Assembly (NCBI GenBank): GCA_010015805.1 | Contig: ML978126.1 | Span: 1,550,001 to 1,614,000 of the forward strand | Direction of reading: 5' to 3' | Source of the DNA: Rhizodiscina lignyota | Taxonomy: Eukaryota | DNA length: 64,000 nt | Translations under genes and position numbers: made by a program | In this document: piece after piece, positions 1 through 64,000 of the stretch | Position numbering within the stretch: the first letter of the stretch is position 1 | Layout: the number at the start of each line of letters is the position of its first letter | The notes under the pieces: model-generated | The model's database searches: none | The model's input: only the letters and a program-made list of their open reading frames with translations | Told to the model about the DNA's origin: nothing

Positions 1-2
1 AG

Positions 3-683
3 AGCAGACTATACCATCTTCAATCGTACATTCTCGCCAATCTCGACACTCTCACTTCCACCTCCCCCATGCACGCCGTCTCCCTTAGCGTATTTTACTT
101 CTCCGGCGCATACTACCACCTCTCTAAGCGGCTCTTCCACCTGCGCTACATCTTCTCTCGACAAGTTGAGCCCTCGGAGCAGCGTGTGGGCTACGAAGTC
201 CTCGGCGTCCTGCTAGTCCTACAACTCGCAGTACAAGCATGGCTGCACGTTTCGAATACAGCATCCGGGCGGATTGGCAGCGTCGCGAACCCGGAGAATA
301 TGATCGGTGGGACTGCCGTGCTCGATCATGGCGTCGAAGTCTCGCTTGATCCGAATGCGTATAGCAGCAATAATGCACTGCTGCTGGACAGTCCGGAGAA
401 GCAGCCGGATGCGAACAGTTTAGAGAGGATGACGCACACGAAGGTATTACCGGCGGAGACGTATCGGTATCATTTGACGGATAACGATGTCATGGGGTGG
501 ATCAGTGGTCGGCAGGCGAGGAAGTGCACCCTGTGCTTAGAGGAGCTGAAGGATCCGAGTGTGACGACGTGTGGGCATGTCTTTTGCTGGAATTGTATTG
601 GGGACTGGGTGAGGGAGAAGCCGGAGTGTCCTCTTTGTCGACAGCATGTTTTGATTCAGCATATCCTGCCGCTTAGAGGCTGA
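3..683 (+). CDS. PEX10: Peroxin-10, peroxisomal RING E3 ligase (5' end outside window)
   Basis: Frame open from the window start. Pex2/Pex12-family segment (FYFSGAYYHLSKR...LRY; GYEVLGVLL) and C-terminal C3HC4 RING (CTLC...TTCGHVFCWNCI...ECPLCRQ...ILPLR). Confidence 0.93.
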   Translation, partial: SRLYHLQSYILANLDTLTSTSPMHAVSLSVFYFSGAYYHLSKRLFHLRYIFSRQVEPSEQRVGYEVLGVLLVLQLAVQAWLHVSNTASGRIGSVANPENMIGGTAVLDHGVEVSLDPNAYSSNNALLLDSPEKQPDANSLERMTHTKVLPAETYRYHLTDNDVMGWISGRQARKCTLCLEELKDPSVTTCGHVFCWNCIGDWVREKPECPLCRQHVLIQHILPLRG

Positions 684-879
684 TCGAGAGCCCCGGGAGC
701 GGATTGTGGCTTTAAATAGTAAATGATACCCAACGCACAATGTAATTTGGAAATGAGACGAGGCAAGAGGTTGCTTGAATGTTTTCAAGATGATATCTCT
801 CGAACCGACGCCCATGCGCCAATCTACTGATGTAGGTATCGAACATTCAAAACCGATGCATGCACGACACCAAAGATAC

Positions 880-1802
880 CTAGACCACCTGCGTTCCGTA
901 TCCCTTTATCCGGTCCGCAAACGCCCAGCTCTGGTTCTCCAGTTTCTCATCCTCTTTCAAGTCGATGCCATCCTTGGTCACCACAGCGATGCTGTACTTG
1001 TCCATGCTCCTCGCATCTCTGTAGAACAACACCTTCATGCAGTCTCGGATCGTCTGCACCGCCGTCTCCTTGTCCAGGTTCGCCACTGATGCCTCATCTG
1101 GCACCACCTTCCTCATGATGGGCTGCGCAAGATGCGCACCGAAGCCCGTTGCCAGCGAAGGGCTCGAGAAAGTCGTGCCAAGCAAGTCAACAGACGCCAG
1201 GAACGGCTTCTCGTCGTTGCCGAAGCCAGCCACCAGGATCTGATTCCACAACGGGTTAAAGTCTGAACGCCTCCGGTACATCACTTTGCTCATGTAGGTG
1301 TGCAGGTTCTTCGCGTTGAGGGATTCGAGGTTTGATGTGTCATCTGTGTCATCCGATGCAGAGGAGTAAGAGGAGTAGTTCTCGCGGATCGCGAGTGAGA
1401 GCAGCAAGCGGTCCAGATACTGCATGTCCGAGACGTCACCACCAAAGCCGAGGATCGTAGACTTGTTGAACTGGCGGAGGCGCTTCACGTCAGTGAAACG
1501 AGCAAGGGAGCCGTATGATGCTGTACATGGTCAATTAGTATCGTCTCGGAAGACAGAACGAAGGATGATACGGACCCAAGTTGTCGGTAGCAATGACAAC
1601 GCCATCCTTGAACTTGATGGCTATGACTGATGTGCCGGTGACGATAGGCTGCTGAGTGGATTGCTTTGGGCCGGATGTCTGGAAGTAGGAGTGGTCATAG
1701 GCACCGTAGACATCGTCTCTGGGCTGTCACGAGAGTTAGCTACAGCTTCGAATGGTGGGTGTTAGAAAGTACCCTTCCCCAGGCTTGGGGCAAATGATTC
1801 AT
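880..1802 (-). CDS. PRE4: 20S proteasome subunit beta 7
   Basis: Three exons (1802-1773, 1723-~1576, 1520-880) joined by GT-AG introns give [17 protein letters not shown]...[36 protein letters not shown]...[14 protein letters not shown]...[15 protein letters not shown]. Confidence 0.96.
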
Positions 1803-1927
1803 TTCGAGGCCCTCAGTCTGATGCGGAGAAGGAGGATGTCTAGTTGAAGCAGAGAGAAAGAATGCTCCAAGTATTTGTGGTTGTGTTGCTTGGAGTTGCA
1901 GTTGAAGGCGTAGCTTCTGGCTAGGCT

Positions 1928-1947
1928 GGAGCTTGACGCGAAGCTCT
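1928..1947. promoter_or_regulatory. Putative proteasome-regulon element (GGAGCTT-N6-AAGCTCT) upstream of PRE4
   Basis: Inverted GAGCTT/AAGCTC repeat about 126 nt upstream of the ATG; a similar element lies upstream of PRE7. Confidence 0.5.
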
Positions 1948-2469
1948 GGCTCTGCAGCGCGACGCGGCAAAACAGTTTCTCCGAGCTTCACTTCACTCGC
2001 CGCTCCCTAGCCAACACCACAACACCAACCTGCCATTGTCAATCAGATAATCGGGGAAAAACTTGACGAATTCTTTAATTGAGTAATGGAGTCGTATGGA
2101 CTGATGATGACTGTCCTACCTGAATGCATTTGTGAGGTTGGACATGGGCACGAAGGGCAAGCTCTGCCAAAGTCAACCCCATGGACCATCAAACGTGTAA
2201 TTACGGGCAATACTCCTTGCCGACTTCGGCCCTACGCCAAATGAATTCACCTTTGCGTCATTCACTGTGTTCGATGGCCCCTCGTGTCACGTGCGCGGTA
2301 TGTTGACAGGCGCACGCGGTGTTGACTTTTCCCACACCACCTAAAAGCCTCAGATCCTCCCTTCAATATCTCTCACAAAATATTCAAAGCCTATCACTCA
2401 GTGTTGAAGCATTCCAGCCTGTATGAAGCCTTTGGGCTTATATTAGGGAGGAAAATCCAAATCTTCAAC

Positions 2470-3111
2470 ATGGACGGTATTATGAATCCCTCCTAATGTT
2501 GTTTTGCAAAGCTAATCCACTCAGGACTTCCTCCTGGCGATCGCATATGCAAAACATGCGAGAAGAAAGAGTCGAAGATGCTCAAGCGGCGCAATCCTAA
2601 GTCCTTCATATGCTGTCCCGACTGCGGCATCGCGCTCTACTGTTCTCCTGGTTGCCGAGATCTCGACTGGCCGCTTCACGCCACGTTCTGTGACTGGCCG
2701 AACGTCGAATTCCACCTCAAACTTATACAGGATGGCATCTGGCTGCGCAGTTTGGGAACCGATGGACATCCTCATCAATGGATATATGCCCTGCTCCTGG
2801 ATTCTTATCGCTATCGCATCAAAGACGAGATGAGCTATTTCGGCAAAGTCGACCACGACTCTATCTACGGTGGCGGTATTCCGAAAATCGGCTTCGAGAA
2901 GTTTCTCATTGCGGCAGAAAAGAATATCAAGTTGCCGTTCTGGTGGACAGAGGAGATGCGCAAGAAGTGCATCAAATTTGGAGCACATAGTGGCTTGTAT
3001 CTCGAGATTACTGACGATTGGAAGTTTCGGAAGGAACTGCCAACGCTGCTCCTCATATTGGCGGAGAAGATCCTTGGGTCACCCGCAGGTGAGCAGCCAG
3101 AGGGCAATTGA
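2470..3111 (+). CDS. MYND zinc-finger domain protein
   Basis: ATG 2470 and intron ~2477-2524 (gtatt...gctaatccactcag) give CKTC...CPDC...YCSPGCRDLDWPLHATFC (MYND), followed by a C-terminal domain (LLDSYRYRIKDE...LPFWWT). Confidence 0.82.
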
Positions 3112-3618
3112 GCCAGGGCGAGGTACATGATGTAGATGAATGCACAGAGCGGGATACATGTCCATGTTGTCACCGCATACGCATATCGGTAGTCAGCGAG
3201 CCGAGAAAATTGAGAGGAACCTGGGCTAGGATAGGCTACCCGCGATACGGGGATCGGGTGCATCATGAACATGCTAGAAGAAACGCACTGCTATCCTGCT
3301 CTAAAAATCTCCCTCTAATTTGGCATCCTCTCTACGAACGCGCGTGAGCCTTCCGACCAATAACTGGCGGACGACAGAGCCTCGTGGGAGCTTCTCTGCG
3401 TGGTAACAAAGCCATCGTGTGTTCTATTCTTGGCAAGGTAGGCTAGCAGGTGGTGCCATTGTGCGGCAAATTTATTGTTCTGATGAGCACCTTGCCCTCG
3501 CACTTCTCTAACAACACCTTGAGACACACAACAAACCTTTCCAGCTCTAAAACCTCTTCCAACTTCTAAACTTTCCCTCTACCAACAGAAGAAGCTATCA
3601 TATCTTCGTTCAAGCACA

Positions 3619-4569
3619 ATGGCAGACGTCAATATTGCTGAAGCTGGCGATGTCGTCCTCGTGGTCGGCCCTGAAGCAAAACGTAAGTATTCTCTCCATC
3701 ACACAATACGTCGCCTAGAGAAGAACATCCAAGATGTTGCTTTGTTCGTCCAATGCATTTGCAAAGGAGGTCGAGTCTGCTTTGATTGCTCTACAATACT
3801 TATAATTCGAGAGTTTTTTTTCAAATTAGGAGGTGTTCACTGTTCAAAACACAGCTAACCTTATATATATCCTTCAGGCATCCGTGTCTCCTCCATCTTT
3901 CTCTCCGTAGTCTCGCCCATCTTCGACAACATGCTCAATGGCAACGGCGGCGGCATGGTCATATACCGCGGCCCCGGTCTACCAAGAGAAATCGTGATGG
4001 TGCAGGACAAACCAGAAGCTGCCGAGCTGTTCTGTTACGTCGTGCACCACATCGGACCAAGGGTCCCGCGCAAGATCCTCACGCATGAGCTCTACGACTT
4101 TTCGGCCTTCGTGCAGAAGTACCAGGCGCATATGTGCGTCGAGCACGTCGGATACTTCTGGTTGCAGGCAGCGTTGGCCGATACACCCGCGTGTTTGACG
4201 GCTAGCCTGTGGACGCTGTTCGGTGCGGCCCACTACCTAAACGATGCCGAGAACTTCAACAAGATCTCGTGCAGGTTGATAGCGGAGGCTCCACCGGTTG
4301 GTGCCGTTGCCGTCGATGTTCCCGTTAATATCCCAAGGGCCGTCGTTGGTTAGTTAGGAGCTTCTAAATCTATGATCTAATACTCTCACTGCTGTGTAGA
4401 CGATATCAACGAGATATCCCCACGACTAGCTGGCATTTCTAACGGAAGCTTGCGGATGATTCAAGGGCTCTGTCTGGACTGCGTGCAGGCTGGGGCGCCG
4501 AGGCAAGGCGGGAGTTGCAGAGTGCCGCACGAGGAGGGACATTGGATGGCGGTGTGGGGCCATGAGTGA
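3619..4569 (+). CDS. BTB/POZ domain protein, copy 1 (short C-terminal exon)
   Basis: Exons 3619-3682, 3878-4348 and 4400-4569. GDVVLVVG...RIRVSSIFLSVVSPIFDNML (BTB); ends GLCLDC...CRVPH. Confidence 0.75.
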
Positions 4570-6157
4570 AGCTGCTGAAACACTCATCAACATTGACAAT
4601 CCCCTTGGTCTATTAGCCCCCAGCGCTAGCACAGCCACTCATCATTATTGACCAAGGCTTTGATCTATCGGATCAGGGCAAGCACAAGGTTTCTCAACAG
4701 TACTGGCCAACTCCTTGATCTCTCGTACTATGGCGATCACACAGATTCCAGGCGTTTTCAAGTCGTTGCCTAGCAAGGCTTGCTTTTGTTTGTTTACTCT
4801 GCTCGATGTTTCTGCACTTCTCCGCGAGCTTGTGGCTCTAACTACTTCCGTAGTTAGACTCAGAGACTCATAATGTGTTAAAGAACGTAAAAGTTGGTAT
4901 AATTATATGAGGAGTTTGCTTGTGAAGTACCCAATCAAATTGTGTTCATTAAAGAGAACGCGATATTCGCCACGTTTTCCAATCGCTTCGATGTTACGAC
5001 CTAGTATACCGGAAAGGAAGCACTCTAAGATGGTTTCTTTTGACGAATCGTGCATCGAATCCAGATCTACCCGCATTGACTCGTGGCAGTTCATCGTGTG
5101 GCATTCCAAGTATACTTCCCTTAATGTGAAAGCCAGGCGCAGGCAAGGATGCTCCTCTTGAAACAAACTGAAGTATTTTATGGGAGCAGGGAGACCTTGT
5201 ATAGATTTGTCTACGAGTTACTGTTGATGGCAATGTGGAAAGTTGGCGAAAGACGCGTGACCCCTTACTAAATGTCGCGTGCGTGGCATGGACTTGACTC
5301 TGGGCAAACGACTTTTGTACATCCACACCTCAAGGGTCAGAATGAGGAGGGGCTGTGCAGACATCAATCATTATAGTTGTGCTTGTAATCTCACGGTCCC
5401 GTAACCAATTAGGGAATGCCCATTGGTTTTACGTATGTAGATAGGAGGCAAAAGTCTAGGGTTCGGGCTGAACGCTTCATTCTGTCTAGTCCATCACATT
5501 AAAAGCTAAAGACATGGCCTTCAGGAGAAAATAGTCAATTAAAATTCCACTAGTAATACAAACAGCTGTAGTATTTCAGCATAGCAATATTAGCTGATAA
5601 ATAATGCGATTCCAACAGAACCGCCGTTAGGAGCCGTTAATGCTCGACAGAGGCTCAGAGAAAGAAACTTCTTTAATAAATAGTCCAGTATTAGCAACAG
5701 CGTAAAACAAATATGAGTATGATGGCCCAGATGCTGATGTGGAATGATATGCTAGATTACTAGTTGAACATAACTAGTACGTCTCCAGAAGCAACTATAA
5801 TTACTAAGACGTAGTAACCCTTTTCAACACCTCTAAAGTAATACAGTGACCATAAGAAATATAAGGTCCTGTGATTAATGAGTGTATAAGAGCAATTTAC
5901 ACCGAGCTAGATCCGACAAGACTCTAGTAACGTGAAACTACAGACCACGTGAACATATGCACATATTATAACACAACGGTCACGTCATTAACTGTCAATG
6001 ACATTTTCCTTGCAAACTAAGAACCTTATATTTCTTTCCCCTGTCAACATCCACTCAGGCTGCTTCCAATTTCTTCCATTATCAACACCACCTCAAGCCA
6101 GTTCCGGTAACAATCTCTTCGACGTTCAGCACGACACAACCAATCCGCATCAAAACC

Positions 6158-7199
6158 ATGCAGGACATCGAAATTGCCCCTGAAGGAGATGTCATCCTTA
6201 TCGTCGGCGATGTCGAGAGCGAGAACGCCTGTCGCCTCCGTGTCCAGTCCGTGGTCCTTTGCGCTGCCTCTCCAGTCTTTGAGCGAATGCTCACTAGTGG
6301 CTTCTCCGAGTCTATCGGACTCGACAGCTCGAATCCTAAAGAGATTCCCCTCCCTGGAGATAATCCCGACATTGTCCAACTCTTCTGCAAGATCGCACAC
6401 TTCAAGAACACCGATGTGCCGCACTGCCCCTCCGCCGACATGTTCCTAGACTTCGCTGTCTTCGTGGACAAGTACGGATGCCAGGCTACTATGAGCTTGG
6501 TTATTACGCTGTGGTCGGCGCATGTTAAGGAACTGCACATGGTGGATGATTACACACTGCTCGTGGAGGCAAAAGATTACCAAGATGATCCGGACAACTA
6601 TAAGCGCCTGTCGAATCTCTTCATGCTGAACGTCAATCCGAGCAAGCCACCTCGGGAGCCGAAATACGAGATGGACCCACGGATCTTCGGTAAGTCCTAC
6701 TGATTAGAGCCAACCCTTCGTACTTGGAGGGGTGTAAGGCTAACAACGGCGTGCAGAGAAAATGACGAACATGGCGAGCGAAGCCCGCAGCAACCTCCGC
6801 CAGGCCATAGAAGACGCTATCTTGGACGTTCCAGCCACCACAGAAGAACGCACAAAAATACTCCAGGAGCACTTCTGCAACGTCTGCGCGACGGTTAACC
6901 CTGGCCTGCCCTTTGGCCTGCGTTTTCTCGCGGCGGCCGGCCTTTGGCCCATCTACCAGCTGCCAAGTACCGTCGGCGGGATCCTCGAGCGGATGCAGGC
7001 ACTTGATGGGATTGACTCCGACGATGATGACGTGGAGGATTGCTGTCTGTTGCGAAAGCATTTGACCGAGGGGTGGAGGAAGGCGGATATTCTCGGCGCG
7101 GCTGACCGTGCGAGGAGCACCTGCGCTGGCCTCTGCTTGGACTGCGAGCGCGCAGGCGGTTATCGTGAAGACTGCCCCGGCCGAGTTCATCATGGTTGA
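6158..7199 (+). CDS. BTB/POZ domain protein, copy 2
   Basis: Exons 6158-6689 and 6757-7199. GDVILIVG...RLRVQSVVLCAASPVFERML...EIPLPGD...VDKYGC; ends GLWP...CAGLCLDC. Confidence 0.88.
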
Positions 7200-7669
7200 T
7201 TGGGTGATTGGAGCACAATGTTGGTGGAAGAGCGAGAAAGGAGCTATAGCAGAGATAGATATGAAAGCTTGAATGAATGTCACAAAGGCTTCGAACAGCC
7301 TTTAAAAGTTGCCAAACAAATCCTCGCCTTCTCGTTGCTTTTGCTAGTGCTGAAAACAGCTATTTAGGCTTCTCTTCTTGCGGCCATAAGCGCAAAAACC
7401 TGGTACTCTGCTGTGAGCTGCTCTGTTAGACGTTCAAACCTCAACGCCAACTCCGAAGATGGAGCATATTGGATATTCGCAACGATTATAGAGCATCAGT
7501 ACGGGTGTCGTATTCAGAGCCTACTTGGCGGCGAGCCTCTGTAGCTTTTGAACTTGGAAGTTCAGAAGTTGGCGTTGATTCTACGTGGGTGTACAAGAAC
7601 TCAAAGCAGCACTACAATCCAGCTTTCTTCCATGACGGTCGGGTTCTCGGCGTGGGGTTATCTCATCAA

Positions 7670-7775
7670 TATAGCAATATGCACCGGTTTGTGTCTTAAT
7701 TGCGAGCGTGCTAACGAGCGAATGGTGGGAGGAACTTGTCGGCTCGCATATAACGGAGCCGGACAGTGCATATGT
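7670..7775 (+). pseudogene. Relic of the 3' end of a BTB/POZ paralog
   Basis: ICTGLCLNCERANERMVGGTCRLAYNGAGQC aligns without gaps to the copy-3 end ICTGLCLDCERAGARVTDGTCRIKHDENGKW. No BTB exon is visible upstream. Confidence 0.65.
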
Positions 7776-8817
7776 GCTCGAATGATATGTGATTGGATCA
7801 TCGTAGGAGGAGGGTGGAAGAGTATTCAGTATCGCAGTTTAGACGTATATACTCAACGGCAGATCTACTAAAAGTTAGCTTTTCTAATAATGAAGCTGTT
7901 CTTCGAGATTATCGTGCTTATACGTCTGCTATTGCTCTAGAGTTGCTGCATTTGAAATCTCAGCCTGTTCAGGGCCCATCAAGCAACTTCTGAAAGTGAA
8001 GGTGAGATATACAACGTGAACGGTGCTTTAGCAGGTAGTACGCTCCTGAATCAGGCAAACTACTTGGTCACTGCTATTGCGTTTAGAATTCGACCTTTCT
8101 TGCATGCCGTTTTTGTATCTCGCTAGCAGGGTTTTGTTGACATGGTACAGGAGTATTGCTGATTAGTTTTAAAATTGTAATAGGCAAGTGTGTGAGGGGG
8201 AGAGTCAGAAAGGGTAAATAGGGAGTGCATACTCTACAATCAATTGTCTTGAAGTTAGCCTCTGTATTGACGTAGCCAGCGGATTGCGTATGGCGTCGTT
8301 CCCTTTACTTGTCTTCCATTCAACAGCAGCTGCGGAGAAGAGAAGGAGATCTAGAATAAGTTATGCCACCGAGGAGACACCCGCCACACCAAAGAGAAGG
8401 AAGGGCTATTCATGATGAAAGCGCTTTTCGATCCCACTATGCTCATAATTGAATCATTTCTCCTTTGCTTTTAGATTTGATAAGGCTAGAATTTCTCATG
8501 GGCATTTGCAGTGTGCAGGCCTTTTCAAAGAATGATGCCACTGTTTGTAGTATCATTCTTGCATCCTGGACGGTCTACCAGACTGCGACAATTATACTGT
8601 CTCCTGAACACAGCTGGAAGCCTACGCAAGGCTTGGGTGGTGGACAGGCCAAAGGATGGTTAATGACATACTGTTCCACGTGGTATGTGTTAATGTTGCA
8701 TCATGGACTGACGGGTTGAGCTAGCCGTATTTGCGGCCTTGCTACCTACAGATTTTTCTCGTCCTCCCATCAACCCCTCAACACCAATTCCACAAGCAAG
8801 TCGCCACAACCACAACG

Positions 8818-9848
8818 ATGGAGTCTGAAGACATCGACACAAACGGGGATGTGATATTCGTCGTGGGCTCTCCAGGAGTCCGCTTCCGAGTTTCGTCGCA
8901 CATTGTTTCCGCCGCCTCTCCTGTATTCAAGGCGATGTTCAACGGGGTGTTCGCCGAAGGCCAAGGCCTGAGCAGGGAGAGTCCAAAGGAGATTCCTTTG
9001 CCAGAGGATGAAGTGGAGAACGTTCGACTGTTCTGTCTGATCTCCCATTTCCGGAACCTGGATATCCCAAACAGGGTCGCCGCCAAACAGCTGAGAGATT
9101 TCGCCATCTTCGTCGACAAGTACAACTGCGCTGTGACAATGTACCTGGCCATTGAGAAATGGTTTACCCTCATAGCCAGATCGGATAGTGGCGACGATCT
9201 GGCCTATCTCATCGAGGTCAGCCGAAATTTCAACGAGCCTGAATGGTTCAAGAAGACGACAATGAGCTATACCTACAAAGCCGAAACACAACAGTTTGAT
9301 GGACACCTCTTACGCACTGCTCTCTCGGACAACCTGCTCAGTAAGTTGGCCGACTATCAGGTGTGTTTCATCAGGCTTATTGATTAAGGGCAACTTGCCG
9401 ATCAAGCTCGTAGAGCTCGGGAATATCTCATCAAGACCATTGAGGAGCAGTGCTGGGTTCCGTGAACCCAGGCGCTTTAACCAATTACCATGACGCCAAT
9501 TGCCACCTTATAGACCGCGCTTTCGGCACAGTAACTCGGAGTCTTATCAAGTGGAAGCTGTGGCCTTCACAGAAACTACCGACAGCCATTGTCTCGTGCG
9601 TGTTGCTGATCTTTCAAGTCGATCAAGACGAGTGGAAAGCAACTCAGAACAGAATACGAGGTGCAAAACGTTGCAGCGAGCCCTCGTGCAATCCGGGATT
9701 GAGCTGCCTTGATGAACTATTCATCGTGGCGCCAAACGAGATGGCCCGAATCTGCACCGGCCTCTGCCTTGACTGTGAGCGCGCTGGAGCACGAGTGACG
9801 GACGGGACTTGTCGGATAAAGCATGATGAAAACGGAAAGTGGTTGTAG
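8818..9848 (+). CDS. BTB/POZ domain protein, copy 3 (possible frameshift near 9446)
   Basis: GDVIFVVG...RFRVSSHIVSAASPVFKAMF...EIPLPEDE...FVDKYNC; donor gtaagt at 9341; C-terminal KLWP...ICTGLCLDC. Confidence 0.8.
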
Positions 9849-10248
9849 CTGGAACAGTTAACACATTTCATATTGCGAGACGACTGATGCGGGATGACGG
9901 ATGAAGGAGCAATTGGCGGTATGGCTACGAGATGCGAAAATGGCTGCGATGCGCCTAGAAGTTAGCTCGCTAAACAATCAAACTGGGTCTTCAAAATAGA
10001 TCGTGCTTACGGTTTGACATCCTTTCGCTTTTCCGACTTCGCGATTTTGATCCATCACGAGGGAGCTTGAACAGCTTCAGCAAGCGCAAATTAAAGACTT
10101 AGCGTAATGGAGCGATTGAATAGGAGCATGAAAGTGATGAGGAGGAATCTAAAGGACATGGTGAACCCGATATGGTATATTGAGCCTCTAATTCACCGTA
10201 CGCCACAGCGCAATGCAAGCTATAAACCTTTGTAGCTGGTTGCAGTGA

Positions 10249-11103
10249 TTAATCCTTCTTCAGTGGCGAGTAGACCTCCTCAATCCCGTCCTTCGTGATG
10301 ATCATCATCTGCAGCCCATCGCCCACCTCAATATGTCTCTCAACCGCACTATCAAACGCATCCCTCACCAACTCTTCTACCGTATTCCTTGGCAGCAACT
10401 CCGCCTTTCTCGGCTGCAGATCATGTCCGTATCCACTCGCCGGGATGTACTGGTTCTTGTAGTTGACCTGATTATCCAAGAACGGCATGATCAAGCTCGC
10501 CGCTGCGCCTGCCGCACGACACTGCTCGCGCTCGTAGCTGCCCACAGGGTCGTAGCTGTACAGCGCACCCTTGCCCTCCTCGTCTAGTCCGCCCAAGATG
10601 GCATGCACATAGTATGGGAAGAAGCGCTTATTGTACAGGATGTGACTCAGACGCTGTGCGCACGCCGCCACGCTCATGTTCTTGCCGTGCTGGTACTTGT
10701 ACATCTTGACCACTGTGTCGAGACGCTCCTTGAGTGCGTCGCCATCTGCGGCAAAACCGACGACGGAGAGAACGATGCTGCTACCGGTGTGCTCGGGTCC
10801 CTCACCGCCGATCTTGAAGAGCTTGGGGACGTAACGCGAGTTGATGTTGTAGCCGGACGTGGAGCGGGTGTCGCCTGCAAGGATGGTAAAGTCGGCGCCG
10901 GAGATGCCTAGTGTCGAGCCACCGTTGTCGGTGTAGCTGCAAACATGTCAGATAGAGTAATATGAAGATCTATGTTTAAGGTCTTACGGGTAGAAACTGT
11001 GTTGTCTCGTGCCATCGGCGGAGATGTGTGTAGTTGGAGTTTGCTTGAAGGAGTAGCCTGGGCCGTTGTCTGCAAGCGGAGGAGCAGTGAAGACGGACGC
11101 CAT
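10249..11103 (-). CDS. PRE7: 20S proteasome subunit beta 6
   Basis: Exons 11103-10988 and 10936-10249 give ...HSFYPYTDNGGSTLGISGADFTILAGDTRS...KRFFPYYVH...SYDPVGSYERE...AVERHIEVGDGL...PLKKD. Confidence 0.96.
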
Positions 11104-11188
11104 GATGATATGAGACTTTGATATACGGCGCTGAAGAAGTGGAAAGGGAGAAGAGGTTGTTATGTGAGGCTGTGGTTGAAGCTGGTGA

Positions 11189-11225
11189 GGAGCTTGGAAG
11201 CTCTGTGGTGACGCGCCAGAGCTTG
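11189..11225. promoter_or_regulatory. Putative proteasome-regulon element upstream of PRE7, in a bidirectional promoter
   Basis: GGAGCTT-GG-AAGCTCT followed by TGACGCG and AGAGCTT, about 86 nt upstream of the ATG; matches the PRE4 element. Confidence 0.5.
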
Positions 11226-11329
11226 CCTAGCACAAGCGCAGCCGCGCGCTTAGGACACTGGCGGCGCGTCAACTCAACTTCAACACCATCGTTCTAAAGT
11301 CATTCTCCACATCAACTGACAGCCCCAAC

Positions 11330-12297
11330 ATGCTCGGGCTCACTGGCTACGGCAGCAGCGATGAAGAGCTTGGAGATGCTCCGCCACCCAAACCCAAGGC
11401 GAAGGTGAGAGCGCCAGCTGTTATATACGCTATCAAAGTCCAAGATCACTACTAATTTGGAGAACGAGCAGGGAAAGAACATTGATATTGGGGCGAAAGA
11501 GAGCGATGCATCAAGGAAAGGTGATGAGTTTCTCCAAATCATCTTTCTAAAGGACCAATTCATGCTGACGATATATCCAACTAGCACCAAACGAGGAGCC
11601 ACAAGTCCAAGCACCATCAAATGCCGACCCACCACTCCCGGAAGACACAATGCCAATTGGCCCTCAAATAGGACCCTCCGTTCCTGTAGATGCGCCTATT
11701 CAAGATGGCAATAACACTCCCTCTGCACCATTATCGCCCTACTCAGCCTCCCGCCAAGCCGTCCGCAACCTAACCCTCCCACCCGTCCCAAATTTCAACA
11801 TCCCCGATTCCCCACCAGGCTCCCCACCCCCGGGCACCAATGAGAAGTTTGCGCGCTTCCTCAATCTCAAAAAGCAAGGTATCCACTTCAATGAACGTCT
11901 CGAAAGCTCCTCCGCACTGCGTAACCCCAGCCTGTTGCCGAAACTACGTGAGTTTGCCGGGATAAACGACGAGCAGCAGTACGCTTCGTCGCTACCGGAG
12001 GATTTGGCTGTGCCGACAAAATATCCGGAGTGGGCGTATGCGGACGAGCTGAAGAGGCTGCAGCAGGATGTGCAGAAGAAGCGGCAGAAGCAACGGGATA
12101 AGATAGAATTTGTGGTTGCGTCAGGCACTCCGTCAGGTACATCGAGTCGCAATGCGACGCCAGGCGCTGGGAGGGCGAGGAGTGGTCCAAGTAGTGCGGC
12201 AGAGAGAGTGATGGCGGGGTTGGATAGAGACTCTAATGCCCCAGTGGAGAGACGTCCAGACACGGGCGCGAGGAAGTCGAGGTTTGATGTACGATGA
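11330..12297 (+). CDS. SAP30-binding protein / HCNGP-like protein
   Basis: Starts MLGLTGYGSSDEE; two introns; HCNGP domain (IPDSPPGSPPP...KFARFLNLKKQGIHFNERLESSSALRNPSLL); ends RKSRFD. Confidence 0.85.
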
Positions 12298-12626
12298 TAC
12301 CCCGGATATGTAACCTCTACTGGCAATTCAATGACCATGCATTACGCAACTCCGTGCTTCGGGTTTCTCCAGTGCTCAATATACTCAAGAGTGCCAAAAT
12401 AGTGAGCCACGACGACGGTGTCCCGATCTATTTGGATGCAGATTTTCCTCTATCAATACAGACCACTCTCGTCAAATCTGTCACTCTCTCAACCATATGC
12501 TAAATTAAGCTTCAAGCGGTGCTTCCACCCGAGGAGAAGGGCACAGCTTGCTCATACTACACCCTTTCAACAGCAACTATTGTCAGCTATTTTGTCACCC
12601 TCGACGATCGCTTTCCATTTCACCCT

Positions 12627-14972
12627 CTATTTCTCATCCACCTTCTCAGAACCCCCACCAAAAATCTGCCCAGAGGTATCCCTCACCCAGCACTCACCGA
12701 CAACATCACCCTCCTCCCTCGCCACCCTCCACCTACCCATTCCATACTCAGGCGGTGCCTTCCTCATACCGCGCCCACCACCGCCGACGATGAGATTACC
12801 CGGCCGATAAGACGCATCGGAGCGCATACGCAGGAGCACAGTGTGGTGGATGACCACATCATTCGGTATATCTATTCACATCAGCATCGTCGATAATATT
12901 CAAACCTGGCGGAAGATGAGACAAACCTCTGACTTCTCCTTTCGGCAACGGCCACACAATACTCCTCCATTGTCCATTACTCTGCAGATCCATCCGCCGA
13001 AAGGGAAGATACTCCATCACATTCCAAGCAATGACGCTCAGCGGCCCGACGCCTTTATTAAAGCTCAAGCAATCGTGTATCTTGCCCTTCGTCGCCGCCT
13101 CTTTCAGCGCCTTCTCAAACAAATTGACGCACTCACCAGGATGGGGGTCATCGCTGTCGCTTGCATTAACTGTTGCGCTCCCATTGGTGTCCGTCATTGT
13201 GGAGTCTCCTGCTGCGGACGTCATGGGATTGGAGATTGGGAGCCGAGGCGATGAGCTGCTGATTTCGATATGTGGTATAGACGCTCGTGGGAGGGACCTT
13301 CCAGTCAAAGGGCAGAGGTGGGTTGGCGCATCATCAGGGATGCAGTTTAGGGCGCGCATTTTGTTTTCATCGAAGCGCAGACCAGCACGTTGAGCTTCGC
13401 GCACCATCCAGACAAGCCTATTGAACGGTTAATGAAAGATCCCTCGATGGATATTATCCTTGGAAAGGGCTAAGGTACAAGCGAGTAAGACTTACGGTAT
13501 ATGCGACAGTGCTGGAAGTTCTTCTGCTGGGAGTTGCCATCCTCCACCCGAGTCCTACAACTTGTGAGTATGTGTACCCAGACCATGCTGTGGCATTGCT
13601 GTGGAGAGGTCTTCGACCATCGAGAGCGGAGACTTACTCCATGAGCACCAGCAAACCACACCTCCTTGATATCCTGCTCCTCTTCATCATCCGAACCGTC
13701 ATCGTGATGGTGGTGTCGATTAATCGCCCTATCCGAAGCCAGGCTACTGCGATCCACAGAGATAGTCCTCGACATCGGCATACTGGGGCTCAAACCTCGG
13801 ATTCCACTAGTCTCCGACGCGTCTCTAAATGCATCTCTCGACCTCGCAGGAACACTCAAATTCTGGTGTGGAGCATTCCAGCGCCTCGAGTCGTTGCTAG
13901 GTCGACCACGCCGGTTGTCTCTACCTTTGAGGGTATCAAGGTCCTGCTGGATCTCATCCTCTTCCTCCTTAAGACCCAGGTACTGGCGGTAGTGCGAGTG
14001 GTGGCGCTGCTCACGATAGTGCTTCACCTCTGAGATGAGGTCAGAGCGGAACTTTGCGCGGCGTTCATCGATAGCGACGGCGTGGCGGATGACTTTGGCC
14101 GTGGAGCGTGCAGTGTATGGGAATTTACTGCGTTGGAGAAAGGCAGTTTCGAATTTTGGCACACTTCGATACGTCAGCCAATATCGAACATATTTTCGTC
14201 ACCAGGTTGGGTTGATATACCTATTGACGGTATCAAACAGTCCAAGGAAACGGATCCTTCGAACTGGACGACTGAAAGTCTCGCGGAATGCACACATGAA
14301 ATCTAGCAAATATTTCTTGTCTTCGCGTTCTTTCTCAGTGCTCTCTTGACGAATTTGCCACTTCTGGAACGTCTTCCACGCAAAGCGAGCCATTTCTTCG
14401 TTGCCAGCGGAGAGCAGTCCCACGTGATCAAGCATCTCAGCTAGGAATCGAGCAGTATAAGCACCACGCGAGAAGCCGAATAGATAGATGTCGTCACCAA
14501 CATGGTAGTAACGCATTAGAAACTGGACCAGCTGAGCACTAGCTTTGTGTATAATGGAGAAATTTGTGGTTTGACATACCTTATAGCCTCCCATTACGTG
14601 CTCAGCAAAGGACGTCCCAACAGCAGAATCTTTCATCTTGGTGTACCAGCTTCTGATCCTCTGATAGGTCGAAGTGTGCGAAAGTGAGCTAGTCGACACG
14701 TATGTGCCAATGCCTGGTTGATAGTAGTGGAATTGAGATGGATCATTTCGATCAAGCATGCGATATATTTTCAGGATATTCGAATCCGCATCGGTGCCGT
14801 GGAATTTGTTACCTGTTCCATCAAAGCAGAGGATGAACTTTCTCCTCTTGCGGGAAGTCGGATTGGTTTGTCTTGACGGGATCTCTGCGGCTTCTACGGC
14901 AGGGCTCTGTTCAGTTATAGATCGAAAACTGGCCGCTCGGTCTGGTACTGGACGTTTCTTTACAGTGGCCAT
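12627..14972 (-). CDS. DUF2235 (Tle1-like alpha/beta hydrolase) protein, multi-exon
   Basis: Motifs LCFDGTGN, YYQPGIGT, LFGFSRGAYTAR, FLGLFDTV, RHAVAIDERR and EVWFAGAH; last exon YRPGNLIVGGGGRG ends at 12627. Confidence 0.9.
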
Positions 14973-16830
14973 GAAGTCAAGTGGTATACTCTTGAGAAAG
15001 ACAGAGATATGAAATCAATGAAATTCGAAACAAAGAGTAGATCCAATACAGTTTACAACTCTCCGCTTGTTGTTGAAAATCTGTTCGATATCTTTAGACG
15101 ATAGTGAACCGCCACGCTTGTCATGGTTGCCTGATTCTTCCAGACAGATCACATGGTCGGTGACTTACCCGTCATTCCGGCCTGCAGTCCAAGGCACTGT
15201 ACATCTTGACCAACAGAAGAAATTCACATGCACAGCATCATGATCAAAGGACTGAGACTGTGGGTGACTGGATAGTCCCGCCAAGTTGCCTTGACGTCAT
15301 GCTACGGATGGTTGCATAATCAAAGACAGCCGGCAGCTGTAATATTGACATCCGGTAGAGCACGCGTGCACTGCATAGCGATCGTGTAATCCAAGAGCAA
15401 ATCCTCGGCTATCGACAGAAAGAATGCCTAGTTACACTGGAATCGCGACGGCGAATCGTCTTGAGGTGGAGTCCACATCGAACTGGTGATTTTGGCAACT
15501 GCATCGCATATGCAGACCGAACATCTCAAAGAAGATATAAAAAAATCGATTACCTAAACGAGAAGATGGAGGGGTGGAAGAGGCCTCAAGAGGATGGGTA
15601 ACGCAAAGAGTGGAGGTTGGAATTAGCTCTAGGCCAAAGGATTTGCGGTTCGGCACGCTGCAATCTGCACGGGGAAGTGACGGACTCGTCGAATGACATG
15701 TGAACGATCCCCACGACATGCAGAGGAAAATGGCGCTCGCTCTTGTGCAAGTGCCGTGCTAGCTGCAGGATGCATTCGGTGAGGAGAAGCATGAGATGGC
15801 GTCCGTCCTGGGGCCTCCACTTTATCGTAACCCTAACCCTACCCACAACGCTTCGACCGCTTCCGAAGCTTCGTCTCGTCTCGGAATTGCCGGTTGGAAT
15901 TCCTCGCACTCCTCCATATGTGCACCTCTACAGCCTGCCCTGCCCCATCATCGCTCTCCTTCATCTCCCTTGTCTCGCATGGTAGTGCTTGCGTGGAGCG
16001 TCTCGTCTGCTCCAGAAGATACCTTCCAACTCCGAACGAGCTTCCGTGACCGCTCCGCAAGATGATACGGAGTGATTTCCGGGTTGCAGCACCGTTGGAT
16101 GTCCCACAGCATCGATAGACAGAGCATACATCTGTGGCATGGCGTCCCTTTCAGCTCGAGCAAGGTGTTGGCTTGCATGGCTTTTCGTCTCGTGCATCAT
16201 TAGCTCTCTTGGCCTGCTCTGAAGTCGCCATTGCTTTAACCAGAACAGACGATTGGCTATTTTGAACTTCCTGATGGTACAACGTAGTCGCCCGACAATG
16301 GTCCAACACCGATCATATGGAATAATGCGTCACAAGAGCGGGGTATTTGTTCCTTCATGCAGTCCTTGAAGAGATGGGAAGAACGAGACATGAGTGACCA
16401 ACGAAGACAACACGTCACTTCCAAATGTCTCTGGTCATTATCAATGATGATTCGCAACTGTTTCGTCATTGATCTCGATTTTCTTGACGAGTTCTCTAGC
16501 TGCATTACAGCAGGTCTCGGTCAAACAACCTGGATCGACGGTCACTTTACTTCAATTGATCTGTGAGACCTTCCACGGTGGGTTACTCGCAAGCCACGAT
16601 AGATGTCTCTGACCTAAAGCAAGCCCATTATGATTTAATTGTGCATCCACAAGTCCGACATAACGCACGAGGCTCAAGAACTTAGTCGGGACGGTCTCCG
16701 CGGACAGGTGACAGACGGCTCCAAGATTTTCTCAAACCTTTCGATCCTGATGGCTGCTTTGCCTAGGGCCTTGCTCCACTGAGCTGCAGTCGATCTTTCA
16801 TCAGGCAAGCTTTGACTTTATGCCAGAACC

Positions 16831-19800
16831 ATGGCCGAGCCAACGCAGAAGCTGAGCTTCTTGAAGAGTCTTCCCCCCTCCGCTGTCATTCTCTTGACTG
16901 CTCTTACCGTATCTACTGTTGTTTCATCTGCTGCATTCTACAAGATGTTCAAGAGACTTTCGAGGAGATTCTCTAATGCTAAAGATTTGAATGGCGACAG
17001 TAATGGCGAAGCGGTCTATGAAAAAGAAAAAACCAAGGCGAGGAAGGACTCTATGGGGCCGATAAATGGCATGACGAATGGCGTTACTGAGACGAACGAC
17101 AGCGGTTCTGACAGAAAGGGAATCGCGGAGACGTTCGGTGCTTTTGCACAACTCATCCATGCCGCGCAGCGTCCGCTGCCGATGCAGACCGGCGATGGCT
17201 CGTACGTTGAGCACGAGGAACATTCCGGAATGTTGGCAGACTTAAAAGCTTTAGGGTTCAAGGATGCGAAAACTCTTGCCGATGTGATGAGGAACAAGAC
17301 GAAGGGCGAGTACGTCGATGATAAGACTTATCTCATGGAACGAGTGATTCAAGTGTGTGTCCGTTACTTCAATCAATCTTTGGCTAACTCCGAAAGCTTG
17401 TGGCCGGTCTACCCTCTCTTTCGAAGACTCGTGTGGATCTGACAAATGCATTCGTCGACGAACTTTGGAGCTCGCTGCAGCATCCACCGCTGTCATACAT
17501 GGGTGACCAATTCACCTACAGACAAGCAGATGGGTCATACAATGTAGGCACGCATTCCAGCAGCTGCTGATTGGCTATTTACATGAACCAGAACATAATG
17601 TATCCACATCTTGGAGCAGGTAAATCATTTGTTGATGCATCACAGTGTCACAGAGTTTAGATAGCTAACGTTGACAAGCGAACACGCCGTATGCAAGAAG
17701 CGTGATCCCGAAGACGATACAACCTGGTGCTCTTCCAGATCCTGGCCTCATCTTCGATTGCCTGTTCGCCCGCAACGAGTTCACGAAGCACCCGAACAAT
17801 GTCAGCTCGATTCTGTTCTACTGGGCCTCTCTGATTATCCATGATCTGTTCCAGGTAAAAATCTCCTCTTACTTATATCACAAGCCCTCATTGAGAGCTA
17901 ATTTATGGGGTGCCTACAGACTGACCACCACGACTTCAGCATCTCCAAAACATCATCGTACCTCGACCTGAGCCCTTTGTACGGCGACAATCAAGACGAT
18001 CAGGACCAAATCCGAACATTCAAAGATGGCAAGCTCAAGCCTGACTGCTTCTCGGAGCAGCGTATGCTCGGCTTTCCGCCTGGCTGTGGTGTCATCCTTG
18101 TCATGTTCAATCGCTTCCATAACTATGTGGTCGAGCAGTTGGCTGTCATCAATGAGAACGGAAAGTTCACAAAGCCGAGGGAGGGATTGGAAGGAGAGGT
18201 GGCAGAGTTGGCATGGAGGAAATATGATAATGACCTGTTTCAAGTAAGTCATTTCTCTTTTTGGTGATTTCGAGACATGCCTGCTTACGACTTCCAGACC
18301 GGCAGACTTATCACCTGCGGCCTCTATATGAACATCACCCTCAATGATTATCTCCGTACAATCGTCAATCTGAACCGCTCCAACACAACGTGGACACTCG
18401 ATCCGCGCGTCGATATGGATGGCCCCCGTTCCGTCTTGGCAGAGGATGGAACTCCACGTGGCGTTGGCAATCAGGTCTCCGCTGAGTTCAATCTGGTGTA
18501 TCGCTGGCACAGTGCGACGAGCCTTAGAGACGAGGAATGGACTGAAAGAATGTACAATCAGATGTTTGGGAAAGGAGCCGGTGAGGTGAATATGCAAGAG
18601 CTCTTGACGGGACTGGGCAAGTGGGAATATGACTTGGACAAAGATCCTACGAAGAGGCCCTTTGGAGGAATGCAGAGAGGTGCGGATGGAAAATATAGCG
18701 ACGATGACCTGGTCAAGATCATTGCAGACAGCATCGAGGATTGTGCTGGTAAGATTGCTACCGCCTTTTTCGTGGACAATATTCGTTGATTAATGTTTCA
18801 AAGGATCCTTCGGCGCAAACAATGTTCCCAAAGCGCTCCGCTCCGTCGAGATTCTCGGAATCATTCAAGCTCGCAAGTGGGGTCTCGCGACGCTCAACGA
18901 ATTCCGCAAGTTCTTCGGACTGAAGCCGCATGAGACCTTCGAGAGCATCAACTCAGATCCACAAGTCGCCAACCACTTGCGGCATCTATACGAGCATCCA
19001 GACTGGGTGGAGATGTACCCTGGCCTTGTGGCGGAAGAGGCTAAAGTGCCAATGGTACCAGGTGTGGGAATTGCGCCAACGTTCACAGTCTCAAGGGCCA
19101 TCTTGTCCGACGCTGTATGTCTTGTAAGAGGGGATAGATTCTATACGACAGACTATCATCCTAAGAACCTAACCAAGTATGGCCCCTTTACCCTTGCACT
19201 TATGCAATCCTTCTGACAACAGCATTAGTTGGGGTTATACCGAAGCACAATACGACCTGAATGTTGAACAGGGCTGCGTTTTCTACAAGCTGTTCCTGCG
19301 CGCTTTCCCGAGTCACTTCAAGCCCAACTCGGTGTATGCGCACTATCCTATGACCATTCCAAGCGAGAATAGGAAGATATTGAAGACCCTCGGCCGCGAA
19401 AGTCACTACTCCTACGATCGACCGACCTTCATCCCACCGCGAGTCAACATCGTCACATATCTTGGTGCGAAGGACGTACTCGAGCGACAGGATATCTTCA
19501 AGGTGACTTGGGGCCTGACTACAGCTGAATTGATGCGCGGCGCTGATGGTGGTGGAAGGTTCATGCTGTAAGTCTACTTCGTGAGCTGCACTGGTCGGCG
19601 TGGATATTGACGAGTCTAGTTCCGGCGATGGACCTATCTTCTCGAAACAAAGGGAGACCATGAGTAAGTCGCTCTATCGCGAGCAATGGCATCAACACAT
19701 CAAGGAATTCTATGAGCATATCACGTTGAAATTGCTCCACGAGAAGAGTTTCAAGCTCGCAGGTGTTAATCACGTCGATTTCACCAGAGAGTAAGTCTTC

Positions 19801-21006
19801 TCGGACATATGCCGAAGACTTTTTCGAATTAGTGACGACGAATCTAACGTCCAATTCTATCACCAGTGTTGGCAACCTTGCCCATGTTCACTTCGCATCT
19901 CAGATGTTCTCCCTACCTCTCAAGACTGTCGACCACCCGTACGGTATCCTCACCGAACACGAGATGTACATGGCCCTTGCAGTCATCTTTGTCTGCATCT
20001 TCTTCGACCTCGACCCAGCAAAATCCTTCCCGCTACACCTTGCTGCGAAAGCAGTCGCCGAGAAGCTTGGGAAGCTGATCGAAACAAATGTCCGGACTGT
20101 GTCGATGACAAGCTGGGTTCAGGGTGTTACAGACAAGGCGCAGGAGAATGCAGGCCCGCTCAAACAATGGGGAGTCCATATGATCAGGAGGTTATTGGAC
20201 AGCGGATTGAGCGTCGAGGAAGTGGCATGGAGCCAAGCTCTGCCGACTGCTGCGGCGATGGTACCAAACCAGGCGCAGGTGGTACGTAGTCTTCACTTGC
20301 TCCTTTCCTATGGTTACTGGTGTTGTTCGAGGTTGTCCAAGCTAATAAAATGACAAACAGTTCACCCAAGCCCTCGACTTCTACCTCTCCACTCGCGGCC
20401 AAAAGCACCTCCCAGCCATACAAAAGCTGGCTAAATCCTCCTCACTAGATTCCGACCGCGCTCTTCTCGGATACGTAATGGAAGGCATCCGCCTCAACGG
20501 CACCTTCGGCTCCTATCGCGAAGCCACCGCCTCGACCTCTATCCCCGACTTCTCGCCCGGTCTCGACCCAGCCGCCGCCTCGGCGGGTAAGAACGTCGAA
20601 GTCCACCCCGGCGACAAAGTTTTCGTCAGCTTTGTCGGCGCGGCGAAGGATCCTGTGATGTTTCCCGATCCGGAGGAGGTTAAACCTGACAGGCCGTTGG
20701 AGAATTACATTCATTACGGGATTGGGCCGCATGCCTGTCTAGGAGGACAGGCAAGTCGGGTTGCGCTGACGGCGATGATGAGGGTAGTAGGTGGGCTGAA
20801 TAATCTGAGGAGGGCGGAGGGGCCGAAGGGCGAGTTGAAGAAGATTCCGAGGCCGGGTGGGTTTTATGTGTATATGAGGGAGGATCATGGGAGCTATTTC
20901 CCGTTTCCGACAAGTAAGTTATCGAGAGCACTTTGTGAGAGAGTGTGCTGACTTGATTATAGCAATGCAGATTTGCTGGGATGGTGAGCTGCCTCCTCTG
21001 AAGTGA
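16831..21006 (+). CDS. Fatty-acid dioxygenase-cytochrome P450 fusion (Ppo family, PpoC/10R-DOX-like), many introns; alternative start at 16945
   Basis: Heme-peroxidase motifs WASLIIHD, SSYLDLSPLYG, YLRTIVNL and SAEFNLVYRWH; P450 domain with NQAQ, EGIR and HYGIGPHACLG; last exon ends ...CWDGELPPLK-TGA at 21006. Confidence 0.93.
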
Positions 21007-21281
21007 TGTGTCTGTTGTTGTTATAGACAATTCTTAAGTGAAGGCTGATGAGCCTTTAAACTTAGCAATGATGACTACGTTCGTGCCTAATCTATTGATA
21101 CACATGCATAATGAGCCTGGCATTTTTGGCCTTAAAAACATCGACGAAGACGTCAGAATCATATATCACTTTCAGGCATGCTCCAAAGCCACGTGGTATC
21201 TCAATCTTTGACCATGGCCGAGTAAATGCTTTTTGATTCTTGTTATTTGCATTTTCAATATACATTGCCCACCGCTCCATT

Positions 21282-22571
21282 TCATAAGCGCTCCAACAAG
21301 GTACTCAGGATGCGCTTGTAATCGCCCACAGCCGTCTCCAAATCGCCAACCGTAAGATGCTCATGATCTGAGTGTGCGACAAATATATTGCCTGGGCCAT
21401 ACAAATAGCTCTTGTAATCGCCCTCCAAATTTGGAATATCAGTCCCATAGTTGACTGTCAATGTGTCGAAGCCCGGAATGTCCGTCTCAATATCGATTGG
21501 GCCATATCCAGTGTTGAAGTATTCGACCTCCAAACTGCCGCCCTTCTCTTCAGCCCTCTTCTTTACAGGTTCCAGTGCCGCGGAGACCATGGCTTTGACT
21601 GTGGCCGGCACGCTCGCTGCGATTCTTGTCATGATCTCTGCCTCGGCAGTTTCAGCTACTACATTAGCCGCTACTCCTCCGTAGACCTTTCCAATGTTCA
21701 GCGTGGTCATCCCGTACTTATCGCTCTTTGGCAGATGCTCCTCTAGGGCCCTCAATCTGGCCAGCGCCTCGACCATGACATCGTTCGCACTTATGCCCAA
21801 CCAAGGATATCCTGAATGCGCCGCCTTGCCCTTGACATGTAACTTGAAGCCCAAGTTCCCCTTGTGTCCTGCCGCAAGCTTCCCTTCTGTTGGCTCGCCG
21901 AAGACCACAGCGGAGTAGTTTGTCGGGGCGTGATCGGAGAAGTAGCGCATGCCATCACCGCCCTTTTCTTCGCCAACAACAAATAGTAGGGAGATAGAGG
22001 GCGGGGAGAGGTTGGAAGCGCGAGCTTGGGAGAAGAGGTCGAGGACAGCGATGATTTGCGAGGCGACGCTGCCTTTATCGTCGACGGAGCCGCGGCCCCA
22101 GATTGTGTCTTCGGCGTTCGAGGCCGTCGATCGTCTCTTCAGCTCGGTTCTTGGAGATTCGTCTGAAGAGTCTCCCGAGTCGTCGTCCGCATCATCATGC
22201 TTCTTGTACTCATATTTCCAGAAGGGTGGGACGGTATCGATGTGGCTCGTGACTAGGATATCCGTCTTTGCGCTATCGCCAGGATATGCGATGAGATTGT
22301 ATCGCGTGGACGAGACTTCCTGCGTCTCCACAGTGAGATTGTGCGATCTGAGGTACGAGGCAAGCCATTTTCCAACGTCTAGCTCATTGCCTGTTATTGA
22401 TTCGTGCGAGATCAGTTTGCGGTGGAGATAGACGAGCTCGGACTCGGACTCGGTCGATGGCGGGGCTGGGGTGGATTCGAGAGGTCTTTGCTGGGGTTTG
22501 CCATTGAGGGCGCAGCTGAGGGTAGCGAAGGACGAGAGGAGACTGAGAAGCTGTAGCGAAGGCACCTTCAT
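21282..22571 (-). CDS. Secreted M20-family metallopeptidase (ArgE/DapE-like)
   Basis: Signal peptide; metal-site motifs SHIDTV, GRGSVDDKG, GEE, GEPT and AH; dimerisation segment GKAAHSGYPWLG. Confidence 0.9.
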   Translation of the reverse strand: MKVPSLQLLSLLSSFATLSCALNGKPQQRPLESTPAPPSTESESELVYLHRKLISHESITGNELDVGKWLASYLRSHNLTVETQEVSSTRYNLIAYPGDSAKTDILVTSHIDTVPPFWKYEYKKHDDADDDSGDSSDESPRTELKRRSTASNAEDTIWGRGSVDDKGSVASQIIAVLDLFSQARASNLSPPSISLLFVVGEEKGGDGMRYFSDHAPTNYSAVVFGEPTEGKLAAGHKGNLGFKLHVKGKAAHSGYPWLGISANDVMVEALARLRALEEHLPKSDKYGMTTLNIGKVYGGVAANVVAETAEAEIMTRIAASVPATVKAMVSAALEPVKKRAEEKGGSLEVEYFNTGYGPIDIETDIPGFDTLTVNYGTDIPNLEGDYKSYLYGPGNIFVAHSDHEHLTVGDLETAVGDYKRILSTLLERL

Positions 22572-23054
22572 CTTGTCTGAGCTTTGGAGGTCTCAATTGA
22601 TTGCGAAGGTGATAAAGATTGATAAAATCAGCGTCGCGGGGAGAAGTGATAGCTCCTCCTGCTCTGTTCCTGTCAGGGCGCATCCATCCGGCCCGCTTTG
22701 CCGACTCATCCATCCTGTCGAGTCTACTCTATGGCGCAACCATAGTAGTCGTTGTCTTTACGAATCCATTGATAAATAGTAGTTGATTATAGGCCAAAAC
22801 GTGCTCCTCTGTCGATTGCAGGGCCACTAGAGCGCGTCAGTGCTGATGCTCGCTGGAGTAAGCCACATCCAAGCCAATCGATAATACGAACCTTAATTAA
22901 GATCATCCAACCATCCATGACGGGTTCGAAATCTCTGAGGGGCTTATTCACCTCCTGTCCTCATCATTTTGCTCTATCTGTCCTTTCTCCCCTGTCTGCA
23001 TGCCTTGTGTCCCGTAAATGCTCTTATTTTCATTGTTACAAACAGTACGAAGTA

Positions 23055-24200
23055 TGGCTTCCACGAGAAGACAGCCCAAGGAGGCTCCAGTCAAAAAGCT
23101 CCGGCACTGGACGGCAGAGTGAAGAAAAGAGCCTTGTAGTCTCAGTAGATAAATCGATCCATCGATTTCATGGGGATAAGAGCACTGATCGAGGATGAAG
23201 ATGTTTCAGAGCAGCAGGTCCAACAGGCCGTCTCTCAGGAGCCAGCACGTGTAGACTCCTCAGACGATGGAAAGCGTAACGAGTGATGGCACGAAGATGA
23301 GAAACTATATTGATTGCGTGGTGGATTTAATTGATTACGATGAAATGTCTGAGAGGCGTGGAGCCAGCAGTAAGTCTCAATTTTGATCTTGAAGGTTGGA
23401 CACACTGACATGCTTGCTAATAGATAGGCACTGGCGAGCTCCAGAGCCCTTTGTCGGAGTGCAAACAAACGCACATACGCTCGCAGAGTCAATCAATTTT
23501 GACACTGATGCTGCTTTATTGGACTTGGTGCTCAACTAGGGCAAGAGTGGAATTGCTTTCCGGCGTAGCAAAGCAACGGTGCGCCAATCGCACCGAGTCA
23601 ACCACTGTCGTAAACATCCACATCCCGAAGCGCTCGAGCTCGCCTACGATAGTGTTATACATGTTGCCACGTCCGTTGCGGAGGAATATCGCGGCACTGA
23701 CAGGCCTTAGGAGGACGTAGCGGACAATTTGTTAGATAAGATCTCGAGGGCGAACGGAAAGCGGGTCATCTAGAGAAAGGTTGGGATGCCAGTTCGAGTA
23801 TCGATCGGTTGGATAGTGATGCTTTCGAGCTCAAAGCATATAACATCGAATTCCTTCCAGCAAGCTCGGAGTATTTGGAAAGTTGAGTCCCAGGCAGTGA
23901 GAGTGAAGAGGATAGCGAGGACGACAACGCGTATGGCAGCGAGGATGACAATGAAAAACACCACCAAGACCACAGCGAATAAGCCGCGGGCTGCGACGAT
24001 GATCTGGCAACTGAGTATCCGACACCGAAGGGTCTTGTGACCTGTAATAATATCCTCATTATTCCGTGAGTTGTTTACTAACGCATCTAGTGTTTTCCAC
24101 TATGAACACCAAATCTGAGCGTGCGCAGTCAAATTTACGAGCCTTCATGGGCGTTCAATAAGGGACAGAAGCGCAAGCACCGGCGACACGCAGCGTAAGA
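23055..24200 (+). pseudogene. Decayed gene with acidic low-complexity region, family unknown
   Basis: Coding-like acidic frame (...ESEEDSEDDNAYGSEDDNEK...) interrupted by TGA and TAA, with intron-like signals near 24032-24090. Confidence 0.3.
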
Positions 24201-24905
24201 GCATATTTAAATAAGCATTGTTTAAATTCTTCTATTTATCTAATGTTTGAAGAGGTTGTCCGCTTGTTCTGAACAACCTCCAGCCAATGGGGTAGTGGCT
24301 GGATGTGTGTAGTAAAGCGTTTCGATATTAGCATCAACTGGAGTTGCCTCATCCATAGGGAAGTAGAATGAGGAGGCCAGCAAGCGGCAAAGGTGTAGAT
24401 TGCTCTTCCATCGGATTTCCCCTGCGCGGCCAGAAAGGAAAGAGAACTGGAGAAAAAGGAAGAGAATTGGGCTCACATCTGGAAGAATTTATAGGCAGCA
24501 TGAAGGGGCTACCCGGAGTTCTCCGCACCGACATCGGGCGGTTCTGGTGTCTTCACAGAATGGACATGGTGGCAGTGCTTGTATGTGTACGTGTGTATGT
24601 ATATAGGCTTGTAGGCTCGGGAGGTGCTACTTTGGGAGACAAAATAGAACGCTTCAACGTCTCCGAGAACGGAAGATATTTCGAGATATTACATAGGCGT
24701 AACGAAGCAAGAAGCATTTAGATATAGCTATGTAGAAAACAAACGATCATTTACTTCTTCGATAGCTTGCTTAATGCCCTTTGTCCCATTGAGTAGCGTT
24801 CGATATTGAGCTCGCGTTCGGACTCGGTCCTTTCTCGGCAACTTCCTGGCCTCGACTCCTATTTCGCCTATTTCCAGGGGGCTTGATAGCTTTCAATTAG
24901 CTACA

Positions 24906-25665
24906 ATGTCCCATAAACGCATCATCTCCGTCAATTCGAGCGATATCTCTGATCCAGCAAGGCACAAAGCAGCTCGACAGATGCCTCCAGCTGCCGAGGA
25001 GCCCACGGCTGACCAATTGAAGGTAGAGGTAGCGCAGCTCAACGAGTATATCGATGAAGTCCATAACTTCATTGACAGTCTCCATGTCGCTTCAAGTATG
25101 GTACCACTCCATGGCCGCACGAGTAAATGAATTCTCACTGATTGGCGTGGCAGAGGCGCCTCCAGCAATTCAAGAACGTTTGAACAAGCGTGCGGGAGCG
25201 GCCTCTAAACTTGAGAAATCTATCCGCGCCAACATCGACCTCGTTTCCAGCAAGTTTGACGACCTTGTTCTAGATGCTAAACATACCGGCGTCACTTGCG
25301 ATGATATTAGCGAGGCGATGCTGCCATACGTTGATCAGATATCCCAACTATCCCGACTACAAGATCCGGAAGCGCTCCGGCTGGCACAGGAGCTACTCTT
25401 GGACCTCGCCGATAATACAACCTCAGGCATAGGAGATGGCATGGCAGCTTGTGGATATGGAGATAGGCCATCTGATCCAAAATGCGACGAATTACTGTAT
25501 AACATTCTGGAGAAGAGAGCGGACGTCTTCGACATGGAGAACGAGGCGGTACAACAGGCGAAGAAGAGGATAGAGGACCAAAAGCGAAAACTCGAAAACT
25601 ACGGAATTGAACCGTGGTTTCCGCGAAGCCTTGACTTGCTTCGAGAGTTTGAGTACTCGTACTAG
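24906..25665 (+). CDS. Hypothetical protein (two exons)
   Basis: Intron ~25096-25153 (gtatgg...ctgattggcgtggcag) joins two ORFs in frame; helical protein with a CGYGDRPSD segment. Confidence 0.7.
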
Positions 25666-25865
25666 TATGGATCTCATCCAATTCCTATAGTTTGTCTTTT
25701 GCGCTAACAATAAGCATCGTACAGAACCAGCTTCCTTGGAAAATTCTCGCAAATGTTCAGGCTCTTGATGGAGCTTTGTACCATAGCATAAAAGCAGAAT
25801 GAAGCGGTTCGGCTCGTTTCAGGCGAGCCCACTGGCACATGGCGTAATTTGCGAGATGGCTCGCC

Positions 25866-26852
25866 TTAGCTCGTTGATCTCTCGAACTCCTTCGCTCGTC
25901 CTGTAGCAACCGCCCATCCAAACGCCGAGAGCACAACTTGTTGCGCCGCATGGCTCAATTCCAGACAATGTGGTGCGTGCGCAACCAACATTGTTGAAGC
26001 CGCGGGACCACGACCATTCTTAAGCTTCTGAAGCGCGCCGACAAACTCTGCCTGTTTGGCACGGCCATCCGGTCCCCACATTGGTCCACTCTCCTCTAGC
26101 ATGTGCAAAACTGGCACTTCCACCTCTTGCGCATATTTCTCCCAGTATGTGGACCACTGCCACGCAATATCGTAGAATTCTGCCTGAGGCGCCGCTTGGT
26201 CGATTTCGGGAGATAGCGCAAAGACCTCCTCAGGAGCAAAGTCTCGGCCTGGACCATTGATCATTACTGCGTCCTTCACATCGATTGGGAAACCCGTTGG
26301 GCCATCTGCGATAGTGGGTGGTGCAGGGCCGCCGACTGCAGCTGACGACGCGATGCTTGACACAATTACGCCGGCCAAGGTGTATGGAAGCGGATTTCCA
26401 CTCTTGAACGTTTTGGAATATGCGGCCGCCGCTATTGTCACAATGGCGGCGCCGGTTCCATGGCCGTACAGGACGACATTCTTGATTGGAACAGCGTCAC
26501 TCACGGTCTTCAGTACCGCGGGAACAATGGTCTCCACAATATACGGCCCTTGTGCCTGCATCCACGTTTGCTTGGATGCATCGTACTCAGGCATTGGACT
26601 GGAGCCGCTGTAGCTCGGACGATTTAGCGCCACGAATGGGATATCCAGATCCTCTGCGAGTTTGAGCGGTGACGCGGTTGGGTGGGCATCGAAGTACTTC
26701 GCATCATAACAGCCGCCTGGTAGACCGATGATGAGAGTTTGCGGTGCGTAAGGAGTTATTTTCCGCGTTGCATGGCTGGCCTTTCCGGTAATGATTCGAT
26801 CGCCTGGAAGCTGGAAGACGACTCCTCCGCTTGATTGCATCGATTGTGCCAT
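25866..26852 (-). CDS. Alpha/beta-hydrolase fold protein with atypical nucleophile elbow
   Basis: 328-aa ORF with LPGG-x-Y, ALNRPSY, VVLYGHGTGA (G in place of S), VEVPVL and APHCLELS. Confidence 0.8.
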   Translation of the reverse strand: MAQSMQSSGGVVFQLPGDRIITGKASHATRKITPYAPQTLIIGLPGGCYDAKYFDAHPTASPLKLAEDLDIPFVALNRPSYSGSSPMPEYDASKQTWMQAQGPYIVETIVPAVLKTVSDAVPIKNVVLYGHGTGAAIVTIAAAAYSKTFKSGNPLPYTLAGVIVSSIASSAAVGGPAPPTIADGPTGFPIDVKDAVMINGPGRDFAPEEVFALSPEIDQAAPQAEFYDIAWQWSTYWEKYAQEVEVPVLHMLEESGPMWGPDGRAKQAEFVGALQKLKNGRGPAASTMLVAHAPHCLELSHAAQQVVLSAFGWAVATGRAKEFERSTS

Positions 26853-27671
26853 AGCGAACCAATCTCTTCACCAGTCTTCCTCTTGCTTTTCCTGCAGATG
26901 GCGTTTGCAATCACATCCTGAAGACGAATCCAGCGGATTTGGACCATTTATTCATATTTCGTCCGATAACATGTGGCCGCACCATTTTCGATTTTTAGCT
27001 ATCTCCGCCATTTCCATGGGAGCGTGCTCAGGATTCCTGGCCCCTAAGCGTCCTGAAGTACTATTAGGGTTTCCAAGTGCGTCCCTGGACTCCCTGCAAC
27101 GGATCGTGCCAACCCTGACGCCTCCACCATTCCTAATCCGGGCCCCAGTTATTCTATTTCTCTCCCTACTTTGTCCAGTGATGTTGAGTCCTTATCTGCA
27201 AGTGGATGTCTTTTAACAAAACTTCTTGCACTAATCATTTGTAGCGTGTGGTGCGAAGCCGTTCGGTCTCCGTTGCTGACGTAAGGGCGACTCGCGCGAG
27301 TATGGAATTCCGCCGGAGATACCTCTCGCTCGGATATTGGAGTTATGTATGAGCAGGATGGTTCGCCCGGCGGACCATCCCACAACATCCGATTACCGAT
27401 CAGGGTATTTGGTCTGGGGCAATGAACAGCGTTCGGGGCTGTAAGAACAAGATATGAGTAAAGAAAGCTGCTTCCTTACTTACATACAATAGACTCAAGC
27501 CCGCCTCGCAAATAAGAAGAAAACGCCACAAGATCCGAGCTTCGGAAATCAATCAATATTCATAAGACATGTCATTGGAGATTTCAAGAGCACCAATATG
27601 CATATAATCTAGCCGTGGTTGTGTAGAGAAACAGAAACCATTGAAGAGAGTAAACACCAATATGGAAAAGT

Positions 27672-28483
27672 TTAAACCAGCCTAGCCGCCACCCAAAAAT
27701 CAGCCTTAAATGCCATAAAAAAAATCAACCCCTTTGGACACCCCATAGAAATGATGCAGGTCTGTGTGAGCATTTGCTCAACGTCGCTGATGCTCCTGTG
27801 TTGGATGTGTAAGTAGTGACTCTTATCTCGAATGATCAAAGGTCTGCTAACCAGCATTGCAGTTTGCGCAAACTTTTTCCTTCCAACGTTGTTCTGTTTC
27901 CCAACGCGCTTGATGAGGCCCGCCCGCTTCCTCTTTTTCGCCGTCATCTTGACCATATTGGCTTGCTGGTTGGTTTGAGAAGCAGCGACACCAACTTGCT
28001 GGCCAGAAGCAGCGACACCGGTGTGCGAACCAGAAGCAGCGACATCGGATTGCGAGCCAGAGACATGTCGTTCACCGCTGGTGGTAACACCATTGGAACA
28101 GTCCTTATCACTCTGAATAGCTTCGACAATTCCCTGGTCATACCGACACCTCAGTTTGTCCAGCGAGACGCCTTCGAATTTCGCTTTGGCTTCGAGGTTG
28201 TGCCCATCCACGTATGGGTGGTCGTCGCAGCCCCAACGGCAATTGAACTGCCTCATGCATTGCTTGCAGGTTCCGACATGGCCATTCTTGTAGCAGCGAG
28301 CGACGGGAATCTTGTTGCATTCATGGCTATTCCTGATCGGCGTTCAAGCCCACCATTTGTCGGACTTTCTTCTTACCAGTGATGGTTAAAACGAGAGCGT
28401 CCAGTAGCTAGTGTTCGTCCAAGTCCCACTGTCGACATGACCGATCGCTCATGATTGAGGTTTGGCTCCAACATGAACGGCAT
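27672..28483 (-). CDS. Hypothetical Cys/His-rich protein with 9-aa repeats and basic tail; boundaries uncertain
   Basis: An intron at ~28376-28333 (gtaaga...gatcag) joins ...FNHHW to NSHECNKIPVARCYKNGHVGTCKQCMRQFNCRWGCDDH; contains VAASG repeats and KKRKR. Confidence 0.4.
27979..28065. repeat. 27-bp tandem repeat, about 3 copies
   Basis: GAAGCAGCGACA recurs every 27 nt and encodes VAASGxxxG on the minus strand. Confidence 0.8.
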
Positions 28484-28854
28484 CTTGTATGATTTTGGCT
28501 CGTTTGTCGATGATTGCTTAGGGGCGCGTTGTGCTTGCAGAGAAAGAGGTTGTTTGATTCTAAGTTTCAAAAAGAAGACGTTTATATACAAAGCGAAATT
28601 CTCTTCGACTCAGGACTACCTGACAGTGTTCGCCACTGGTATTGTGAAATTTCGGCATACACTTATTGTTTTCGATAACTAGGCAACACTTCACCAGTCA
28701 CCATGCACGGGATCTCGTGTTCAGAGTATTATTATTCATTTATTGAAGCATTGTCATTTATTTATTTCTCTTTATTCCAGGAATCCCGGACTGCCCAACA
28801 CGGCCATTACCTTACATTCGATTCAGGCCAACAGAGCAGAAGTACATTACCCTA

Positions 28855-30558
28855 ATGGCTATCAAACTCTTCAAAGATCCCGCTGGTTTCATCACCACCA
28901 AGGTCAACGAGATCAAAAAGCACGTCTCCGGAAAGCTAATCAAGGAAGAACCAGGAGAAGAGCCAACACCCAATCATCTCCCGAGCAAGTGTAAGGTACT
29001 TCGCAGGTGCGTCAGCAAAGCAAAGCACGCTATGAAATGTACCAATCGTGCAATATTTCATCGCCAAGTTAGCGATGATGATGATCAAGCCAGCAATGAG
29101 GCTCCTTTCGTACTCCGAATCACGCCTCCAAAAGAAATCCCCCCTCTATCAGATCCGCCAGCTTATCAGTCTGATGATTCAGAAGACCCTGAGACCAGGA
29201 TTTGGGGGCCAGTGTTGCACATCCCAGATGAGCGATACATAGCACTGGCGCTGAAGCATGGTCCCATCTGCGTTCCCTGCGAGGACGGCTGGTTCAAAGC
29301 CACGGAGGCTAGAGTCATAGGCCATACACGTGGTGCCAGTAACCGCATTACGTTCATTGAGTACAACGACCCAGACAACACAAGGATTGTTGTCCGCGTG
29401 CCATCGTGCGGCTGGCGTCGGGTGTGGATGCCTATTGACGGCGAAGCGATCGTGAATCAGGTGAAGGTCATGAAGTATCTGAAACGCAAGACTGGAATCC
29501 CTATCCCAGAAGTCATCAGCTACGACACAACAATTGATGACAATGTTCTCGGAGCACCGTACATCATGATGGAGTGCATGGAAGGCGAAGCCGTTTGTGT
29601 TGCTTGGTGGGATGAGGAAGAACCGATTCCATTGGAGCAGAAGCGCCAGAATATTATGAAGTCACTTGCCGAAACCATGGTCAAGCTCCGAGATTTAAAG
29701 TTTGACAAAATCGGGTCATTGTACTTTGAAGATTTTGATGATGGCACAATCGGCGAACCTTGGATCGGCGGCCAAATCAGCGTTATGCCGGGTATGTTGG
29801 AGCGAGACGACGAATATCTCCAGACGAGAAAGGAAGACCTGATCTTCCCGGAATATGGAACTTCTCAAGAGTTCATGCGCGAGGTGTTGGACATCTACCG
29901 TAGTCGGGAACTCAAGTATTGGGGTGACCCCTTCTACGATGGGAGACGCAATATAATCCACGGACTTCATAAGCTGTATTCCATTATCATTGATTACATG
30001 CCCTTCTCGGAGCTCACAGCTGAACTAGGAGCAGAACCAGAGCATTTCGTCATCGCACCGCCAGATTTTGATCAGCAAAACATAATAGTCGATAAGCTTG
30101 GAAATATCACTGGTCTTATTGACTGGGACGTCGTCAAGACTGTCCCGCGCTTCAAAGGTTGGGCCGCCCTCCCTCGCTGGCTCCAGCAGGACTGGTATGA
30201 TCGATATCAGTGGCCAGACTGGGAACAGAGGCGAGGCCCGACGATGTCACCAAGCGAGTTGTGTTGCTACCGCCAACAATACACCAAGTACATGCGAGAA
30301 GCCTGCACAGCCGTTAGTGGCGGCCAAGACGGCGAGGAAATTGACGAGTGGAGATTCACGTCTCGCTCTCACCTCTACGATCGCGTCTTTGAGACGGTTG
30401 GCGAAGACGGAATGGATGGTTTCCTGGAGAAGCTGTTGGAATTGTTCGTCCCAAGGGCATGGAAGGCCACTTTCATATCAAACCTAGGGCAGTATGGATT
30501 TGCGCCCGGACAGGAGGAGTTATTGCGCAATAAAATTAATGAGATTCTTGCGTATTGA
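28855..30558 (+). CDS. Aminoglycoside-phosphotransferase (APH)-like kinase-fold protein, intronless
   Basis: 567-aa ORF with RGASN, IVVRVP, TGIPIPEV, GAPYIMMECMEG, FDKIGSL, PPDFDQQNI and ITGLIDWD. Confidence 0.88.
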   Translation: MAIKLFKDPAGFITTKVNEIKKHVSGKLIKEEPGEEPTPNHLPSKCKVLRRCVSKAKHAMKCTNRAIFHRQVSDDDDQASNEAPFVLRITPPKEIPPLSDPPAYQSDDSEDPETRIWGPVLHIPDERYIALALKHGPICVPCEDGWFKATEARVIGHTRGASNRITFIEYNDPDNTRIVVRVPSCGWRRVWMPIDGEAIVNQVKVMKYLKRKTGIPIPEVISYDTTIDDNVLGAPYIMMECMEGEAVCVAWWDEEEPIPLEQKRQNIMKSLAETMVKLRDLKFDKIGSLYFEDFDDGTIGEPWIGGQISVMPGMLERDDEYLQTRKEDLIFPEYGTSQEFMREVLDIYRSRELKYWGDPFYDGRRNIIHGLHKLYSIIIDYMPFSELTAELGAEPEHFVIAPPDFDQQNIIVDKLGNITGLIDWDVVKTVPRFKGWAALPRWLQQDWYDRYQWPDWEQRRGPTMSPSELCCYRQQYTKYMREACTAVSGGQDGEEIDEWRFTSRSHLYDRVFETVGEDGMDGFLEKLLELFVPRAWKATFISNLGQYGFAPGQEELLRNKINEILAY

Positions 30559-31498
30559 ATGCATTGGTATCTAGCCGCAAGTAACTATTGGCTATCGCTT
30601 CACATCATTATCTGGCAGCAATCTCATGTGAAGGACAAAAGGGCTGCTCAGTGTATATTTAATCGAGCTTTCTGAGATGCTCTCATTTGCGTTGAAGAAT
30701 AAGACTCGTTCATATTACAACCGTTCTAGCGTTTTCGCTGTTGGTCGTTTATACATAGAGGAAAATTAGTGAGGCCACTCTCCGACTCTACAAATACGTG
30801 TGACTCGCTACAGAAACACAACCTAGCGCCATAAGCAAACTGTAAGATGACAGAAGCCGGAGAACTTACTACAGCTGTTCAGTTAATCGGGCCTAAGAAT
30901 TGTTTGACACGTCATCATTATGCCCGCCCAGCCCAATACAGACGACCCGTGTAATCGATGCTCACGATGTTTAGATACTTGTGATGTAATTCAATCAGGT
31001 GTCTTTTGACAAGGTGTTTTAAACAATGCTCAATTATCTGACACGTCGAGCTCCAATGCGTATTTGACATTCACGATAAATCAACATTCAGCATGATGTA
31101 CACACCAGGAAGAATCTAAACTTGCAAAAATCCCCTGTCGAATCTTCTTCCTTCATCCACTTACCAAAACCACTCTCTGGACGATCTATTTGCCATTTGT
31201 TCTCGCGCAAACACTTCGACGGTCTATGCATATTAAGTCTCATTTTATGCATATTGGGAAACTTCGCCTGTTTGGCTCGTTACCCAAACAAGTACCAAGC
31301 AGAAATATAATTTCCAATCACCTCAGATGTGGACTATTTACATGCTGCCTCGACCCTCCGTTCAGCTCAACTTTTCACCCATCCATCGCAGCTCTACAAG
31401 GTATTTCTCAGCGATCATTTCATCATTCATTGTACTGCAACAATATTCTGAGGGGTTGGAATTCTGTCGGCTTCAAACAACCACAGAATATCAGCAGC

Positions 31499-33577
31499 AT
31501 GGTAGACAAGACGTCGAATCCACCGCTAGTTTCATCAACACCCCGTGGCGGACAACCTACCCCGAACAAAATGCCGATAGTTATCGGCCTCTATGGAATT
31601 CCCGGCTCTGGGAAAACATTCCTGCTCTCTCAGCTGAAGCATGAACTCGGACAAGGAGAGTTTGCGTTCTACGAGGGTTCCAAAGTGATCGGTACTCTTG
31701 TCCCCGGTGGCCTTGATGCTTTCAAGAAACTGGACGAGCAAGAGAAGCTTTAATGGCGACAGTTCGCCATCGACACAATTCGCAACGAGTGCATCTTCAA
31801 CGGAAAAGCCGCCGTCGTCACTGGCCATTTCATGTTCTGGCCAGAGGAGGAAGACTCCGTGCCTTCAGTGCTAAACCAGAACGACATGGACACATTCACG
31901 CACATCCTCTACCTCGATGTCCCTCCTGAGACTGTCGTACAGCGTCGTATCAATGATACTACGAGAGATCGTCCTTCAGTATCGGCTACACATCTGCGAA
32001 AATGGCTTGAGGCGGAGCAATCCCAGCTACGAGACATCTGCCGCGAACACGAGATTTTGTTCTTGTCTGTATCCATGGAGAAGATGCCTTTGAGCAGGAT
32101 GCTCGCAATTCTGCATGATTTTCGACACCATGACGAGAATCACAATATGTCCAAGGCAATCAACAAGCTGGAAGAGGGTCTGCTCGCTGCGAGGGGATGA
32201 GGCAAACTGGAGACAATGCTGGTCATCGATGCTGATAAGACACTGGCCGCAGAGGATGCTGGCAAGTTGTTCTGGGAGAGTGTATCTGGTCAGTGGAAAC
32301 ACTGGGCAAATGTTGACCGTTCTCCACTCAAGTCTCTTTTCAGCAGCCCATTGGGTTACTCCTACACCGCGTTTCGCCAGGCATCGTTGCTCTACGAACA
32401 GGCTGCCAACGACGAAGGATTCGAGTGGATCTGCAGGGATGTCGAGCAGTACGTGACTATGCACTCGGAATTCGCTCTTCTCTTGGGCCTGGTACAGGAG
32501 CAACCACACGTCGGAGTAGCGATTGTTACATGTGGCCTGCGTCGAGTTTGGGAGATCTTGTTTGCTAAAGCAGGTCTTCTGGATCGTGTAACGATCATTG
32601 GAGGAGGCCGTATCAAAGACGAGTTCGTCGTTACGCCTCAAGTAAAGGCTGCCCTGGTTTCTCATTTGCAGGAAGTCCACAAGCTCAAGGTCTGGGCTTT
32701 CGGCGACAGCCCACTGGACTTGGAAATGATGAAAAAGGCGGATCAAGCTGTGGTCGTGACGGGTGATGAGAAGATGAGGAGCAGGACGATGGATGCAGCT
32801 TTGGAAAACGCTATCGGTAATACACAACTCCGTGCCCTGCAGGTTCTATTGCCGAAAGGAGCATCTCCACGACTGAACACAGTCATGCTTCCAACGGTCT
32901 CGTTTACGGATCCGAACTTCCTCGATGCAATTCTCCGCCGCCACCATCGACAGACTCGTCAAGTCCTCCATGCGACAGACAGGAACGCAGCCAAGCTACT
33001 AATGACGCCAATGCGCGATGCAAGGGTCGCCGGACCACAGCTGAGGGAAGCTCATCGGCGTGTGGGGTGGTACCTGGGAACAGAGTTCTTGGCTGAAGCG
33101 GTTGACACCGAGGAATACTCGATCCCGCATGTCCAAGGCAATGAGACTAGCGGCTATCGCCTTACAGGCGAGGAGAAGACGTTGATTGTGGCGCTGATGC
33201 GCGGTGGAGAGCCTATGGCTTTTGGCGTGAGCGATGCTTTCCCCCCGGCGATGCTTCTCCATGCGCGCGGTGTGGAAGACGTGAAGGAGGAGCACCTGCA
33301 GGAGAGGCACAACGTGGTGTTGGTAGACTCGGTGGTAAACAGCAGCGACACGGTCGTACAATTCGTGGAGCATATCCGCGCTCTGCATCCCGCCGCGCGG
33401 ATCGTGGTAGTTACTGGCGTCGTGCAAGCAGAATGTCTTACTACCAGTACGCTTGCTCAGCTACTCGTCGAGGAAAAGCTTTGTCTCGTTGCGCTTCGCA
33501 TCTCTGACAACAAGTACACTGGAAAAGGTACTACGGACACTGGGAACCGTCTGTTAAACACCACGCAGCTACCATGA
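31499..33577 (+). pseudogene. P-loop kinase + HAD phosphatase + uracil-PRTase-like fusion with two in-frame stops
   Basis: One continuous frame contains GIPGSGKT, then DADKTL and AFGDSPLD, then ALMRGG and LVDSVVNS. Stops are TAA 31751-31753 and TGA 32198-32200. Confidence 0.85.
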
Positions 33578-34260
33578 TTCTCTTTCGGCGCTTGGCTTCT
33601 CTACTGCTCTTAGATACCGGTTGCTTATATCATAGTTGTAGACAATTCTACAGCAATTTCGTTTGAAGATTCAGTGTGCCAGCTGTGTCGAGGGTGACAA
33701 ATAAGTTAGCTACAACTTTCAAGACGCTAAAGGAGCCGAGACGCGAACACTTTACAGAAGGGAGAATCAAACCTTCATAGCTGCTCTCTTCCCCTCAAGG
33801 AGCAGGTTCATTTGTCTTTAGTTGTTACAGCTTCCCCGCGGCTTGAGTGAATGTCCGTATCTCTGATAGAGCCTACAAGTTGTTTAACTATGTCGCATTC
33901 TTCATCGACACTCCAACAAAAGTACAATGTGACTTTCAGATTTTGTCTTCCTTCCTTCGTAGGCAAAATTTGCTGACGTTCACGTACTTAGATTTGGCTC
34001 AATTATGTTTCGATCGCTCTTCCAAGGGGAGAGAAAGGAGGCGAAAGCGTAGAGATAAGCAATAAGGCCGGCGTACTGTATGATTCCTATGCTGAAACAT
34101 TTCGTTCATGATGAAAGGAGCGATTTCAGATTATGGAATTGCAGTACGGAGGCCTCTGTCCCATAAAGACAACGAGAGCAGTTGATCATTGTGTGCGAGC
34201 CTTAGTCGGGGGCCGAGCCATTCCTTTACCATGAAAGTAGTGATATCCAAGGACAAGGCC

Positions 34261-35060
34261 ACTCTTCCAGGCAAAGTGGAGTCAGGCGAGTGTGTGAGAC
34301 CTGATGTGGATAGTATTCTTCTGCCATGGAAGCAATGACGATCGAGCATAGATAATTCACCCCTAGAGTCTTCTTTCATTCAAGGAGCAATGATGCCGGA
34401 TTGTTGAGTTGAAGGATGAGATGAGGCTCCTGCTGCAAGAGGCTTGATGATAGAGCATGAAGCATTAAGGTAGAAAGCGTTCTTCCGCTTTAGATACACC
34501 GGTGATGGAGTGTTGAGGATCAATCGAGCAGTCGTTCTTCTGCCGCAATTGCGCTGGTGCTAGAGCATCGAGTATCATATTTGGACCGTCTCTTCTACGA
34601 AGTAAGCAGTAATGGCACAGGGTTGTATAGCCGTAGAGCAAATACCTCACGGCCGCAAGAGCGGCGATGCCAGTTGAGTCGAGATTAAGGCATAAGTCAT
34701 TCTTCTGTTGCAGGAACCCTGCTGCTTGAGCGTGGGATAGCGAGAGCGAGCGATTTATTCTGCCCAAAATGCACCGATTCTAGAGTGTTGACTATAAAAC
34801 CAGAAGGTCTTCTTCCGAGATGAGCGCGGTGATGCCAGAGAGCTTAATATCAAGGCGGAAAGGTTTCATCTACGCCAAATGAGCCGGTGGCGAAGTGTTG
34901 AGTATCGGGTTGGAAGAGCTTCTTCCATAGCGAGCGCGGTGGATGCCAGAGTTTCAAGGGTTCAGGCAGGAAGGCTTCTTCTCCTCGAAGAGGGCTGATT
35001 GCGAAGCTTACAATGCCTATTCCGTTAGCTATCCTTCTTCACATCGGAGAGGATATGTGG
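34261..35060. repeat. Degenerate tandem array with 55-bp period, about 14 units
   Basis: TTCTTC-like anchors at 34316, 34371, 34425, 34480, 34535, 34590, 34645, 34700, 34755, 34810, 34865, 34920 and 34976. Confidence 0.75.
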
Positions 35061-35118
35061 AGGGCACAGTATATGCTCAGTGAAATCCCAGCAGATAATG
35101 TAAACTTATCATTCAAAC

Positions 35119-35845
35119 TTATACATTTTCGTCATTGGTATTTATGCTAACCATCTCGTACTGCCCGCCACCATCCCTCCCCCTTCCCCTCCCCCGTCCA
35201 CCACGAACAAAGCCCACGCCGTCCTCCTCCGTGACATCATTACCCGCAGGTAATGAGCTGTCCCGTCGGTTTGGCTCGCCGCCGGGTTTGCTGCTGAAGA
35301 AGTTGACAGGACGAAGCTCACGGTACTGGCAGGCCCACATGCCCAGTGATGTCATGAGTGCCGCGCTTGCGGCCTGCAGCGCCCACCAGAACCAGTTAAT
35401 CGGGAAGGAGCGTGAGTAGAGGCTAGTGATGATGAGATGGATGAAATGTATCGTGAGTGCGAAGTCGGGAATAAGCTTTGATCGTGCGATAAGGAGAAGT
35501 AGAGGTATGACGCTGCAAAGTCCAGTTAGCCTCTGAATCAGATCAAACGAAGCTGTACACGAGCATCCAAGAGCCAAAGGAAAGCAGAACGACTTACGCA
35601 ATAAGGCTGTTCAGCATCCACACCACGCCCAGCATCCATCCGATCGTGACATCGCCTCGCAGGCTCCTCCAGGAGAGCAGAAGATCGAGGCGCACCGGCT
35701 TGCCAGCAACGAGGGCAGTGAAGAGGATGAGCACGCCGGCAGAGAGGTAGTAGAGGAGTTGGAGGACTACGATCTGTCTGAGGATACGTAGCGGCGCGAG
35801 GTCTGTGAGGGCTCCTGGTCGAGGTGGTCGCCGCCGCCGAGGCAT
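35119..35845 (-). CDS. SYS1: Golgi integral membrane protein Sys1
   Basis: Two exons: PLRILRQIVVLQLLYY...LLSW...GW and IARSKLIPDFALTIHFIHL...WFWW...GMWACQYRELRPV. Confidence 0.9.
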
Positions 35846-35877
35846 GTGCTTGCGCGAGCGGGCCGATTACGGAGGAG

Positions 35878-36199
35878 CTAGTTAGATTGCGGCGGGGGGT
35901 TGGTCGGGGCGGTGGGGACTTTAAGAAGAGAAGAGATGTCAGCCATGGAGAGGTGAAGTTGTGGAGAAGTGGACGATGTGAGAGGTTGCTGTCATGAGGT
36001 CGCTGATGCATCGGCGACGCTGCGGCCACGCGGGCCGATTGCAGGGATCAACGGCCCGAAGCGGTCGGTCGGAGCAGGAACAACGATCCCCGAAGGCCAT
36101 CAAAAGGGGGATGCTTGTGCTTCTCCTAACAATGACAAGTGAAAGTGGGAACTTACAGGGAGCACCGGTGGTGTCGTAGCCGCCACGCTTGGAAGGCAT
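35878..36199 (-). CDS. Spliced upstream ORF or microprotein (27 aa; 69 aa from ATG 36325)
   Basis: Exons 36199-36157 and 35918-35878, joined by intron gtaagt...gctgac...aag, give MPSKRGGYDTTGAPFPTAPTNPPPQSN*. The stop lies 32 nt before the SYS1 ATG. Confidence 0.5.
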
Positions 36200-37707
36200 G
36201 CTGGAGGTTGAACGTGAGGTTGGTGGGAGTGTAGGTGTCGGTGGCTGGAGCGTTGGCGATGTTGGCGGAAGAGTTGGCGAGAGCGTACGTTGGCGAAGAG
36301 ACGATTTGGAATGAATGGAGGCCATCACCGGTATATAAACCTCCTCCAAATCATCGAGGAAGGCACGCAAACGGTTGAGCAATTTGAATGAACTGCTACT
36401 TCCAGTTCTTTGCGGGTGGCGTTCATCTGGCACTGCCTATGGTTGGAAGACAATTGCGCTCTTTCCTCTTCATGTTTGGACGGCCCAGCAATTTGTCGGT
36501 AAGAATTTCCAGATGTCTCGATTCTTCTTCTTTGGCAATGACGGAACGCGATTGCCAGACCTCTAGCGTGTCCCAGCAAATCACTTTGTCGTCATCTCTC
36601 GCGTCAAGATGAACTTTTCGATCGTTGTGAAAGCTAATTTACCGTCATCCTCCCCTTTGGGGCAAGAACATTGCAAAGAGAGCAGACACCTCAGTGATTC
36701 AGCAAGAGCACTATGCAGTAAGGAGGTTAGTGGTTGGCGTTGTGTGTCTATTCGCTCTGTTTGCAGTACAGCAATGCTGAGCCTGCAGGGCATTGCAGGA
36801 GCAGAGAGTAAATGGCGAGAAAGCAAACAGCAATGCTTTAGATGGTCTGGCGAACCACAGGATTGAAGCATATCTAGGAGGCTTTGCATTACCTGCCTTG
36901 CATGCACCTTCGGATAGTACTACTGTTCCTGCGAATTGAAGTTCATCCAAAGGAGCGGCGATCCCATCGATGAGTAGGTAACAGTTGACATCTTTGGCAA
37001 CCGCATACTATCGCCATCGTAGAAATGGTCTGATAGCGTGCTTGCTGTTGCCGTCGAGGATCCGCATCAATCGGAGAAAGACGAAGTGGCAGGCAAGAGA
37101 CAGCGGCGCGGTCTCTGACCATGCGATCGACGATCTTTGGGGGAGCTCAATTGTGCACTTTGGCAGTGCTACCGAATGCTTGGCTGTGGACGGCAAATGG
37201 GAGAACTGAAGAGGAGAGGGAAGAGGGGACTTGCAATTGGGTTGCGGCGAGCATATCCATGTAACTAATGTAGTTATGGGAACAGTTTGCTTAATTGAAA
37301 AGGCTGCGGCGGTGAAAATTCAAATATCTGGCAGTATGCCAGATGGTAAGGCCTTCTCTGTGAAGATGTCTGTCTCTTCGCAACACTCCACCGAATGGCA
37401 AAGATGGATGCATTCCTCAACCCATACACGTTATTCACGCACCTTCCCTTAATGTCGAAGGGTGAGCCTAGATGCTACAGCGTGCGCTCAACCTTCATCA
37501 GGGTCAACGAGTTTATCATTCCCAAGAATGGGTGCAGCAGCGTTTTCGTCTGGTGTTCATCACTTCTATCGATCTTAAGCACCTCAATTATTGCATCAAT
37601 CATTTACTGACTTCTGCATTCCGCGTCAACTACCTCATTATCATTTCAGTATTCCGTTTGACCAAAGGACTCCAACAGCTTGATCAATCGAAAACTCCTT
37701 TGTTCAA

Positions 37708-38311
37708 CTACACACTGAACTCGAGCCGATTCCCAGCGAAATCCCTAGCAAAGAACCTCTTCGGATACTCAATGCCTTGTGCGCCTGTGCGACTCATTAG
37801 ATGAATTCGCAACTCATTTCGATGTACAATGCGAAGGCTCGAGCGCAATTCGAAATGACGATATTCAATCACATACCTGAGCTCTGCTCGCCAGGCTTGT
37901 CAGCCATCTTCGGCGCTCCCGCGTCTCCACGCTCAAAATGCTCATACACCCTCTGCTGGCACTCCAAGAGCGCCTGAGGCGATTCCAGCTTGAAGCATGG
38001 ATGCCTTGAGGCAGCCATATCATTTGGAGTATTTGAGAAGGCGATATGGATCTGCTGGCCCTTCGGCGTGATGTCGAACCTTTGCTCTGGGATCAGCATG
38101 CTCAGTTCCCATCGAAGGGCCCAATCCCGCGCCCTCGGCTCTATCTGGAAGCTCTGGCAAGAGGGAGGAAGACTAACCATGCGAGCGTATCTCTTTGCAG
38201 ATGAGGAACAGGCACACGATGGAATCCGAGCGTGTTCGCGTAGAACTCGTTCGCCTGATCGAGTGTCCCGGGTGGGACGGTGAGGTTGACGTGCGCGATG
38301 CCGGTGATCAT
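37708..38311 (-). CDS. Glyoxalase/bleomycin-resistance (VOC) family protein, 3 exons
   Basis: MITGIAHVNLTVP...FYANTLG...QIHIAF...RHPCF...RFFARDFAGNRLEFSV. Confidence 0.88.
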
Positions 38312-39800
38312 TTTGCAAAGGTTTGAATCTCAATTTGCAAACAAGTTGGAATCTTAAGATCGACACTGAGACTTCTTCAAGTTAACAGGATATAGAGCCA
38401 TCTCATGATAGCTCTTTTCCGAGTGAAGATTACCCCACCATCAGCTTTGCCTCATTAGCGGGACGTTTCCCGCCGACATTTTCCGCTTTGAAAAGACAAA
38501 GTGTGCGGATTATGGGATTATCTATTCATTGATTGGAAAGTAAAAGGCTAGTTATAGTGCAGAGGCTTCCAAAGTCCAATATTTACGTGAAATGTCCTCG
38601 TCAAAAGTCTCCGCCTTCTTCTTCTCATATCCGAATCCTTTAGCGAAAGTGCCAGCCGTGCTAATTTTGGAACAGACTTATATACTTCTCCTAGTATCTT
38701 CGTGGAGAGTCGGAATCCATTCTCACGTGGATGTTTCTATACTCAGGGTGTATGTATCGAACTACCGGCCCATTTCTGTCGATGACAGGACTCGCACCTT
38801 TCTCTTCGACCGTGTCCAGCTCACCCATCACAGCTCCACTGTTCACAATTTCACCTGAGGCACAGCAGACAGCCTGTCGCCATTTTCCTGCAGTTTGATC
38901 CGCGGCGAATGACGGGGGGTGGCTGATTTGCTTCTGGCTCAACCTGTTCTGAACCCTTTCCGAATCAGCGTCTTCTTACATTCGAGCACCTCGACCTTGC
39001 ACTGGCACAGGTTTGTCTCCTGAATCTTGTTCGAGTGCACCGAGATTCACAGGCCGTTGGCTGAGAGGCGCGGAAGGTTATGGAGCATCTAAGGATCTTG
39101 CGCGACTTCGAGGCATGTGGCTATCTGAGCATTCGGTCAAGACTCTAACGCGAGTGGAGACAACGCCTGCTTAATTTCTTCACAACGAAGGCCGTATCTG
39201 CGGGTGTGAGGATAGCGCCGAGATGTCGTGTCTTCGACAATACCTTGCCCTGACCAGATTAACTGTCTCTCCATAAGCTTGGTCAGTTAAATGTACCTTG
39301 CGCCGAGGCATTTAGCCACTAAAAATTGTCGAAGTATGAGTTTCCAAGTTCTTCTTATGCCGCGTCATGTTGAGGAACGCTCTGTAGAGGAGTAAGATGC
39401 GGGCTAGCGAGGTTGTTGATATATGTGGTGCGGATGTGTGTTCCGAATTGAAAATGGTGAACATACTATTATATGTCAGTTGAATATTAATAAACTTAAG
39501 ACATTTTTTGGACATTCTTACATAGCGCAAATCTGCTTTCTGAGATATTTCAGATCTCTCTCCAGCGACTCTTACTGTATTACAGTGCAAGACACATGTT
39601 TCGCACTGCGCGGATCGACATATTGAACAAAATCAACAAATAGTGGGCCAATGAACGCTTCTTAGCTTCTCACAAGTTGTAAACCTCTGAGAATCGATGG
39701 TCCTGGTGGTGTCGCCATAGTGTTCTTGTTAAGGTGAAATTTTATGTGAAGTATCACTGCGTAAAGGTCCCTTCAGGTCTGAATTAGGTCAATTTCTTCC

Positions 39801-41819
39801 TCAAATCTGATTCACGATCCAAATCATCGCACTAGTCAGCCCGCTCAAAATATAGCAAAATAGACTCAGTGTTCCAAAGACCAGCATCGGAATGCCAGAG
39901 AGTGTGATATGTCCTTCACACTGCGTCAGCATGCACATCTAAATCATCCACATAGACAGCAAACATACCGAAAAATCCTCCACGCCTTGTTATCGTTTCC
40001 CACAGTTCCGTCTTCATAATATCCGGCGCCGTATCATCTTTCCATGGCCCTACGAGTCGAAACTTTGTATTGAAGTTGACGCCCAGCGCCCACACTAGCA
40101 AAACCTTCCAACCATGCTGCGCGACTTCCCAGATGGACGGTGCCGACCCCACATCCAGTGCAAGTTGGTATGCGTACGACTCGTGGTCGACTCCATAATG
40201 TATTCGGGCAGTCGGTGGGGTGTGGAGGCAGTAGTTGTCTTCCGGCTTGAGAGCGTTCGGGAGACGGTGTAGGATAGCGAGCGTCCAGAGTTGGGCCTGG
40301 AATTCGGCGAGGGGTGGGATAGCACCTTTTCTACTATCAGTGACCATGACTAAATCTGAGCTTGTAGACTATGACTTTACCAAAGCTTGGTCTGACGAAG
40401 CCGATGAATCCAACACTGGGGTCATCATCTTTCCACACGGAGCGAATATTCGCCTGTGCTGAAGTAGGGTACGTTTCGTCGAGGAAGGGGAAACGCTGGA
40501 TATAGCCGGTCGCGAAAATTAATACGTCTGGCTTGCACTTGATGTCCCTCATTCTCTGGTACTCTGGCCTTCCGTTATCTTTGAAATGGACAACGCCTTC
40601 TTCATCGATGTACTTGGGCCAAGGAGCGAGGTCAATCTTTCGGTCTCTGGTGTCCGGAAGAGGCACTTGTATGATTCTCGATCGTATTCTTTGAAGCCAG
40701 GTGTAGTTGCGATAAGGGGCGCTGATGTATGGAATTGCCTTGTTTGACTTGTTGAACAAGACTCCAAAACGATTAGTAGAGAGCTTATGACGGACCATTC
40801 GTCACATTTTGAGAACACTCACTCTTTGAAGCATGGTACCGCTCTTTTGGAATTGTTCCAACCCATTGGTCCAGGCCGCCGCTTGTGCCTGACACTAGCC
40901 ACAGAGTGTATTTGATGAAGCGGTCGTAGTATATCCAGAGCAGCGGAGAGTCTCTTAGCCAGCGATGAACGTATGCCGTGTCGAATAAACTAGCTTGAGA
41001 TACATCGACTGGAACATTTAGAGGTTTGTTCGGATCTTCCATTCCGAATATCACCGGGTCTGGGACGCGCTGCATTTCAGTTAGTTCGTTCGAAGCAACA
41101 ATACATGGGGATACTACCTTTGGCGCGCAGAAAAAACCATCGCGATGGCACATCGTAACTGATTTTGTTTGGGATGTGACCGCCATGTAGCTTATGTCCA
41201 TCGCTGTTTCTCCGCTTCCCAGCACCATGATGCATTTGTCAGTTCCAAACTGCGTTTTTGATTTGAACTCAGAAGAATGCATGACGATAGGGACATTTGA
41301 GCTGCCCTCAATGTTCGGTATGTTTGGATCCACGTGGAGGCCTGAGCAGATTGCCACCGCGTCGCATTCGAAGTCGTCACTGGAACCGTCTTTTGAACAA
41401 AATGTGACAATATGACCGCCATTCTGTTTACGCCGGATTGATGTGACTTTTGTGGATAGGCGAATGTGAGGCCAGAGATTGAAGCGCGTGCAGTAGTTCT
41501 CGAGATATTTGCAATACCGCTCTGCTTGAAGAAAATCTGGCTCACCCACATCGCAGCGGAAGTCAGAGAACGTTGTCAATTGCTTTGACGATACAAGCTA
41601 CGCGCGATTAGCTTGCTATTTTGGTTTTGACAGAGCCATGTTGAAGAAATATACCTCAGCGTCTTCATATGTGCGATAACGGAACGTCCCACCGATCAAG
41701 TCTTCCGCTTCAAAAACATGCACTTCAATTGGTTTGATTTGAAATGCCTTCTCAGCAGCAAGTAGGTATTTTAGAGTAGCCAACCCAGAAGGGCCAGCGC
41801 CGAGGATGGCGACTTTCAT
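39801..41819 (-). CDS. Flavin-containing monooxygenase (FMO-like), multi-exon
   Basis: FAD motif GAGPSG, FMO motif MHSSEFK, NADPH motif GSGETA, FATGY, and a hydrophobic C-terminus. Confidence 0.9.
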
Positions 41820-43415
41820 CGTTAAAGCACCCAGTCGTTTAAGGATTCCTTGCTTCAGTCTTCGATCAACAGTTCCAAATCATCTCTCGAATCTGGAATC
41901 TGAGGGCATCCCACTCGAGCGCAGCACGCTGTAGATATTTTAAAGACATTCTACGGATTCTACAAACCCATGGATGGGTCCCTGATAGCTGGCATCAGCC
42001 ACACACAAGCTAATACTGCAGTCTTCCAATGCATTTGCTATCTCCGGCCCACAAACCGAGCTTCGATCATACTATTGACGCCCTAGCGAGAACAGCTACT
42101 TCTGAAATGGACTTGAGGTTCCAGGAAAAGGGTTGTGAGACGGTGTGTAATATGGATTCAGTTTAGTGGCGGCTATGCATAGCAGTCGGCAGTCCGCTAT
42201 GCTGGACTCGTCCGTAGCGGTAATACGGCAACCGCCTTTCCCCGTTCGGCGATAATAAGAGTAATGAGTACATTAGATCCTCAGTTTAGTGATAGGGCTG
42301 GGTCTAGAAGCTACAGTTCTCCGTGTAAGGTTCATTACATGGATACCAGTGCTGAGCGCGGTGGCTGAGAGAGTTTCAAAGATCAACAGAAGGGTATGAA
42401 CAGAGCTGAATATAGCTTGGAGAACGAGTTCCCAAAAACATGCTGATGAATACAAAATTAGAGGTTCCAAATCTCAAGAGTTGATGGGCTGTTAGCAAAT
42501 TTCACAAAGCACCGGAAGGATGGCACGGTTCCAGCCTGCAAATTCTCCTGGATATTGAGGCAGGCAATGGCAAGGCACTATCTCCGATGGCTCTTCGCAC
42601 GCGTTCGGGTTGCGGAAATGCAACGGCCGAATTGCTGAACTAGAATGCTGGTGCTTCGAAACACCATACGATCAAATGGGGGGATGGTAGATGGGTTCTG
42701 GGCCTTGCTCTTTCATTAACAATCATCGGAAGCCGAGCGTGATAGATATCTAATTTCAGTGCAAGACACAGTAGTGCTCGAGCATCGAACTTACGTGAGG
42801 TAAAGAAGCGTGGAGTCCATTCAGTACTGCTATCTCCTGAGCTTCGGATAGAGATCTTACAGCACGATTGGGATTGTCTGTGCATCACATCCTACAACCC
42901 CGGACTCCCGGAGCCCCGCAATGTCACGATTCATGGTGTTTTCCCGACGTGAGAAGGCCATAAGATTCGATCGAGAGAACAAAGACGGCTGATATGGTGC
43001 TGACGATCCACATTATTAGAACTAGAATGTCCCCAGTGTGGAAAAAGCTGCTGACTCAGATGCTTGCGCGTATTGGCAGCCGGTAGTTGGGCAAGTGAAC
43101 GTGTCTCACATATTGCATATATGACTAGTAGTATCGGGAAAGTAACTGAAGATGTTGAGTAACTGAAGACGTTGAGTAGTAAATACATGCATCTCAAATG
43201 ACAAAGGACCGAGCGCACACGGACGGTGATGTTCCGTTTAGGGCCCGCCGCTGATGGGCGCTTCATTCTCCTCACGTGACTTCTTGGCGTTAGTCGCAGT
43301 ACTTTTCTCGTGCGGAGATTCCGGACATCCGTTCAAACCACTTTTGCCTCAGCGACAAAGGATTCTGATCCTTCGCAAGCAAGATGACGCTTGCCTATCT
43401 ATCCTTTTGTAAAGC

Positions 43416-44876
43416 CTAGTCTTCCTCGATAAGACTGACTGCGCGTCGGCCCCTCGGCTTAAATGCAACTGAGAAAGGCTTCGGCTTGCTTGTCAATTCA
43501 GATGTCATCTCCATGTCGTCCACCTCTTGTCTCACGCCATCCACGTAGGCAGGCTCGATGTCGAAGGCCCACAGCATGCGGGCGATGGCGATGAACAACG
43601 AGTTGACTGCGATGTGCCGACCAGGACATATGCGCCGACCAAATCCCCATGGATGTTGAGGTAATTTTGGATTCTCAAGCCACCGCTCCGGCCTGAAATT
43701 CTGCGGGTCTCCGTAGATCGACACGTCCATGTTTATGGACCAGAGATTTCCGATGACGATTGCTCCCTTGGGAATTCTGTAACCCAGATACTCATCATCC
43801 TCGGCTGCCGCATGTGGCACGCCTGCGGGAGTGATGTGCCGCCAACGCATTATTTCCATGATGAAGGCGTTGACATAGGGCAAGCGCTCCCTGTCTTCGA
43901 AGCCTGGTAGCCTTTGGACCCCAACGACACTATCCAATTCTGCTTGGGCGGCCCTTGTCTTCTCTGGGTGGTTCAGGGCTGCGAGGACGGCCCAATTCAG
44001 TTGTCCCGCGGTTGTCTCGAGCGCGGCGCTTGCGAGGATTCCTAATGAGTATGATAATTCGATTGTGGATAGGTCTTGGGCTTACTTGGATGTTGAAAGC
44101 TTTTGGGCTATGTTTTCCTCTCTGGCCTGAAGACCGTGATCTAGATCTTTCGCGTACAATCTTGACTCCATTTCGTAATATCTCTCCGCTGTTCGCTTCC
44201 ACGGTGCTAGAAATGGTGGAAGATAGTTCAAGATTGGAATGGCATCCACGATCCAATGGCCAACGCGGAGCGCCTTTACCTGGTTGCCAAGGACTTCATA
44301 GTTCTCTACGAAGGACTTGTCGTGGGGGCTTGTCACACGGAATCCATACATAACGGAGTATATCGCACTCGCCGCATACCGCTTGAAAGAAGTATCGAAA
44401 TCACCCGTCAATAGCAGCTCCTTCATAAGCTGCTTGCTCTCGAGATCCTGTTGTGGCCGATATTCCTGCGAAGCGGACTCATTCACCGCGCGGCCGACCA
44501 TCCGTTGGATCAGTCGCAGTTTCGGATCGTACTGGCGGAGTAGTGTATGCATTCCTTTCGTCAAACATTCGCCGGCCATTACAAGGCGTGGCCTGTTGCT
44601 GTAAATGGTACTGCGCTTGTTCAGTACGCCCTCGGCGGCGTCGGGCGTTCCAAGCACGACTATCGTATCCTTTCCAAACTGAACACTGTATATCGGACCA
44701 TACTGTTGAGTCCATCTCGCATACGTGAGGAACGGAAAGTCGATGGGCGCTTGGTGGAGGTTTCCGATAAGTGGAAGCCGGCGAGGCCCAGGAGGGAGTC
44801 GATGATCTCGTCGGCGCTCGTGAAGCCGAACTGCTATTAAGACAATAAGACTGAGCAAGAGGCCAATGGCCAACAT
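43416..44876 (-). pseudogene. Cytochrome P450, intronless, with one in-frame TAA at 44082-44084
   Basis: N-terminal anchor, PPGP, I-helix AALETT, EIMR, PERW and FGRRICPG all lie in one frame across the stop. Confidence 0.85.
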
Positions 44877-46452
44877 CTCTTTCTTCCTCCGTTCCAATCA
44901 GTCAACAATGAAGCCGCCTTGTTTAAAGCGCCTTCTAAAATTGACAGTCTGTCGGTTGTGAGTAAGCGAAGGCTTAACTATCTCTTCAGAAAGGCCGTTG
45001 CGGTCTAATTGGCGTGATCATCGGTTCTACTGTGCTCCTTCTCAGCCACAGAGACATGGATACCATGATGGGTCTACGTCTGCGATATTGCTTGACCTGT
45101 ACTCCATCATGATATAACCCTATCGGTGGGGTCTCGCAGAATATGAGACACTGGCGTCCTACGATCAGCTCAATAACCTATGTCTGGATATACCCGAATC
45201 CTAGCGGCAGATTTCTTATTGGAGGTTAGGAATAAGTAATGGGGCCTAAGTCTGATCGCATTTGGCACGGCTATCGGCAATTTCAAAGAGGGAAATGCAA
45301 CTTGCGTCGACAACATCCTGAACTGTCGCTGCTATGTTGACAATTAGATCTTCGGTAAGGTGTATACACCAGTTGTTGCCTTTCAGTTCTGACTGCCACA
45401 GCTCCAGGTATGACAATATCGATGCTCCCTTGCTATATCACGTCAGCCTGCGCCACCGACTCGTCCGTTAGTCACGAGCTTGTCTTTCATCGTGCAGAGC
45501 TTACTACCGTACATCCACTTAGCACTCACCTGTATCATTGTTCAGTGTCCCGGTCCCGGACCTCTGCTCTTCCTTATGACCATCGCGTCGACGCCATGCT
45601 TAAGCCCATTGTATCGATGTTACAGAGGGTTGGCAACCTTGTCTTTGTTGGTGGCCTCCTTCGCCATCTTGCTGCGCTTTGTTTCGAATTATATCGTCTT
45701 CGGCTAGATTGTCATGATGAGCTTCTTGAGTACAGCTGGTGCTTCGTCCTTGTGTAATAGCTTGTCATATCAAGTCAGTCTGACAACGATGTCGTCTTAA
45801 CCATGCTGTCGATTAGAGCTTCAATGCCATTGTTTACATCTTTCTTAAACTCGTTGTATTTCCAAAAACGCCGACTCTCTTTCTTCTCGACTCCCTTGGT
45901 CTGCTCTCGCTCGAAGGATTGGTTCGTACTGATGGTTCATGATATGGTGCTGTTCGCGGAAGCAAGAATATCTTTTGTGGATACACGATCGTGTTGCTGT
46001 TTTGTGTCCATCACGACCAGCAACAGTTGATGTTTTTACAACCATTGGTTCGAACCCAATTGAAGGGAGTGTGAGATGCTTTGGGAGAGGCAGAGCCTTG
46101 CAGGAGGCCTTGTTGAAAACATGGACGCAGGATATCTAAACGGTAGAGTCAGTCGGGGCCTTGCAGAAATGTAAACAAGTCACGGAAGATGGTCAAGTAG
46201 TCCAAGGCTCAAGGCTAACAACAGATAGTGACAGCTGTTCCGCATTCTAGACTATGATGGTGATCCAGCTGTGGTAGCACTAGGGCGCATCTCAGAGTGT
46301 GGCTATTCAGTTCTTGATTCGTCAACGATCAGCTGAGCGCGCCGTGGTCACCCGTGGTGCTGTCCTTACCACTGGGAATTTGAGGTTAATCGCCATCCAG
46401 CGGCCCGCGAAAGAACTAAGGACCACGAAGGTGCTAGATACCTTTCTCAGGA

Positions 46453-46460
46453 TATATAAG
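46453..46460 (+). promoter_or_regulatory. TATA box of U2-like gene A
   Basis: TATATAAG about 44 nt upstream of the U2-like 5' end, followed by a CT-rich tract. Confidence 0.6.
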
Positions 46461-46496
46461 CTCGCGGTTCTTCGCCCTTCCTCCTCTTTTCTTCTT

Positions 46497-46684
46497 CAGT
46501 TCTCTTTGCCTTCTGGCTTAGATCAAACGAAGATTTTGTTCTTCACAGTTTAATCTCTGTGACAAGACTACGGTCTTTTCCTTGATTATTCAAATATTTG
46601 GAACCAGGTCGGATTCCTCTGTGCTTGCGCACGTTTCCTGCCACAGTGTCGCCGGTATTGTACTACCTCCGGCTGACGCGAACA
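46497..46684 (+). ncRNA. U2: U2 snRNA-like gene, variant A (branch-recognition sequence GAAGAU)
   Basis: Stem I TCTCTTTGCCTTCTGGCTTAGATCAA; stem IIa TCACAG-TTTAATCT-CTGTGA; stem IIb AAGAC-TACG-GTCTT; IIc complement GATTA; Sm-like AATATTTG; GCTTGC at loop III; stem-loop IV with ATTGTACTACC; about 188 nt. Confidence 0.85.
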
Positions 46685-49600
46685 TTCTTTTCTCATTGCT
46701 GCTTCCGCCTTGTGCGGGGGCCTGACGAAGAAAGATCTATTCCTGCCTTGTCTTTTTGTTGTCCTTGTTGTAGTTATTATGACTAGGTGGTTTGGCCTTC
46801 ATGACGCGCGTACCATTGTGAGAGGGTTGAACATTTATGAAGGATCTAGTACATATGCACCTCGTAAGAAGGAGGGCAGCCTGCTTTGCAAGAGTGATAA
46901 AGGCCTCGGAGTAATTTAGACAGTAGATGCTTTATGGAAGAGAGCATTGATAATACTAAGAACGCTTTGATGTTAATTACCTTTTCCAAACAAAGAATTC
47001 AGTGGGAACAAAGCAGTAAGGTTGACTAGAACCATTGCCACTGCCCATTCAAAATAGAGTCGCATTATGATAGTGATCCTATGATTTTCTAAGAGCTATT
47101 GGTGTTCAGTTGGCAAACCGCGACGGAGCGAGAACTGGCTTGGGCTACAGCATTCCGTCTGCGGAAATTTGTGCCAGCTGTAAGCCATTCCACATTCAAA
47201 GCAATAGAAGCAAGCTCTATTGCCTCATAAGGTATTTTAAACCGGTTCCCACCCGGATTTCGACCTTTATCGGTAGTGTAACGTCGCCCAGAGCTACAGG
47301 AGACGGCGTTGAAAAGCGGCCCCTTCACCAAAACAACATTACCAATTCTGTTCAGAGCTCAAACGACAAGTACGTGCCCTATCAATACTGCAAGCACGTG
47401 AATAGACATCAACCAAGACTGAAAAGAACCGTTCTTCAGCTTTCTCTGGAGTTTGTGGCAAACCTTTGCTTATCTCGGACTCGGAGAGAAGGAGATTCAC
47501 GAGTTTGTCCAGCTGCGCGCGCAAATTGAGCGGCTATTGACCCAAACAAATCCAAACTCACACAATAGAAGACCAATATCTAACCAACCGAATTAAAGTC
47601 AGAGGAGTAACCGTCTGTGGTTACTGCTGTAGTTACCCTCAACAAGTCGATTCCCCGACCTCTCTACCGTCCCCACCCTCCGCGCCTTAAAGGCTAGCTC
47701 ATACCGTACACATATTTATGGATATCGAAGGCATGTATATATCTGGGATACGCTGAACTCATCGTCAGAAGGAGAATGGAATCTGTGTGCATGGCTGGCA
47801 TCCAGGTGGTTTTACAATATTGGAATCGCCTGCAAAGAGAGACCATATTCAGAAGATCTGAACAGCGAATGCAAGGCGATCAAGCGCTGTTAAGCATGAA
47901 GTTCTGGCTCTTAAAGGTCTATTCTAACGCTGGTGGACTTGGTCTTTGGAGACTCGATCGTGAATTGTTTGTATTCGGCACACTTGGTGAGTTTCTTCGC
48001 TAGCGCATCGAACACTGCTTTCCAGAAGAAAGACTTGATCCTTTGCGTTGATGTTTCCGATATTACGCAATACAAGAAATCATAAAAAGGACGTAGAACC
48101 ACCTTGCCACCTCTTACTACTCAAGTCGTATATTAAGAGCAATATTAACTTGTCTTCTTAGGTTTAGAGAACTGAGTACAGTCTACCTTCGCAGAATCTA
48201 TCTCTGCTATAGTCGTCAGACGTCCTTTCTCAAGACTAACCGACCAATTCTAGTACATAAAGACCCTTATCCTTATCTCTCCCCAGAGTCAAACAATGTC
48301 ACAAAATCCCGATGCAGGATTTATGAACAGTCCCAACTCCGCGCCTTTCTCACCGAACCCTATTTCCGAACGGCGCTTTATCGAGAATCTGTGCTGTCAA
48401 CTACAAAGTTCGACAAACTTGGCTAGAGCAACTCAAGTCATATGGAAAGGGCGGAGGTGGAAAGGATCTTTGCAACTCATGACGATTACGGATGCCTAGT
48501 GAGGAAGATACTCTGAGACAAGAATTGGCGAGGACTTTGCAAAAGATCCATCTTGCTCAAACTACTCTTGTGGAGTGATACTAAGAAGAGGACAGAGGTT
48601 CTGCTTTGGGAGTCGGATACAGTGCATGGAAAGTGGAAGCTCAAATAATCAATTTTAGATTGCCACTACTAGCAAGGCGTGTATCTAGATCAAGTTTAAC
48701 TCTCTAATAGTCCTAAATCTGAAATATGTACTGAATCACAAGCGGATGGAAAAGAATCCTTTTCGACTACTCTTTAGCTCAAATCTATCCTACGCCGCTA
48801 AACGGCGACTTTTGCTTTTGTATGGCTGCCCATCCTTATACATTCCGTCCAGATCAGCGTCCGCCCGTTTATTGACCTGTTTGAAGAAATGTAAGGCTCG
48901 ATAAATGTCTCGTCTTTCGTCGACATGCGTAGGTAGGTGAGAAGGAAGTGTGATCGTCTTGGTGGAGCAATTTGAACTGCAAAAGAATCAGGCAAGCTTC
49001 TCGGCCTGAAAACTGGAAGCCTGCACTATCTGCGGCGTACATGGCTCTGTTAAGTATAATCTAGTCAATTATGCCTTTTCGGAATGACTATAATGCTTAG
49101 GGAATGTCAGCACGTTCTCTGTATCTTTGCATTTGTGCTGAATCGAAAGGCTGTAGCAGCGTCTTGTTATAGTCAGAGAAGAACGCGCTTCTGGGACAAA
49201 GTCCGCCTTCTGATATTGAAGAATATGATACTTGTCATATCTGACAGAGTCGAACTGACTCGAAAGAGCTGGCGAAATGCTTAGGGTGGCCAACACAAGC
49301 ATTCTGCCCTCCTTTTCAATTGGCTAGACTCCCGGCGACGAACTCAATTAGAAGCTCTATAACCGCTATCAATGCCAATTTCCGACCAAAGGTATGTATT
49401 GGGGGGAGGAAGATCCGTTTGCGATCGAGAGAGGAGTAGGCGGCTGGTTGAGTCGTTTAAACTGGGTGGCTGTGGCGCGCGACACAGTTATTGAGTTGAA
49501 GTGTGCGGAAAGTGTAATGTACGTCAAACCTAACAACCGCAGCTTAGGGAAAGAACTAAGCACTGTGATGTATCGAGAAATTTCGTTACTAACCGCCGGA

Positions 49601-51017
49601 TAGTAGCGGCCGATTGACTGACTGAGACTGCTGGTCACTTCGCTCTGATTGGTTGAAATGCTTTCCCGTTTCGCTATGGTCCTTGCTACGACTGTAGCAT
49701 CGGAGAGGGTTTCAAATCAATTCGAGAAGCTTCACGGAGAACTTAATGTTTTGGAATCTTCAAGGCTTGTAAGGAATCAAATGTCGTTTACGGGGTTGAT
49801 GTCTGTAACTGGTGATTGTTCAAGCCTCTGGAAAGCCTCACTACCAAGCGAAGCGGCGTGTAATTGTAGCTAAGTAGCAGAGACGCTGAATTCTCTTACA
49901 ATGTTCTACTCTTTATAAGCCTTTTCGGCGTCTCCATTGTTGATATGGGTCCACTTTCGCTGAACGCCCATTCATCAGCACTGGAAAATAGTCTACAACG
50001 GGCCTCAAACTGAGACCCTTGATGGATCAACACTTGGAAGATTTCGTATGACTCGAACCTAGCGAAGAGTACGTTAATACCGAGCAAAGCCGATATCGAG
50101 TAAGCCTCTCTTATGAGACTGGTGAACTGTTTGCATTGACGTCGCATCTCCGCAGAGGGAGTCAAGGCGCTTAAGTGTACAGGTAGTTGTCGATGGTAAT
50201 GATTGGCATTAAATTGATGACCTCCGGATATGGGAACACCATGTCATTCTTGGTTTTGTTACTATCTCATTCATGCTGAAGATTACGGAATAAGACTTCG
50301 TGGCGAAGGACTGTATTGGAGGGAATGTCAAGATAAATTGTCGTCGACTGGTCCACCGTCGCAAAACAAGAACGCCTGCTATCGAATCTCGATTGGACAA
50401 GGCGAAAAGAGAGAGCGAAAGGATATCGAACAAAGCTGTAGATCAAAGGATTATTGTAAAGGATGTACAACTCGAGAGTAGGCAACCGATATCACGGCCC
50501 TTAGGTTTACATTCACGGCGCCCATATCCGCAAGGAAAGTGCATTAATCTATCGTTTAAAGACATTAACTACAAGCATTGGACTGTATAAGAGTCCTGAG
50601 ATATAATTATTTAATTCCGATAGGTCTAGCAATGCAAATATCATGACCAGTCCGTGAGCCTTTTCCTCGCCAGCATTACCAGGAGTCAGAGACTCCACAG
50701 GCTACATTTTCAGGGTTACATAAATAACATCCAGTCCTAATTGGTTGTGATCATTGTAGAAAAAGTTTTTCGTATAGTAGAACTATAGAAGGCTTCTTAT
50801 ACACACAAGAGTAAATATGCAAACGGAGAGCAAAGCTTCTAGGTCAATACCGTTACGCACACAAATCACCAAACACTAAGAAGCCTATGTAAATATAACC
50901 ATATCATAAACCCAAGAGAAAGAGATCACTATGTATCTCCAAGAGTAAACAAGATTCCAAATCCATTTTCTTCCTCATGCGCCTGTTCGGGACAGACAAA
51001 ATGATGAAGAAAAAAGT

Positions 51018-51210
51018 GGCCAGGCGTCAGAAGACGGTAGTGCAAGGTCAACGACACCAGGAGCCTTTAATCCAGCACGTAGCGCTTTCAATGGCTCCGA
51101 AAACAAAAAATTAAGCATAATCTTGATCACGCCGTAGCGTGGTGACAGAGATTAAACTGAAAAGAACGAATTATTCGCTTTCTCAAAGCCAAAAGGCAAT
51201 GAGATCGCTG
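51018..51210 (-). ncRNA. U2: U2 snRNA-like gene, variant B (branch-recognition sequence GAAUAA)
   Basis: Stem I TCTCATTGCCTTTTGGCTTTGAGA; GTTCTTTTCAGTTTAATCTCTG; stem IIb CACGC-TACG-GCGTG; GATTA; Sm site AATTTTTTG; stem III GGAGCC/GGCTCC; loop IV TTGCACTAC; about 192 nt. Confidence 0.85.
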
Positions 51211-51247
51211 GAGAGAAAAAGAAGTCGAAGAGGGGAAGAGGAGGTTG

Positions 51248-51255
51248 TTTTTATA
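51248..51255 (-). promoter_or_regulatory. TATA box of U2-like gene B
   Basis: TATAAAAA about 45 nt upstream of the 5' end, followed by a CT-rich tract; same geometry as gene A. Confidence 0.6.
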
Positions 51256-52461
51256 CCCAGAGACAGAGAGAGCTTGGGCCCAGTGCCAAGAAGGAGCTAT
51301 CCCCTTTGAGGTATGTGCCATGGTCTAGGGTGACGTATTAGATGCGTCGTGAAGAGTCTAGGATTATAGGCAGTGTAGGAGTGTATTTGGCATGTGATAC
51401 AAAGCTACGTGACGTTTAGGCTAATGTTTACCAGGTGTCACTCACGTTTATGTGGGCCCTTTCCATGCTAGAAGTGTATTAAACTCATGGCTTTGCTCTT
51501 TATCTCTGGCTTTCCAGTGGCAAAGACACTCATTGGCTGCTAGGACCCTAAAGTTACTCACTGTCCTACGTGACGTACCTGTTCATGCATCACGGACCCC
51601 TTTTTAACTTTTACAGCCATTCCACGGACATCCAAAAGGTGTTGGGGTTGTCTAGTGCAAAAGAAATAGTTGTCATAATCTCACCAGCTAGGATTTCATT
51701 GGCCAAGCGAGTAGGTACGTGAAGTATGGCCGTTATGTGTCGTCAGATTATGTCAAGTTTTGCGTGATTGTGGAATTAGCTGGAAGATTGGGCGCCCACG
51801 TAGAATATGGGCTCCCCGGAAACCTGTAGGTTAAGACTGGTATCTGTTCGGTAAATAAAGAAACTTCTGGCTGCGTAGAATTCCGTTGGTGTGAACACTT
51901 GTTTGTCTAGTCCTTGGCAGGCTGGAGGGACTACTCGTTTATTGGTTCGAGTGCGCTTTGACCTTAATGAATGCTGGTTGTGTGGTGCTTATCCGCTGTG
52001 GGCAAACTATCACTGTAATCGAACTATTACTGCACGGAGATTGTGTAGTTTGGCGTGCGCATGTAGGCAGAGTATAATGATTGCTCTCTAGTGAGTAATC
52101 AAAATAAACTAATTGAACAGACGCTGTAGTAAAAGCATTACAGGTCCAAAGAATTTATCGTGACAGAGTTTATTGCCAAATAAGCATGCAAGACCATGTT
52201 GTATACATAACCGAACATGGGAACTCCCAGCACGCCATCGCATTGAATCCACAGCCCACTGCTCTAAGAATGCCTCAGAGGATGTCGAGCAATTCCACCC
52301 TCTTCTACAGCCTCCATCCATCCTATGGGACTAATTGAACTACCACAGGCGATTTTAATCTACAGGCTCAGGGACCCAAAACGTCTCAATACCCATCTAG
52401 CAAACCCAGAAGAACCATTTCGTAAGTATCAGCCCCAGAGGGCTTCCAGGTTGATCGTATG

Positions 52462-55400
52462 TTAAGATAAAGATGCATTGCATTCGTCCATATTGCTTCG
52501 TTGTCTACAACTCGTATTGCCCAGGTCTGCGAAAATAGGACCCCAAGAAGCGAAGCTGTCCATGCGCCACCATATCGAAGCACTCCAGTCCGCACCTCGC
52601 GGTTTCATTGCGGTTTGATCGTCCATGCCCCAAAGAACTCTGAGCCTAAAGAGGCTTTCGTTTGTGTTTGGGTTTGGCGCTTTTGCCATCTCCGTGTAGT
52701 TCGTGAACGCAGGGAGGTTCTGGGAGGAAATGTGGATGGGTGTGGATGGCTGGTCGATTTGTTCCGGCCGATTGGGAGGATGTCCATTTGCGAAAGCTAA
52801 GGTGGAATTATTTCGTAAGATTACTTCGGCGTGGCTGGAAACCGTCCAGTTCTCATGCACGCTTGTCTTCTGACATTCTCCACAAGACTAAGATAGTCAG
52901 TTAGCAAGAACATCACGAATAGGGCCAGAAATCTTACTGAATGTAACTCATTGAGGAGCTCTGCTCCTCTGGACAGGCGGCCACGGACACCAGCAACTTG
53001 AGTATCAAGATTCGCTGCATCTATCAAAGGCGAGCGGAAGAAAGAGGAAGAGAAGTCGCTCGGCTGTCGATATATGGGCATCGATTCTTCTTGCCTTATC
53101 GTCGAGACCGTGATGATGGCAGCAGCGTGCTCTTCAATCAGTGATTTGTTCTTTGACTGACTATTGTTATGGTCCCAGCAGAGCGACTGGGCCCAGATAA
53201 ATCGTAATTGCAATCGGAAAGCAATCTCAATTGCTTGCCTTAATAGTGGAGATAGAATGCTCATGCTGCACCATTTCTTCAGACGGAGGCGTTGGATCAA
53301 CCACTCGCTGCAAACTTTGCGGCTTCCACCCAATCCAGTCAGATCCTCCAATGCTGCATATTTCGGTGTGACAGGAGGAGGGCCAATCTCTTTCGGGACA
53401 ACGATTCGAACAGCGAAACCGTGGTTGGCATAAGGTCTGAATTCCAAGAGTAAAGGCGGAAAAGTCTCCGTCGAGTAACCGAACAACTTCGTAAAAGGGG
53501 CTCCCATCCATCGTTTGGTACAGGCAACCTCTCCTTTTGGTGGTATTGCAGATTTTATTTTAATATTCCACCAGAAACATAGTACGTCCGAAGGCAACGC
53601 CACCATTGTATCGAAGTCATCCAATGGATGAAAAACAGTTCGATTGTTGGCAGGTGTTCGCGTTCGAAATGCAGCTTTCACCTTCTTTGGAAGCTGACGG
53701 AGAACGCCGAGTCTTGGCATTAGCGGTGGAGGCACTAGATGCATTGCCCTTGAGAGGCCAGAGACCACCTCTGCAGCCGAAGGACGCAAAGTTGCGTCAA
53801 TGTGAACCATGCGTGAGCAAATGTCAAGCAGGCGTTCACTGAGAAGAGCGGGTGCGCCTCGAACCTTTTTGATTTGATCCTTCACGTACTCTGATACAAA
53901 GCCGAATCTGCCTCTAGTGCCTCCAAGAACATTGGAGGTGGACTGTTGGAGTCTGAGGATTCGCCGAAAGTCGAAAATAGAGGAATGTGTCATGACGATG
54001 ATTAGCTCCAGGAAGACACAGCCAAGTGAGTAGATATCAGACTTCTCTGAACGGTGACTTGAGAGAAATACCTCCGGCGCGGCATATGTTGGAGTCAGAG
54101 TGTTCGAGAAGCGCGTTCCGGACTCGATTTGCTCAGTTGTCGAGGTGCCGAAGTCTGCAAACAAGAAATTGGTCTTTGCAATTAATATATTTGCTGGCTT
54201 GATGTCGTTATGGAGGAGGTTGTTGCTGTGGAGATAAAGCAGTCCCGTTGCGAGCACTATCAAACCACGAACGAGCTGATGTAAATTCACGTCAGGATGT
54301 TTCCACGGGCAGGAGGTAATGATCAAGGTCAAAGTCGGCAACGGGCTCCATTAAAAGGCTGAGATTCCATTCAGAAGCGGCGACGATGCGCACACAACTA
54401 GAATGGTCGACTTGCTTCATGATGTCGGCCTCGTGGCGGAACCGGCGCGCAGCATCTTCATCAGAATCCTGCCGATAGTGATATTTACACGCATACTCCT
54501 GCCCCGTTGGACTGTAAACAACCTTTTCAACTTTCGCAAATGTTCCCTTCCCCAGTTGCCCCCGGCTGAGTAACATCGAGTTCCAGCCGTTGAGATGGAA
54601 AACGAGAGCGCCAACAAGGTCGATGTGCTGCGTAAAGGCGACAACTGTTGCCTTACGCTCTCGGCCTGTTGGCGAGCGATGAGAGGATTTCGATGGGGCG
54701 TGCGAATGGGTCGAATGTGTTGGGTTGGATTGGGAGGACAGCTGGGAGTTAGGACTGCCACTTTTCCGTGTGCTATCTTCTTGAACTGAGACTTTCTGCC
54801 CTTGCGGCGCTTCAATCAAATTCTCTTGAGATTGAGTGCATGTACTGGAGCTCTCTTCTGGCCACCTGTGGTTGTACTGGCTAACATCCTTCGTAATCTC
54901 CGGGAATTCGCCGTCAAAATGTTCCTTGAGGTGCCTCATCCTATCCTCGAAAGACTTGAACCGCGTGCCACCCCAGCCGCAGCGCTTCTCAAAGGTTGTC
55001 TGAAAGGAATATGTAGAAGCATCAACAACAATACCAATGGCATCAGTATTGAGGCGATGTGCTCGTGTTCCTAGATGTGACCTAACTTTGTCTCGTCGAA
55101 AACCGACAAACGGCTTCTCTTCCCCGTTGTCGAGACAAAGCTTACACACCCACACTTCTTGTGGTTGGCGAAGGACTTCATGCCGTATCCACAGATCTTT
55201 TCGTGTGAAGGATCGGCCACAGCCGTAGGTGCAGTGGTACGGTTTCGAGGGGTCCACTTCTTCCGGATGAGGGGTTTTGCAATCGTGCTCGCGGGCCTCT
55301 TCATACTTCTGGCGGACGAAGCGCCAAATCCTAGCCTCATAACTGTCATCTTCGTCAGAGAAGCTAATTGGCGCCTGCTGAGCTGGAGCAGGAGGATTAT

Positions 55401-56135
55401 GTGAAGACGGAGCTCGAGGTTGTTCCAAGCCTGAGAATGCAGACGATTTATTTCCAGGACGGAGTAGTAATGAACTGGTAGATGATTCCGCTTCGTTCTG
55501 TCGGTCTAGTTTCGCTTCTGCTGGCGTGTGCAGCTCGTTGTTTCCAAATTCGTCCGACCTCCACAGTTGAACTTCATCAAAAGAGCATCCCAAACTACTT
55601 GCCAGGCCTCTCAGCTGATTCTCAGAAGGTCGTCCATTATACTTCTCCAAAAAAGGTCGTATAACCCGGAGATCCGCCTCATTTATAGAATATTGCTGAT
55701 GAACTCTTTTGGCTGGAGACTTTCTTTCTGCATCTGCTGATGCCCTCGATCGCTTCGTCCCGCCCTCGACAATATTAGGCGCAAATTCCGGTGGAGTCTG
55801 AGAATTTGGCATTCGAAATGTGCCATTTTGACCCTGTTGAAAGAACGGTCGAAAGTCATTTATATTATTCAGGGATTCGATATTTGGGGAGGAAAAGGGG
55901 TCAATCAACAGATTCTGGCTGTAGAAGCCGCTGTCTCTCGACCGCCACGTGGCGTCGGGGTCACCATTATTGGGCATCTACAAGCAGTCAGTGGTCTGCG
56001 CTCCTCACTATCAGTAAGGGCATTATGGAGTTGGCGTACCAAAGCACTGGTGTGAGCCAACTCATTGTTTTGGTCTTCAGCCTCGTGCATGACTTCAGGC
56101 AACTCGGTGACAGCGAGTCCATTGTCTGCAGGCAA
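52462..56135 (-). pseudogene. Homeodomain-like/C2H2/Ser-Thr kinase/HET-like fusion, copy 1 (frameshift near 54310; true start uncertain)
   Basis: ORF 54292-55977 carries the homeodomain-like segment, C2H2 fingers, GKGTFAKV, YACK and the alphaC Glu. It continues in ORF 52821-54341 (HNDIKPAN, DFG, APE, HET-like). Introns 56039-55978 and 52937-52888 are both phase 0. Confidence 0.75.
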
Positions 56136-57114
56136 GTCTAGTGATTCGTAGCCCTCCCATAACTCGGGGAGAACGAAGGGCCCGTCGCAGGTCCCCTCCC
56201 CGTTCCCTGAAACTCGACGTCGTTACCCATGGCTTATAACCTCTTGCCTTTGGGGGTCGCACGGCGACATGAGACGATAGTCAGGAGAGAAGAGTTGTCG
56301 TTCCATCGTGGACACGCGGTGCGCGCTCATTTTGCTCGAGTCGAGGGCGAAGGGCGACAGAGCCTCCTCCACCACCCTGCCCAGCTGTGACACCCGGCCA
56401 TCTCCGCCCCTCGTCGTGGTGAGGCGCAATTGGTGGATTGCTGGACGATAAAGGGTCGTATACGAGGAGGCCACACGCTCTATGCGTTGGTTCGGAGCAT
56501 GCTGAAGCCTGGAAAGGATGAAATCAAGACGTTTCACGATGCGGATACGTCAGACGTGAGGATGGGCGGCGGCGGGCCATGGCCTATGGGGATATCCCTG
56601 CGTCGGTGTGGCGTCGACTGGGGAGATGCGGATGGAACAAATGAACCGAAGTTTAACCGGCTGCCAACTTGCTGCGGCAGCAGTATATCAGTCTAACAAG
56701 TCGAGTTACCGCCTGCCCAAATCACAATGCAGCGAAGGCTTTTGGTGCATCAAGCTATTCCGTAATTGTTCTTGCAATTGTAATGTCGAGTTTCATTGCG
56801 ATATAGACCGAAGATATAGACTGAACGGAGTGGTTATCAGAAGGCCGCCGGCATCAAATAGAAAGTAATTCATCAAATCATGATCATATCAAAGAGAAAA
56901 CAGTTCATCATGTCATAAATCGTGAAGCATCCAGTCATGACCCACATCAAACCATGCAAGAACCTAAAGGAAATCATTGACCCCATCATGAGCCTCGTTA
57001 AATCATGCCCACGAATGTCCGAACATCCCCATGCCATAGAACGCAAACTATGCTAGTCCGTAACAATGCATATGCAAAGCCCATAATCATGCATCCAAAG
57101 CGATGCTCGAAGCA

Positions 57115-59830
57115 TCAACCGTCTTTCTTCAGAAGACTCCATGACATGCCATATGCAATATGAGATTTACAGTTGCAAGACAAGAAAAGGTACGGTCGAA
57201 CGGCGTCTCCAAATGAAGATGGCATGCAAATGCTCCAAGCTGTCAAAGAAATTTCGACCAGCAGCGACGACAGTACGGAGTGCTTCATACATCCGCACCT
57301 TAGCGGCGGAATAGATAACGCTGCCCAAGCCCCAGGGTCGGCTTCGCGATGTGGGCAGCGCTGTTCGTTCGGAAAGTCGGAGAAGGTTGTCGCCCATACA
57401 GCGGCGATGGTAAAGCGCAACAGCAACATTTAGGGAGATCGGAGTGCGGCTTGAGGATACGAGACCTCTCGGGATCAACGTCGACCTTCAGCCTCAAAGT
57501 GTTCTGATTACTGTTGCGAGCAGGTCGGACCAGGCGAACGCTGAGGTTGTTGGAAGAGGTAGAGTCGAACTCCAGCAGAATCGAGGGAAGTGATTGTGTA
57601 GATGAGGGAAGACTGGCCCGAGGCCAGCGACGACTATTAAGGTAAGCGCGCCGGTGTCTCCTGGAGCGCAAGATGAAGGGGGAGTCCAATCTAAAACTTT
57701 TATTGGCACGCTGATCGTACAATGCATTCATCGAGGAAATGTCGTCAAGATCTAGCGGAGACGAACCCAGGCTGGTGCGTTCGGGGTGGTCGCGGTGATG
57801 CAGCAAATCGGAAGTGTGAAAATGTTTCCTTGGTAGAAGCGATGTTGTGATGATGCGCATAATCTGAGTCAGAGACACAGTGACTTCAGCTGTAGTTGCA
57901 CGTTGAACAGGAATTGGATTAAGCATGCAGCAGCAGAAATCTGAGAGTCGTCCCGCACTTAGAGAACTCGTGTCGCCGAGCTTTGCCTTTATAGCCAGCA
58001 GCGTCCGGGTTATGAGCTCTGAACGAAGAACAAAGGCTCTGTTGTTGATGCGGTCGCCCCTAAAGGAACGGACTTTATTCGCATTTCGATGGCGCCGCGT
58101 ACGAATTCGCCTCGGTTTAGGCGACGGCCCACGGAGCATAACCAACGCAAGCTCCAAGAAAATGCACCCCAGAGCACAAATATCGCACTTGGTTGTGAGA
58201 TGCAAAAAGTCGGGGGTATCTGGTGCTGCATACATTGATGGCGATGGGCCAGACGTGGTAGTGTTATCGAGGCCGATGTACATTAAGTCCGTTTCATGAA
58301 TGAGGGTGTCAGCAGCTTGAACGTCGTTTTGGACCATATTGAGGTTGTGAAGATATGCAAGACCGCTGGCGATAGCAATGAGTGCGCGGATAAGTTGGCC
58401 GGGCCGAACATTGGGGTAGATGTCGTTCAGGAGTTGTATAATACTAGCATCCATGTTGAAAGGCCGGAGCTTTGTTGTTTGTCGGTGTAAGATCGACTTC
58501 CCAGCATGCATCGACAGGGCCCGTTGATGCGCGACATTTTCTACGCGAGCCGGTGTACCGTACCACAAAGCCTCCATGCTTCTCCATATTTCAGCCGAGA
58601 AGCGCAAGTGCGCCGCAAGACGCAGAAGGAAATCCATCTGAGAAGAGAGCGAATTATAAGTCAGACTAGCCATTCTCTGGTCGACAGTGTTGCTGCCCGG
58701 GCTAGCAGTGATCGAGTTGTTGTGATCGTTCAAGCTTGCGCCAATGTGTCTGCGCGGGCGGCGTCTTGTCCGAGGGGAATATGCATTTTGACGAGGATCA
58801 GAAGCGGTGGCCTGGTGGCCTGGCTTCTTTTTCCCAGCGATTCGATTGCGAGGCTCATAGTTATCAGGCCAGTTGCGACTGTATTGTGCGACATTGATTG
58901 CAGGATAGATGCAGTTGGAGTAATGTTCGAAACGCTTCGAACGGTTCACGAAAGACCTGAACCTGTAGCCACCCTGCCAGCGATGCGACCCAACGGTAAG
59001 CAGGTTTGGGTTGCATTGGGAGAGTGAACCAGTGAAAGCGACATCGAGGTCTTCTTCTTGCAACAAGTGAGCTCTGACTTTCAGGTAATGTTTCGTCTTG
59101 TCTCTTTTGAATGCGATAGGGGGGTCGGATCTCTCGTTCCTTCGGCGGGCAGGGTAAACCCAGATCTGTCGGGGCTGCCGCAGCGTCTTATGCCTTTCCG
59201 AGTTGTCCCTCTTCATCAAGGAGGAACCACTATTCCACATACATGGATGGGTAGTGCCACGCCGGCCATCCTCAGCTGAGTGTGAGCCACTATGGGGTTG
59301 CTGCGCAGGCTGCCGTACAAGCTGTATGGGCGTGAGTCTTGAAATTGGAAACTTGGTCGCTGGGCTCGGTAGGGCCTGCAATGCTCTGGTAGCTCGGTGC
59401 ATGGTAAAGTGGCGGTGAGTGAGAGACCGGTGAGGAATGGATGCCGCTCTGAGACTTTGATTCGCGTTGTCGATTACATCGTTGCCCGAGGGAGAATAAA
59501 TCGGTCGCTCAGCATGAAATGCGCGTCTGAAATCCTCACTCAAAGTCAGACTTCTATCTCCAGAGCAAAATGAGAGTCTCTGGTCCTGAAGGCCAACTTT
59601 GTTCGGGTATCTTTCCATCCAACCGCGCTCACGGGCGACATTCTCCTCTAATAGCTGAGCGCATGTTGCTTGAATAGGATTCTCTTAGTTTGTGGTTCAA
59701 CACTCCCAGGCTCATCCTGGAGCCTCATCACTCTTTCCACTTCGTTGTCTTTTCGTCCCACATGTGAAGCGCCTATGGCAGGCGGCCCCTGAACAGGCAT
59801 CAACGGGCTGGGAACATGTTGAGGGTCCAA
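57115..59830 (-). pseudogene. Same fusion family, copy 2: degenerate zinc fingers and pseudokinase
   Basis: 772-aa ORF is colinear with copy 1 (RHKTLRQPRQIWV, FKRDK, GLAYLH, YAAPD, DICALGCIFLEL, LPSILLEF). The HET-like tail is split across frames. Confidence 0.65.
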
Positions 59831-61287
59831 CTGCAGGGAGAGGTTGAATGTGGTAGGGAGAGTCAGACCTGTCAGGTACGGTCGGAGAATATGTGTGGCT
59901 GGAATGTAGAATGCTCATGACTGCAATAGCCGCTATCGTCATTCCACGTGTCGTGGGTACAGGCCGCGGAGGCTTGATTAATTGTATTGGTCGCCTATTT
60001 CCTTTTAGCATCAATAAGAGTCGCACATGTAGACATGACATACTAGGATAGCTGCATCAATATGCATCCTGCGCTCGACAACGGCGACGCGGTAAGCTCT
60101 GGCTGGAACGTGTCTGGAACAAGCCTGGAAAGGCGGGAGCCCTTCAGGTGACTGGTCGAATAATCCCTCTCTATGGAGTTTCTCTATCCCAAGCCCAATA
60201 ACGTCCAAGACGAGCTATGAACTGAGCGGCTACAGCCCCATTGCGCCATACGGATTCAGCAATATTGATGCTATTCGGGATCGGCTCGGGGGAGACAGGT
60301 CATCGATCCCAAGGCCCCTGTAGGCAACTGCTGCATCGAACCATCATGAAGGGCCAGCAGCACAGGGAGGATGTTCTTCATCCGCGCTTTCCGCCCTTCG
60401 CACAGGGTAACTCAGGGCGGAGGGTGAGTCGTGGGATGCCATCATTGGCTGGCGCGATTCACAGAACGGTTTCTTTGGGTGGACAACGGAGTTCAAGAGA
60501 GTGGGGGTTCCTGCACGTTGGCATGCGTGGAAGCAATCGAAGACGGCCAGCTCGAGAGACAAGCAATTGTAGCCAAATGTCGTGGCGATGCATTTGGATG
60601 GGCATGTGAAGGAGTTGGAGGTTGATGTGGAGTTCCCCAAGGGGATTTTCGGCACCCCCACCCGACGATTTTCCGCCCGTCCTTTTCTGACTCCCACTCC
60701 CGATTTTATCACTCAAATGAGTGATTTAATTACGAGGACATGGTTGCAGTCATCTCTTCTCCTAGAACTGATCTTTATCGTGAGAGCAACCATGCTTCAA
60801 CATGCCTAGGTCTGCACAGAGTTACTGCGTCCTGTGGATCTATCTGTTACCGTCGAGTCTCCGAAGCTGGAGAATCTACATTTTAGGCTCTAAGATCCTA
60901 TTACAAGAATAACTCCGCATAATAGCTCTTCACAGAGAGAAGCGCTATTTGCGATGCAGAAACTAACAAACTATTGGCATGCGGTGTACACTATTAGAGT
61001 ATTGCTATGAGATGTACAGTCTCCAACCTCCTCGTGAATCGCTCAACTCGTCCCACTTTGACTTGATATATAACGACGAGCCTTGAATTGCGTAATCTTT
61101 GTGTGTGATGATAGAAAGACGCTACAGATAACAACAGCTATTCCCTACTAAGCAGCCTGTATCAGCCCCTCCATAATCGGAATGAAGATAACTCATGGTA
61201 TGGAATCGAGCCCATAGAAGTGCTATCATTCACCACACAAGACGCGAACAATGCCTCCGCTTCATTATTCAAAACTCATAACTCGTA

Positions 61288-64000
61288 TCATATCCTAAAC
61301 TTCTTGAAATATGGAGCCCACGACGCCGCACTGTCAATATGCCACCAAGAAAATTTGGTACCGTGTGAGCAAATGTCCTCCTCATTCCCGGTCCATGTTC
61401 CCAATCCAATGTAGGCCCTCAACAAGTCCGGGCCATTCCTATTCAATATAAGTCCTTCAATATCATTAAAGACGTATGGTGCCTGCGGAGATGACCTGCT
61501 CCGGTCATGCGAGCTGGTTGGCGATAAAACATCTCCAGCCGATTCTGCTGAAACTTGCGAGACAGATGGCATCGATGTTTGCGATTTAGCACAGTTCTCT
61601 GGTTGCTGCCATGAAGATTCGTTGGATCGAAGGAAGGACTTGGCTTCAACAACATCTGATGCCAATGTCTCCTGCGATGTTGATTGTATGGGAGACCATG
61701 ATGCACTCCCAGGAGCCTAGATACGAGTAAGCGTTTGAAAAAGATAAGATGAACTTATCAACCATACCAGGATCTGCTCAGCAAAGCTGTTCTCCGATTC
61801 CGGTATCGCCCGCATTTCACTTATTCTTTCGAGGGCAATAGACAGCTTGTGAGTTAATTCAGAAGATAAATGTTCGCCTGGTTTCGCCAGGCGATATGTC
61901 GATCTTCGAAAAAAGTAAGCTTGGTTTTCAGACACTGGAGCGACGGTGGAAGCGATAATGATGGCAAAAGCCGTAGAACAGATCAGCGCGGTGTCCTCAT
62001 GCTCAGCTGAGCAGATCTCCTTTACCCAGAGGAAGTTGACATGAAGCTGGACCGTGATGGCGATTGCATGTTGCATAGAGAGCCCCAAGCTTGAAGGCTC
62101 AAGCCAAGTTCCTGATGCCAAACTTCTCGCATCTTCGACTGTATCAGGAGATATCCTCAGCCAGCTGTGGTCAGTGAACACCGCATACTTCGTGTCCCAA
62201 TGCCCAGGACCAAAAGATGAAGTTTCCACGAGGGAAATCCGGTGGACCTTGCCCTTAACAGTGCTGATCTCGAGAAGCTTGGAGGGTAGCCCGCTATGGT
62301 CTACTGATTGATGTGAAGAGCTTTTGGTTACGGCAAAGTCAGGGGACGACAAAGCAGGTGGCGGAAAAGCGATTCCCCAGCGCAGAAGAAGGTCACTCGC
62401 ACGCCACGATTGCCTCTTTCCGAGTTCTTGAGGTGATATATTCGGAACAGTTGTCTTTTTCCATCCCGTGCAGTCTTCACTGAAGTGCAGCGTTGCCCAA
62501 TTTAGGGATAAAGAGCGAGGGATGAAGTTTAGCAGTCGATCAAATCCGACTGCAATTTGGAGAGCAGTGGGGCGTGCAGAAGGAAGAGGATTGAGCATAG
62601 CGGCCGCAAGTACCCAGAGGCCCTCGAAGAGGGAATCGCATTGATCATTGGCGGCTCGCTCGAGTTGTCGGTTTAAATACCGTGCCGTTGCAGATAAACG
62701 ACGTCTCGTAAATTGATGTCCATTCTGACTGAAAACTCTGGAGACAAGATGTTCGCGGAGCAATTGGACTGAGCCTTGAGTGAGAATCACAAGGACCTCA
62801 GCAAAAACCGCACCAAGCGAGAAGATGTCGCTTTTCATTGTATGTATAGAGGATGAGAGAGCCTCTGGCGCAGAGAACATCTGCGGCATGTCTGATGCAG
62901 AAATCTTGATCGGCCGCGTAGCCATCTTCGTGGTCAAAGAATTACGCTCCGTGGTTGAACTTCCGAAGTCCGCGTACAAAAACTTCGTGCGAGCAATGAG
63001 AATATTGTCCGGTCGGATGTCGTTATGAAGGATTCTCTTCTGGTGAAGGTAGACCAATCCATCCACGAGTGCAATAAGACCAGCAAGGAGCTCGTGGCGC
63101 TGCACACTGCTGTAGTGTTTCGGGTCGAGAAGGTATCGCTCCAGATCAAAGTCGGCCACGGGCTCCATGAGCAGGGTTGGTCGCGGGCCTTGTGACAGCC
63201 CTGCCACAAATCGAACGCAGCTGGGATGGTTAATGAGTTGCAGAATCTCGATCTCACGTTGGAAATGCGCCAAGTCGACACCAGTCGCCCCTGGCTCCCG
63301 AAGAAGTTTCTGGGCGTAAGAAAAGCCTGTCGGGCCGTGTCGAATTTCCTCTACCCACGTGAAGGTGCCGCAACCAAGAGTCTGCACATTTTCAAAGCTG
63401 TCGCTCTGCTCCGAAAATGGAAGCACAAGAGCTCCAAGCAAATCAATGCGTTGTGCGAATGTAAATCTGGCTGCGTTATGAATAGCTCGGTGGGGTGCAC
63501 CAGAGCCTGATGTCGACGTTGCATCATTCATGAAATAAGCCGGCGAACTAGAAATAGAAGACGGAGAGAGCGCGCTAGAAGGACGCGTTATTGTCGTGCA
63601 GTTCCCAACAGCTGCAGGGACGGTGGCAGTATTGCTCACGGATGCCTTTCGCACTTTGCAACTATCCGGGTCTTGTTCAGGCCAGTCTCTAATATAGCGG
63701 GTTCCGTTGCGACTTTCATAGTAGTCGTGAAAGTGATCATGGAGATGGTTCAGTCTGTCTTTCCAGCTTTTGAATTTGTATCCCCCGAATCCACAGCGGG
63801 GCTCGAACAGTCGAGCGTTGACAGGCCTCGAGAAAAATGACTGCTCCACCAGTTTTTCTGTACTTTCTCTTCCTTGTGCATGGACTTGCGCCCTGACTAA
63901 ATGGTCTCTCATTTTGTCCTTTCTCAGAAACAACTTCGGGTCTTTTCTGCCCTCCCTTCGACACAGAATGCAAAGGTACACAGCTTGAGGTTGGCGCATC
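61288..64000 (-). CDS. Same fusion family, copy 3: C2H2/kinase/HET-like, apparently intact (5' end outside window)
   Basis: CILC...H...H and RCGFGG...HLHDHF fingers; GCGTF, YAQK, HNDIRPDN, DFG, APE; LPSKLLEI...KYAVF...QHAIAITVQLHVNFLWV. Intron 61767-61717 links in frame to ORF 61288-61665. Confidence 0.82.

Follow-up and report, generated by a model that had tools for sequence, protein, structure and literature searches.

Two convergent genes, A and B, in the 64-kb stretch of DNA analyzed here (the window) are genuine members of the U2 snRNA family, a chance match being excluded, and GUAGUA is absent from both: A has GAAGAU and B has GAAUAA. We propose that they belong to an expanded, diverging U2 snRNA family in a filamentous ascomycete-like genome, in which A would stand for a subfamily of at least three loci with the branch-point segment and one Sm-site base rewritten, and B for a more eroded relative carrying the same ancestral rewrite. 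Judged from their sequences, these genes are likely to be either U2 relatives that are expressed but do not splice or pseudogenes of long standing, and not a new kind of spliceosome.

An Rfam scan of the window matched the U2 model RF00004 to gene A at 46496-46687 on the + strand (112.7 bits, E = 5.5e-22) and to the eroded gene B at 51015-51205 on the - strand (79.8 bits, E = 4.2e-14). Both matches span the full model, positions 1 to 192, and lie above its gathering score of 46. The coordinates agree with those of the two convergent units of about 190 nt (46497-46684, +; 51210-51018, -) that the first-pass annotation had called U2, and its call for a covariance-model check is thereby answered for the window. 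The likely mature body of A runs from about 46498 to 46683 on the + strand, with stem-loops I, IIa, IIb, III, and IV all present; that of B runs from about 51209 to 51020 on the - strand. Where members of clan CL00006 overlapped, the best-scoring member alone was retained; this was U2 for both genes, and an identity as U12 of the minor spliceosome was rejected. No Rfam family other than U2 matched within the 64 kb, even at E <= 1. The region between A and B holds six stop-to-stop open reading frames of at least 90 amino acids, and none of the six has a Pfam match.

For comparison we fetched about 100 U2 loci from metagenome contigs, which were taken as ascomycete-like. Subsets of 20 loci served for the RF00004 score and pairing, 31 for the TATA box, 47 for a TAGCG motif, 55 for conserved columns, 79 (canonical) for the 3' flank, and 108 for the branch-point segment. 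The canonical sequences were chosen by a pattern and a filter, so their column invariance is partly by construction. Canonical loci of this U2 type have the 5' end AGYUCUCUUUGCC, stem I, a stem IIa of the form GUUCUU-NN-CAGUUUAAUCUCUG, a UACG-looped stem IIb, and then stems III and IV. A and B have in common with them the 5' end, stem I, stem IIa, the UACG loop, stems III and IV, the TATA box, and the 3' elements. In contrast, where canonical loci carry GUGUAGUAUCUG, both A and B have other letters; moreover, GAUCAA is altered in B, and gene A has an A within its Sm site. The RF00004 scores of both genes are lower than those of all 20 canonical loci (129 to 162 bits). Intron-like interruptions are frequent in the U2 genes of the comparison set, which also reveals conserved flanking elements around U2 genes of this type.

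GUAGUA is among the most constant RNA sequences in eukaryotes. GUAGUAUCU is present in 102 of the 108 comparison loci; among the other six, L007 and L038 are interrupted by intron-like inserts, L111 retains GUAGUA with the following base changed, L012 reads GUAAGA, and L030 and L081 have no Rfam U2 match either. A gap-free alignment to the canonical GAUCAA-GU-GUAGUA-UCUG gives GAUCAA-AC-GAAGAU-UUUG for A and GAGAAA-GC-GAAUAA-UUCG for B, reproducing both hexamers first reported at the GUAGUA position. In A, ACGAAGAUUUUG takes the place of GUGUAGUAUCUG at 46527-46538 (+), with 6 of 12 positions changed and GAUCAA intact just upstream. The altered 5' functional region of B (51167-51184, -) has GAGAAA for GAUCAA at 51184-51179 and GCGAAUAAUUCG for GUGUAGUAUCUG at 51178-51167.

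The claim that divergence is concentrated in this segment was borne out at the 76 positions that are at least 95% conserved in the 55 canonical sequences, 12 of which lie in the segment. Six of A's 12 changes at these columns fall inside it (hypergeometric P = 0.0024), as do six of B's 17 (P = 0.021). Outside it, A retains 58 of 64 conserved columns, and of its six changes there, four make up two compensated stem IIa pairs, while loop I and the Sm site account for one each. Within the segment A and B disagree at 4 of the 12 positions; they also have four identical derived bases there (rough P about 0.0035), from which it follows that the rewrite probably predates the A-B divergence.

Two other functional sites are affected. 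U2/U6 helix Ia is formed by GAUC(AA) of U2 with U6. A retains this sequence, but it has become GAGAAA in B and GAUUAU in another A-type copy (record 2 contig), and its change in B and this further copy argues against a catalytic role. The Sm site has the consensus RAU3-6GR. B has a consensus-like AAUUUUUUG at 51104-51112 (-); in the corresponding region of A, AAAUAUUUGG at 46592-46601 (+), an A interrupts the U run, the canonical form in the 55 sequences being AUUUUUG. The same AAUAUUUGG as in A is found in the loose end of another contig from the same DNA run (record 3). This U-to-A change in A-type copies could block assembly of the Sm ring and hence compromise RNA stability.

The RNA fold is kept in A and only partly in B. 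A forms 34 of 36 consensus pairs (range 32 to 36, median 35, in 20 canonical genes), as expected from the conserved U2 structure first described for both genes, but B forms only 24. Stems I and IIb of B are intact; 4 of 6 pairs remain in IIa, 3 of 11 in III, and 8 of 10 in IV, with two stem IIa pairs lost, the apical hairpin of stem III degenerate, and two U-U pairs in stem IV. The stem III count may be too low, since MAFFT placed B's insertion poorly; inspection by eye shows a basal stem of 6 bp. Stem IIa of A is UCACAG/CUGUGA as against the canonical UUUCAG/CUGAAA, two pairs being compensated, and all 20 bases that the stem IIa pattern specifies are matched by A and by B. The reported stem IIb sequences, AAGAC-UACG-GUCUU in A and CACGC-UACG-GCGUG in B, were confirmed; three of the four IIb pairs are altered on both sides between A and B yet still pair, as does one pair in each of stems I, III, and IV. 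The proposed covariation of stems I and IV thus holds for one pair in each, but two stem IV pairs are broken in B. As a sign of selection it must be discounted in part: compensated pairs exist, but much of this is ordinary stem variability among canonical U2. Nor are three other traits special to A and B, since they are standard among the canonical loci fetched: stem I, the UACG loop of IIb, and the position of the TATA box.

The flanks of both genes have the layout of canonical U2 genes. A has a TATA box, TATATAA, at 46453-46459 (+), 45 nt upstream of the AG start, and B has TATAAAA at 51249-51255 (-), 46 nt upstream of its AG start, each followed by a C/T-rich tract. The TATA box noted about 45 nt upstream is therefore real, but its position is ordinary: in 31 canonical loci it lies at -37 to -62, ahead of a C/T-rich tract and a YAG start. 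Downstream of A (46688-46731, +) are a T-rich/CAT box at 46688-46696, a hairpin at 46701-46721 (-12.5 kcal/mol), and the GAAGA box GACGAAGA at 46724-46731 (+40). Downstream of B (50969-51015, -) the same elements lie at about 51015-51004, 50998-50980 (-6.5 kcal/mol), and 50976-50969 (GAGGAAGA, +43). This three-part layout recurs in 67 of 79 canonical loci, and the GAAGA box (GRVGAAGR) alone in 70 of 79, at +34 to +61, versus 1.2% of shuffles. Their conservation suggests that the flank elements are expression signals. Neither A nor B has the upstream TAGCG motif that 26 of 47 canonical loci carry and the other 21 lack. Similarity between A and B is high in the body (z = 9.4; 66% identity), persists at -60 to -1 (z = 4.5) and +1 to +55 (z = 3.8), and is random in the distal flanks (z = 1.0 and 0.8), which cannot be aligned. 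A flank layout kept beside unalignable distal flanks is not expected from even decay. Together with the clustered changes and the pairing in A, it fits the suggestion that the pattern resembles selection more than random decay.

A and B are not the isolated pair that they had seemed. Contigs from one DNA run containing this locus were aligned to A, some positions being unreadable, and other long contigs of single-copy-like depth (145 to 164) end in or cross U2-like sequence. The record 3 contig has no listed difference from A at all 12 segment positions, and the record 2 contig has none at the 9 of 12 that are readable (46527-46535). A's segment is thus present, over the readable positions, in at least two further loci, one of which also has A's altered Sm site. 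Compensated changes between copies occur in stems IIb (46567/46574) and III (46609/46640). The Sm site is of canonical form in record 4, a unitig that is likely canonical and starts just past the branch-point segment. About half of the depth summed over stem I is lost over that segment, as though further copies had a different sequence at this point and had been clipped.

We tentatively favor the reading that A and B are transcribed, structure-constrained, splicing-incompetent U2 paralogues; what we infer is that they are transcribed and protein-bound, are inactive in splicing, and may act as competitors. Each gene would be transcribed by RNA polymerase II from its TATA promoter, and the 3' end would be made by way of the T-rich/CAT box, hairpin, and GAAGA box, as in canonical genes of the same U2 type. 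The transcript is predicted to adopt the U2 fold, with stem-loops I, IIa, IIb, III, and IV, and could therefore bind U2 core proteins. It would form no branch helix with UACUAAC-type sites, and that of B and one other copy would also lack U2/U6 helix Ia; hence we propose that these RNAs have no role in splicing catalysis. They may survive in U2-like particles without catalytic activity that compete for U2 proteins or store them, or they may simply be tolerated as passengers. Selection would then have slackened on the 5' functional sites but would still act on the scaffold and the expression signals. Against this reading, B's broken pairs and the low scores of both genes indicate that part of the family is decaying; the Sm-site change of A-type copies and the missing TAGCG motif also count against it. 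Two processes could mimic this pattern: the rewrite common to A and B could be one mutation in a dead copy that was later duplicated, and gene conversion from a working U2 could keep blocks similar without selection.

Ranking second, and a substantial possibility, is that A and B are ordinary pseudogenes: a clustered segment mutation, loss of function, several duplications, and decay, with A young, B old, and perhaps neither transcribed. B's 24 of 36 pairs and changed GAUCAA, the GAUUAU of the record 2 copy, the altered Sm site of A-type copies, the missing TAGCG motif, and RF00004 scores under those of all 20 canonical loci would all be explained. Moreover, the segment, differing at 4 of 12 positions, is no better kept between A and B than the rest of the gene (66% body identity), and the four common derived bases help to form a small inverted repeat, CGAA..UUYG, which a single template-switch-type event could have produced. 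Like snRNA pseudogenes and retro-copies, these loci are multiple and dispersed, have damaged functional sites, and in B are partly eroded. In contrast to such copies, both genes extend over the full length, lack an A-tail, and carry promoter-like and 3'-processing-like elements and compensated stems. Even decay long enough to randomize the flanks should have removed such features: the 58 columns, among 64 conserved ones beyond the segment, that A retains, with four of the six changes there forming two compensated pairs; the compensation between A and B in IIb (three pairs of four) and in stem I (one pair); the TATA position and three 3' elements intact in both genes; and the 20 of 20 stem IIa pattern bases. 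Their survival counts against pseudogenes. Evenly spread, uncompensated changes with flank signals lost do not describe A (P = 0.0024; two IIa pairs compensated), and B is mixed, with stems III, IIa, and IV eroded, I and IIb compensated, and the flank elements intact.

It is rather unlikely that the fungal lineage has long kept a multi-copy, distinct U2-like class, its segment and Sm site rewritten together and its scaffold and signals under selection, with a job of its own at non-canonical branch sites or in regulating the availability of U2 proteins. We find more doubtful still the narrower proposal, made at first pass, of variant U2 snRNPs with a new branch-site specificity, serving special introns or guiding the spliceosome to non-canonical sites. 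The clustering of changes in the recognition segment on a preserved scaffold in A would suit it, as would A's intact GAUCAA (helix Ia) and the at least two other loci with A's segment at all readable positions. There are precedents too: human U2 variants with single segment changes reach spliceosomes (PMC8457000), and in trypanosomatids a U2 that has no such motif and whose Sm site is degenerate is functional (PMC13601561). The proposal nonetheless fares poorly, since A and B disagree within the segment itself and GAUCAA is lost in B and record 2, A-type copies have a changed Sm site, and B is structurally eroded. In addition, complements of the A and B segments are not enriched in the window, with 3 matches, genes A and B themselves included, versus 1.95 and 1.82 expected from shuffles; 64 kb is too little for a rare intron class to be detected. 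Two introns of the window were inspected, and their branch-like sites are ordinary (TACTAAT and ATACTCAT); the canonical TACTAAT implies that a GUAGUA-type U2 is still needed elsewhere. It is highly improbable that this organism relies on the A-type RNA as its working U2, with co-evolved introns: no GUAGUA-type letters are listed among the run's contigs aligned to A, but this is outweighed by TACTAAT in a window intron, the loss of about half of the stem I depth over the segment, the canonical Sm site of record 4, and GUAGUAUCU in 102 of 108 related loci.

Human variant U1s are reportedly another set of variant snRNA genes. According to PMC8457000, human variant snRNA genes are paralogues once taken for pseudogenes, some of which are expressed and found in snRNPs and spliceosomes; they include U2 variants such as U2-17P, -37P, -63P, and -70P, and variant U2 RNAs with segment changes are expressed and enter snRNPs. 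The U2 variants named there differ by single bases or by a small deletion next to the segment, whereas A has 6 of 12 positions replaced. The trypanosomatid U2, as described in PMC13601561, has no branch-point recognition motif, and its Sm site is degenerate, both departures that are also seen in A-type copies. In contrast, it is the sole U2, with lineage-specific Sm proteins and introns without a conserved branch motif; here there are canonical branch sites, and the variants stand beside probable canonical U2 copies. The resemblance is a lead only.

Many fungi have a single locus per snRNA, according to PMC8457000, and a diversified U2 family would thus be unusual in a fungus. A several-member fungal U2 subfamily that keeps the fold and gene-signal layout, with the segment replaced and the Sm site touched, would, if true, be unusual in itself. 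If expressed, it would offer a genetically tractable system for the roles of variant snRNAs, a question that still stands for the human families; if its members are pseudogenes, they would show that U2 genes are able to multiply and diversify in a fungus.

Gene A (46496-46687, + strand) and gene B (51015-51205, - strand) both match the Rfam U2 family RF00004 over its full length, at 112.7 bits (E 5.5e-22) and 79.8 bits (E 4.2e-14), respectively. Both scores lie above the gathering score of 46, which bears out the assignment of the two units to U2 in the first-pass annotation. At a cutoff as loose as E<=1, RF00004 is the only Rfam family matched in the 64 kb. A and B are oriented toward each other across a 4.3-kb spacer that contains six stop-to-stop ORFs of 90 aa or longer; none of the six has a Pfam match, and RIP-like composition indices of the spacer are unremarkable. 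The neighborhood, at about 50% G+C, includes a P450 gene of two exons with a 44-nt intron between them, and an FMO-like gene that has a short intron; several protein kinases and a UPRTase fusion are also present. These surroundings look like those of a filamentous fungus. Reading by hand showed a TACTAAT branch site in the intron of the FMO-like gene and the branch-like site ATACTCAT in the P450 intron; such ordinary branch sites suggest that the genome has a canonical U2 at another location. The kinase-domain ORFs run at 52824-55977, 57303-59684 and 61720-63999, all on the - strand. The first is divided over two overlapping frames, which meet at about 54295-54350. No clear 5' splice site marks this junction, and the ORF may be a pseudogene or the carrier of an unusual intron.

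For comparison, metagenome contigs were scanned for the stem IIa stretch common to A and B (GTTCTTNNCAGTTTAATCTCTG), giving at least 117 loci. These contigs can be called fungal-type only by their resemblance to A and B and by their short introns with CTAAC-like branch sites. Among the matches listed, nearly all loci are canonical U2, with a 5' region running to AGCUCUCUUUGCCUUUUGGCUUAGAUCAAGUGUAGUAUCUGUUCUUUUCAGUUUAAUCUCUGAAAC and then a UACG-looped stem IIb. Stem I, the UACG tetraloop and a TATA box some 45 nt upstream, noted as landmarks of A and B at first reading, are therefore usual in U2 genes of this kind, being present in canonical loci too. Directly before the search pattern, GUAGUAUCU is found in 102 of the 108 listed matches with enough upstream sequence; thus, a U2 gene that keeps stem IIa and lacks GUAGUA is rare in this sample, among the matches listed. 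The six exceptions are L007 and L038, with intron-like inserts at that point; L111, which retains GUAGUA; L030 and L081, without an Rfam U2 match; and L012, a contiguous variant with GUAAGA that scores 124 bits. The L012 gene (275-464 of its contig, - strand) is of a different type (AUCGCUUCU-AGCC...), with GUGUAAGAAC replacing GUGUAGUAUC, which makes it a further natural U2 that lacks GUAGUA.

In many canonical U2 genes an insert breaks the 5' region, at any of several points from stem I to GUAGUA. Such inserts have near their end a CTAAC/CTGAC-like motif, followed by a pyrimidine run and a terminal AG, and by these features they look like spliceosomal introns; mRNA-type introns occur in fungal U2 and U6 genes. 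A script scored 29 of 108 loci as non-contiguous, among the matches listed, and most are intron-like in look (for example L002, L010, L015, L017, L021, L025, L057-L059, L061, L065, L067, L071, L077 and L078, and further L095, L097, L101, L107 and L109; also L060, L076 and L089). Four of the 29 (L012, L030, L081 and L111) are variants or non-U2 rather than interrupted genes. GTAYGT stands straight after CUCUGA in three U2 loci. The L007 insert (340-398) lies within GUAGUA itself, after GUAGU; it starts with GTGAGT and includes CACTAAC, and its end before AUCUGUUC is TCG, not AG.

Both A and B score below the 20 canonical loci that were scored (129-162 bits) and below L111 (135.8). The 12-nt branch-point recognition segment, which normally contains GUAGUA, reads GUGUAGUAUCUG in canonical genes, ACGAAGAUUUUG in A and GCGAAUAAUUCG in B, and each of the two differs from the canonical form at six positions. 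Seventy-six columns are each at least 95% conserved among 55 distinct canonical sequences, an invariance that is partly by construction because the canonical set was picked by the search pattern plus a 5'-region filter; the unfiltered set agrees on it. A is changed at 12 of these 76 columns. Six of the changes fall in the segment and four account for two compensated pairs of stem IIa; loop I and the Sm site have one each. B is changed at 17, with six in the segment, two in GAUCAA (the U2/U6 helix Ia partner just upstream of the segment) and nine elsewhere. Divergence is indeed concentrated in the segment, as originally proposed (hypergeometric P=0.0024 for A and 0.021 for B). An RNAalifold consensus built on A, B and 20 canonical genes contains 36 pairs. 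The canonical set keeps 32-36 of these (median 35), A keeps 34 and B keeps 24, a total in which B's stem III may be undercounted because MAFFT placed its insertion there poorly. The pairs lost in B are two at the stem IIa base, most of stem III, and two that have become U-U in stem IV; what is left of stem III, judged by eye, is a 6-bp basal stem (GGAGCC/GGCUCC) below a degenerate apical hairpin.

At four of the changed segment positions A and B carry the identical new base (rough chance P of 0.0035), and because of this coincidence the rewrite probably arose once, before the two genes split. Outside the segment their identity is only 66%. Both-sided changes that still pair affect three of the four IIb pairs and, in each of stems I, III and IV, a single pair. 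Because the same stems vary freely among canonical genes too, the compensations point to structural constraint in the past, not to a peculiarity of the variants. Each rewritten segment can also be drawn as a 6-bp stem with a triloop (-1.0 kcal/mol in A, -3.1 in B; the canonical segment is unfolded). Statistics do not support such a hairpin as the effect of the rewrite: shuffled sequences reach the energy of A in 35% of cases and that of B in 8%, and 51-nt folds of the region have z of -1.4 and -1.1.

The gene signals around A and B were compared with those of the canonical loci. A TATA box lies at -45 in A and -46 in B; in 31 canonical loci, among the matches listed, its distance upstream of the AG start is 37-62 nt, and a C/T-rich tract comes next. 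The 3' flank of 67 of 79 canonical loci (among the matches listed) combines a T-rich/CAT box just past the 3' end, a hairpin whose sequence varies and, at +34 to +61, a GRVGAAGR box, which alone occurs in 70 of these 79 listed loci versus 1.2% of shuffles. All three elements are present in A (46688-46731, + strand; box at +40, hairpin of -12.5 kcal/mol) and in B (50969-51015, - strand; box at +43, hairpin of -6.5 kcal/mol), with hairpin sequences that are not the same, and this three-part flank is presumed to constitute the 3'-end formation signals. Similarity between A and B is strong in the body (z 9.4), extends over -60..-1 (z 4.5) and +1..+55 (z 3.8), and is absent beyond these proximal flanks (z 1.0 and 0.8). 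A conserved body and proximal signals amid randomized distal flanks is the pattern of genes under selection, and could also fit selection lasting until recently. Farther upstream, in the region -160 to -45, 26 of 47 canonical loci (among the matches listed) have a TAGCG motif, often CTAGCG, which precedes the TATA box by 18-60 nt; the motif is missing from A, B and 21 canonical loci, and a smaller group (5 of the 47 listed) has GCACRGRCCAC instead. Both motifs could be lineage-specific proximal snRNA promoter elements.

Among public sequencing runs, one DNA run and no RNA run was listed as containing this stretch. Further copies were surveyed in the contigs of that DNA run, X1 (34 Mb, 98% of sampled words), at 80% likeness, with 24 records aligned. 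The locus of A and B itself is represented by two contigs with zero differences. Five other long contigs (records 2, 3, 5, 6 and 7; 3.3-72 kb) end in or cross U2-like sequence at depths of 145-164, like single-copy flank (156.6). Records 2 and 3 span the 5' half of U2. Record 3 has no listed difference from A over the entire rewritten segment and continues with A's Sm variant, AAUAUUUGG; record 2 has none at 46527-46535, where 9 of the 12 segment positions are readable, and has GAUUAU in place of GAUCAA. Record 4, a 154-nt unitig at depth 265, has the canonical Sm site AUUUUUGG and departs from A by compensated changes at 46567/46574 in IIb and 46609/46640 in stem III. This unitig is probably canonical U2; it starts just past the segment, so that GUAGUA falls outside its span, and no canonical GUAGUA copy appears among the rows shown. 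Record 7 is yet another U2-like type. X1 thus has at least three loci with A's rewritten segment wherever it could be read (A itself and records 2 and 3), along with B and two or more other types, a count claimed only as a minimum because the table is blind to differences within about 30 letters of piece ends, shows 8 of the 27 pieces (19 unshown), and gives a summed depth that is not copy number. Position 46513, in loop I, is C in the window and T in all five X1 contigs that span it away from their ends; the C gives A the loop UUCU versus UUUU in canonical genes. Either the window strain differs from X1 there or the locus's own unitig is absent from the rows. X1 also contains a joint that "goes back 4932", from 51400 to 46469 (depth 156.6, side 36), which may reflect similar C/T-rich promoter tracts.

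Tentatively, and judging from sequence features, we favor the reading that A and B encode transcribed, correctly processed U2-like RNAs that are non-catalytic or tolerated passengers. Such RNAs would keep the protein-binding scaffold and would be unable to pair with branch sites, some copies being unable to pair with U6 as well; they would persist as tolerated passengers or as particles without a catalytic role, and the family would slowly be losing members such as B. That both genes are pseudogenes is possible, if somewhat doubtful: decay would account for the erosion of B, the Sm change and the helix Ia changes, but it sits poorly with A's intact invariants, the compensated pairs, and the flank elements retained in both genes.

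Targets for the rewritten segments were sought within the window. Complements of the A and B segments are no more frequent there than by chance. In a crude intron-motif scan of the window, RCTRAC occurs 11 times against an expectation of 5.7 +/- 3.0; motifs that complement A or B are at chance level. A 29-nt match to B's segment at 47418-47446 was dismissed as chance because it has no U2 continuation. The new branch-site specificity proposed in the first-pass annotation could appeal to A's retention of GAUCAA, but it is improbable and without positive support. The segments of A and B differ from each other, and the window shows no conspicuous sites complementary to them.

The nearest precedent is the human variant snRNA genes, where some U2 variants with single branch-point-sequence changes are expressed and reach spliceosomes (PMC8457000). 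The same paper assigns many fungi one locus per snRNA, and PMC2377427 reports two U2 loci in A. fumigatus. Trypanosomatid U2 has no branch-point motif and a degenerate Sm site (PMC13601561), so GUAGUA is not absolutely universal. A full-text search of a limited literature collection found no fungal U2 variants without the branch-point sequence. The value of finding variant U2 genes in this genome hinges on whether A and B are expressed.

What the first reader, a model, noticed from the sequence alone, without database searches (positions are those of the whole stretch)
46497..46684. U2 variant A keeps the U6-pairing core but is predicted to read AUCUU(A)C branch sites
Seen: GCTTAGATCA (the U2 strand of U2/U6 helices Ia and Ib) is intact, stem IIa is a perfect 6-bp helix, and the base of the branch-point stem-loop pairs as CAAA/TTTG. 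Positions 46529-46534 read GAAGAT, and the Sm site is the variant AATATTTG. Inference: A could enter a normal spliceosome with canonical U6 but favour CUUAC-type over CURAC branch points.
Basis: partly seen in the sequence, partly recalled or inferred. Interest (0 to 1): 0.8.

Follow-up and report, generated by a model that had tools for sequence, protein, structure and literature searches.

The report
Fungal U2 snRNA gene, recoded branch-site reader
This is an otherwise intact-looking copy of the spliceosomal U2 RNA gene in a fungus whose six-letter intron branch-site reading sequence has been rewritten, and it matters because, if the RNA is made, it would be a natural second reader for a different class of branch sites.

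Summary
Window 46496-46687 (+) is a full-length U2 snRNA gene (Rfam RF00004, 112.7 bits). It has an intact U2/U6 helix I strand, a perfect stem IIa, GAAGAU in place of the invariant GUAGUA, and the Sm site AAUAUUUGG.

New findings:
- A TATA box and CT-rich leader are laid out as in canonical fungal U2 genes.
- A more decayed relative, B (51015-51205, -), shares 4 derived letters in the branch-point block.
- The one DNA run holding the locus has at least two further contigs with the same CGAAGAU. At least four carry the same Sm variant. So this is a multi-copy variant family.
- 0 of 118 metagenomic fungal U2 loci carry this block; 116 are canonical.
- A's changes cluster in the block: 6 of 11 columns against 3 of 45.
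- A changed less than B since their split, 8 against 24.
- Paralogues show compensatory stem changes.

Expression could not be tested, and branch-site preference remains inference. Only about 1 of 10 plausible window introns uses CTTAC.

Verdict: a real, probably constrained U2 variant. Altered branch-site reading is plausible but unproven.

The parts
46453..46459 (+). TATA box (TATATAA) of variant A
   Evidence: Read. It ends 38 nt before the AG of AGTTCTCTTTGCC. Among 46 distinct intronless canonical fungal U2 loci, 35 have a TATA-like element, at 30-55 nt. The layout matches canonical loci.
46467..46495 (+). Pyrimidine-rich leader between the TATA box and the RNA start
   Evidence: The same CT-rich tract is seen upstream of canonical fungal U2 genes and upstream of B.
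46496..46687 (+). U2 snRNA variant A, full length
   Evidence: Rfam RF00004, 112.7 bits, model 1-192 of 192. Fifteen canonical fungal loci score 135.2-163.9 bits.
46503..46522 (+). Stem-loop I; the loop reads UUCU instead of UUUU
   Evidence: Alignment. C at 46513 is private to A: all 5 other contigs laid there carry T. T is found in 85 of 99 canonical sequences.
46516..46525 (+). GCUUAGAUCA, the U2 strand of U2/U6 helices Ia and Ib, unchanged
   Evidence: Identical to the canonical fungal sequences.
46527..46537 (+). Recoded 11-nt branch-point block: ACGAAGAUUUU against canonical GUGUAGUAUCU
   Evidence: 6 of 11 positions differ (46527, 28, 30, 33, 34, 36). Each is invariant or nearly so in 99 canonical sequences. 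Four derived states are shared with B.
46529..46534 (+). Branch-point recognition hexamer GAAGAU (canonical GUAGUA)
   Evidence: The same letters are seen in at least two other contigs of the genome run (records 2 and 3). 0 of 118 metagenome loci have it.
46543..46562 (+). Stem-loop IIa, UCACAG/CUGUGA, 6 standard pairs
   Evidence: It differs from the majority UUUCAG/CUGAAA (89 of 96 canonical sequences) by two double, pair-preserving changes. Whether this is typical of the lineage or specific to the variant is not known.
46564..46577 (+). Stem-loop IIb, AAGAC/GUCUU
   Evidence: The outermost model pair, C46563 with U46578, is non-standard.
46593..46601 (+). Variant Sm site AAUAUUUGG
   Evidence: A at 46596, where 97 of 99 canonical sequences have T. 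The same A is kept in records 3, 5, 6 and 7 of the genome run. Only record 4 has T.
46607..46642 (+). Stem-loop III
   Evidence: flags 2 non-standard pairs. Paralogues show pair-preserving double changes at 46609/46640, 46621/46630 and 46622/46629.
46645..46680 (+). Stem-loop IV, loop AUUGUACUACC
   Evidence: flags 1 non-standard pair. T at 46661, where 91 of 99 canonical sequences have C.
51015..51205 (-). U2 variant B, a more decayed relative in the opposite orientation
   Evidence: Rfam 79.8 bits. Its block reads GCGAAUAAUUC. Helix I reads GAGAAA, and stems IIa and III are mismatched. It differs at 13 of the 56 conserved columns. No other contig of the run lies on it at 80% likeness or more.
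51249..51255 (-). TATA box (TATAAAA) of variant B
   Evidence: It lies 39 nt from the AG. The upstream 60 nt of A and B score 17 against 8.9 +/- 1.7 for shuffles.

Best explanation
Variant A is a genuine, promoter-bearing and structurally intact paralogue of the U2 snRNA gene. It belongs to a multi-copy family particular to this ascomycete's genome. The family's branch-point recognition sequence has been recoded from GUAGUA to GAAGAU, and its Sm site reads AAUAUUUGG.

The most likely mechanism is as follows; every step in it is inferred.
1. RNA polymerase II transcribes the gene from its TATA promoter.
2. The RNA is assembled into a U2-type particle.
3. It pairs with ordinary U6 through its unchanged helix I strand.
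4. It forms a branch helix best with yUCUU(A)C-type sites (core CUUAC), because A34 and A37 now pair with U where canonical U34 pairs with R.

Shown: the gene, its anatomy, its copies, the clustering of changes, and its slower change than B.
For: 1. Full-length U2 by covariance model, with only 4 non-standard pairs.

2. The TATA box and CT-rich leader sit at the same spacing as in canonical fungal U2 genes.

3. The changes are concentrated. 6 of the 11 block columns differ, against 3 of 45 other columns that are at least 95% conserved (p = 9e-4). Two of those 3 form a compensating pair in stem IIa. Outside the block A is about as conserved as functional U2s: it deviates at 11 of 111 columns conserved at 70% or more, the canonical median is 8, and 29 of 99 canonical sequences deviate as much or more.

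4. A and B share 4 derived block letters, so the recoding predates their split. Since then A changed at 8 conserved columns and B at 24 (Tajima chi-square 8.0, p = 0.005).

5. The one genome run holds other copies. Records 2 and 3, contigs of 23.5 kb and 8.1 kb, keep CGAAGAU. Record 3 also continues into the AAUAUUUGG Sm site. Records 5, 6 and 7 also keep A at 46596.

6. Record 7 differs from A by three double changes in stem III that preserve pairing. The expectation under neutral change is 0.12, so P(3 or more) = 2.7e-4.

7. Two of the six block changes, G31A and C40U in human numbering, turn the G-U and A-C contacts of the branchpoint-interacting stem into A-U pairs (stem as described in passages of PMC12407996).

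8. Engineered U2 with an altered recognition sequence is expressed and splices a reporter carrying the matching branch site (same passages). The principle is therefore established.

9. A CUUAC-type branch site exists nearby. The 54-nt intron at 18244-18297 of a haem-peroxidase/P450 fusion gene has CTTACG as its only yUnAy-like site, 10 nt from the 3' splice site.
Against: - No evidence on expression could be obtained.
- A scores about 40 bits below canonical fungal U2s.
- It carries changes at three protein- or structure-relevant sites that are 85-97% conserved: the Sm site at 46596, the stem-loop IV loop at 46661 and the stem-loop I loop at 46513. At columns conserved at 90% or more it deviates at 6 of 63, and only 9 of 99 canonical sequences deviate that much.
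- The recoded GAAGA can pair with the RNA's own UCUUC at -5.1 kcal/mol. That could hide the reading sequence and compete with stem IIa.
- Both uridines that are pseudouridines in canonical GUAGUA (recalled knowledge) are replaced by A.
- The paralogues differ from A by 4-17% and carry changes in helix I: record 2 at 46524 and 46526, record 3 at 46520. Duplicates drifting without function could look the same.
- At such low divergence, keeping the block in records 2 and 3 is expected even without selection.
- Branch-site motifs matching the variant are not enriched in the window. About 7-8 of 10 plausible introns use CTRAY.
- The relative-rate result could also come from gene conversion of A by canonical copies on both sides of the block.
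- Assigning differences to contigs rests on matching contig depths. One row of that table was not shown.
Confidence: 0.37

Rival explanations
1. A, B and the other copies are non-functional or decaying duplicates of U2. One complex mutation rewrote the branch-point block in an ancestor, and the dead gene was then copied around the genome. A merely looks intact because it is young or has been patched by gene conversion.
For: - Copies differ by 4-17% and carry changes in helix I.
- B is clearly degraded: 79.8 bits and 13 of 56 conserved columns changed.
- A has changes in the Sm site, the stem-loop IV loop and the stem-loop I loop.
- The two U-to-A changes make GAAGA exactly complementary to the downstream UCUUC. 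A template-switch event at a near-palindrome would produce this; that is my inference.
- Record 4 of the run (depth 265 against about 155) has a canonical Sm site and may represent about two identical canonical copies. Identical working genes beside diverged relics would look like this.
Against: - Clustering of 6 changes in 11 nt, with 3 in the 45 other conserved columns, is not what drift gives.
- A template switch explains only 2 of the 6 changes.
- A and B kept changing in the block after their split (2 private changes each) while A stayed nearly unchanged elsewhere.
- A changed a third as much as B.
- The TATA box and its spacing are kept in both A and B.
- There are three pair-preserving double changes in stem III between A and record 7.
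Confidence: 0.33
2. The RNA is made and constrained, but its recoded block does not select a particular branch-site class. It would act as a competitor or regulator that binds U2 proteins and U6. Or the branch site is chosen by proteins while the block is free to drift.
For: - The block kept evolving in both A and B after their split, with 2 private changes each in 11 nt, while the U6-pairing strand stayed fixed in A.
- The reading sequence can be sequestered in a hairpin in both A and B.
- No enrichment of complementary motifs in the window.
Against: - Records 2 and 3 keep exactly the same block as A.
- The stem of the branchpoint-interacting stem-loop is preserved or improved around the new loop (for the stem; sequence). 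That makes sense if the loop is still presented to introns.
- A particle that engages U6 but cannot form a branch helix would be expected to be harmful in several copies (inference).
Confidence: 0.17
3. The whole organism has switched its U2 to GAAGAU and has no canonical U2.
For: At 46527-46544, no alternative letters were listed among the contigs that cover the place, at a summed depth equal to about 4.7 copies.
Against: - The read-laying tool silently drops contigs resembling human DNA, and a canonical U2 5' half does resemble it. Its absence therefore means nothing.
- Record 4 has a canonical Sm site, and its last 4 letters do not fit A's block.
- About 7-8 of 10 plausible introns in the window use CTAAC, CTGAC, CTAAT or CTGAT.
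- 116 of 118 fungal U2 loci elsewhere are canonical.
Confidence: 0.03

Closest known systems
Canonical fungal (Pezizomycotina-type) U2 snRNA genes, Rfam RF00004
   Same: Same length and secondary structure, and an identical U2/U6 helix I strand. Stems I, IIa, IIb, III and IV are present, with the same TATA box plus CT-rich leader promoter layout. The nearest metagenomic canonical loci are 150 of 192 identical.
   Different: The branch-point block differs at 6 of 11 invariant positions. The Sm site is AAUAUUUGG, the stem-loop IV loop has U for C, and the score is about 40 bits lower.
Engineered orthogonal or suppressor U2 snRNAs. The Parker/Guthrie, Wu and Manley, and Zhuang and Weiner experiments are recalled from memory. 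The modern version in PMC12407996 was read as passages.
   Same: A U2 that keeps everything except the branch-point recognition sequence and therefore works with a complementary branch site.
   Different: Those are laboratory constructs with 1-3 changed letters and a matching reporter. Here the change is natural, larger (6 of 11), present in several copies and joined to an Sm-site change. No matching intron class has been shown.
Variant snRNA genes and pseudogenes of animals. For human U2 and U1 variants, PMC8457000, 10.1101/2020.01.24.917260 and PMC13172311 were seen as search listings and abstracts only.
   Same: Multi-copy families with sequence variants of uncertain expression, some shown to enter spliceosomes.
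   Different: In my recollection those variants do not carry a coherently recoded branch-point hexamer. This family is fungal, and its changes are concentrated in that hexamer.
U12 snRNA of the minor spliceosome
   Same: A U2-like RNA that reads a different, pyrimidine-rich branch site. The U12-type site ending in CCUUAAC is recalled and resembles yUCUUAC.
   Different: Rfam keeps only the best match within one clan where matches overlap, and here that match is U2, full length. The helix I strand is that of U2 and pairs with U6, not U6atac. It is not a U12.

Membership tests
U2 spliceosomal snRNA (Rfam RF00004), as a homologue | Covariance-model score above the curated gathering score over the full model | tested here: met
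   112.7 bits against 46, model 1-192 of 192.
U2 spliceosomal snRNA, as a canonical working U2 | Invariant branch-point recognition sequence GUAGUA | tested here: not met
   GAAGAU at 46529-46534. 116 of 118 fungal loci carry the canonical block. A should therefore be filed as a U2 paralogue or variant, not as a canonical U2.
U2 spliceosomal snRNA, as a canonical working U2 | U2 strand of U2/U6 helices Ia and Ib (GCUUAGAUCA) | tested here: met
   46516-46525, identical to canonical fungal sequences.
U2 spliceosomal snRNA, as a canonical working U2 | Stem-loops I, IIa, IIb, III and IV | tested here: met
   The alignment shows 4 non-standard pairs in all: one in IIb, two in III and one in IV.
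U2 spliceosomal snRNA, as a canonical working U2 | Sm site A-U(4-6)-G flanked by purines | tested here: inconclusive
   AAUAUUUGG has an A interrupting the U run at 46596, where 97 of 99 canonical sequences have T. Tolerance of single Sm-site changes is recalled from yeast genetics and was not tested here.
U2 spliceosomal snRNA, as a canonical working U2 | Stem-loop IV loop bound by U2B''/U2A' (AUUGCA...) | tested here: inconclusive
   The loop reads AUUGUACUACC. T at 46661, where 91 of 99 canonical sequences have C.
U2 spliceosomal snRNA, as a canonical working U2 | Promoter of the type used by U2 genes of the lineage | tested here: met
   TATATAA lies 38 nt upstream of the AG, followed by a CT-rich leader. 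Canonical loci have it at 30-55 nt.
U2 spliceosomal snRNA, as a canonical working U2 | Expressed, trimethylguanosine-capped, Sm-bound and found in spliceosomes | not testable with these tools
   Only one run holds the locus and it is DNA. No RNA data were available.
snRNA pseudogene | Changes spread evenly over the gene, with loss of promoter or structure | tested here: not met
   For A, the changes are clustered (p = 9e-4) and both promoter and stems are kept. For B the description fits better.
Altered-specificity (orthogonal) U2 | A class of introns whose branch sites match the altered recognition sequence and depend on it | tested here: inconclusive
   One of about 10 plausible window introns uses CTTACG. 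There is no motif enrichment. A whole-genome test was not possible because no genome is held.

The most novel reading that the evidence does not exclude
This ascomycete runs two U2 systems side by side. One is the canonical GUAGUA U2. The other is a natural orthogonal U2 family of about 4-6 genes with GAAGAU and its own Sm-site variant, using the same U6. The second system is dedicated to a minority class of introns with yUCUU(A)C branch sites. Branch-site choice would then be partly encoded in which U2 paralogue engages, and the paralogues' reading sequences (A: GAAGAU; B: GAAUAA) could diversify.
Probability: 0.25. Interest if true: 0.85.

Novelty: new variant of a known kind. Interest (0 to 1): 0.62.

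Why it matters
The GUAGUA of U2 is among the most invariant RNA sequences in eukaryotes. 116 of the 118 fungal loci fetched here carry it unchanged.

U2 genes with a rewritten reading sequence have until now been laboratory tools for proving U2-branch-site pairing. A natural, multi-copy, apparently constrained U2 family with that sequence coherently rewritten would mean that branch-site specificity can be diversified through snRNA paralogues within the major spliceosome. It would also provide a ready-made orthogonal U2 and branch-site pair in a fungus.

If the copies turn out to be silent, the locus is still a striking case of block-wise mutation in snRNA duplicates, and a warning for automatic annotation: Rfam calls both copies U2 well above threshold.

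Tried and rejected
- **Whole-genome search for all U2 copies.** No genome is held for this window.
- **Expression.** The run search listed one holder, a DNA run, and no RNA holder. Expression stays untested.
- **Canonical U2 of the same genome.** It could not be seen. That tool drops human-like contigs, and local alignments are clipped at the divergent block, so a part without cover says nothing.
- **Relatives with the same block.** A metagenome scan with a GAAGAT-specific pattern found 0 loci. No eukaryotic genome collection was available.
- **Earlier notes of this scan.** Nothing by place, sequence or words.
- **Literature.** Four full-text searches found no report of a natural fungal U2 with a recoded branch-point sequence. 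One search failed on a term that was too short. Supplementary files were not consulted.
- **A third copy at 47418-47446.** This is a 29-nt patch, 76% like B's block region. No U2 match appeared even at E up to 10, so I rejected it as chance or decayed beyond recognition.
- **Other snRNA variants near the locus.** None found at E up to 1 in 40-58 kb.
- **Crude count of CTNAY motifs in donor/acceptor context.** Too noisy to show any preference. The ORF-joining intron scans give only about 10 believable introns.
- **Repeat-induced point mutation as the cause.** Rejected, because 3 of the 6 block changes are transversions.
- **Flank comparison of A and B beyond -60 and +60.** No similarity above shuffles. 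This cannot date the duplication, because the duplicated unit may have been short.

Full report
**What is there**

Window 46496-46687 (+) is a full-length U2 snRNA gene. Rfam RF00004 scores it 112.7 bits against a gathering score of 46, covering model positions 1-192 of 192. A second U2 match, B, lies 4.3 kb away on the other strand (51015-51205, 79.8 bits). A more permissive scan of 40-58 kb found no other snRNA.

The window is from an ascomycete-like fungus:
- Pfam finds fungal-type kinases, P450s, proteasome subunits and a haem-peroxidase/P450 fusion.
- The nearest protein clusters for an M20 peptidase are from Ascomycota.
- A and B sit in an 8-kb stretch (44.9-52.8 kb) with no long ORF and no Pfam hit among the 7 largest ORFs I tested there.

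**Checking the observation**

- GCTTAGATCA at 46516-46525.
- Stem IIa, UCACAG/CUGUGA, at 46543-46548 and 46557-46562, with six standard pairs.
- CAAA and TTTG at 46524-46527 and 46535-46538.
- GAAGAT at 46529-46534.
- AATATTTGG at 46593-46601.

Between GATCAA and GTTCTT the block has the canonical 11 nt but reads ACGAAGATTTT instead of GTGTAGTATCT.

**How unusual this is**

I scanned metagenome contigs with the conserved flanks and any 11 letters between them. Of these, 116 have GTGTAGTATCT, one has GTGTTGTATCT and one has GCGTAGTACCT. None resembles A. A pattern specific to GAAGAT found 0 loci.

The nearest canonical locus is only 150 of 192 identical to A, so no close relative was available.

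In an alignment of 99 distinct canonical sequences, 56 columns are at least 95% conserved. A differs at 9 of them:
- Six are in the 11-nt block.
- Two are a compensating pair in stem IIa (46545/46560).
- One is in the Sm site (46596).

Six of 11 against 3 of 45 gives a Fisher one-sided p of 9e-4. The p is 0.043 if the 27 columns that my search pattern fixed are set aside.

Outside the block, A is about as conserved as a working U2:

| Column conservation | A deviates at | Canonical median | Canonical sequences deviating as much or more |
|---|---|---|---|
| at least 70% | 11 of 111 | 8 | 29 of 99 |
| at least 90% | 6 of 63 | 0 | 9 of 99 |

Fifteen canonical loci score 135.2-163.9 bits in Rfam. 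A is therefore about 40 bits low.

**Promoter**

Canonical fungal U2 loci have a TATA element, a pyrimidine-rich leader and then yyAGCTCTCTTTGCC. A has TATATAA at 46453-46459, 38 nt before its AG. B has TATAAAA at 39 nt. Of 46 distinct intronless canonical loci, 35 have a TATA-like element, at 30-55 nt. So A, and also B, keeps the signals of a transcribed U2 gene.

**A and B are related variants**

In the block B reads GCGAATAATTC. Four derived letters are shared with A (46528 C, 46530 A, 46533 A, 46536 T), and each copy has two private changes. The recoding therefore predates their split, with an ancestor close to GCGAAGAAUUU.

I then compared both against the canonical consensus at columns at least 70% conserved:

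| Region | Changes in A alone | Changes in B alone | Test |
|---|---|---|---|
| Whole RNA | 8 | 24 | Tajima chi-square 8.0, p = 0.005 |
| 3' half | 3 | 18 | p = 0.001 |

B also has GAGAAA in helix I and mismatches in stems IIa and III. So after the block was rewritten, A's line stayed far closer to a working U2 than B's.

Beyond about 60 nt on either side, A and B show no similarity above shuffles. This cannot be used for dating, because the duplicated unit may have been short.

**More copies in the same genome**

One public run, X1, holds the locus. It consists of DNA contigs totalling 34 million letters at a depth of about 155. Laid at 80% likeness or more on 46300-51400, 24 contigs fell on A and none but its own on B. 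I matched the listed differences to contigs by their depths.

- **Record 2** (23.5-kb contig) differs at 46499, 46513, 46524 and 46526 but not at 46529-46535.
- **Record 3** (8.1-kb contig) differs at 46520 and 46545 but not in the block. It runs on into ...GATTATTCTAATATTTGG, the same Sm variant as A.
- **Records 5, 6 and 7** are 3' halves differing from A by 9-17 letters in 102-122. All keep A at 46596.
- **Record 4** is a 154-nt unitig at depth 265. It is the only one with T at 46596, the canonical Sm site. Its last four letters do not fit A's block. It may be the canonical U2, present about twice.

All five other contigs covering 46513 carry T, so A's UUCU loop is private to it.

Stem III shows pair-preserving evolution:

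| Pair | A | Records 4 and 6 | Record 7 | Record 5 |
|---|---|---|---|---|
| 46622/46629 | U-G | U-A | A-U | G-U |
| 46621/46630 | G-C | no change listed | A-U | no change listed |
| 46609/46640 | U-G | G-C (record 4) | G-C | not assigned |

Three double changes in record 7 compare with 0.12 expected under neutral change, so P(3 or more) = 2.7e-4.

Caveats for this section:
- The tool hides differences within 30 letters of a contig end.
- One row of the table was not shown.
- The tool drops human-like contigs, so a canonical 5' half could not have been seen.
- Assigning differences by depth is my inference.

**Mechanism**

With canonical geometry, U2 5'-GAAGAU-3' pairs with intron 5'-AUCUU(A)C-3'. 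Including neighbours, 5'-ACGAAGAUUUU-3' pairs with 5'-AAAAUCUU(A)CGU-3'. Compared with CURAC, the key change is U instead of R just before the branch adenosine.

Passages of PMC12407996 describe the human branchpoint-interacting stem-loop as five Watson-Crick pairs plus one G-U, one U-U and one C-A contact, the last between nucleotides 30 and 40. Mapped onto A:
- A30-U40 and A31-U39 become Watson-Crick pairs.
- U32-A38 is lost.
- The loop becomes CGAAGAU.

The stem that presents the reading sequence therefore survives. The same passages show that a U2 with an altered reading sequence is expressed and splices a reporter with the matching branch site.

Against this, RNAfold prefers a GAAGA/UCUUC hairpin at -5.1 kcal/mol (11 of 200 shuffles fold as well), which would hide the reading sequence. 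B forms a CGAA/UUCG hairpin.

**Branch sites in the window**

A crude motif count was uninformative. Joining adjacent ORFs by GT-AG introns gave about 10 believable introns.

| Branch motif | Number | Introns |
|---|---|---|
| CTAAC | 2 | 6690-6756; 19791-19866 |
| CTAAT | 2 | 20282-20360; 40762-40822 (-) |
| CTGAC | 2-3 | 55978-56039 (-); 54276-54393 (-); possibly 14164-14238 (-) |
| CTGAT | 1 | 35533-35597 (-) |
| CTCAT | 1 | 44029-44085 (-) |
| CTTAC | 1 | 18244-18297, in the haem-peroxidase/P450 fusion gene |

In the last of these, CTTACG is the only yUnAy-like site, 10 nt from the 3' splice site. So canonical sites dominate, which argues for a canonical U2 elsewhere in the genome, and CUUAC sites do exist. 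ATCTTAC occurs 8 times on both strands together, against about 7.8 expected by my own arithmetic. TCTTACG occurs 7 times against 4.9 +/- 2.0. Neither is enriched. A sample of this size cannot test the hypothesis.

**Verdict**

- The gene and its recoded block are real.
- My odds that A-type copies are constrained, working RNAs are about 0.55-0.6.
- The main rival is that they are relics, at about 0.33.
- A working RNA whose block does not select a branch-site class is at about 0.17.
- A genome-wide switch of U2 is unlikely, at about 0.03.

I found no paper describing such a natural U2 in fungi. Supplementary files were not seen.

Noticed in passing
window 51015-51205 (-), promoter to 51255: A second U2 variant, B (79.8 bits). 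It has block GCGAAUAAUUC, helix I changed to GAGAAA, and mismatches in stems IIa and III, yet it keeps a TATA box at canonical spacing. It shares 4 derived block letters with A. No other contig of the genome run lies on it at 80% likeness or more.
   Followed up: yes
metagenome loci, e.g. L043, L044, L047, L053, L029, L075 (upstream 110 nt): Many fungal U2 genes in the metagenome loci carry what looks like an mRNA-type intron inside the 5' stem-loop I region. It has a GTAAGT- or GTACGT-like start, a CTAAC or CTAAT branch site and a YAG end just before CCTTTTGGCTTAGATCAA. A and B have none.
   Followed up: no
window 17902-20948 (+): A multi-exon gene fusing an animal-haem-peroxidase domain and a P450 domain (Pfam); from recall, this architecture is that of fungal fatty-acid oxygenases. 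Its 54-nt intron at 18244-18297 seems to use a CTTACG branch site.
   Followed up: partly
window 43419-44897 (-): A P450 gene read as two ORFs in the same frame, separated by a single stop at 44082-44084. A 57-nt GTAAGC...AAG intron (44029-44085) with a CTCAT branch candidate probably removes the stop. Otherwise the gene is broken.
   Followed up: partly
window 12862-15014 (-): A fungal gene with a T6SS Tle1-like phospholipase catalytic domain (PF09994, E 1.5e-60), split over at least two ORFs.
   Followed up: no
window 57303-59684 (-): A 794-residue open frame rich in R, S and P with no Pfam hit. Shorter ORFs lie on the opposite strand. It may be a spurious antisense frame or a disordered protein.
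   Followed up: no
window 47418-47446: A 29-nt patch, 76% identical to the reverse complement of B's block region. It lies inside a 150-codon plus-strand ORF. No U2 match appeared even at E up to 10.
   Followed up: yes
window 46529-46544: The recoded GAAGA is exactly complementary to the RNA's own UCUUC 6 nt downstream. The two U-to-A changes are what a near-palindrome template-switch mutation would create. This offers a possible origin for part of the recoding.
   Followed up: partly

Follow-up and report, generated by a model that had tools for sequence, protein, structure and literature searches.

Few eukaryotic RNA sequences are as invariant as the segments with which U2 snRNA pairs to the branch site and to U6. 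U12 is a U2-like RNA whose branch-recognition sequence is a different one and which needs a U6-like partner of its own, U6atac. In the trypanosomatid Leishmania major, the U2 that carries UUAUAA is the working U2 of the organism. The replacement of GUAGUA by UUAUAA is documented for U2 of this species (PMC4950102). Human variant snRNAs, including U2 variants and vU1, are extra gene copies altered in the branch-recognition sequence, in the U6-pairing sequence or in stems IIa/IIc, and expression is reported for human U2 variants in which these regions carry single changes (PMC8457000). One human U2 variant is described in Sm immunoprecipitates and in U2 snRNPs, being absent from spliceosomes, and the variants singled out there as associated with spliceosomes each carry a single branch-recognition change (PMC8457000). 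Here we describe a locus, U2-B, which resembles the human variants as an altered extra copy, but in which four of the six GUAGUA positions and two of the four helix Ia positions are changed and whose setting is a compact, fungus-like genome. U2-B differs from U12 in being plainly derived from U2, and from the trypanosomatid U2 in being an extra copy within a genome whose candidate introns look ordinary.

The window, by which we mean the whole 64,000-nt stretch of DNA that was analysed, is eukaryotic and fungus-like, with about 50% G+C and dense open reading frames, whose encoded domains include those of protein kinases, M20 peptidase and HAD-UPRTase; its intron candidates are short and of the form GTAAGT...CTAAC...CAG. 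A scan of the window with all Rfam models gave exactly two matches over the gathering score, both to U2 snRNA, and a permissive cmscan to E 10 added no other spliceosomal RNA. The two copies, U2-A and U2-B, are convergent, with 4.3 kb between them, and blastn and nhmmer searches with both as queries found no third U2 copy in the window. U2-B matches the full covariance model of RF00004 (model positions 1-192) with 79.8 bits and an E value of 4.2e-14, over the gathering cut-off of 46, and thus belongs to this family; its whole RNA has a minimum free energy of -62 kcal/mol (z = -3.55 relative to shuffled sequences). Judged by homology and fold, U2-B is a genuine, strongly altered extra copy of a U2 snRNA gene. 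The features of both copies are collected in Table 1.

Table 1. Features of U2-B and of its sister copy U2-A, in window positions
Feature	Position	Strand	Remarks
U2-B RNA body	51015-51209	-	Rfam match 51205-51015; 5' end A51209 placed by alignment with canonical AGCUCUC... starts
TATA box of U2-B, TATAAAAA	51248-51255	-	starts 56 nt upstream of TTGCC
Pyrimidine-rich tract, TATA box to RNA start	51211-51244	-	pyrimidine fraction 0.85
Extended stem-loop I, UCUCA..GCC-UUUU-GGC..UGAGA	51181-51204	-	TCTCA (51204-51200) pairs with TGAGA (51185-51181), 5+3 bp; -12.4 kcal/mol
GAGA in place of canonical GAUC (helix Ia strand)	51181-51184	-	from sequence; GAGAA at 51184-51180
Hairpin AGCGAA-UAA-UUCGUU enclosing the branch-recognition position	51165-51179	-	-3.1 kcal/mol
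Branch-recognition hexamer GAATAA	51176-51171	-	within the hairpin 51179-51165
Residual stem-loop IIa, CAG/CUG	51146-51159	-	3 bp; -1.0 kcal/mol
Stem-loop IIb, CACGC-UACG-GCGUG	51128-51141	-	5 bp; from folding
AGAUUA, complement of stem IIa loop UAAUCU (stem IIc-type)	51118-51123	-	in the minimum free energy fold of nt 47-105
Sm site, AAUUUUUUG	51104-51112	-	from sequence
Stem-loop III	51060-51098	-	6+4+5 bp; from folding
Stem-loop IV	51023-51058	-	upper stem with two U.U mismatches
Loop IV motif, TTGCACTAC (also given as UUGCACUAC)	51045-51037	-	from sequence
3'-flanking hairpin, U-run with GA-rich AUGAGGAAGAAAA	50965-51015	-	12+7 bp; -17.8 kcal/mol
Stretch of U2-B sequence, GAGAAAGCGAAUAAUUCG			
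U2-A, sister variant	46496-46687	+	RF00004, 112.7 bits
TATA box of U2-A	46453-46459	+	
3' hairpin of U2-A	46688-46735	+	

What has changed in the 5' domain of U2-B? The initial annotation held that GAUCA is replaced by GAGAA with extension of stem I, that the branch-recognition hexamer GAAUAA lies inside a new hairpin, and that stem IIa is weakened to about 3 bp; all of these features were recovered. The two sequences required of a spliceosomal U2, GAUC in the helix Ia strand and GUAGUA in the branch-recognition position, read GAGA and GAAUAA in U2-B, whereas GATCA is present in 116 of the 116 fungal-type U2 matches listed. Stem-loop I is longer than usual and keeps the GGCU of the helix Ib strand; a canonical locus and U2-A both have -7.7 kcal/mol at this place. 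RNAfold returned the 6-bp hairpin of the branch region both within the whole RNA and in isolation, compared with 0.0 kcal/mol for the canonical sequence. Only the CAG/CUG part of stem IIa is left, three of six pairs, with the loop sequence conserved (canonical stem -4.7 kcal/mol; U2-A -7.2 kcal/mol). The stem IIc-type complementarity UAAUCU/AGAUUA is retained.

The individual changes on the B lineage can be followed in an alignment numbered so that GAUC occupies columns 26-29 and GUAGUA columns 34-39. U10>A and A25>U together flip a pair of stem I, with pairing kept; such a compensatory flip has, by rough estimate, a chance probability of about 13%. U28>G and C29>A, which make GAGA out of GAUC, pair with the unchanged U2 nucleotides C7 and U6 and lengthen stem I by 2 bp. 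In stem IIa, A66>C and the change A65>U, which is shared with U2-A, break two pairs; U2-A compensates here through U50>A and through U49>C with A66>G, giving the stem UCACAG/CUGUGA. By established pairing rules, canonical U6 would lose two of the four helix Ia pairs through GAUC to GAGA, which agrees with the impairment of helix Ia that had been proposed. The strand around U10 pairs with U6 snRNA in helix II, and U10>A would also place a mismatch in the U2 strand of this helix.

The 64-nt 5' domain folds with -16.5 kcal/mol in U2-B, -15.9 in U2-A and -12.4 in the canonical sequence. When random substitutions were introduced (5000 trials each), folds at least as stable were obtained in a fraction of 0.025 for canonical to B, 0.032 for canonical to A and 0.044 for A to B; with 13 random substitutions in canonical sequences, 97.5% of the resulting versions are thus less stable than the 5' domain of U2-B. 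These statistics are modest, and suggestive of selection rather than strong evidence for it. Both copies retain G26-C46 and A27-U45, the basal pairs of the branchpoint-interacting stem-loop as published. The register of the human stem-loop includes G25-C45 and C28-G42 (PMC13019295), and the hairpin of U2-A and U2-B differs from it in register. The RNAalifold consensus of the canonical set pairs columns 24-43, outside the published register, and was therefore not used as a reference structure.

The overall architecture of U2-B is that of canonical fungal-type U2 (RF00004), with which it has in common stem-loop I, the loop of stem IIa, stem-loops IIb, III and IV, the Sm site, the loop IV motif, the distance of a TATA-type promoter and a 3'-flanking hairpin, while it departs from it in GAUC>GAGA, in GUAGUA>GAAUAA within a closed hairpin, in the 2 bp added to stem I, in the 3-bp stem IIa and in U10>A. 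As the initial annotation held, no damage is seen in the Sm site, in stems IIb and III or in loop IV; upper stem IV has two U.U mismatches. The Sm-class arrangement of RAU(3-6)GR followed by a 3' stem-loop is present, as the Sm site is followed by stem-loops III and IV. The loop IV motif, CCUUGCACUAC, has the same CC-U-U form as in canonical loci (for instance L005 and L006) and is predicted to bind U2A'/U2B''. U2-B keeps the parts from which a core snRNP would be assembled, namely the Sm site together with stem-loops III and IV, including the motif of loop IV, as had been expected.

The canonical sequences used for comparison come from a scan of metagenome contigs with a frame pattern common to U2-A and U2-B, in which N stood at the loop position, at two positions each of stem I and helix Ia, and at every one of the eleven positions of the branch region. 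The pattern occurred at no fewer than 116 loci, and all 116 matches listed read GATCAA-GTGTAGTATCT, including GATC and GTAGTA; the branch-recognition pattern of A/B type was found at 0 loci of the metagenome contig collection. Searches of an open-access library listed no account of a fungal U2 subfamily whose branch-recognition sequence has been rewritten. All 20 canonical loci that were scored, out of the matches listed, reach 135.2-163.9 bits with the Rfam U2 model, a range that makes U2-B a far outlier and under which U2-A also lies.

U2-A has GAAGAU in place of GUAGUA, with the branch sequence GAUCAAACGAAGAUUUUG, and forms the same shifted hairpin as U2-B; unlike U2-B, it keeps GAUC, has a compensated stem IIa and is near-canonical in its 3' half (77% identity to a canonical locus in this half, compared with 59% for U2-B). 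We aligned both copies with 83 unique canonical sequences from the matches listed. Of 66 columns that are at least 99% invariant, U2-A differs at 11 and U2-B at 14; both differ at six of them, and have the same base at five. These shared derived states are U33>C, U35>A, U38>A, C41>U and A65>U. Three of them, U33>C, U35>A and C41>U, have made an alternative pairing that was weak into a perfect 6-bp hairpin with a 3-nt loop (pairs 31-45, 32-44, 33-43, 34-42, 35-41 and 36-40), and one lineage-specific change in each copy, G32>A in U2-A and U42>C in U2-B, converts a G.U pair of the same hairpin into a Watson-Crick pair and so strengthens it. The shifted hairpin therefore looks selected, not accidental. 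On sequence grounds the two copies are sisters in one derived subfamily, and since they share derived states and U2-A also is without GUAGUA, U2-B descends from an ancestor that was already variant. Identity between them is 40/60 over positions -60 to -1, 53/67 over nt 1-67, 64/118 over nt 68-192 and 30/58 in the 3' flank. In stem IIb, U2-B differs from U2-A (AAGAC/GUCUU) by three double changes that preserve pairing, all of which could have arisen on the A lineage.

The subfamily seems to extend beyond the window. One public run, X1, covers the region (44000-53999) in the form of Logan contigs with a depth of about 155x, and this run is possibly the assembly's own data. At 80% likeness or more, 24 records of X1 were aligned, all of them on copy A except the flanking contigs of the locus itself. 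Two contigs with other flanks (23,571 and 8,151 nt) span the 5' half of U2-A, and three (16,372, 3,304 and 71,889 nt) span its 3' half, so that at least three further U2-like loci exist. As there is no differing letter over 46527-46544, both 5'-half contigs carry the variant branch sequence of U2-A, and the A type is therefore a multi-locus subfamily; one of these contigs has GAUC>GAUU and the other A25>U. Over U2-B only its own contig was aligned, and the depth there is that of this contig alone. Two properties of X1 bear on how these alignments are read: summed contig depth is not equal to copy number, and contigs that resemble human DNA are left out of the set, canonical U2 5' halves being nearly identical to human U2. 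That none of the aligned contigs has a canonical GUAGUA copy is therefore uninformative. Canonical U2 genes are expected elsewhere in the genome, given the ordinary CTAAC/CTGAC/CTAAT branch motifs of the intron candidates in the window. Among 102 crude intron candidates, many of them false, CTAAC is enriched 2.2-fold and CTTAC 1.7-fold (8 observed), the latter too small a number to be meaningful in so noisy a set. One candidate, at 18244-18297 on the plus strand, has the branch motif GCTTACG, which would pair with the GAAGAU-type sequence of U2-A better than with GUAGUA.

The flanks of U2-B have the layout of an active fungal U2 gene, in which a pyrimidine tract follows a TATA box that lies 45-65 nt before TTGCC, and a hairpin adjoins the 3' end. 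TATAWA occurs within 130 nt upstream in 68 of 96 unique canonical loci from the matches listed, mostly 45-65 nt before TTGCC, and its chance rate at that place is 125/20000 random points (0.6%). The distance from TATA box to TTGCC is 53 nt in U2-A and 56 nt in U2-B, both of which fit the canonical layout, and the upstream pyrimidine fractions of 0.80 and 0.85, respectively, compare with a canonical mean of 0.75 (sd 0.11). In 6/6 canonical loci that were folded, a U-run after the 3' end pairs with a GA-rich, GGAAGAA-like tract 30-60 nt downstream. By a rule-based count, 69 of the 85 unique canonical loci from the matches listed have this 3'-flanking hairpin, with a mean of -14.9 kcal/mol; it occurs by chance in 16/3000 random segments (0.5%), and in 3/3000 with -15.9 kcal/mol or better. 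The hairpin of U2-A has -15.9 kcal/mol and that of U2-B is free of mismatches; the outer stem is common to both and the inner stem is wholly different. We liken it to the RNase III-type 3'-processing signal of yeast U2 genes, and it probably serves as such a 3'-end processing signal. Taken with the altered core, these flanks make U2-B, on present comparison, a variant snRNA gene that is unusually extreme and whose gene architecture is unusually well preserved.

Based on these observations, we propose with moderate confidence that U2-B is transcribed into an snRNA of U2 descent that assembles with Sm proteins, has a locked 5' domain and would be non-catalytic with canonical U6. The human U2 variant present in U2 snRNPs and absent from spliceosomes (PMC8457000) is a precedent. 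U2-B would be a lineage-specific Sm-class snRNA gene, sister of U2-A, which retains signals for transcription, 3' processing, Sm loading and loop IV binding. Its 5' domain would have been remodelled into two stable hairpins, the extended stem I and the closed branch-recognition hairpin, with a weakened stem IIa. The RNA may then enter a U2-like particle that could form neither the standard branch helix nor helix Ia nor an undisturbed helix II with canonical partners, and for this reason the particle would be non-catalytic; ordinary splicing is probably beyond it. What could such a particle do? It may occupy proteins of the U2 snRNP, as a passenger or a decoy, or its RNA may have acquired a new role. 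We set at even chances the view that the features for biogenesis and stability have been kept, and the three contacts of the catalytic core (branch helix, helix Ia and helix II) given up.

The pattern of substitution bears on this reading and also on its most serious competitor, namely that U2-B was for most of its history a working member of the A-type subfamily and has lost its function recently, so that changes which disable it (GAUC>GAGA, a stem IIa that is lost, the U.U pairs of stem IV) accumulate and promoter and 3' hairpin have not yet decayed. We consider this relic unlikely, though by no means negligible. Relative to the canonical consensus, U2-B differs at 61% of variable, 27% of highly conserved and 21% of invariant columns, and U2-A at 49%, 8% and 17%, respectively. 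As canonical pairs differ at 59% of variable columns, the variable columns of U2-B are saturated, yet the contrast with conserved columns is kept; neutral drift would lose this contrast, and U2-B was therefore constrained for most of its history. Relaxation in U2-B is shown by the excess of change over U2-A at highly conserved columns, by the broken stem IIa, uncompensated in U2-B and compensated in U2-A, and by the U.U pairs of stem IV. These signs, together with an Rfam score that is the lowest of all U2 loci examined (79.8 against 135-164 bits), speak for a relic and against the locked snRNA that we prefer, the excess at highly conserved columns being what relaxed selection would give. The same direction is indicated by X1, in which several other contigs lie on U2-A and only its own contig lies over U2-B, and by the position of U2-B in an ORF-poor segment of about 8 kb without Pfam hits.

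Set against this are the mismatch-free 3'-flanking hairpin, stabler than the canonical mean, the TATA box at its proper distance, the B-specific compensatory flip in stem I with two further pair-creating changes, and the intact stem IIb, stem III and Sm site. Neutral divergence of about 20%, the level to which the excess changes would correspond, should have put mismatches into these helices, and would not be expected to leave stems I and IIb, the outer part of stem III and the 3' hairpin flawless. Loss of promoter or flanks and general decay of helices, the marks of a processed or decayed pseudogene, are not seen in U2-B; there is damage, however, to stem IIa and to the upper part of stem IV. 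With signs of relaxation on one side and intact helices and 3' hairpin on the other, altered rather than absent constraint is favoured. The suggestion of the initial annotation that U2-B might be an early-stage pseudogene is weakened by the family-typical promoter, the hairpin of 3'-processing type and the compensatory flip on the B lineage.

The initial annotation also considered a co-evolved U6 variant. [quoted passage not shown] Such a system, which we regard as improbable, is consistent with the intact gene architecture and 3' domain and with the conserved base of the branchpoint-interacting stem-loop described above, and the UUAUAA of Leishmania (PMC4950102) is a precedent for a working U2 without GUAGUA. 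Several simultaneous co-changes in the partner RNA would be required, however, and the window holds no U6-like sequence by cmscan to E 10, none of its 10 ACAGAGA sites having U6 context (two of them are the antisense of U2 stem IIa loops); likewise, the covariance-model scan of the window at E values up to 10 gave no match to U12 or U6atac. The ordinary branch motifs of the window intron candidates also speak against it. Finally, stem IIa is needed for prespliceosome formation, as is known from yeast genetics, and in U2-B it is reduced to 3 bp.

A wider possibility, which we hold to be quite improbable, is that the A-type copies and U2-B together make up a lineage-specific second class of U2-like snRNP with a selected branch hairpin, in which the A-type copies would recognize a shifted branch motif close to CUUAC[G] and U2-B would either have a co-evolved U6-like partner or act as a non-catalytic regulator of U2 snRNP supply; if true, the U2/U12 split would have a recent analogue that arose independently inside a fungus. 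That the locus is an artefact of assembly or a chimera is extremely improbable, as nothing specific speaks for it apart from the U2 repeats that break X1 contigs at copy A, and a 22,511-nt X1 contig spans 46652-51400 with 0 differences (which is not independent if X1 is the assembly's own data) and a coherent U2 fold with flanking signals is unlike a chimera.

What are the implications of a U2 copy of this kind? U2-B is a natural experiment in which the contacts of the core have been rewritten while the promoter and the Sm site, the hairpin for processing and the loop for protein binding have been kept. It bears on the fate of a spliceosomal RNA that is released from catalysis, be it decay, a decoy role or new specificity. 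If U2-B and the A-type subfamily are expressed, variant snRNPs, so far studied mainly in animals, extend to fungi, which offer the genetics for a direct test of variant snRNP function. A silent U2-B would be a relic of an snRNA, preserved unusually well and of limited interest.

The surroundings of the two copies deserve brief description. About 8 kb around them (44900-52800) has a lower G+C content of 0.44-0.47, and from 44.9 to 52.8 kb there are 0 ORFs of 150 aa or more and 0 Pfam hits across ten tested ORFs (89-150 aa). Within it, the segment 47418-47446, which matches the hairpin region of U2-B at 22/29 positions, was considered as a third U2-like fragment and rejected as a chance likeness (nhmmer E 4.9, flanks without U2 features), and a repeat at 50439-50455 was likewise rejected as chance. 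At least three genes with protein kinase domains adjoin the U2 pair at 52821-63999, all on the minus strand (52821-55977, 57300-59618 and 61717-63999). On the other side of the pair, a gene lies at about 44.1-44.9 kb.

Two observations concern the canonical loci. One metagenome contig (locus L013) carries, besides its first U2 5' part, another at 1-81 on the minus strand, at a distance of about 210 nt and in divergent orientation; this second part has the canonical branch-recognition sequence and diverges after CAGTTTT, where the locus ends. Among fungi, a few yeasts are known to have introns in their snRNA genes. In eight of the canonical loci (L001, L002, L006, L011, L012, L018, L024 and L026) a short spliceosomal intron appears to be present near the 5' end, about 60-10 nt upstream of TTGCC. 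These candidate introns have the form AGCTCT(C)/GTAAGT or GTCAGT ... CTAAC/CTGAC ... AG/(C)TTTGCC, where the first and last slashes mark the splice sites, and their removal restores the usual AGCUCUCUUUGCC.
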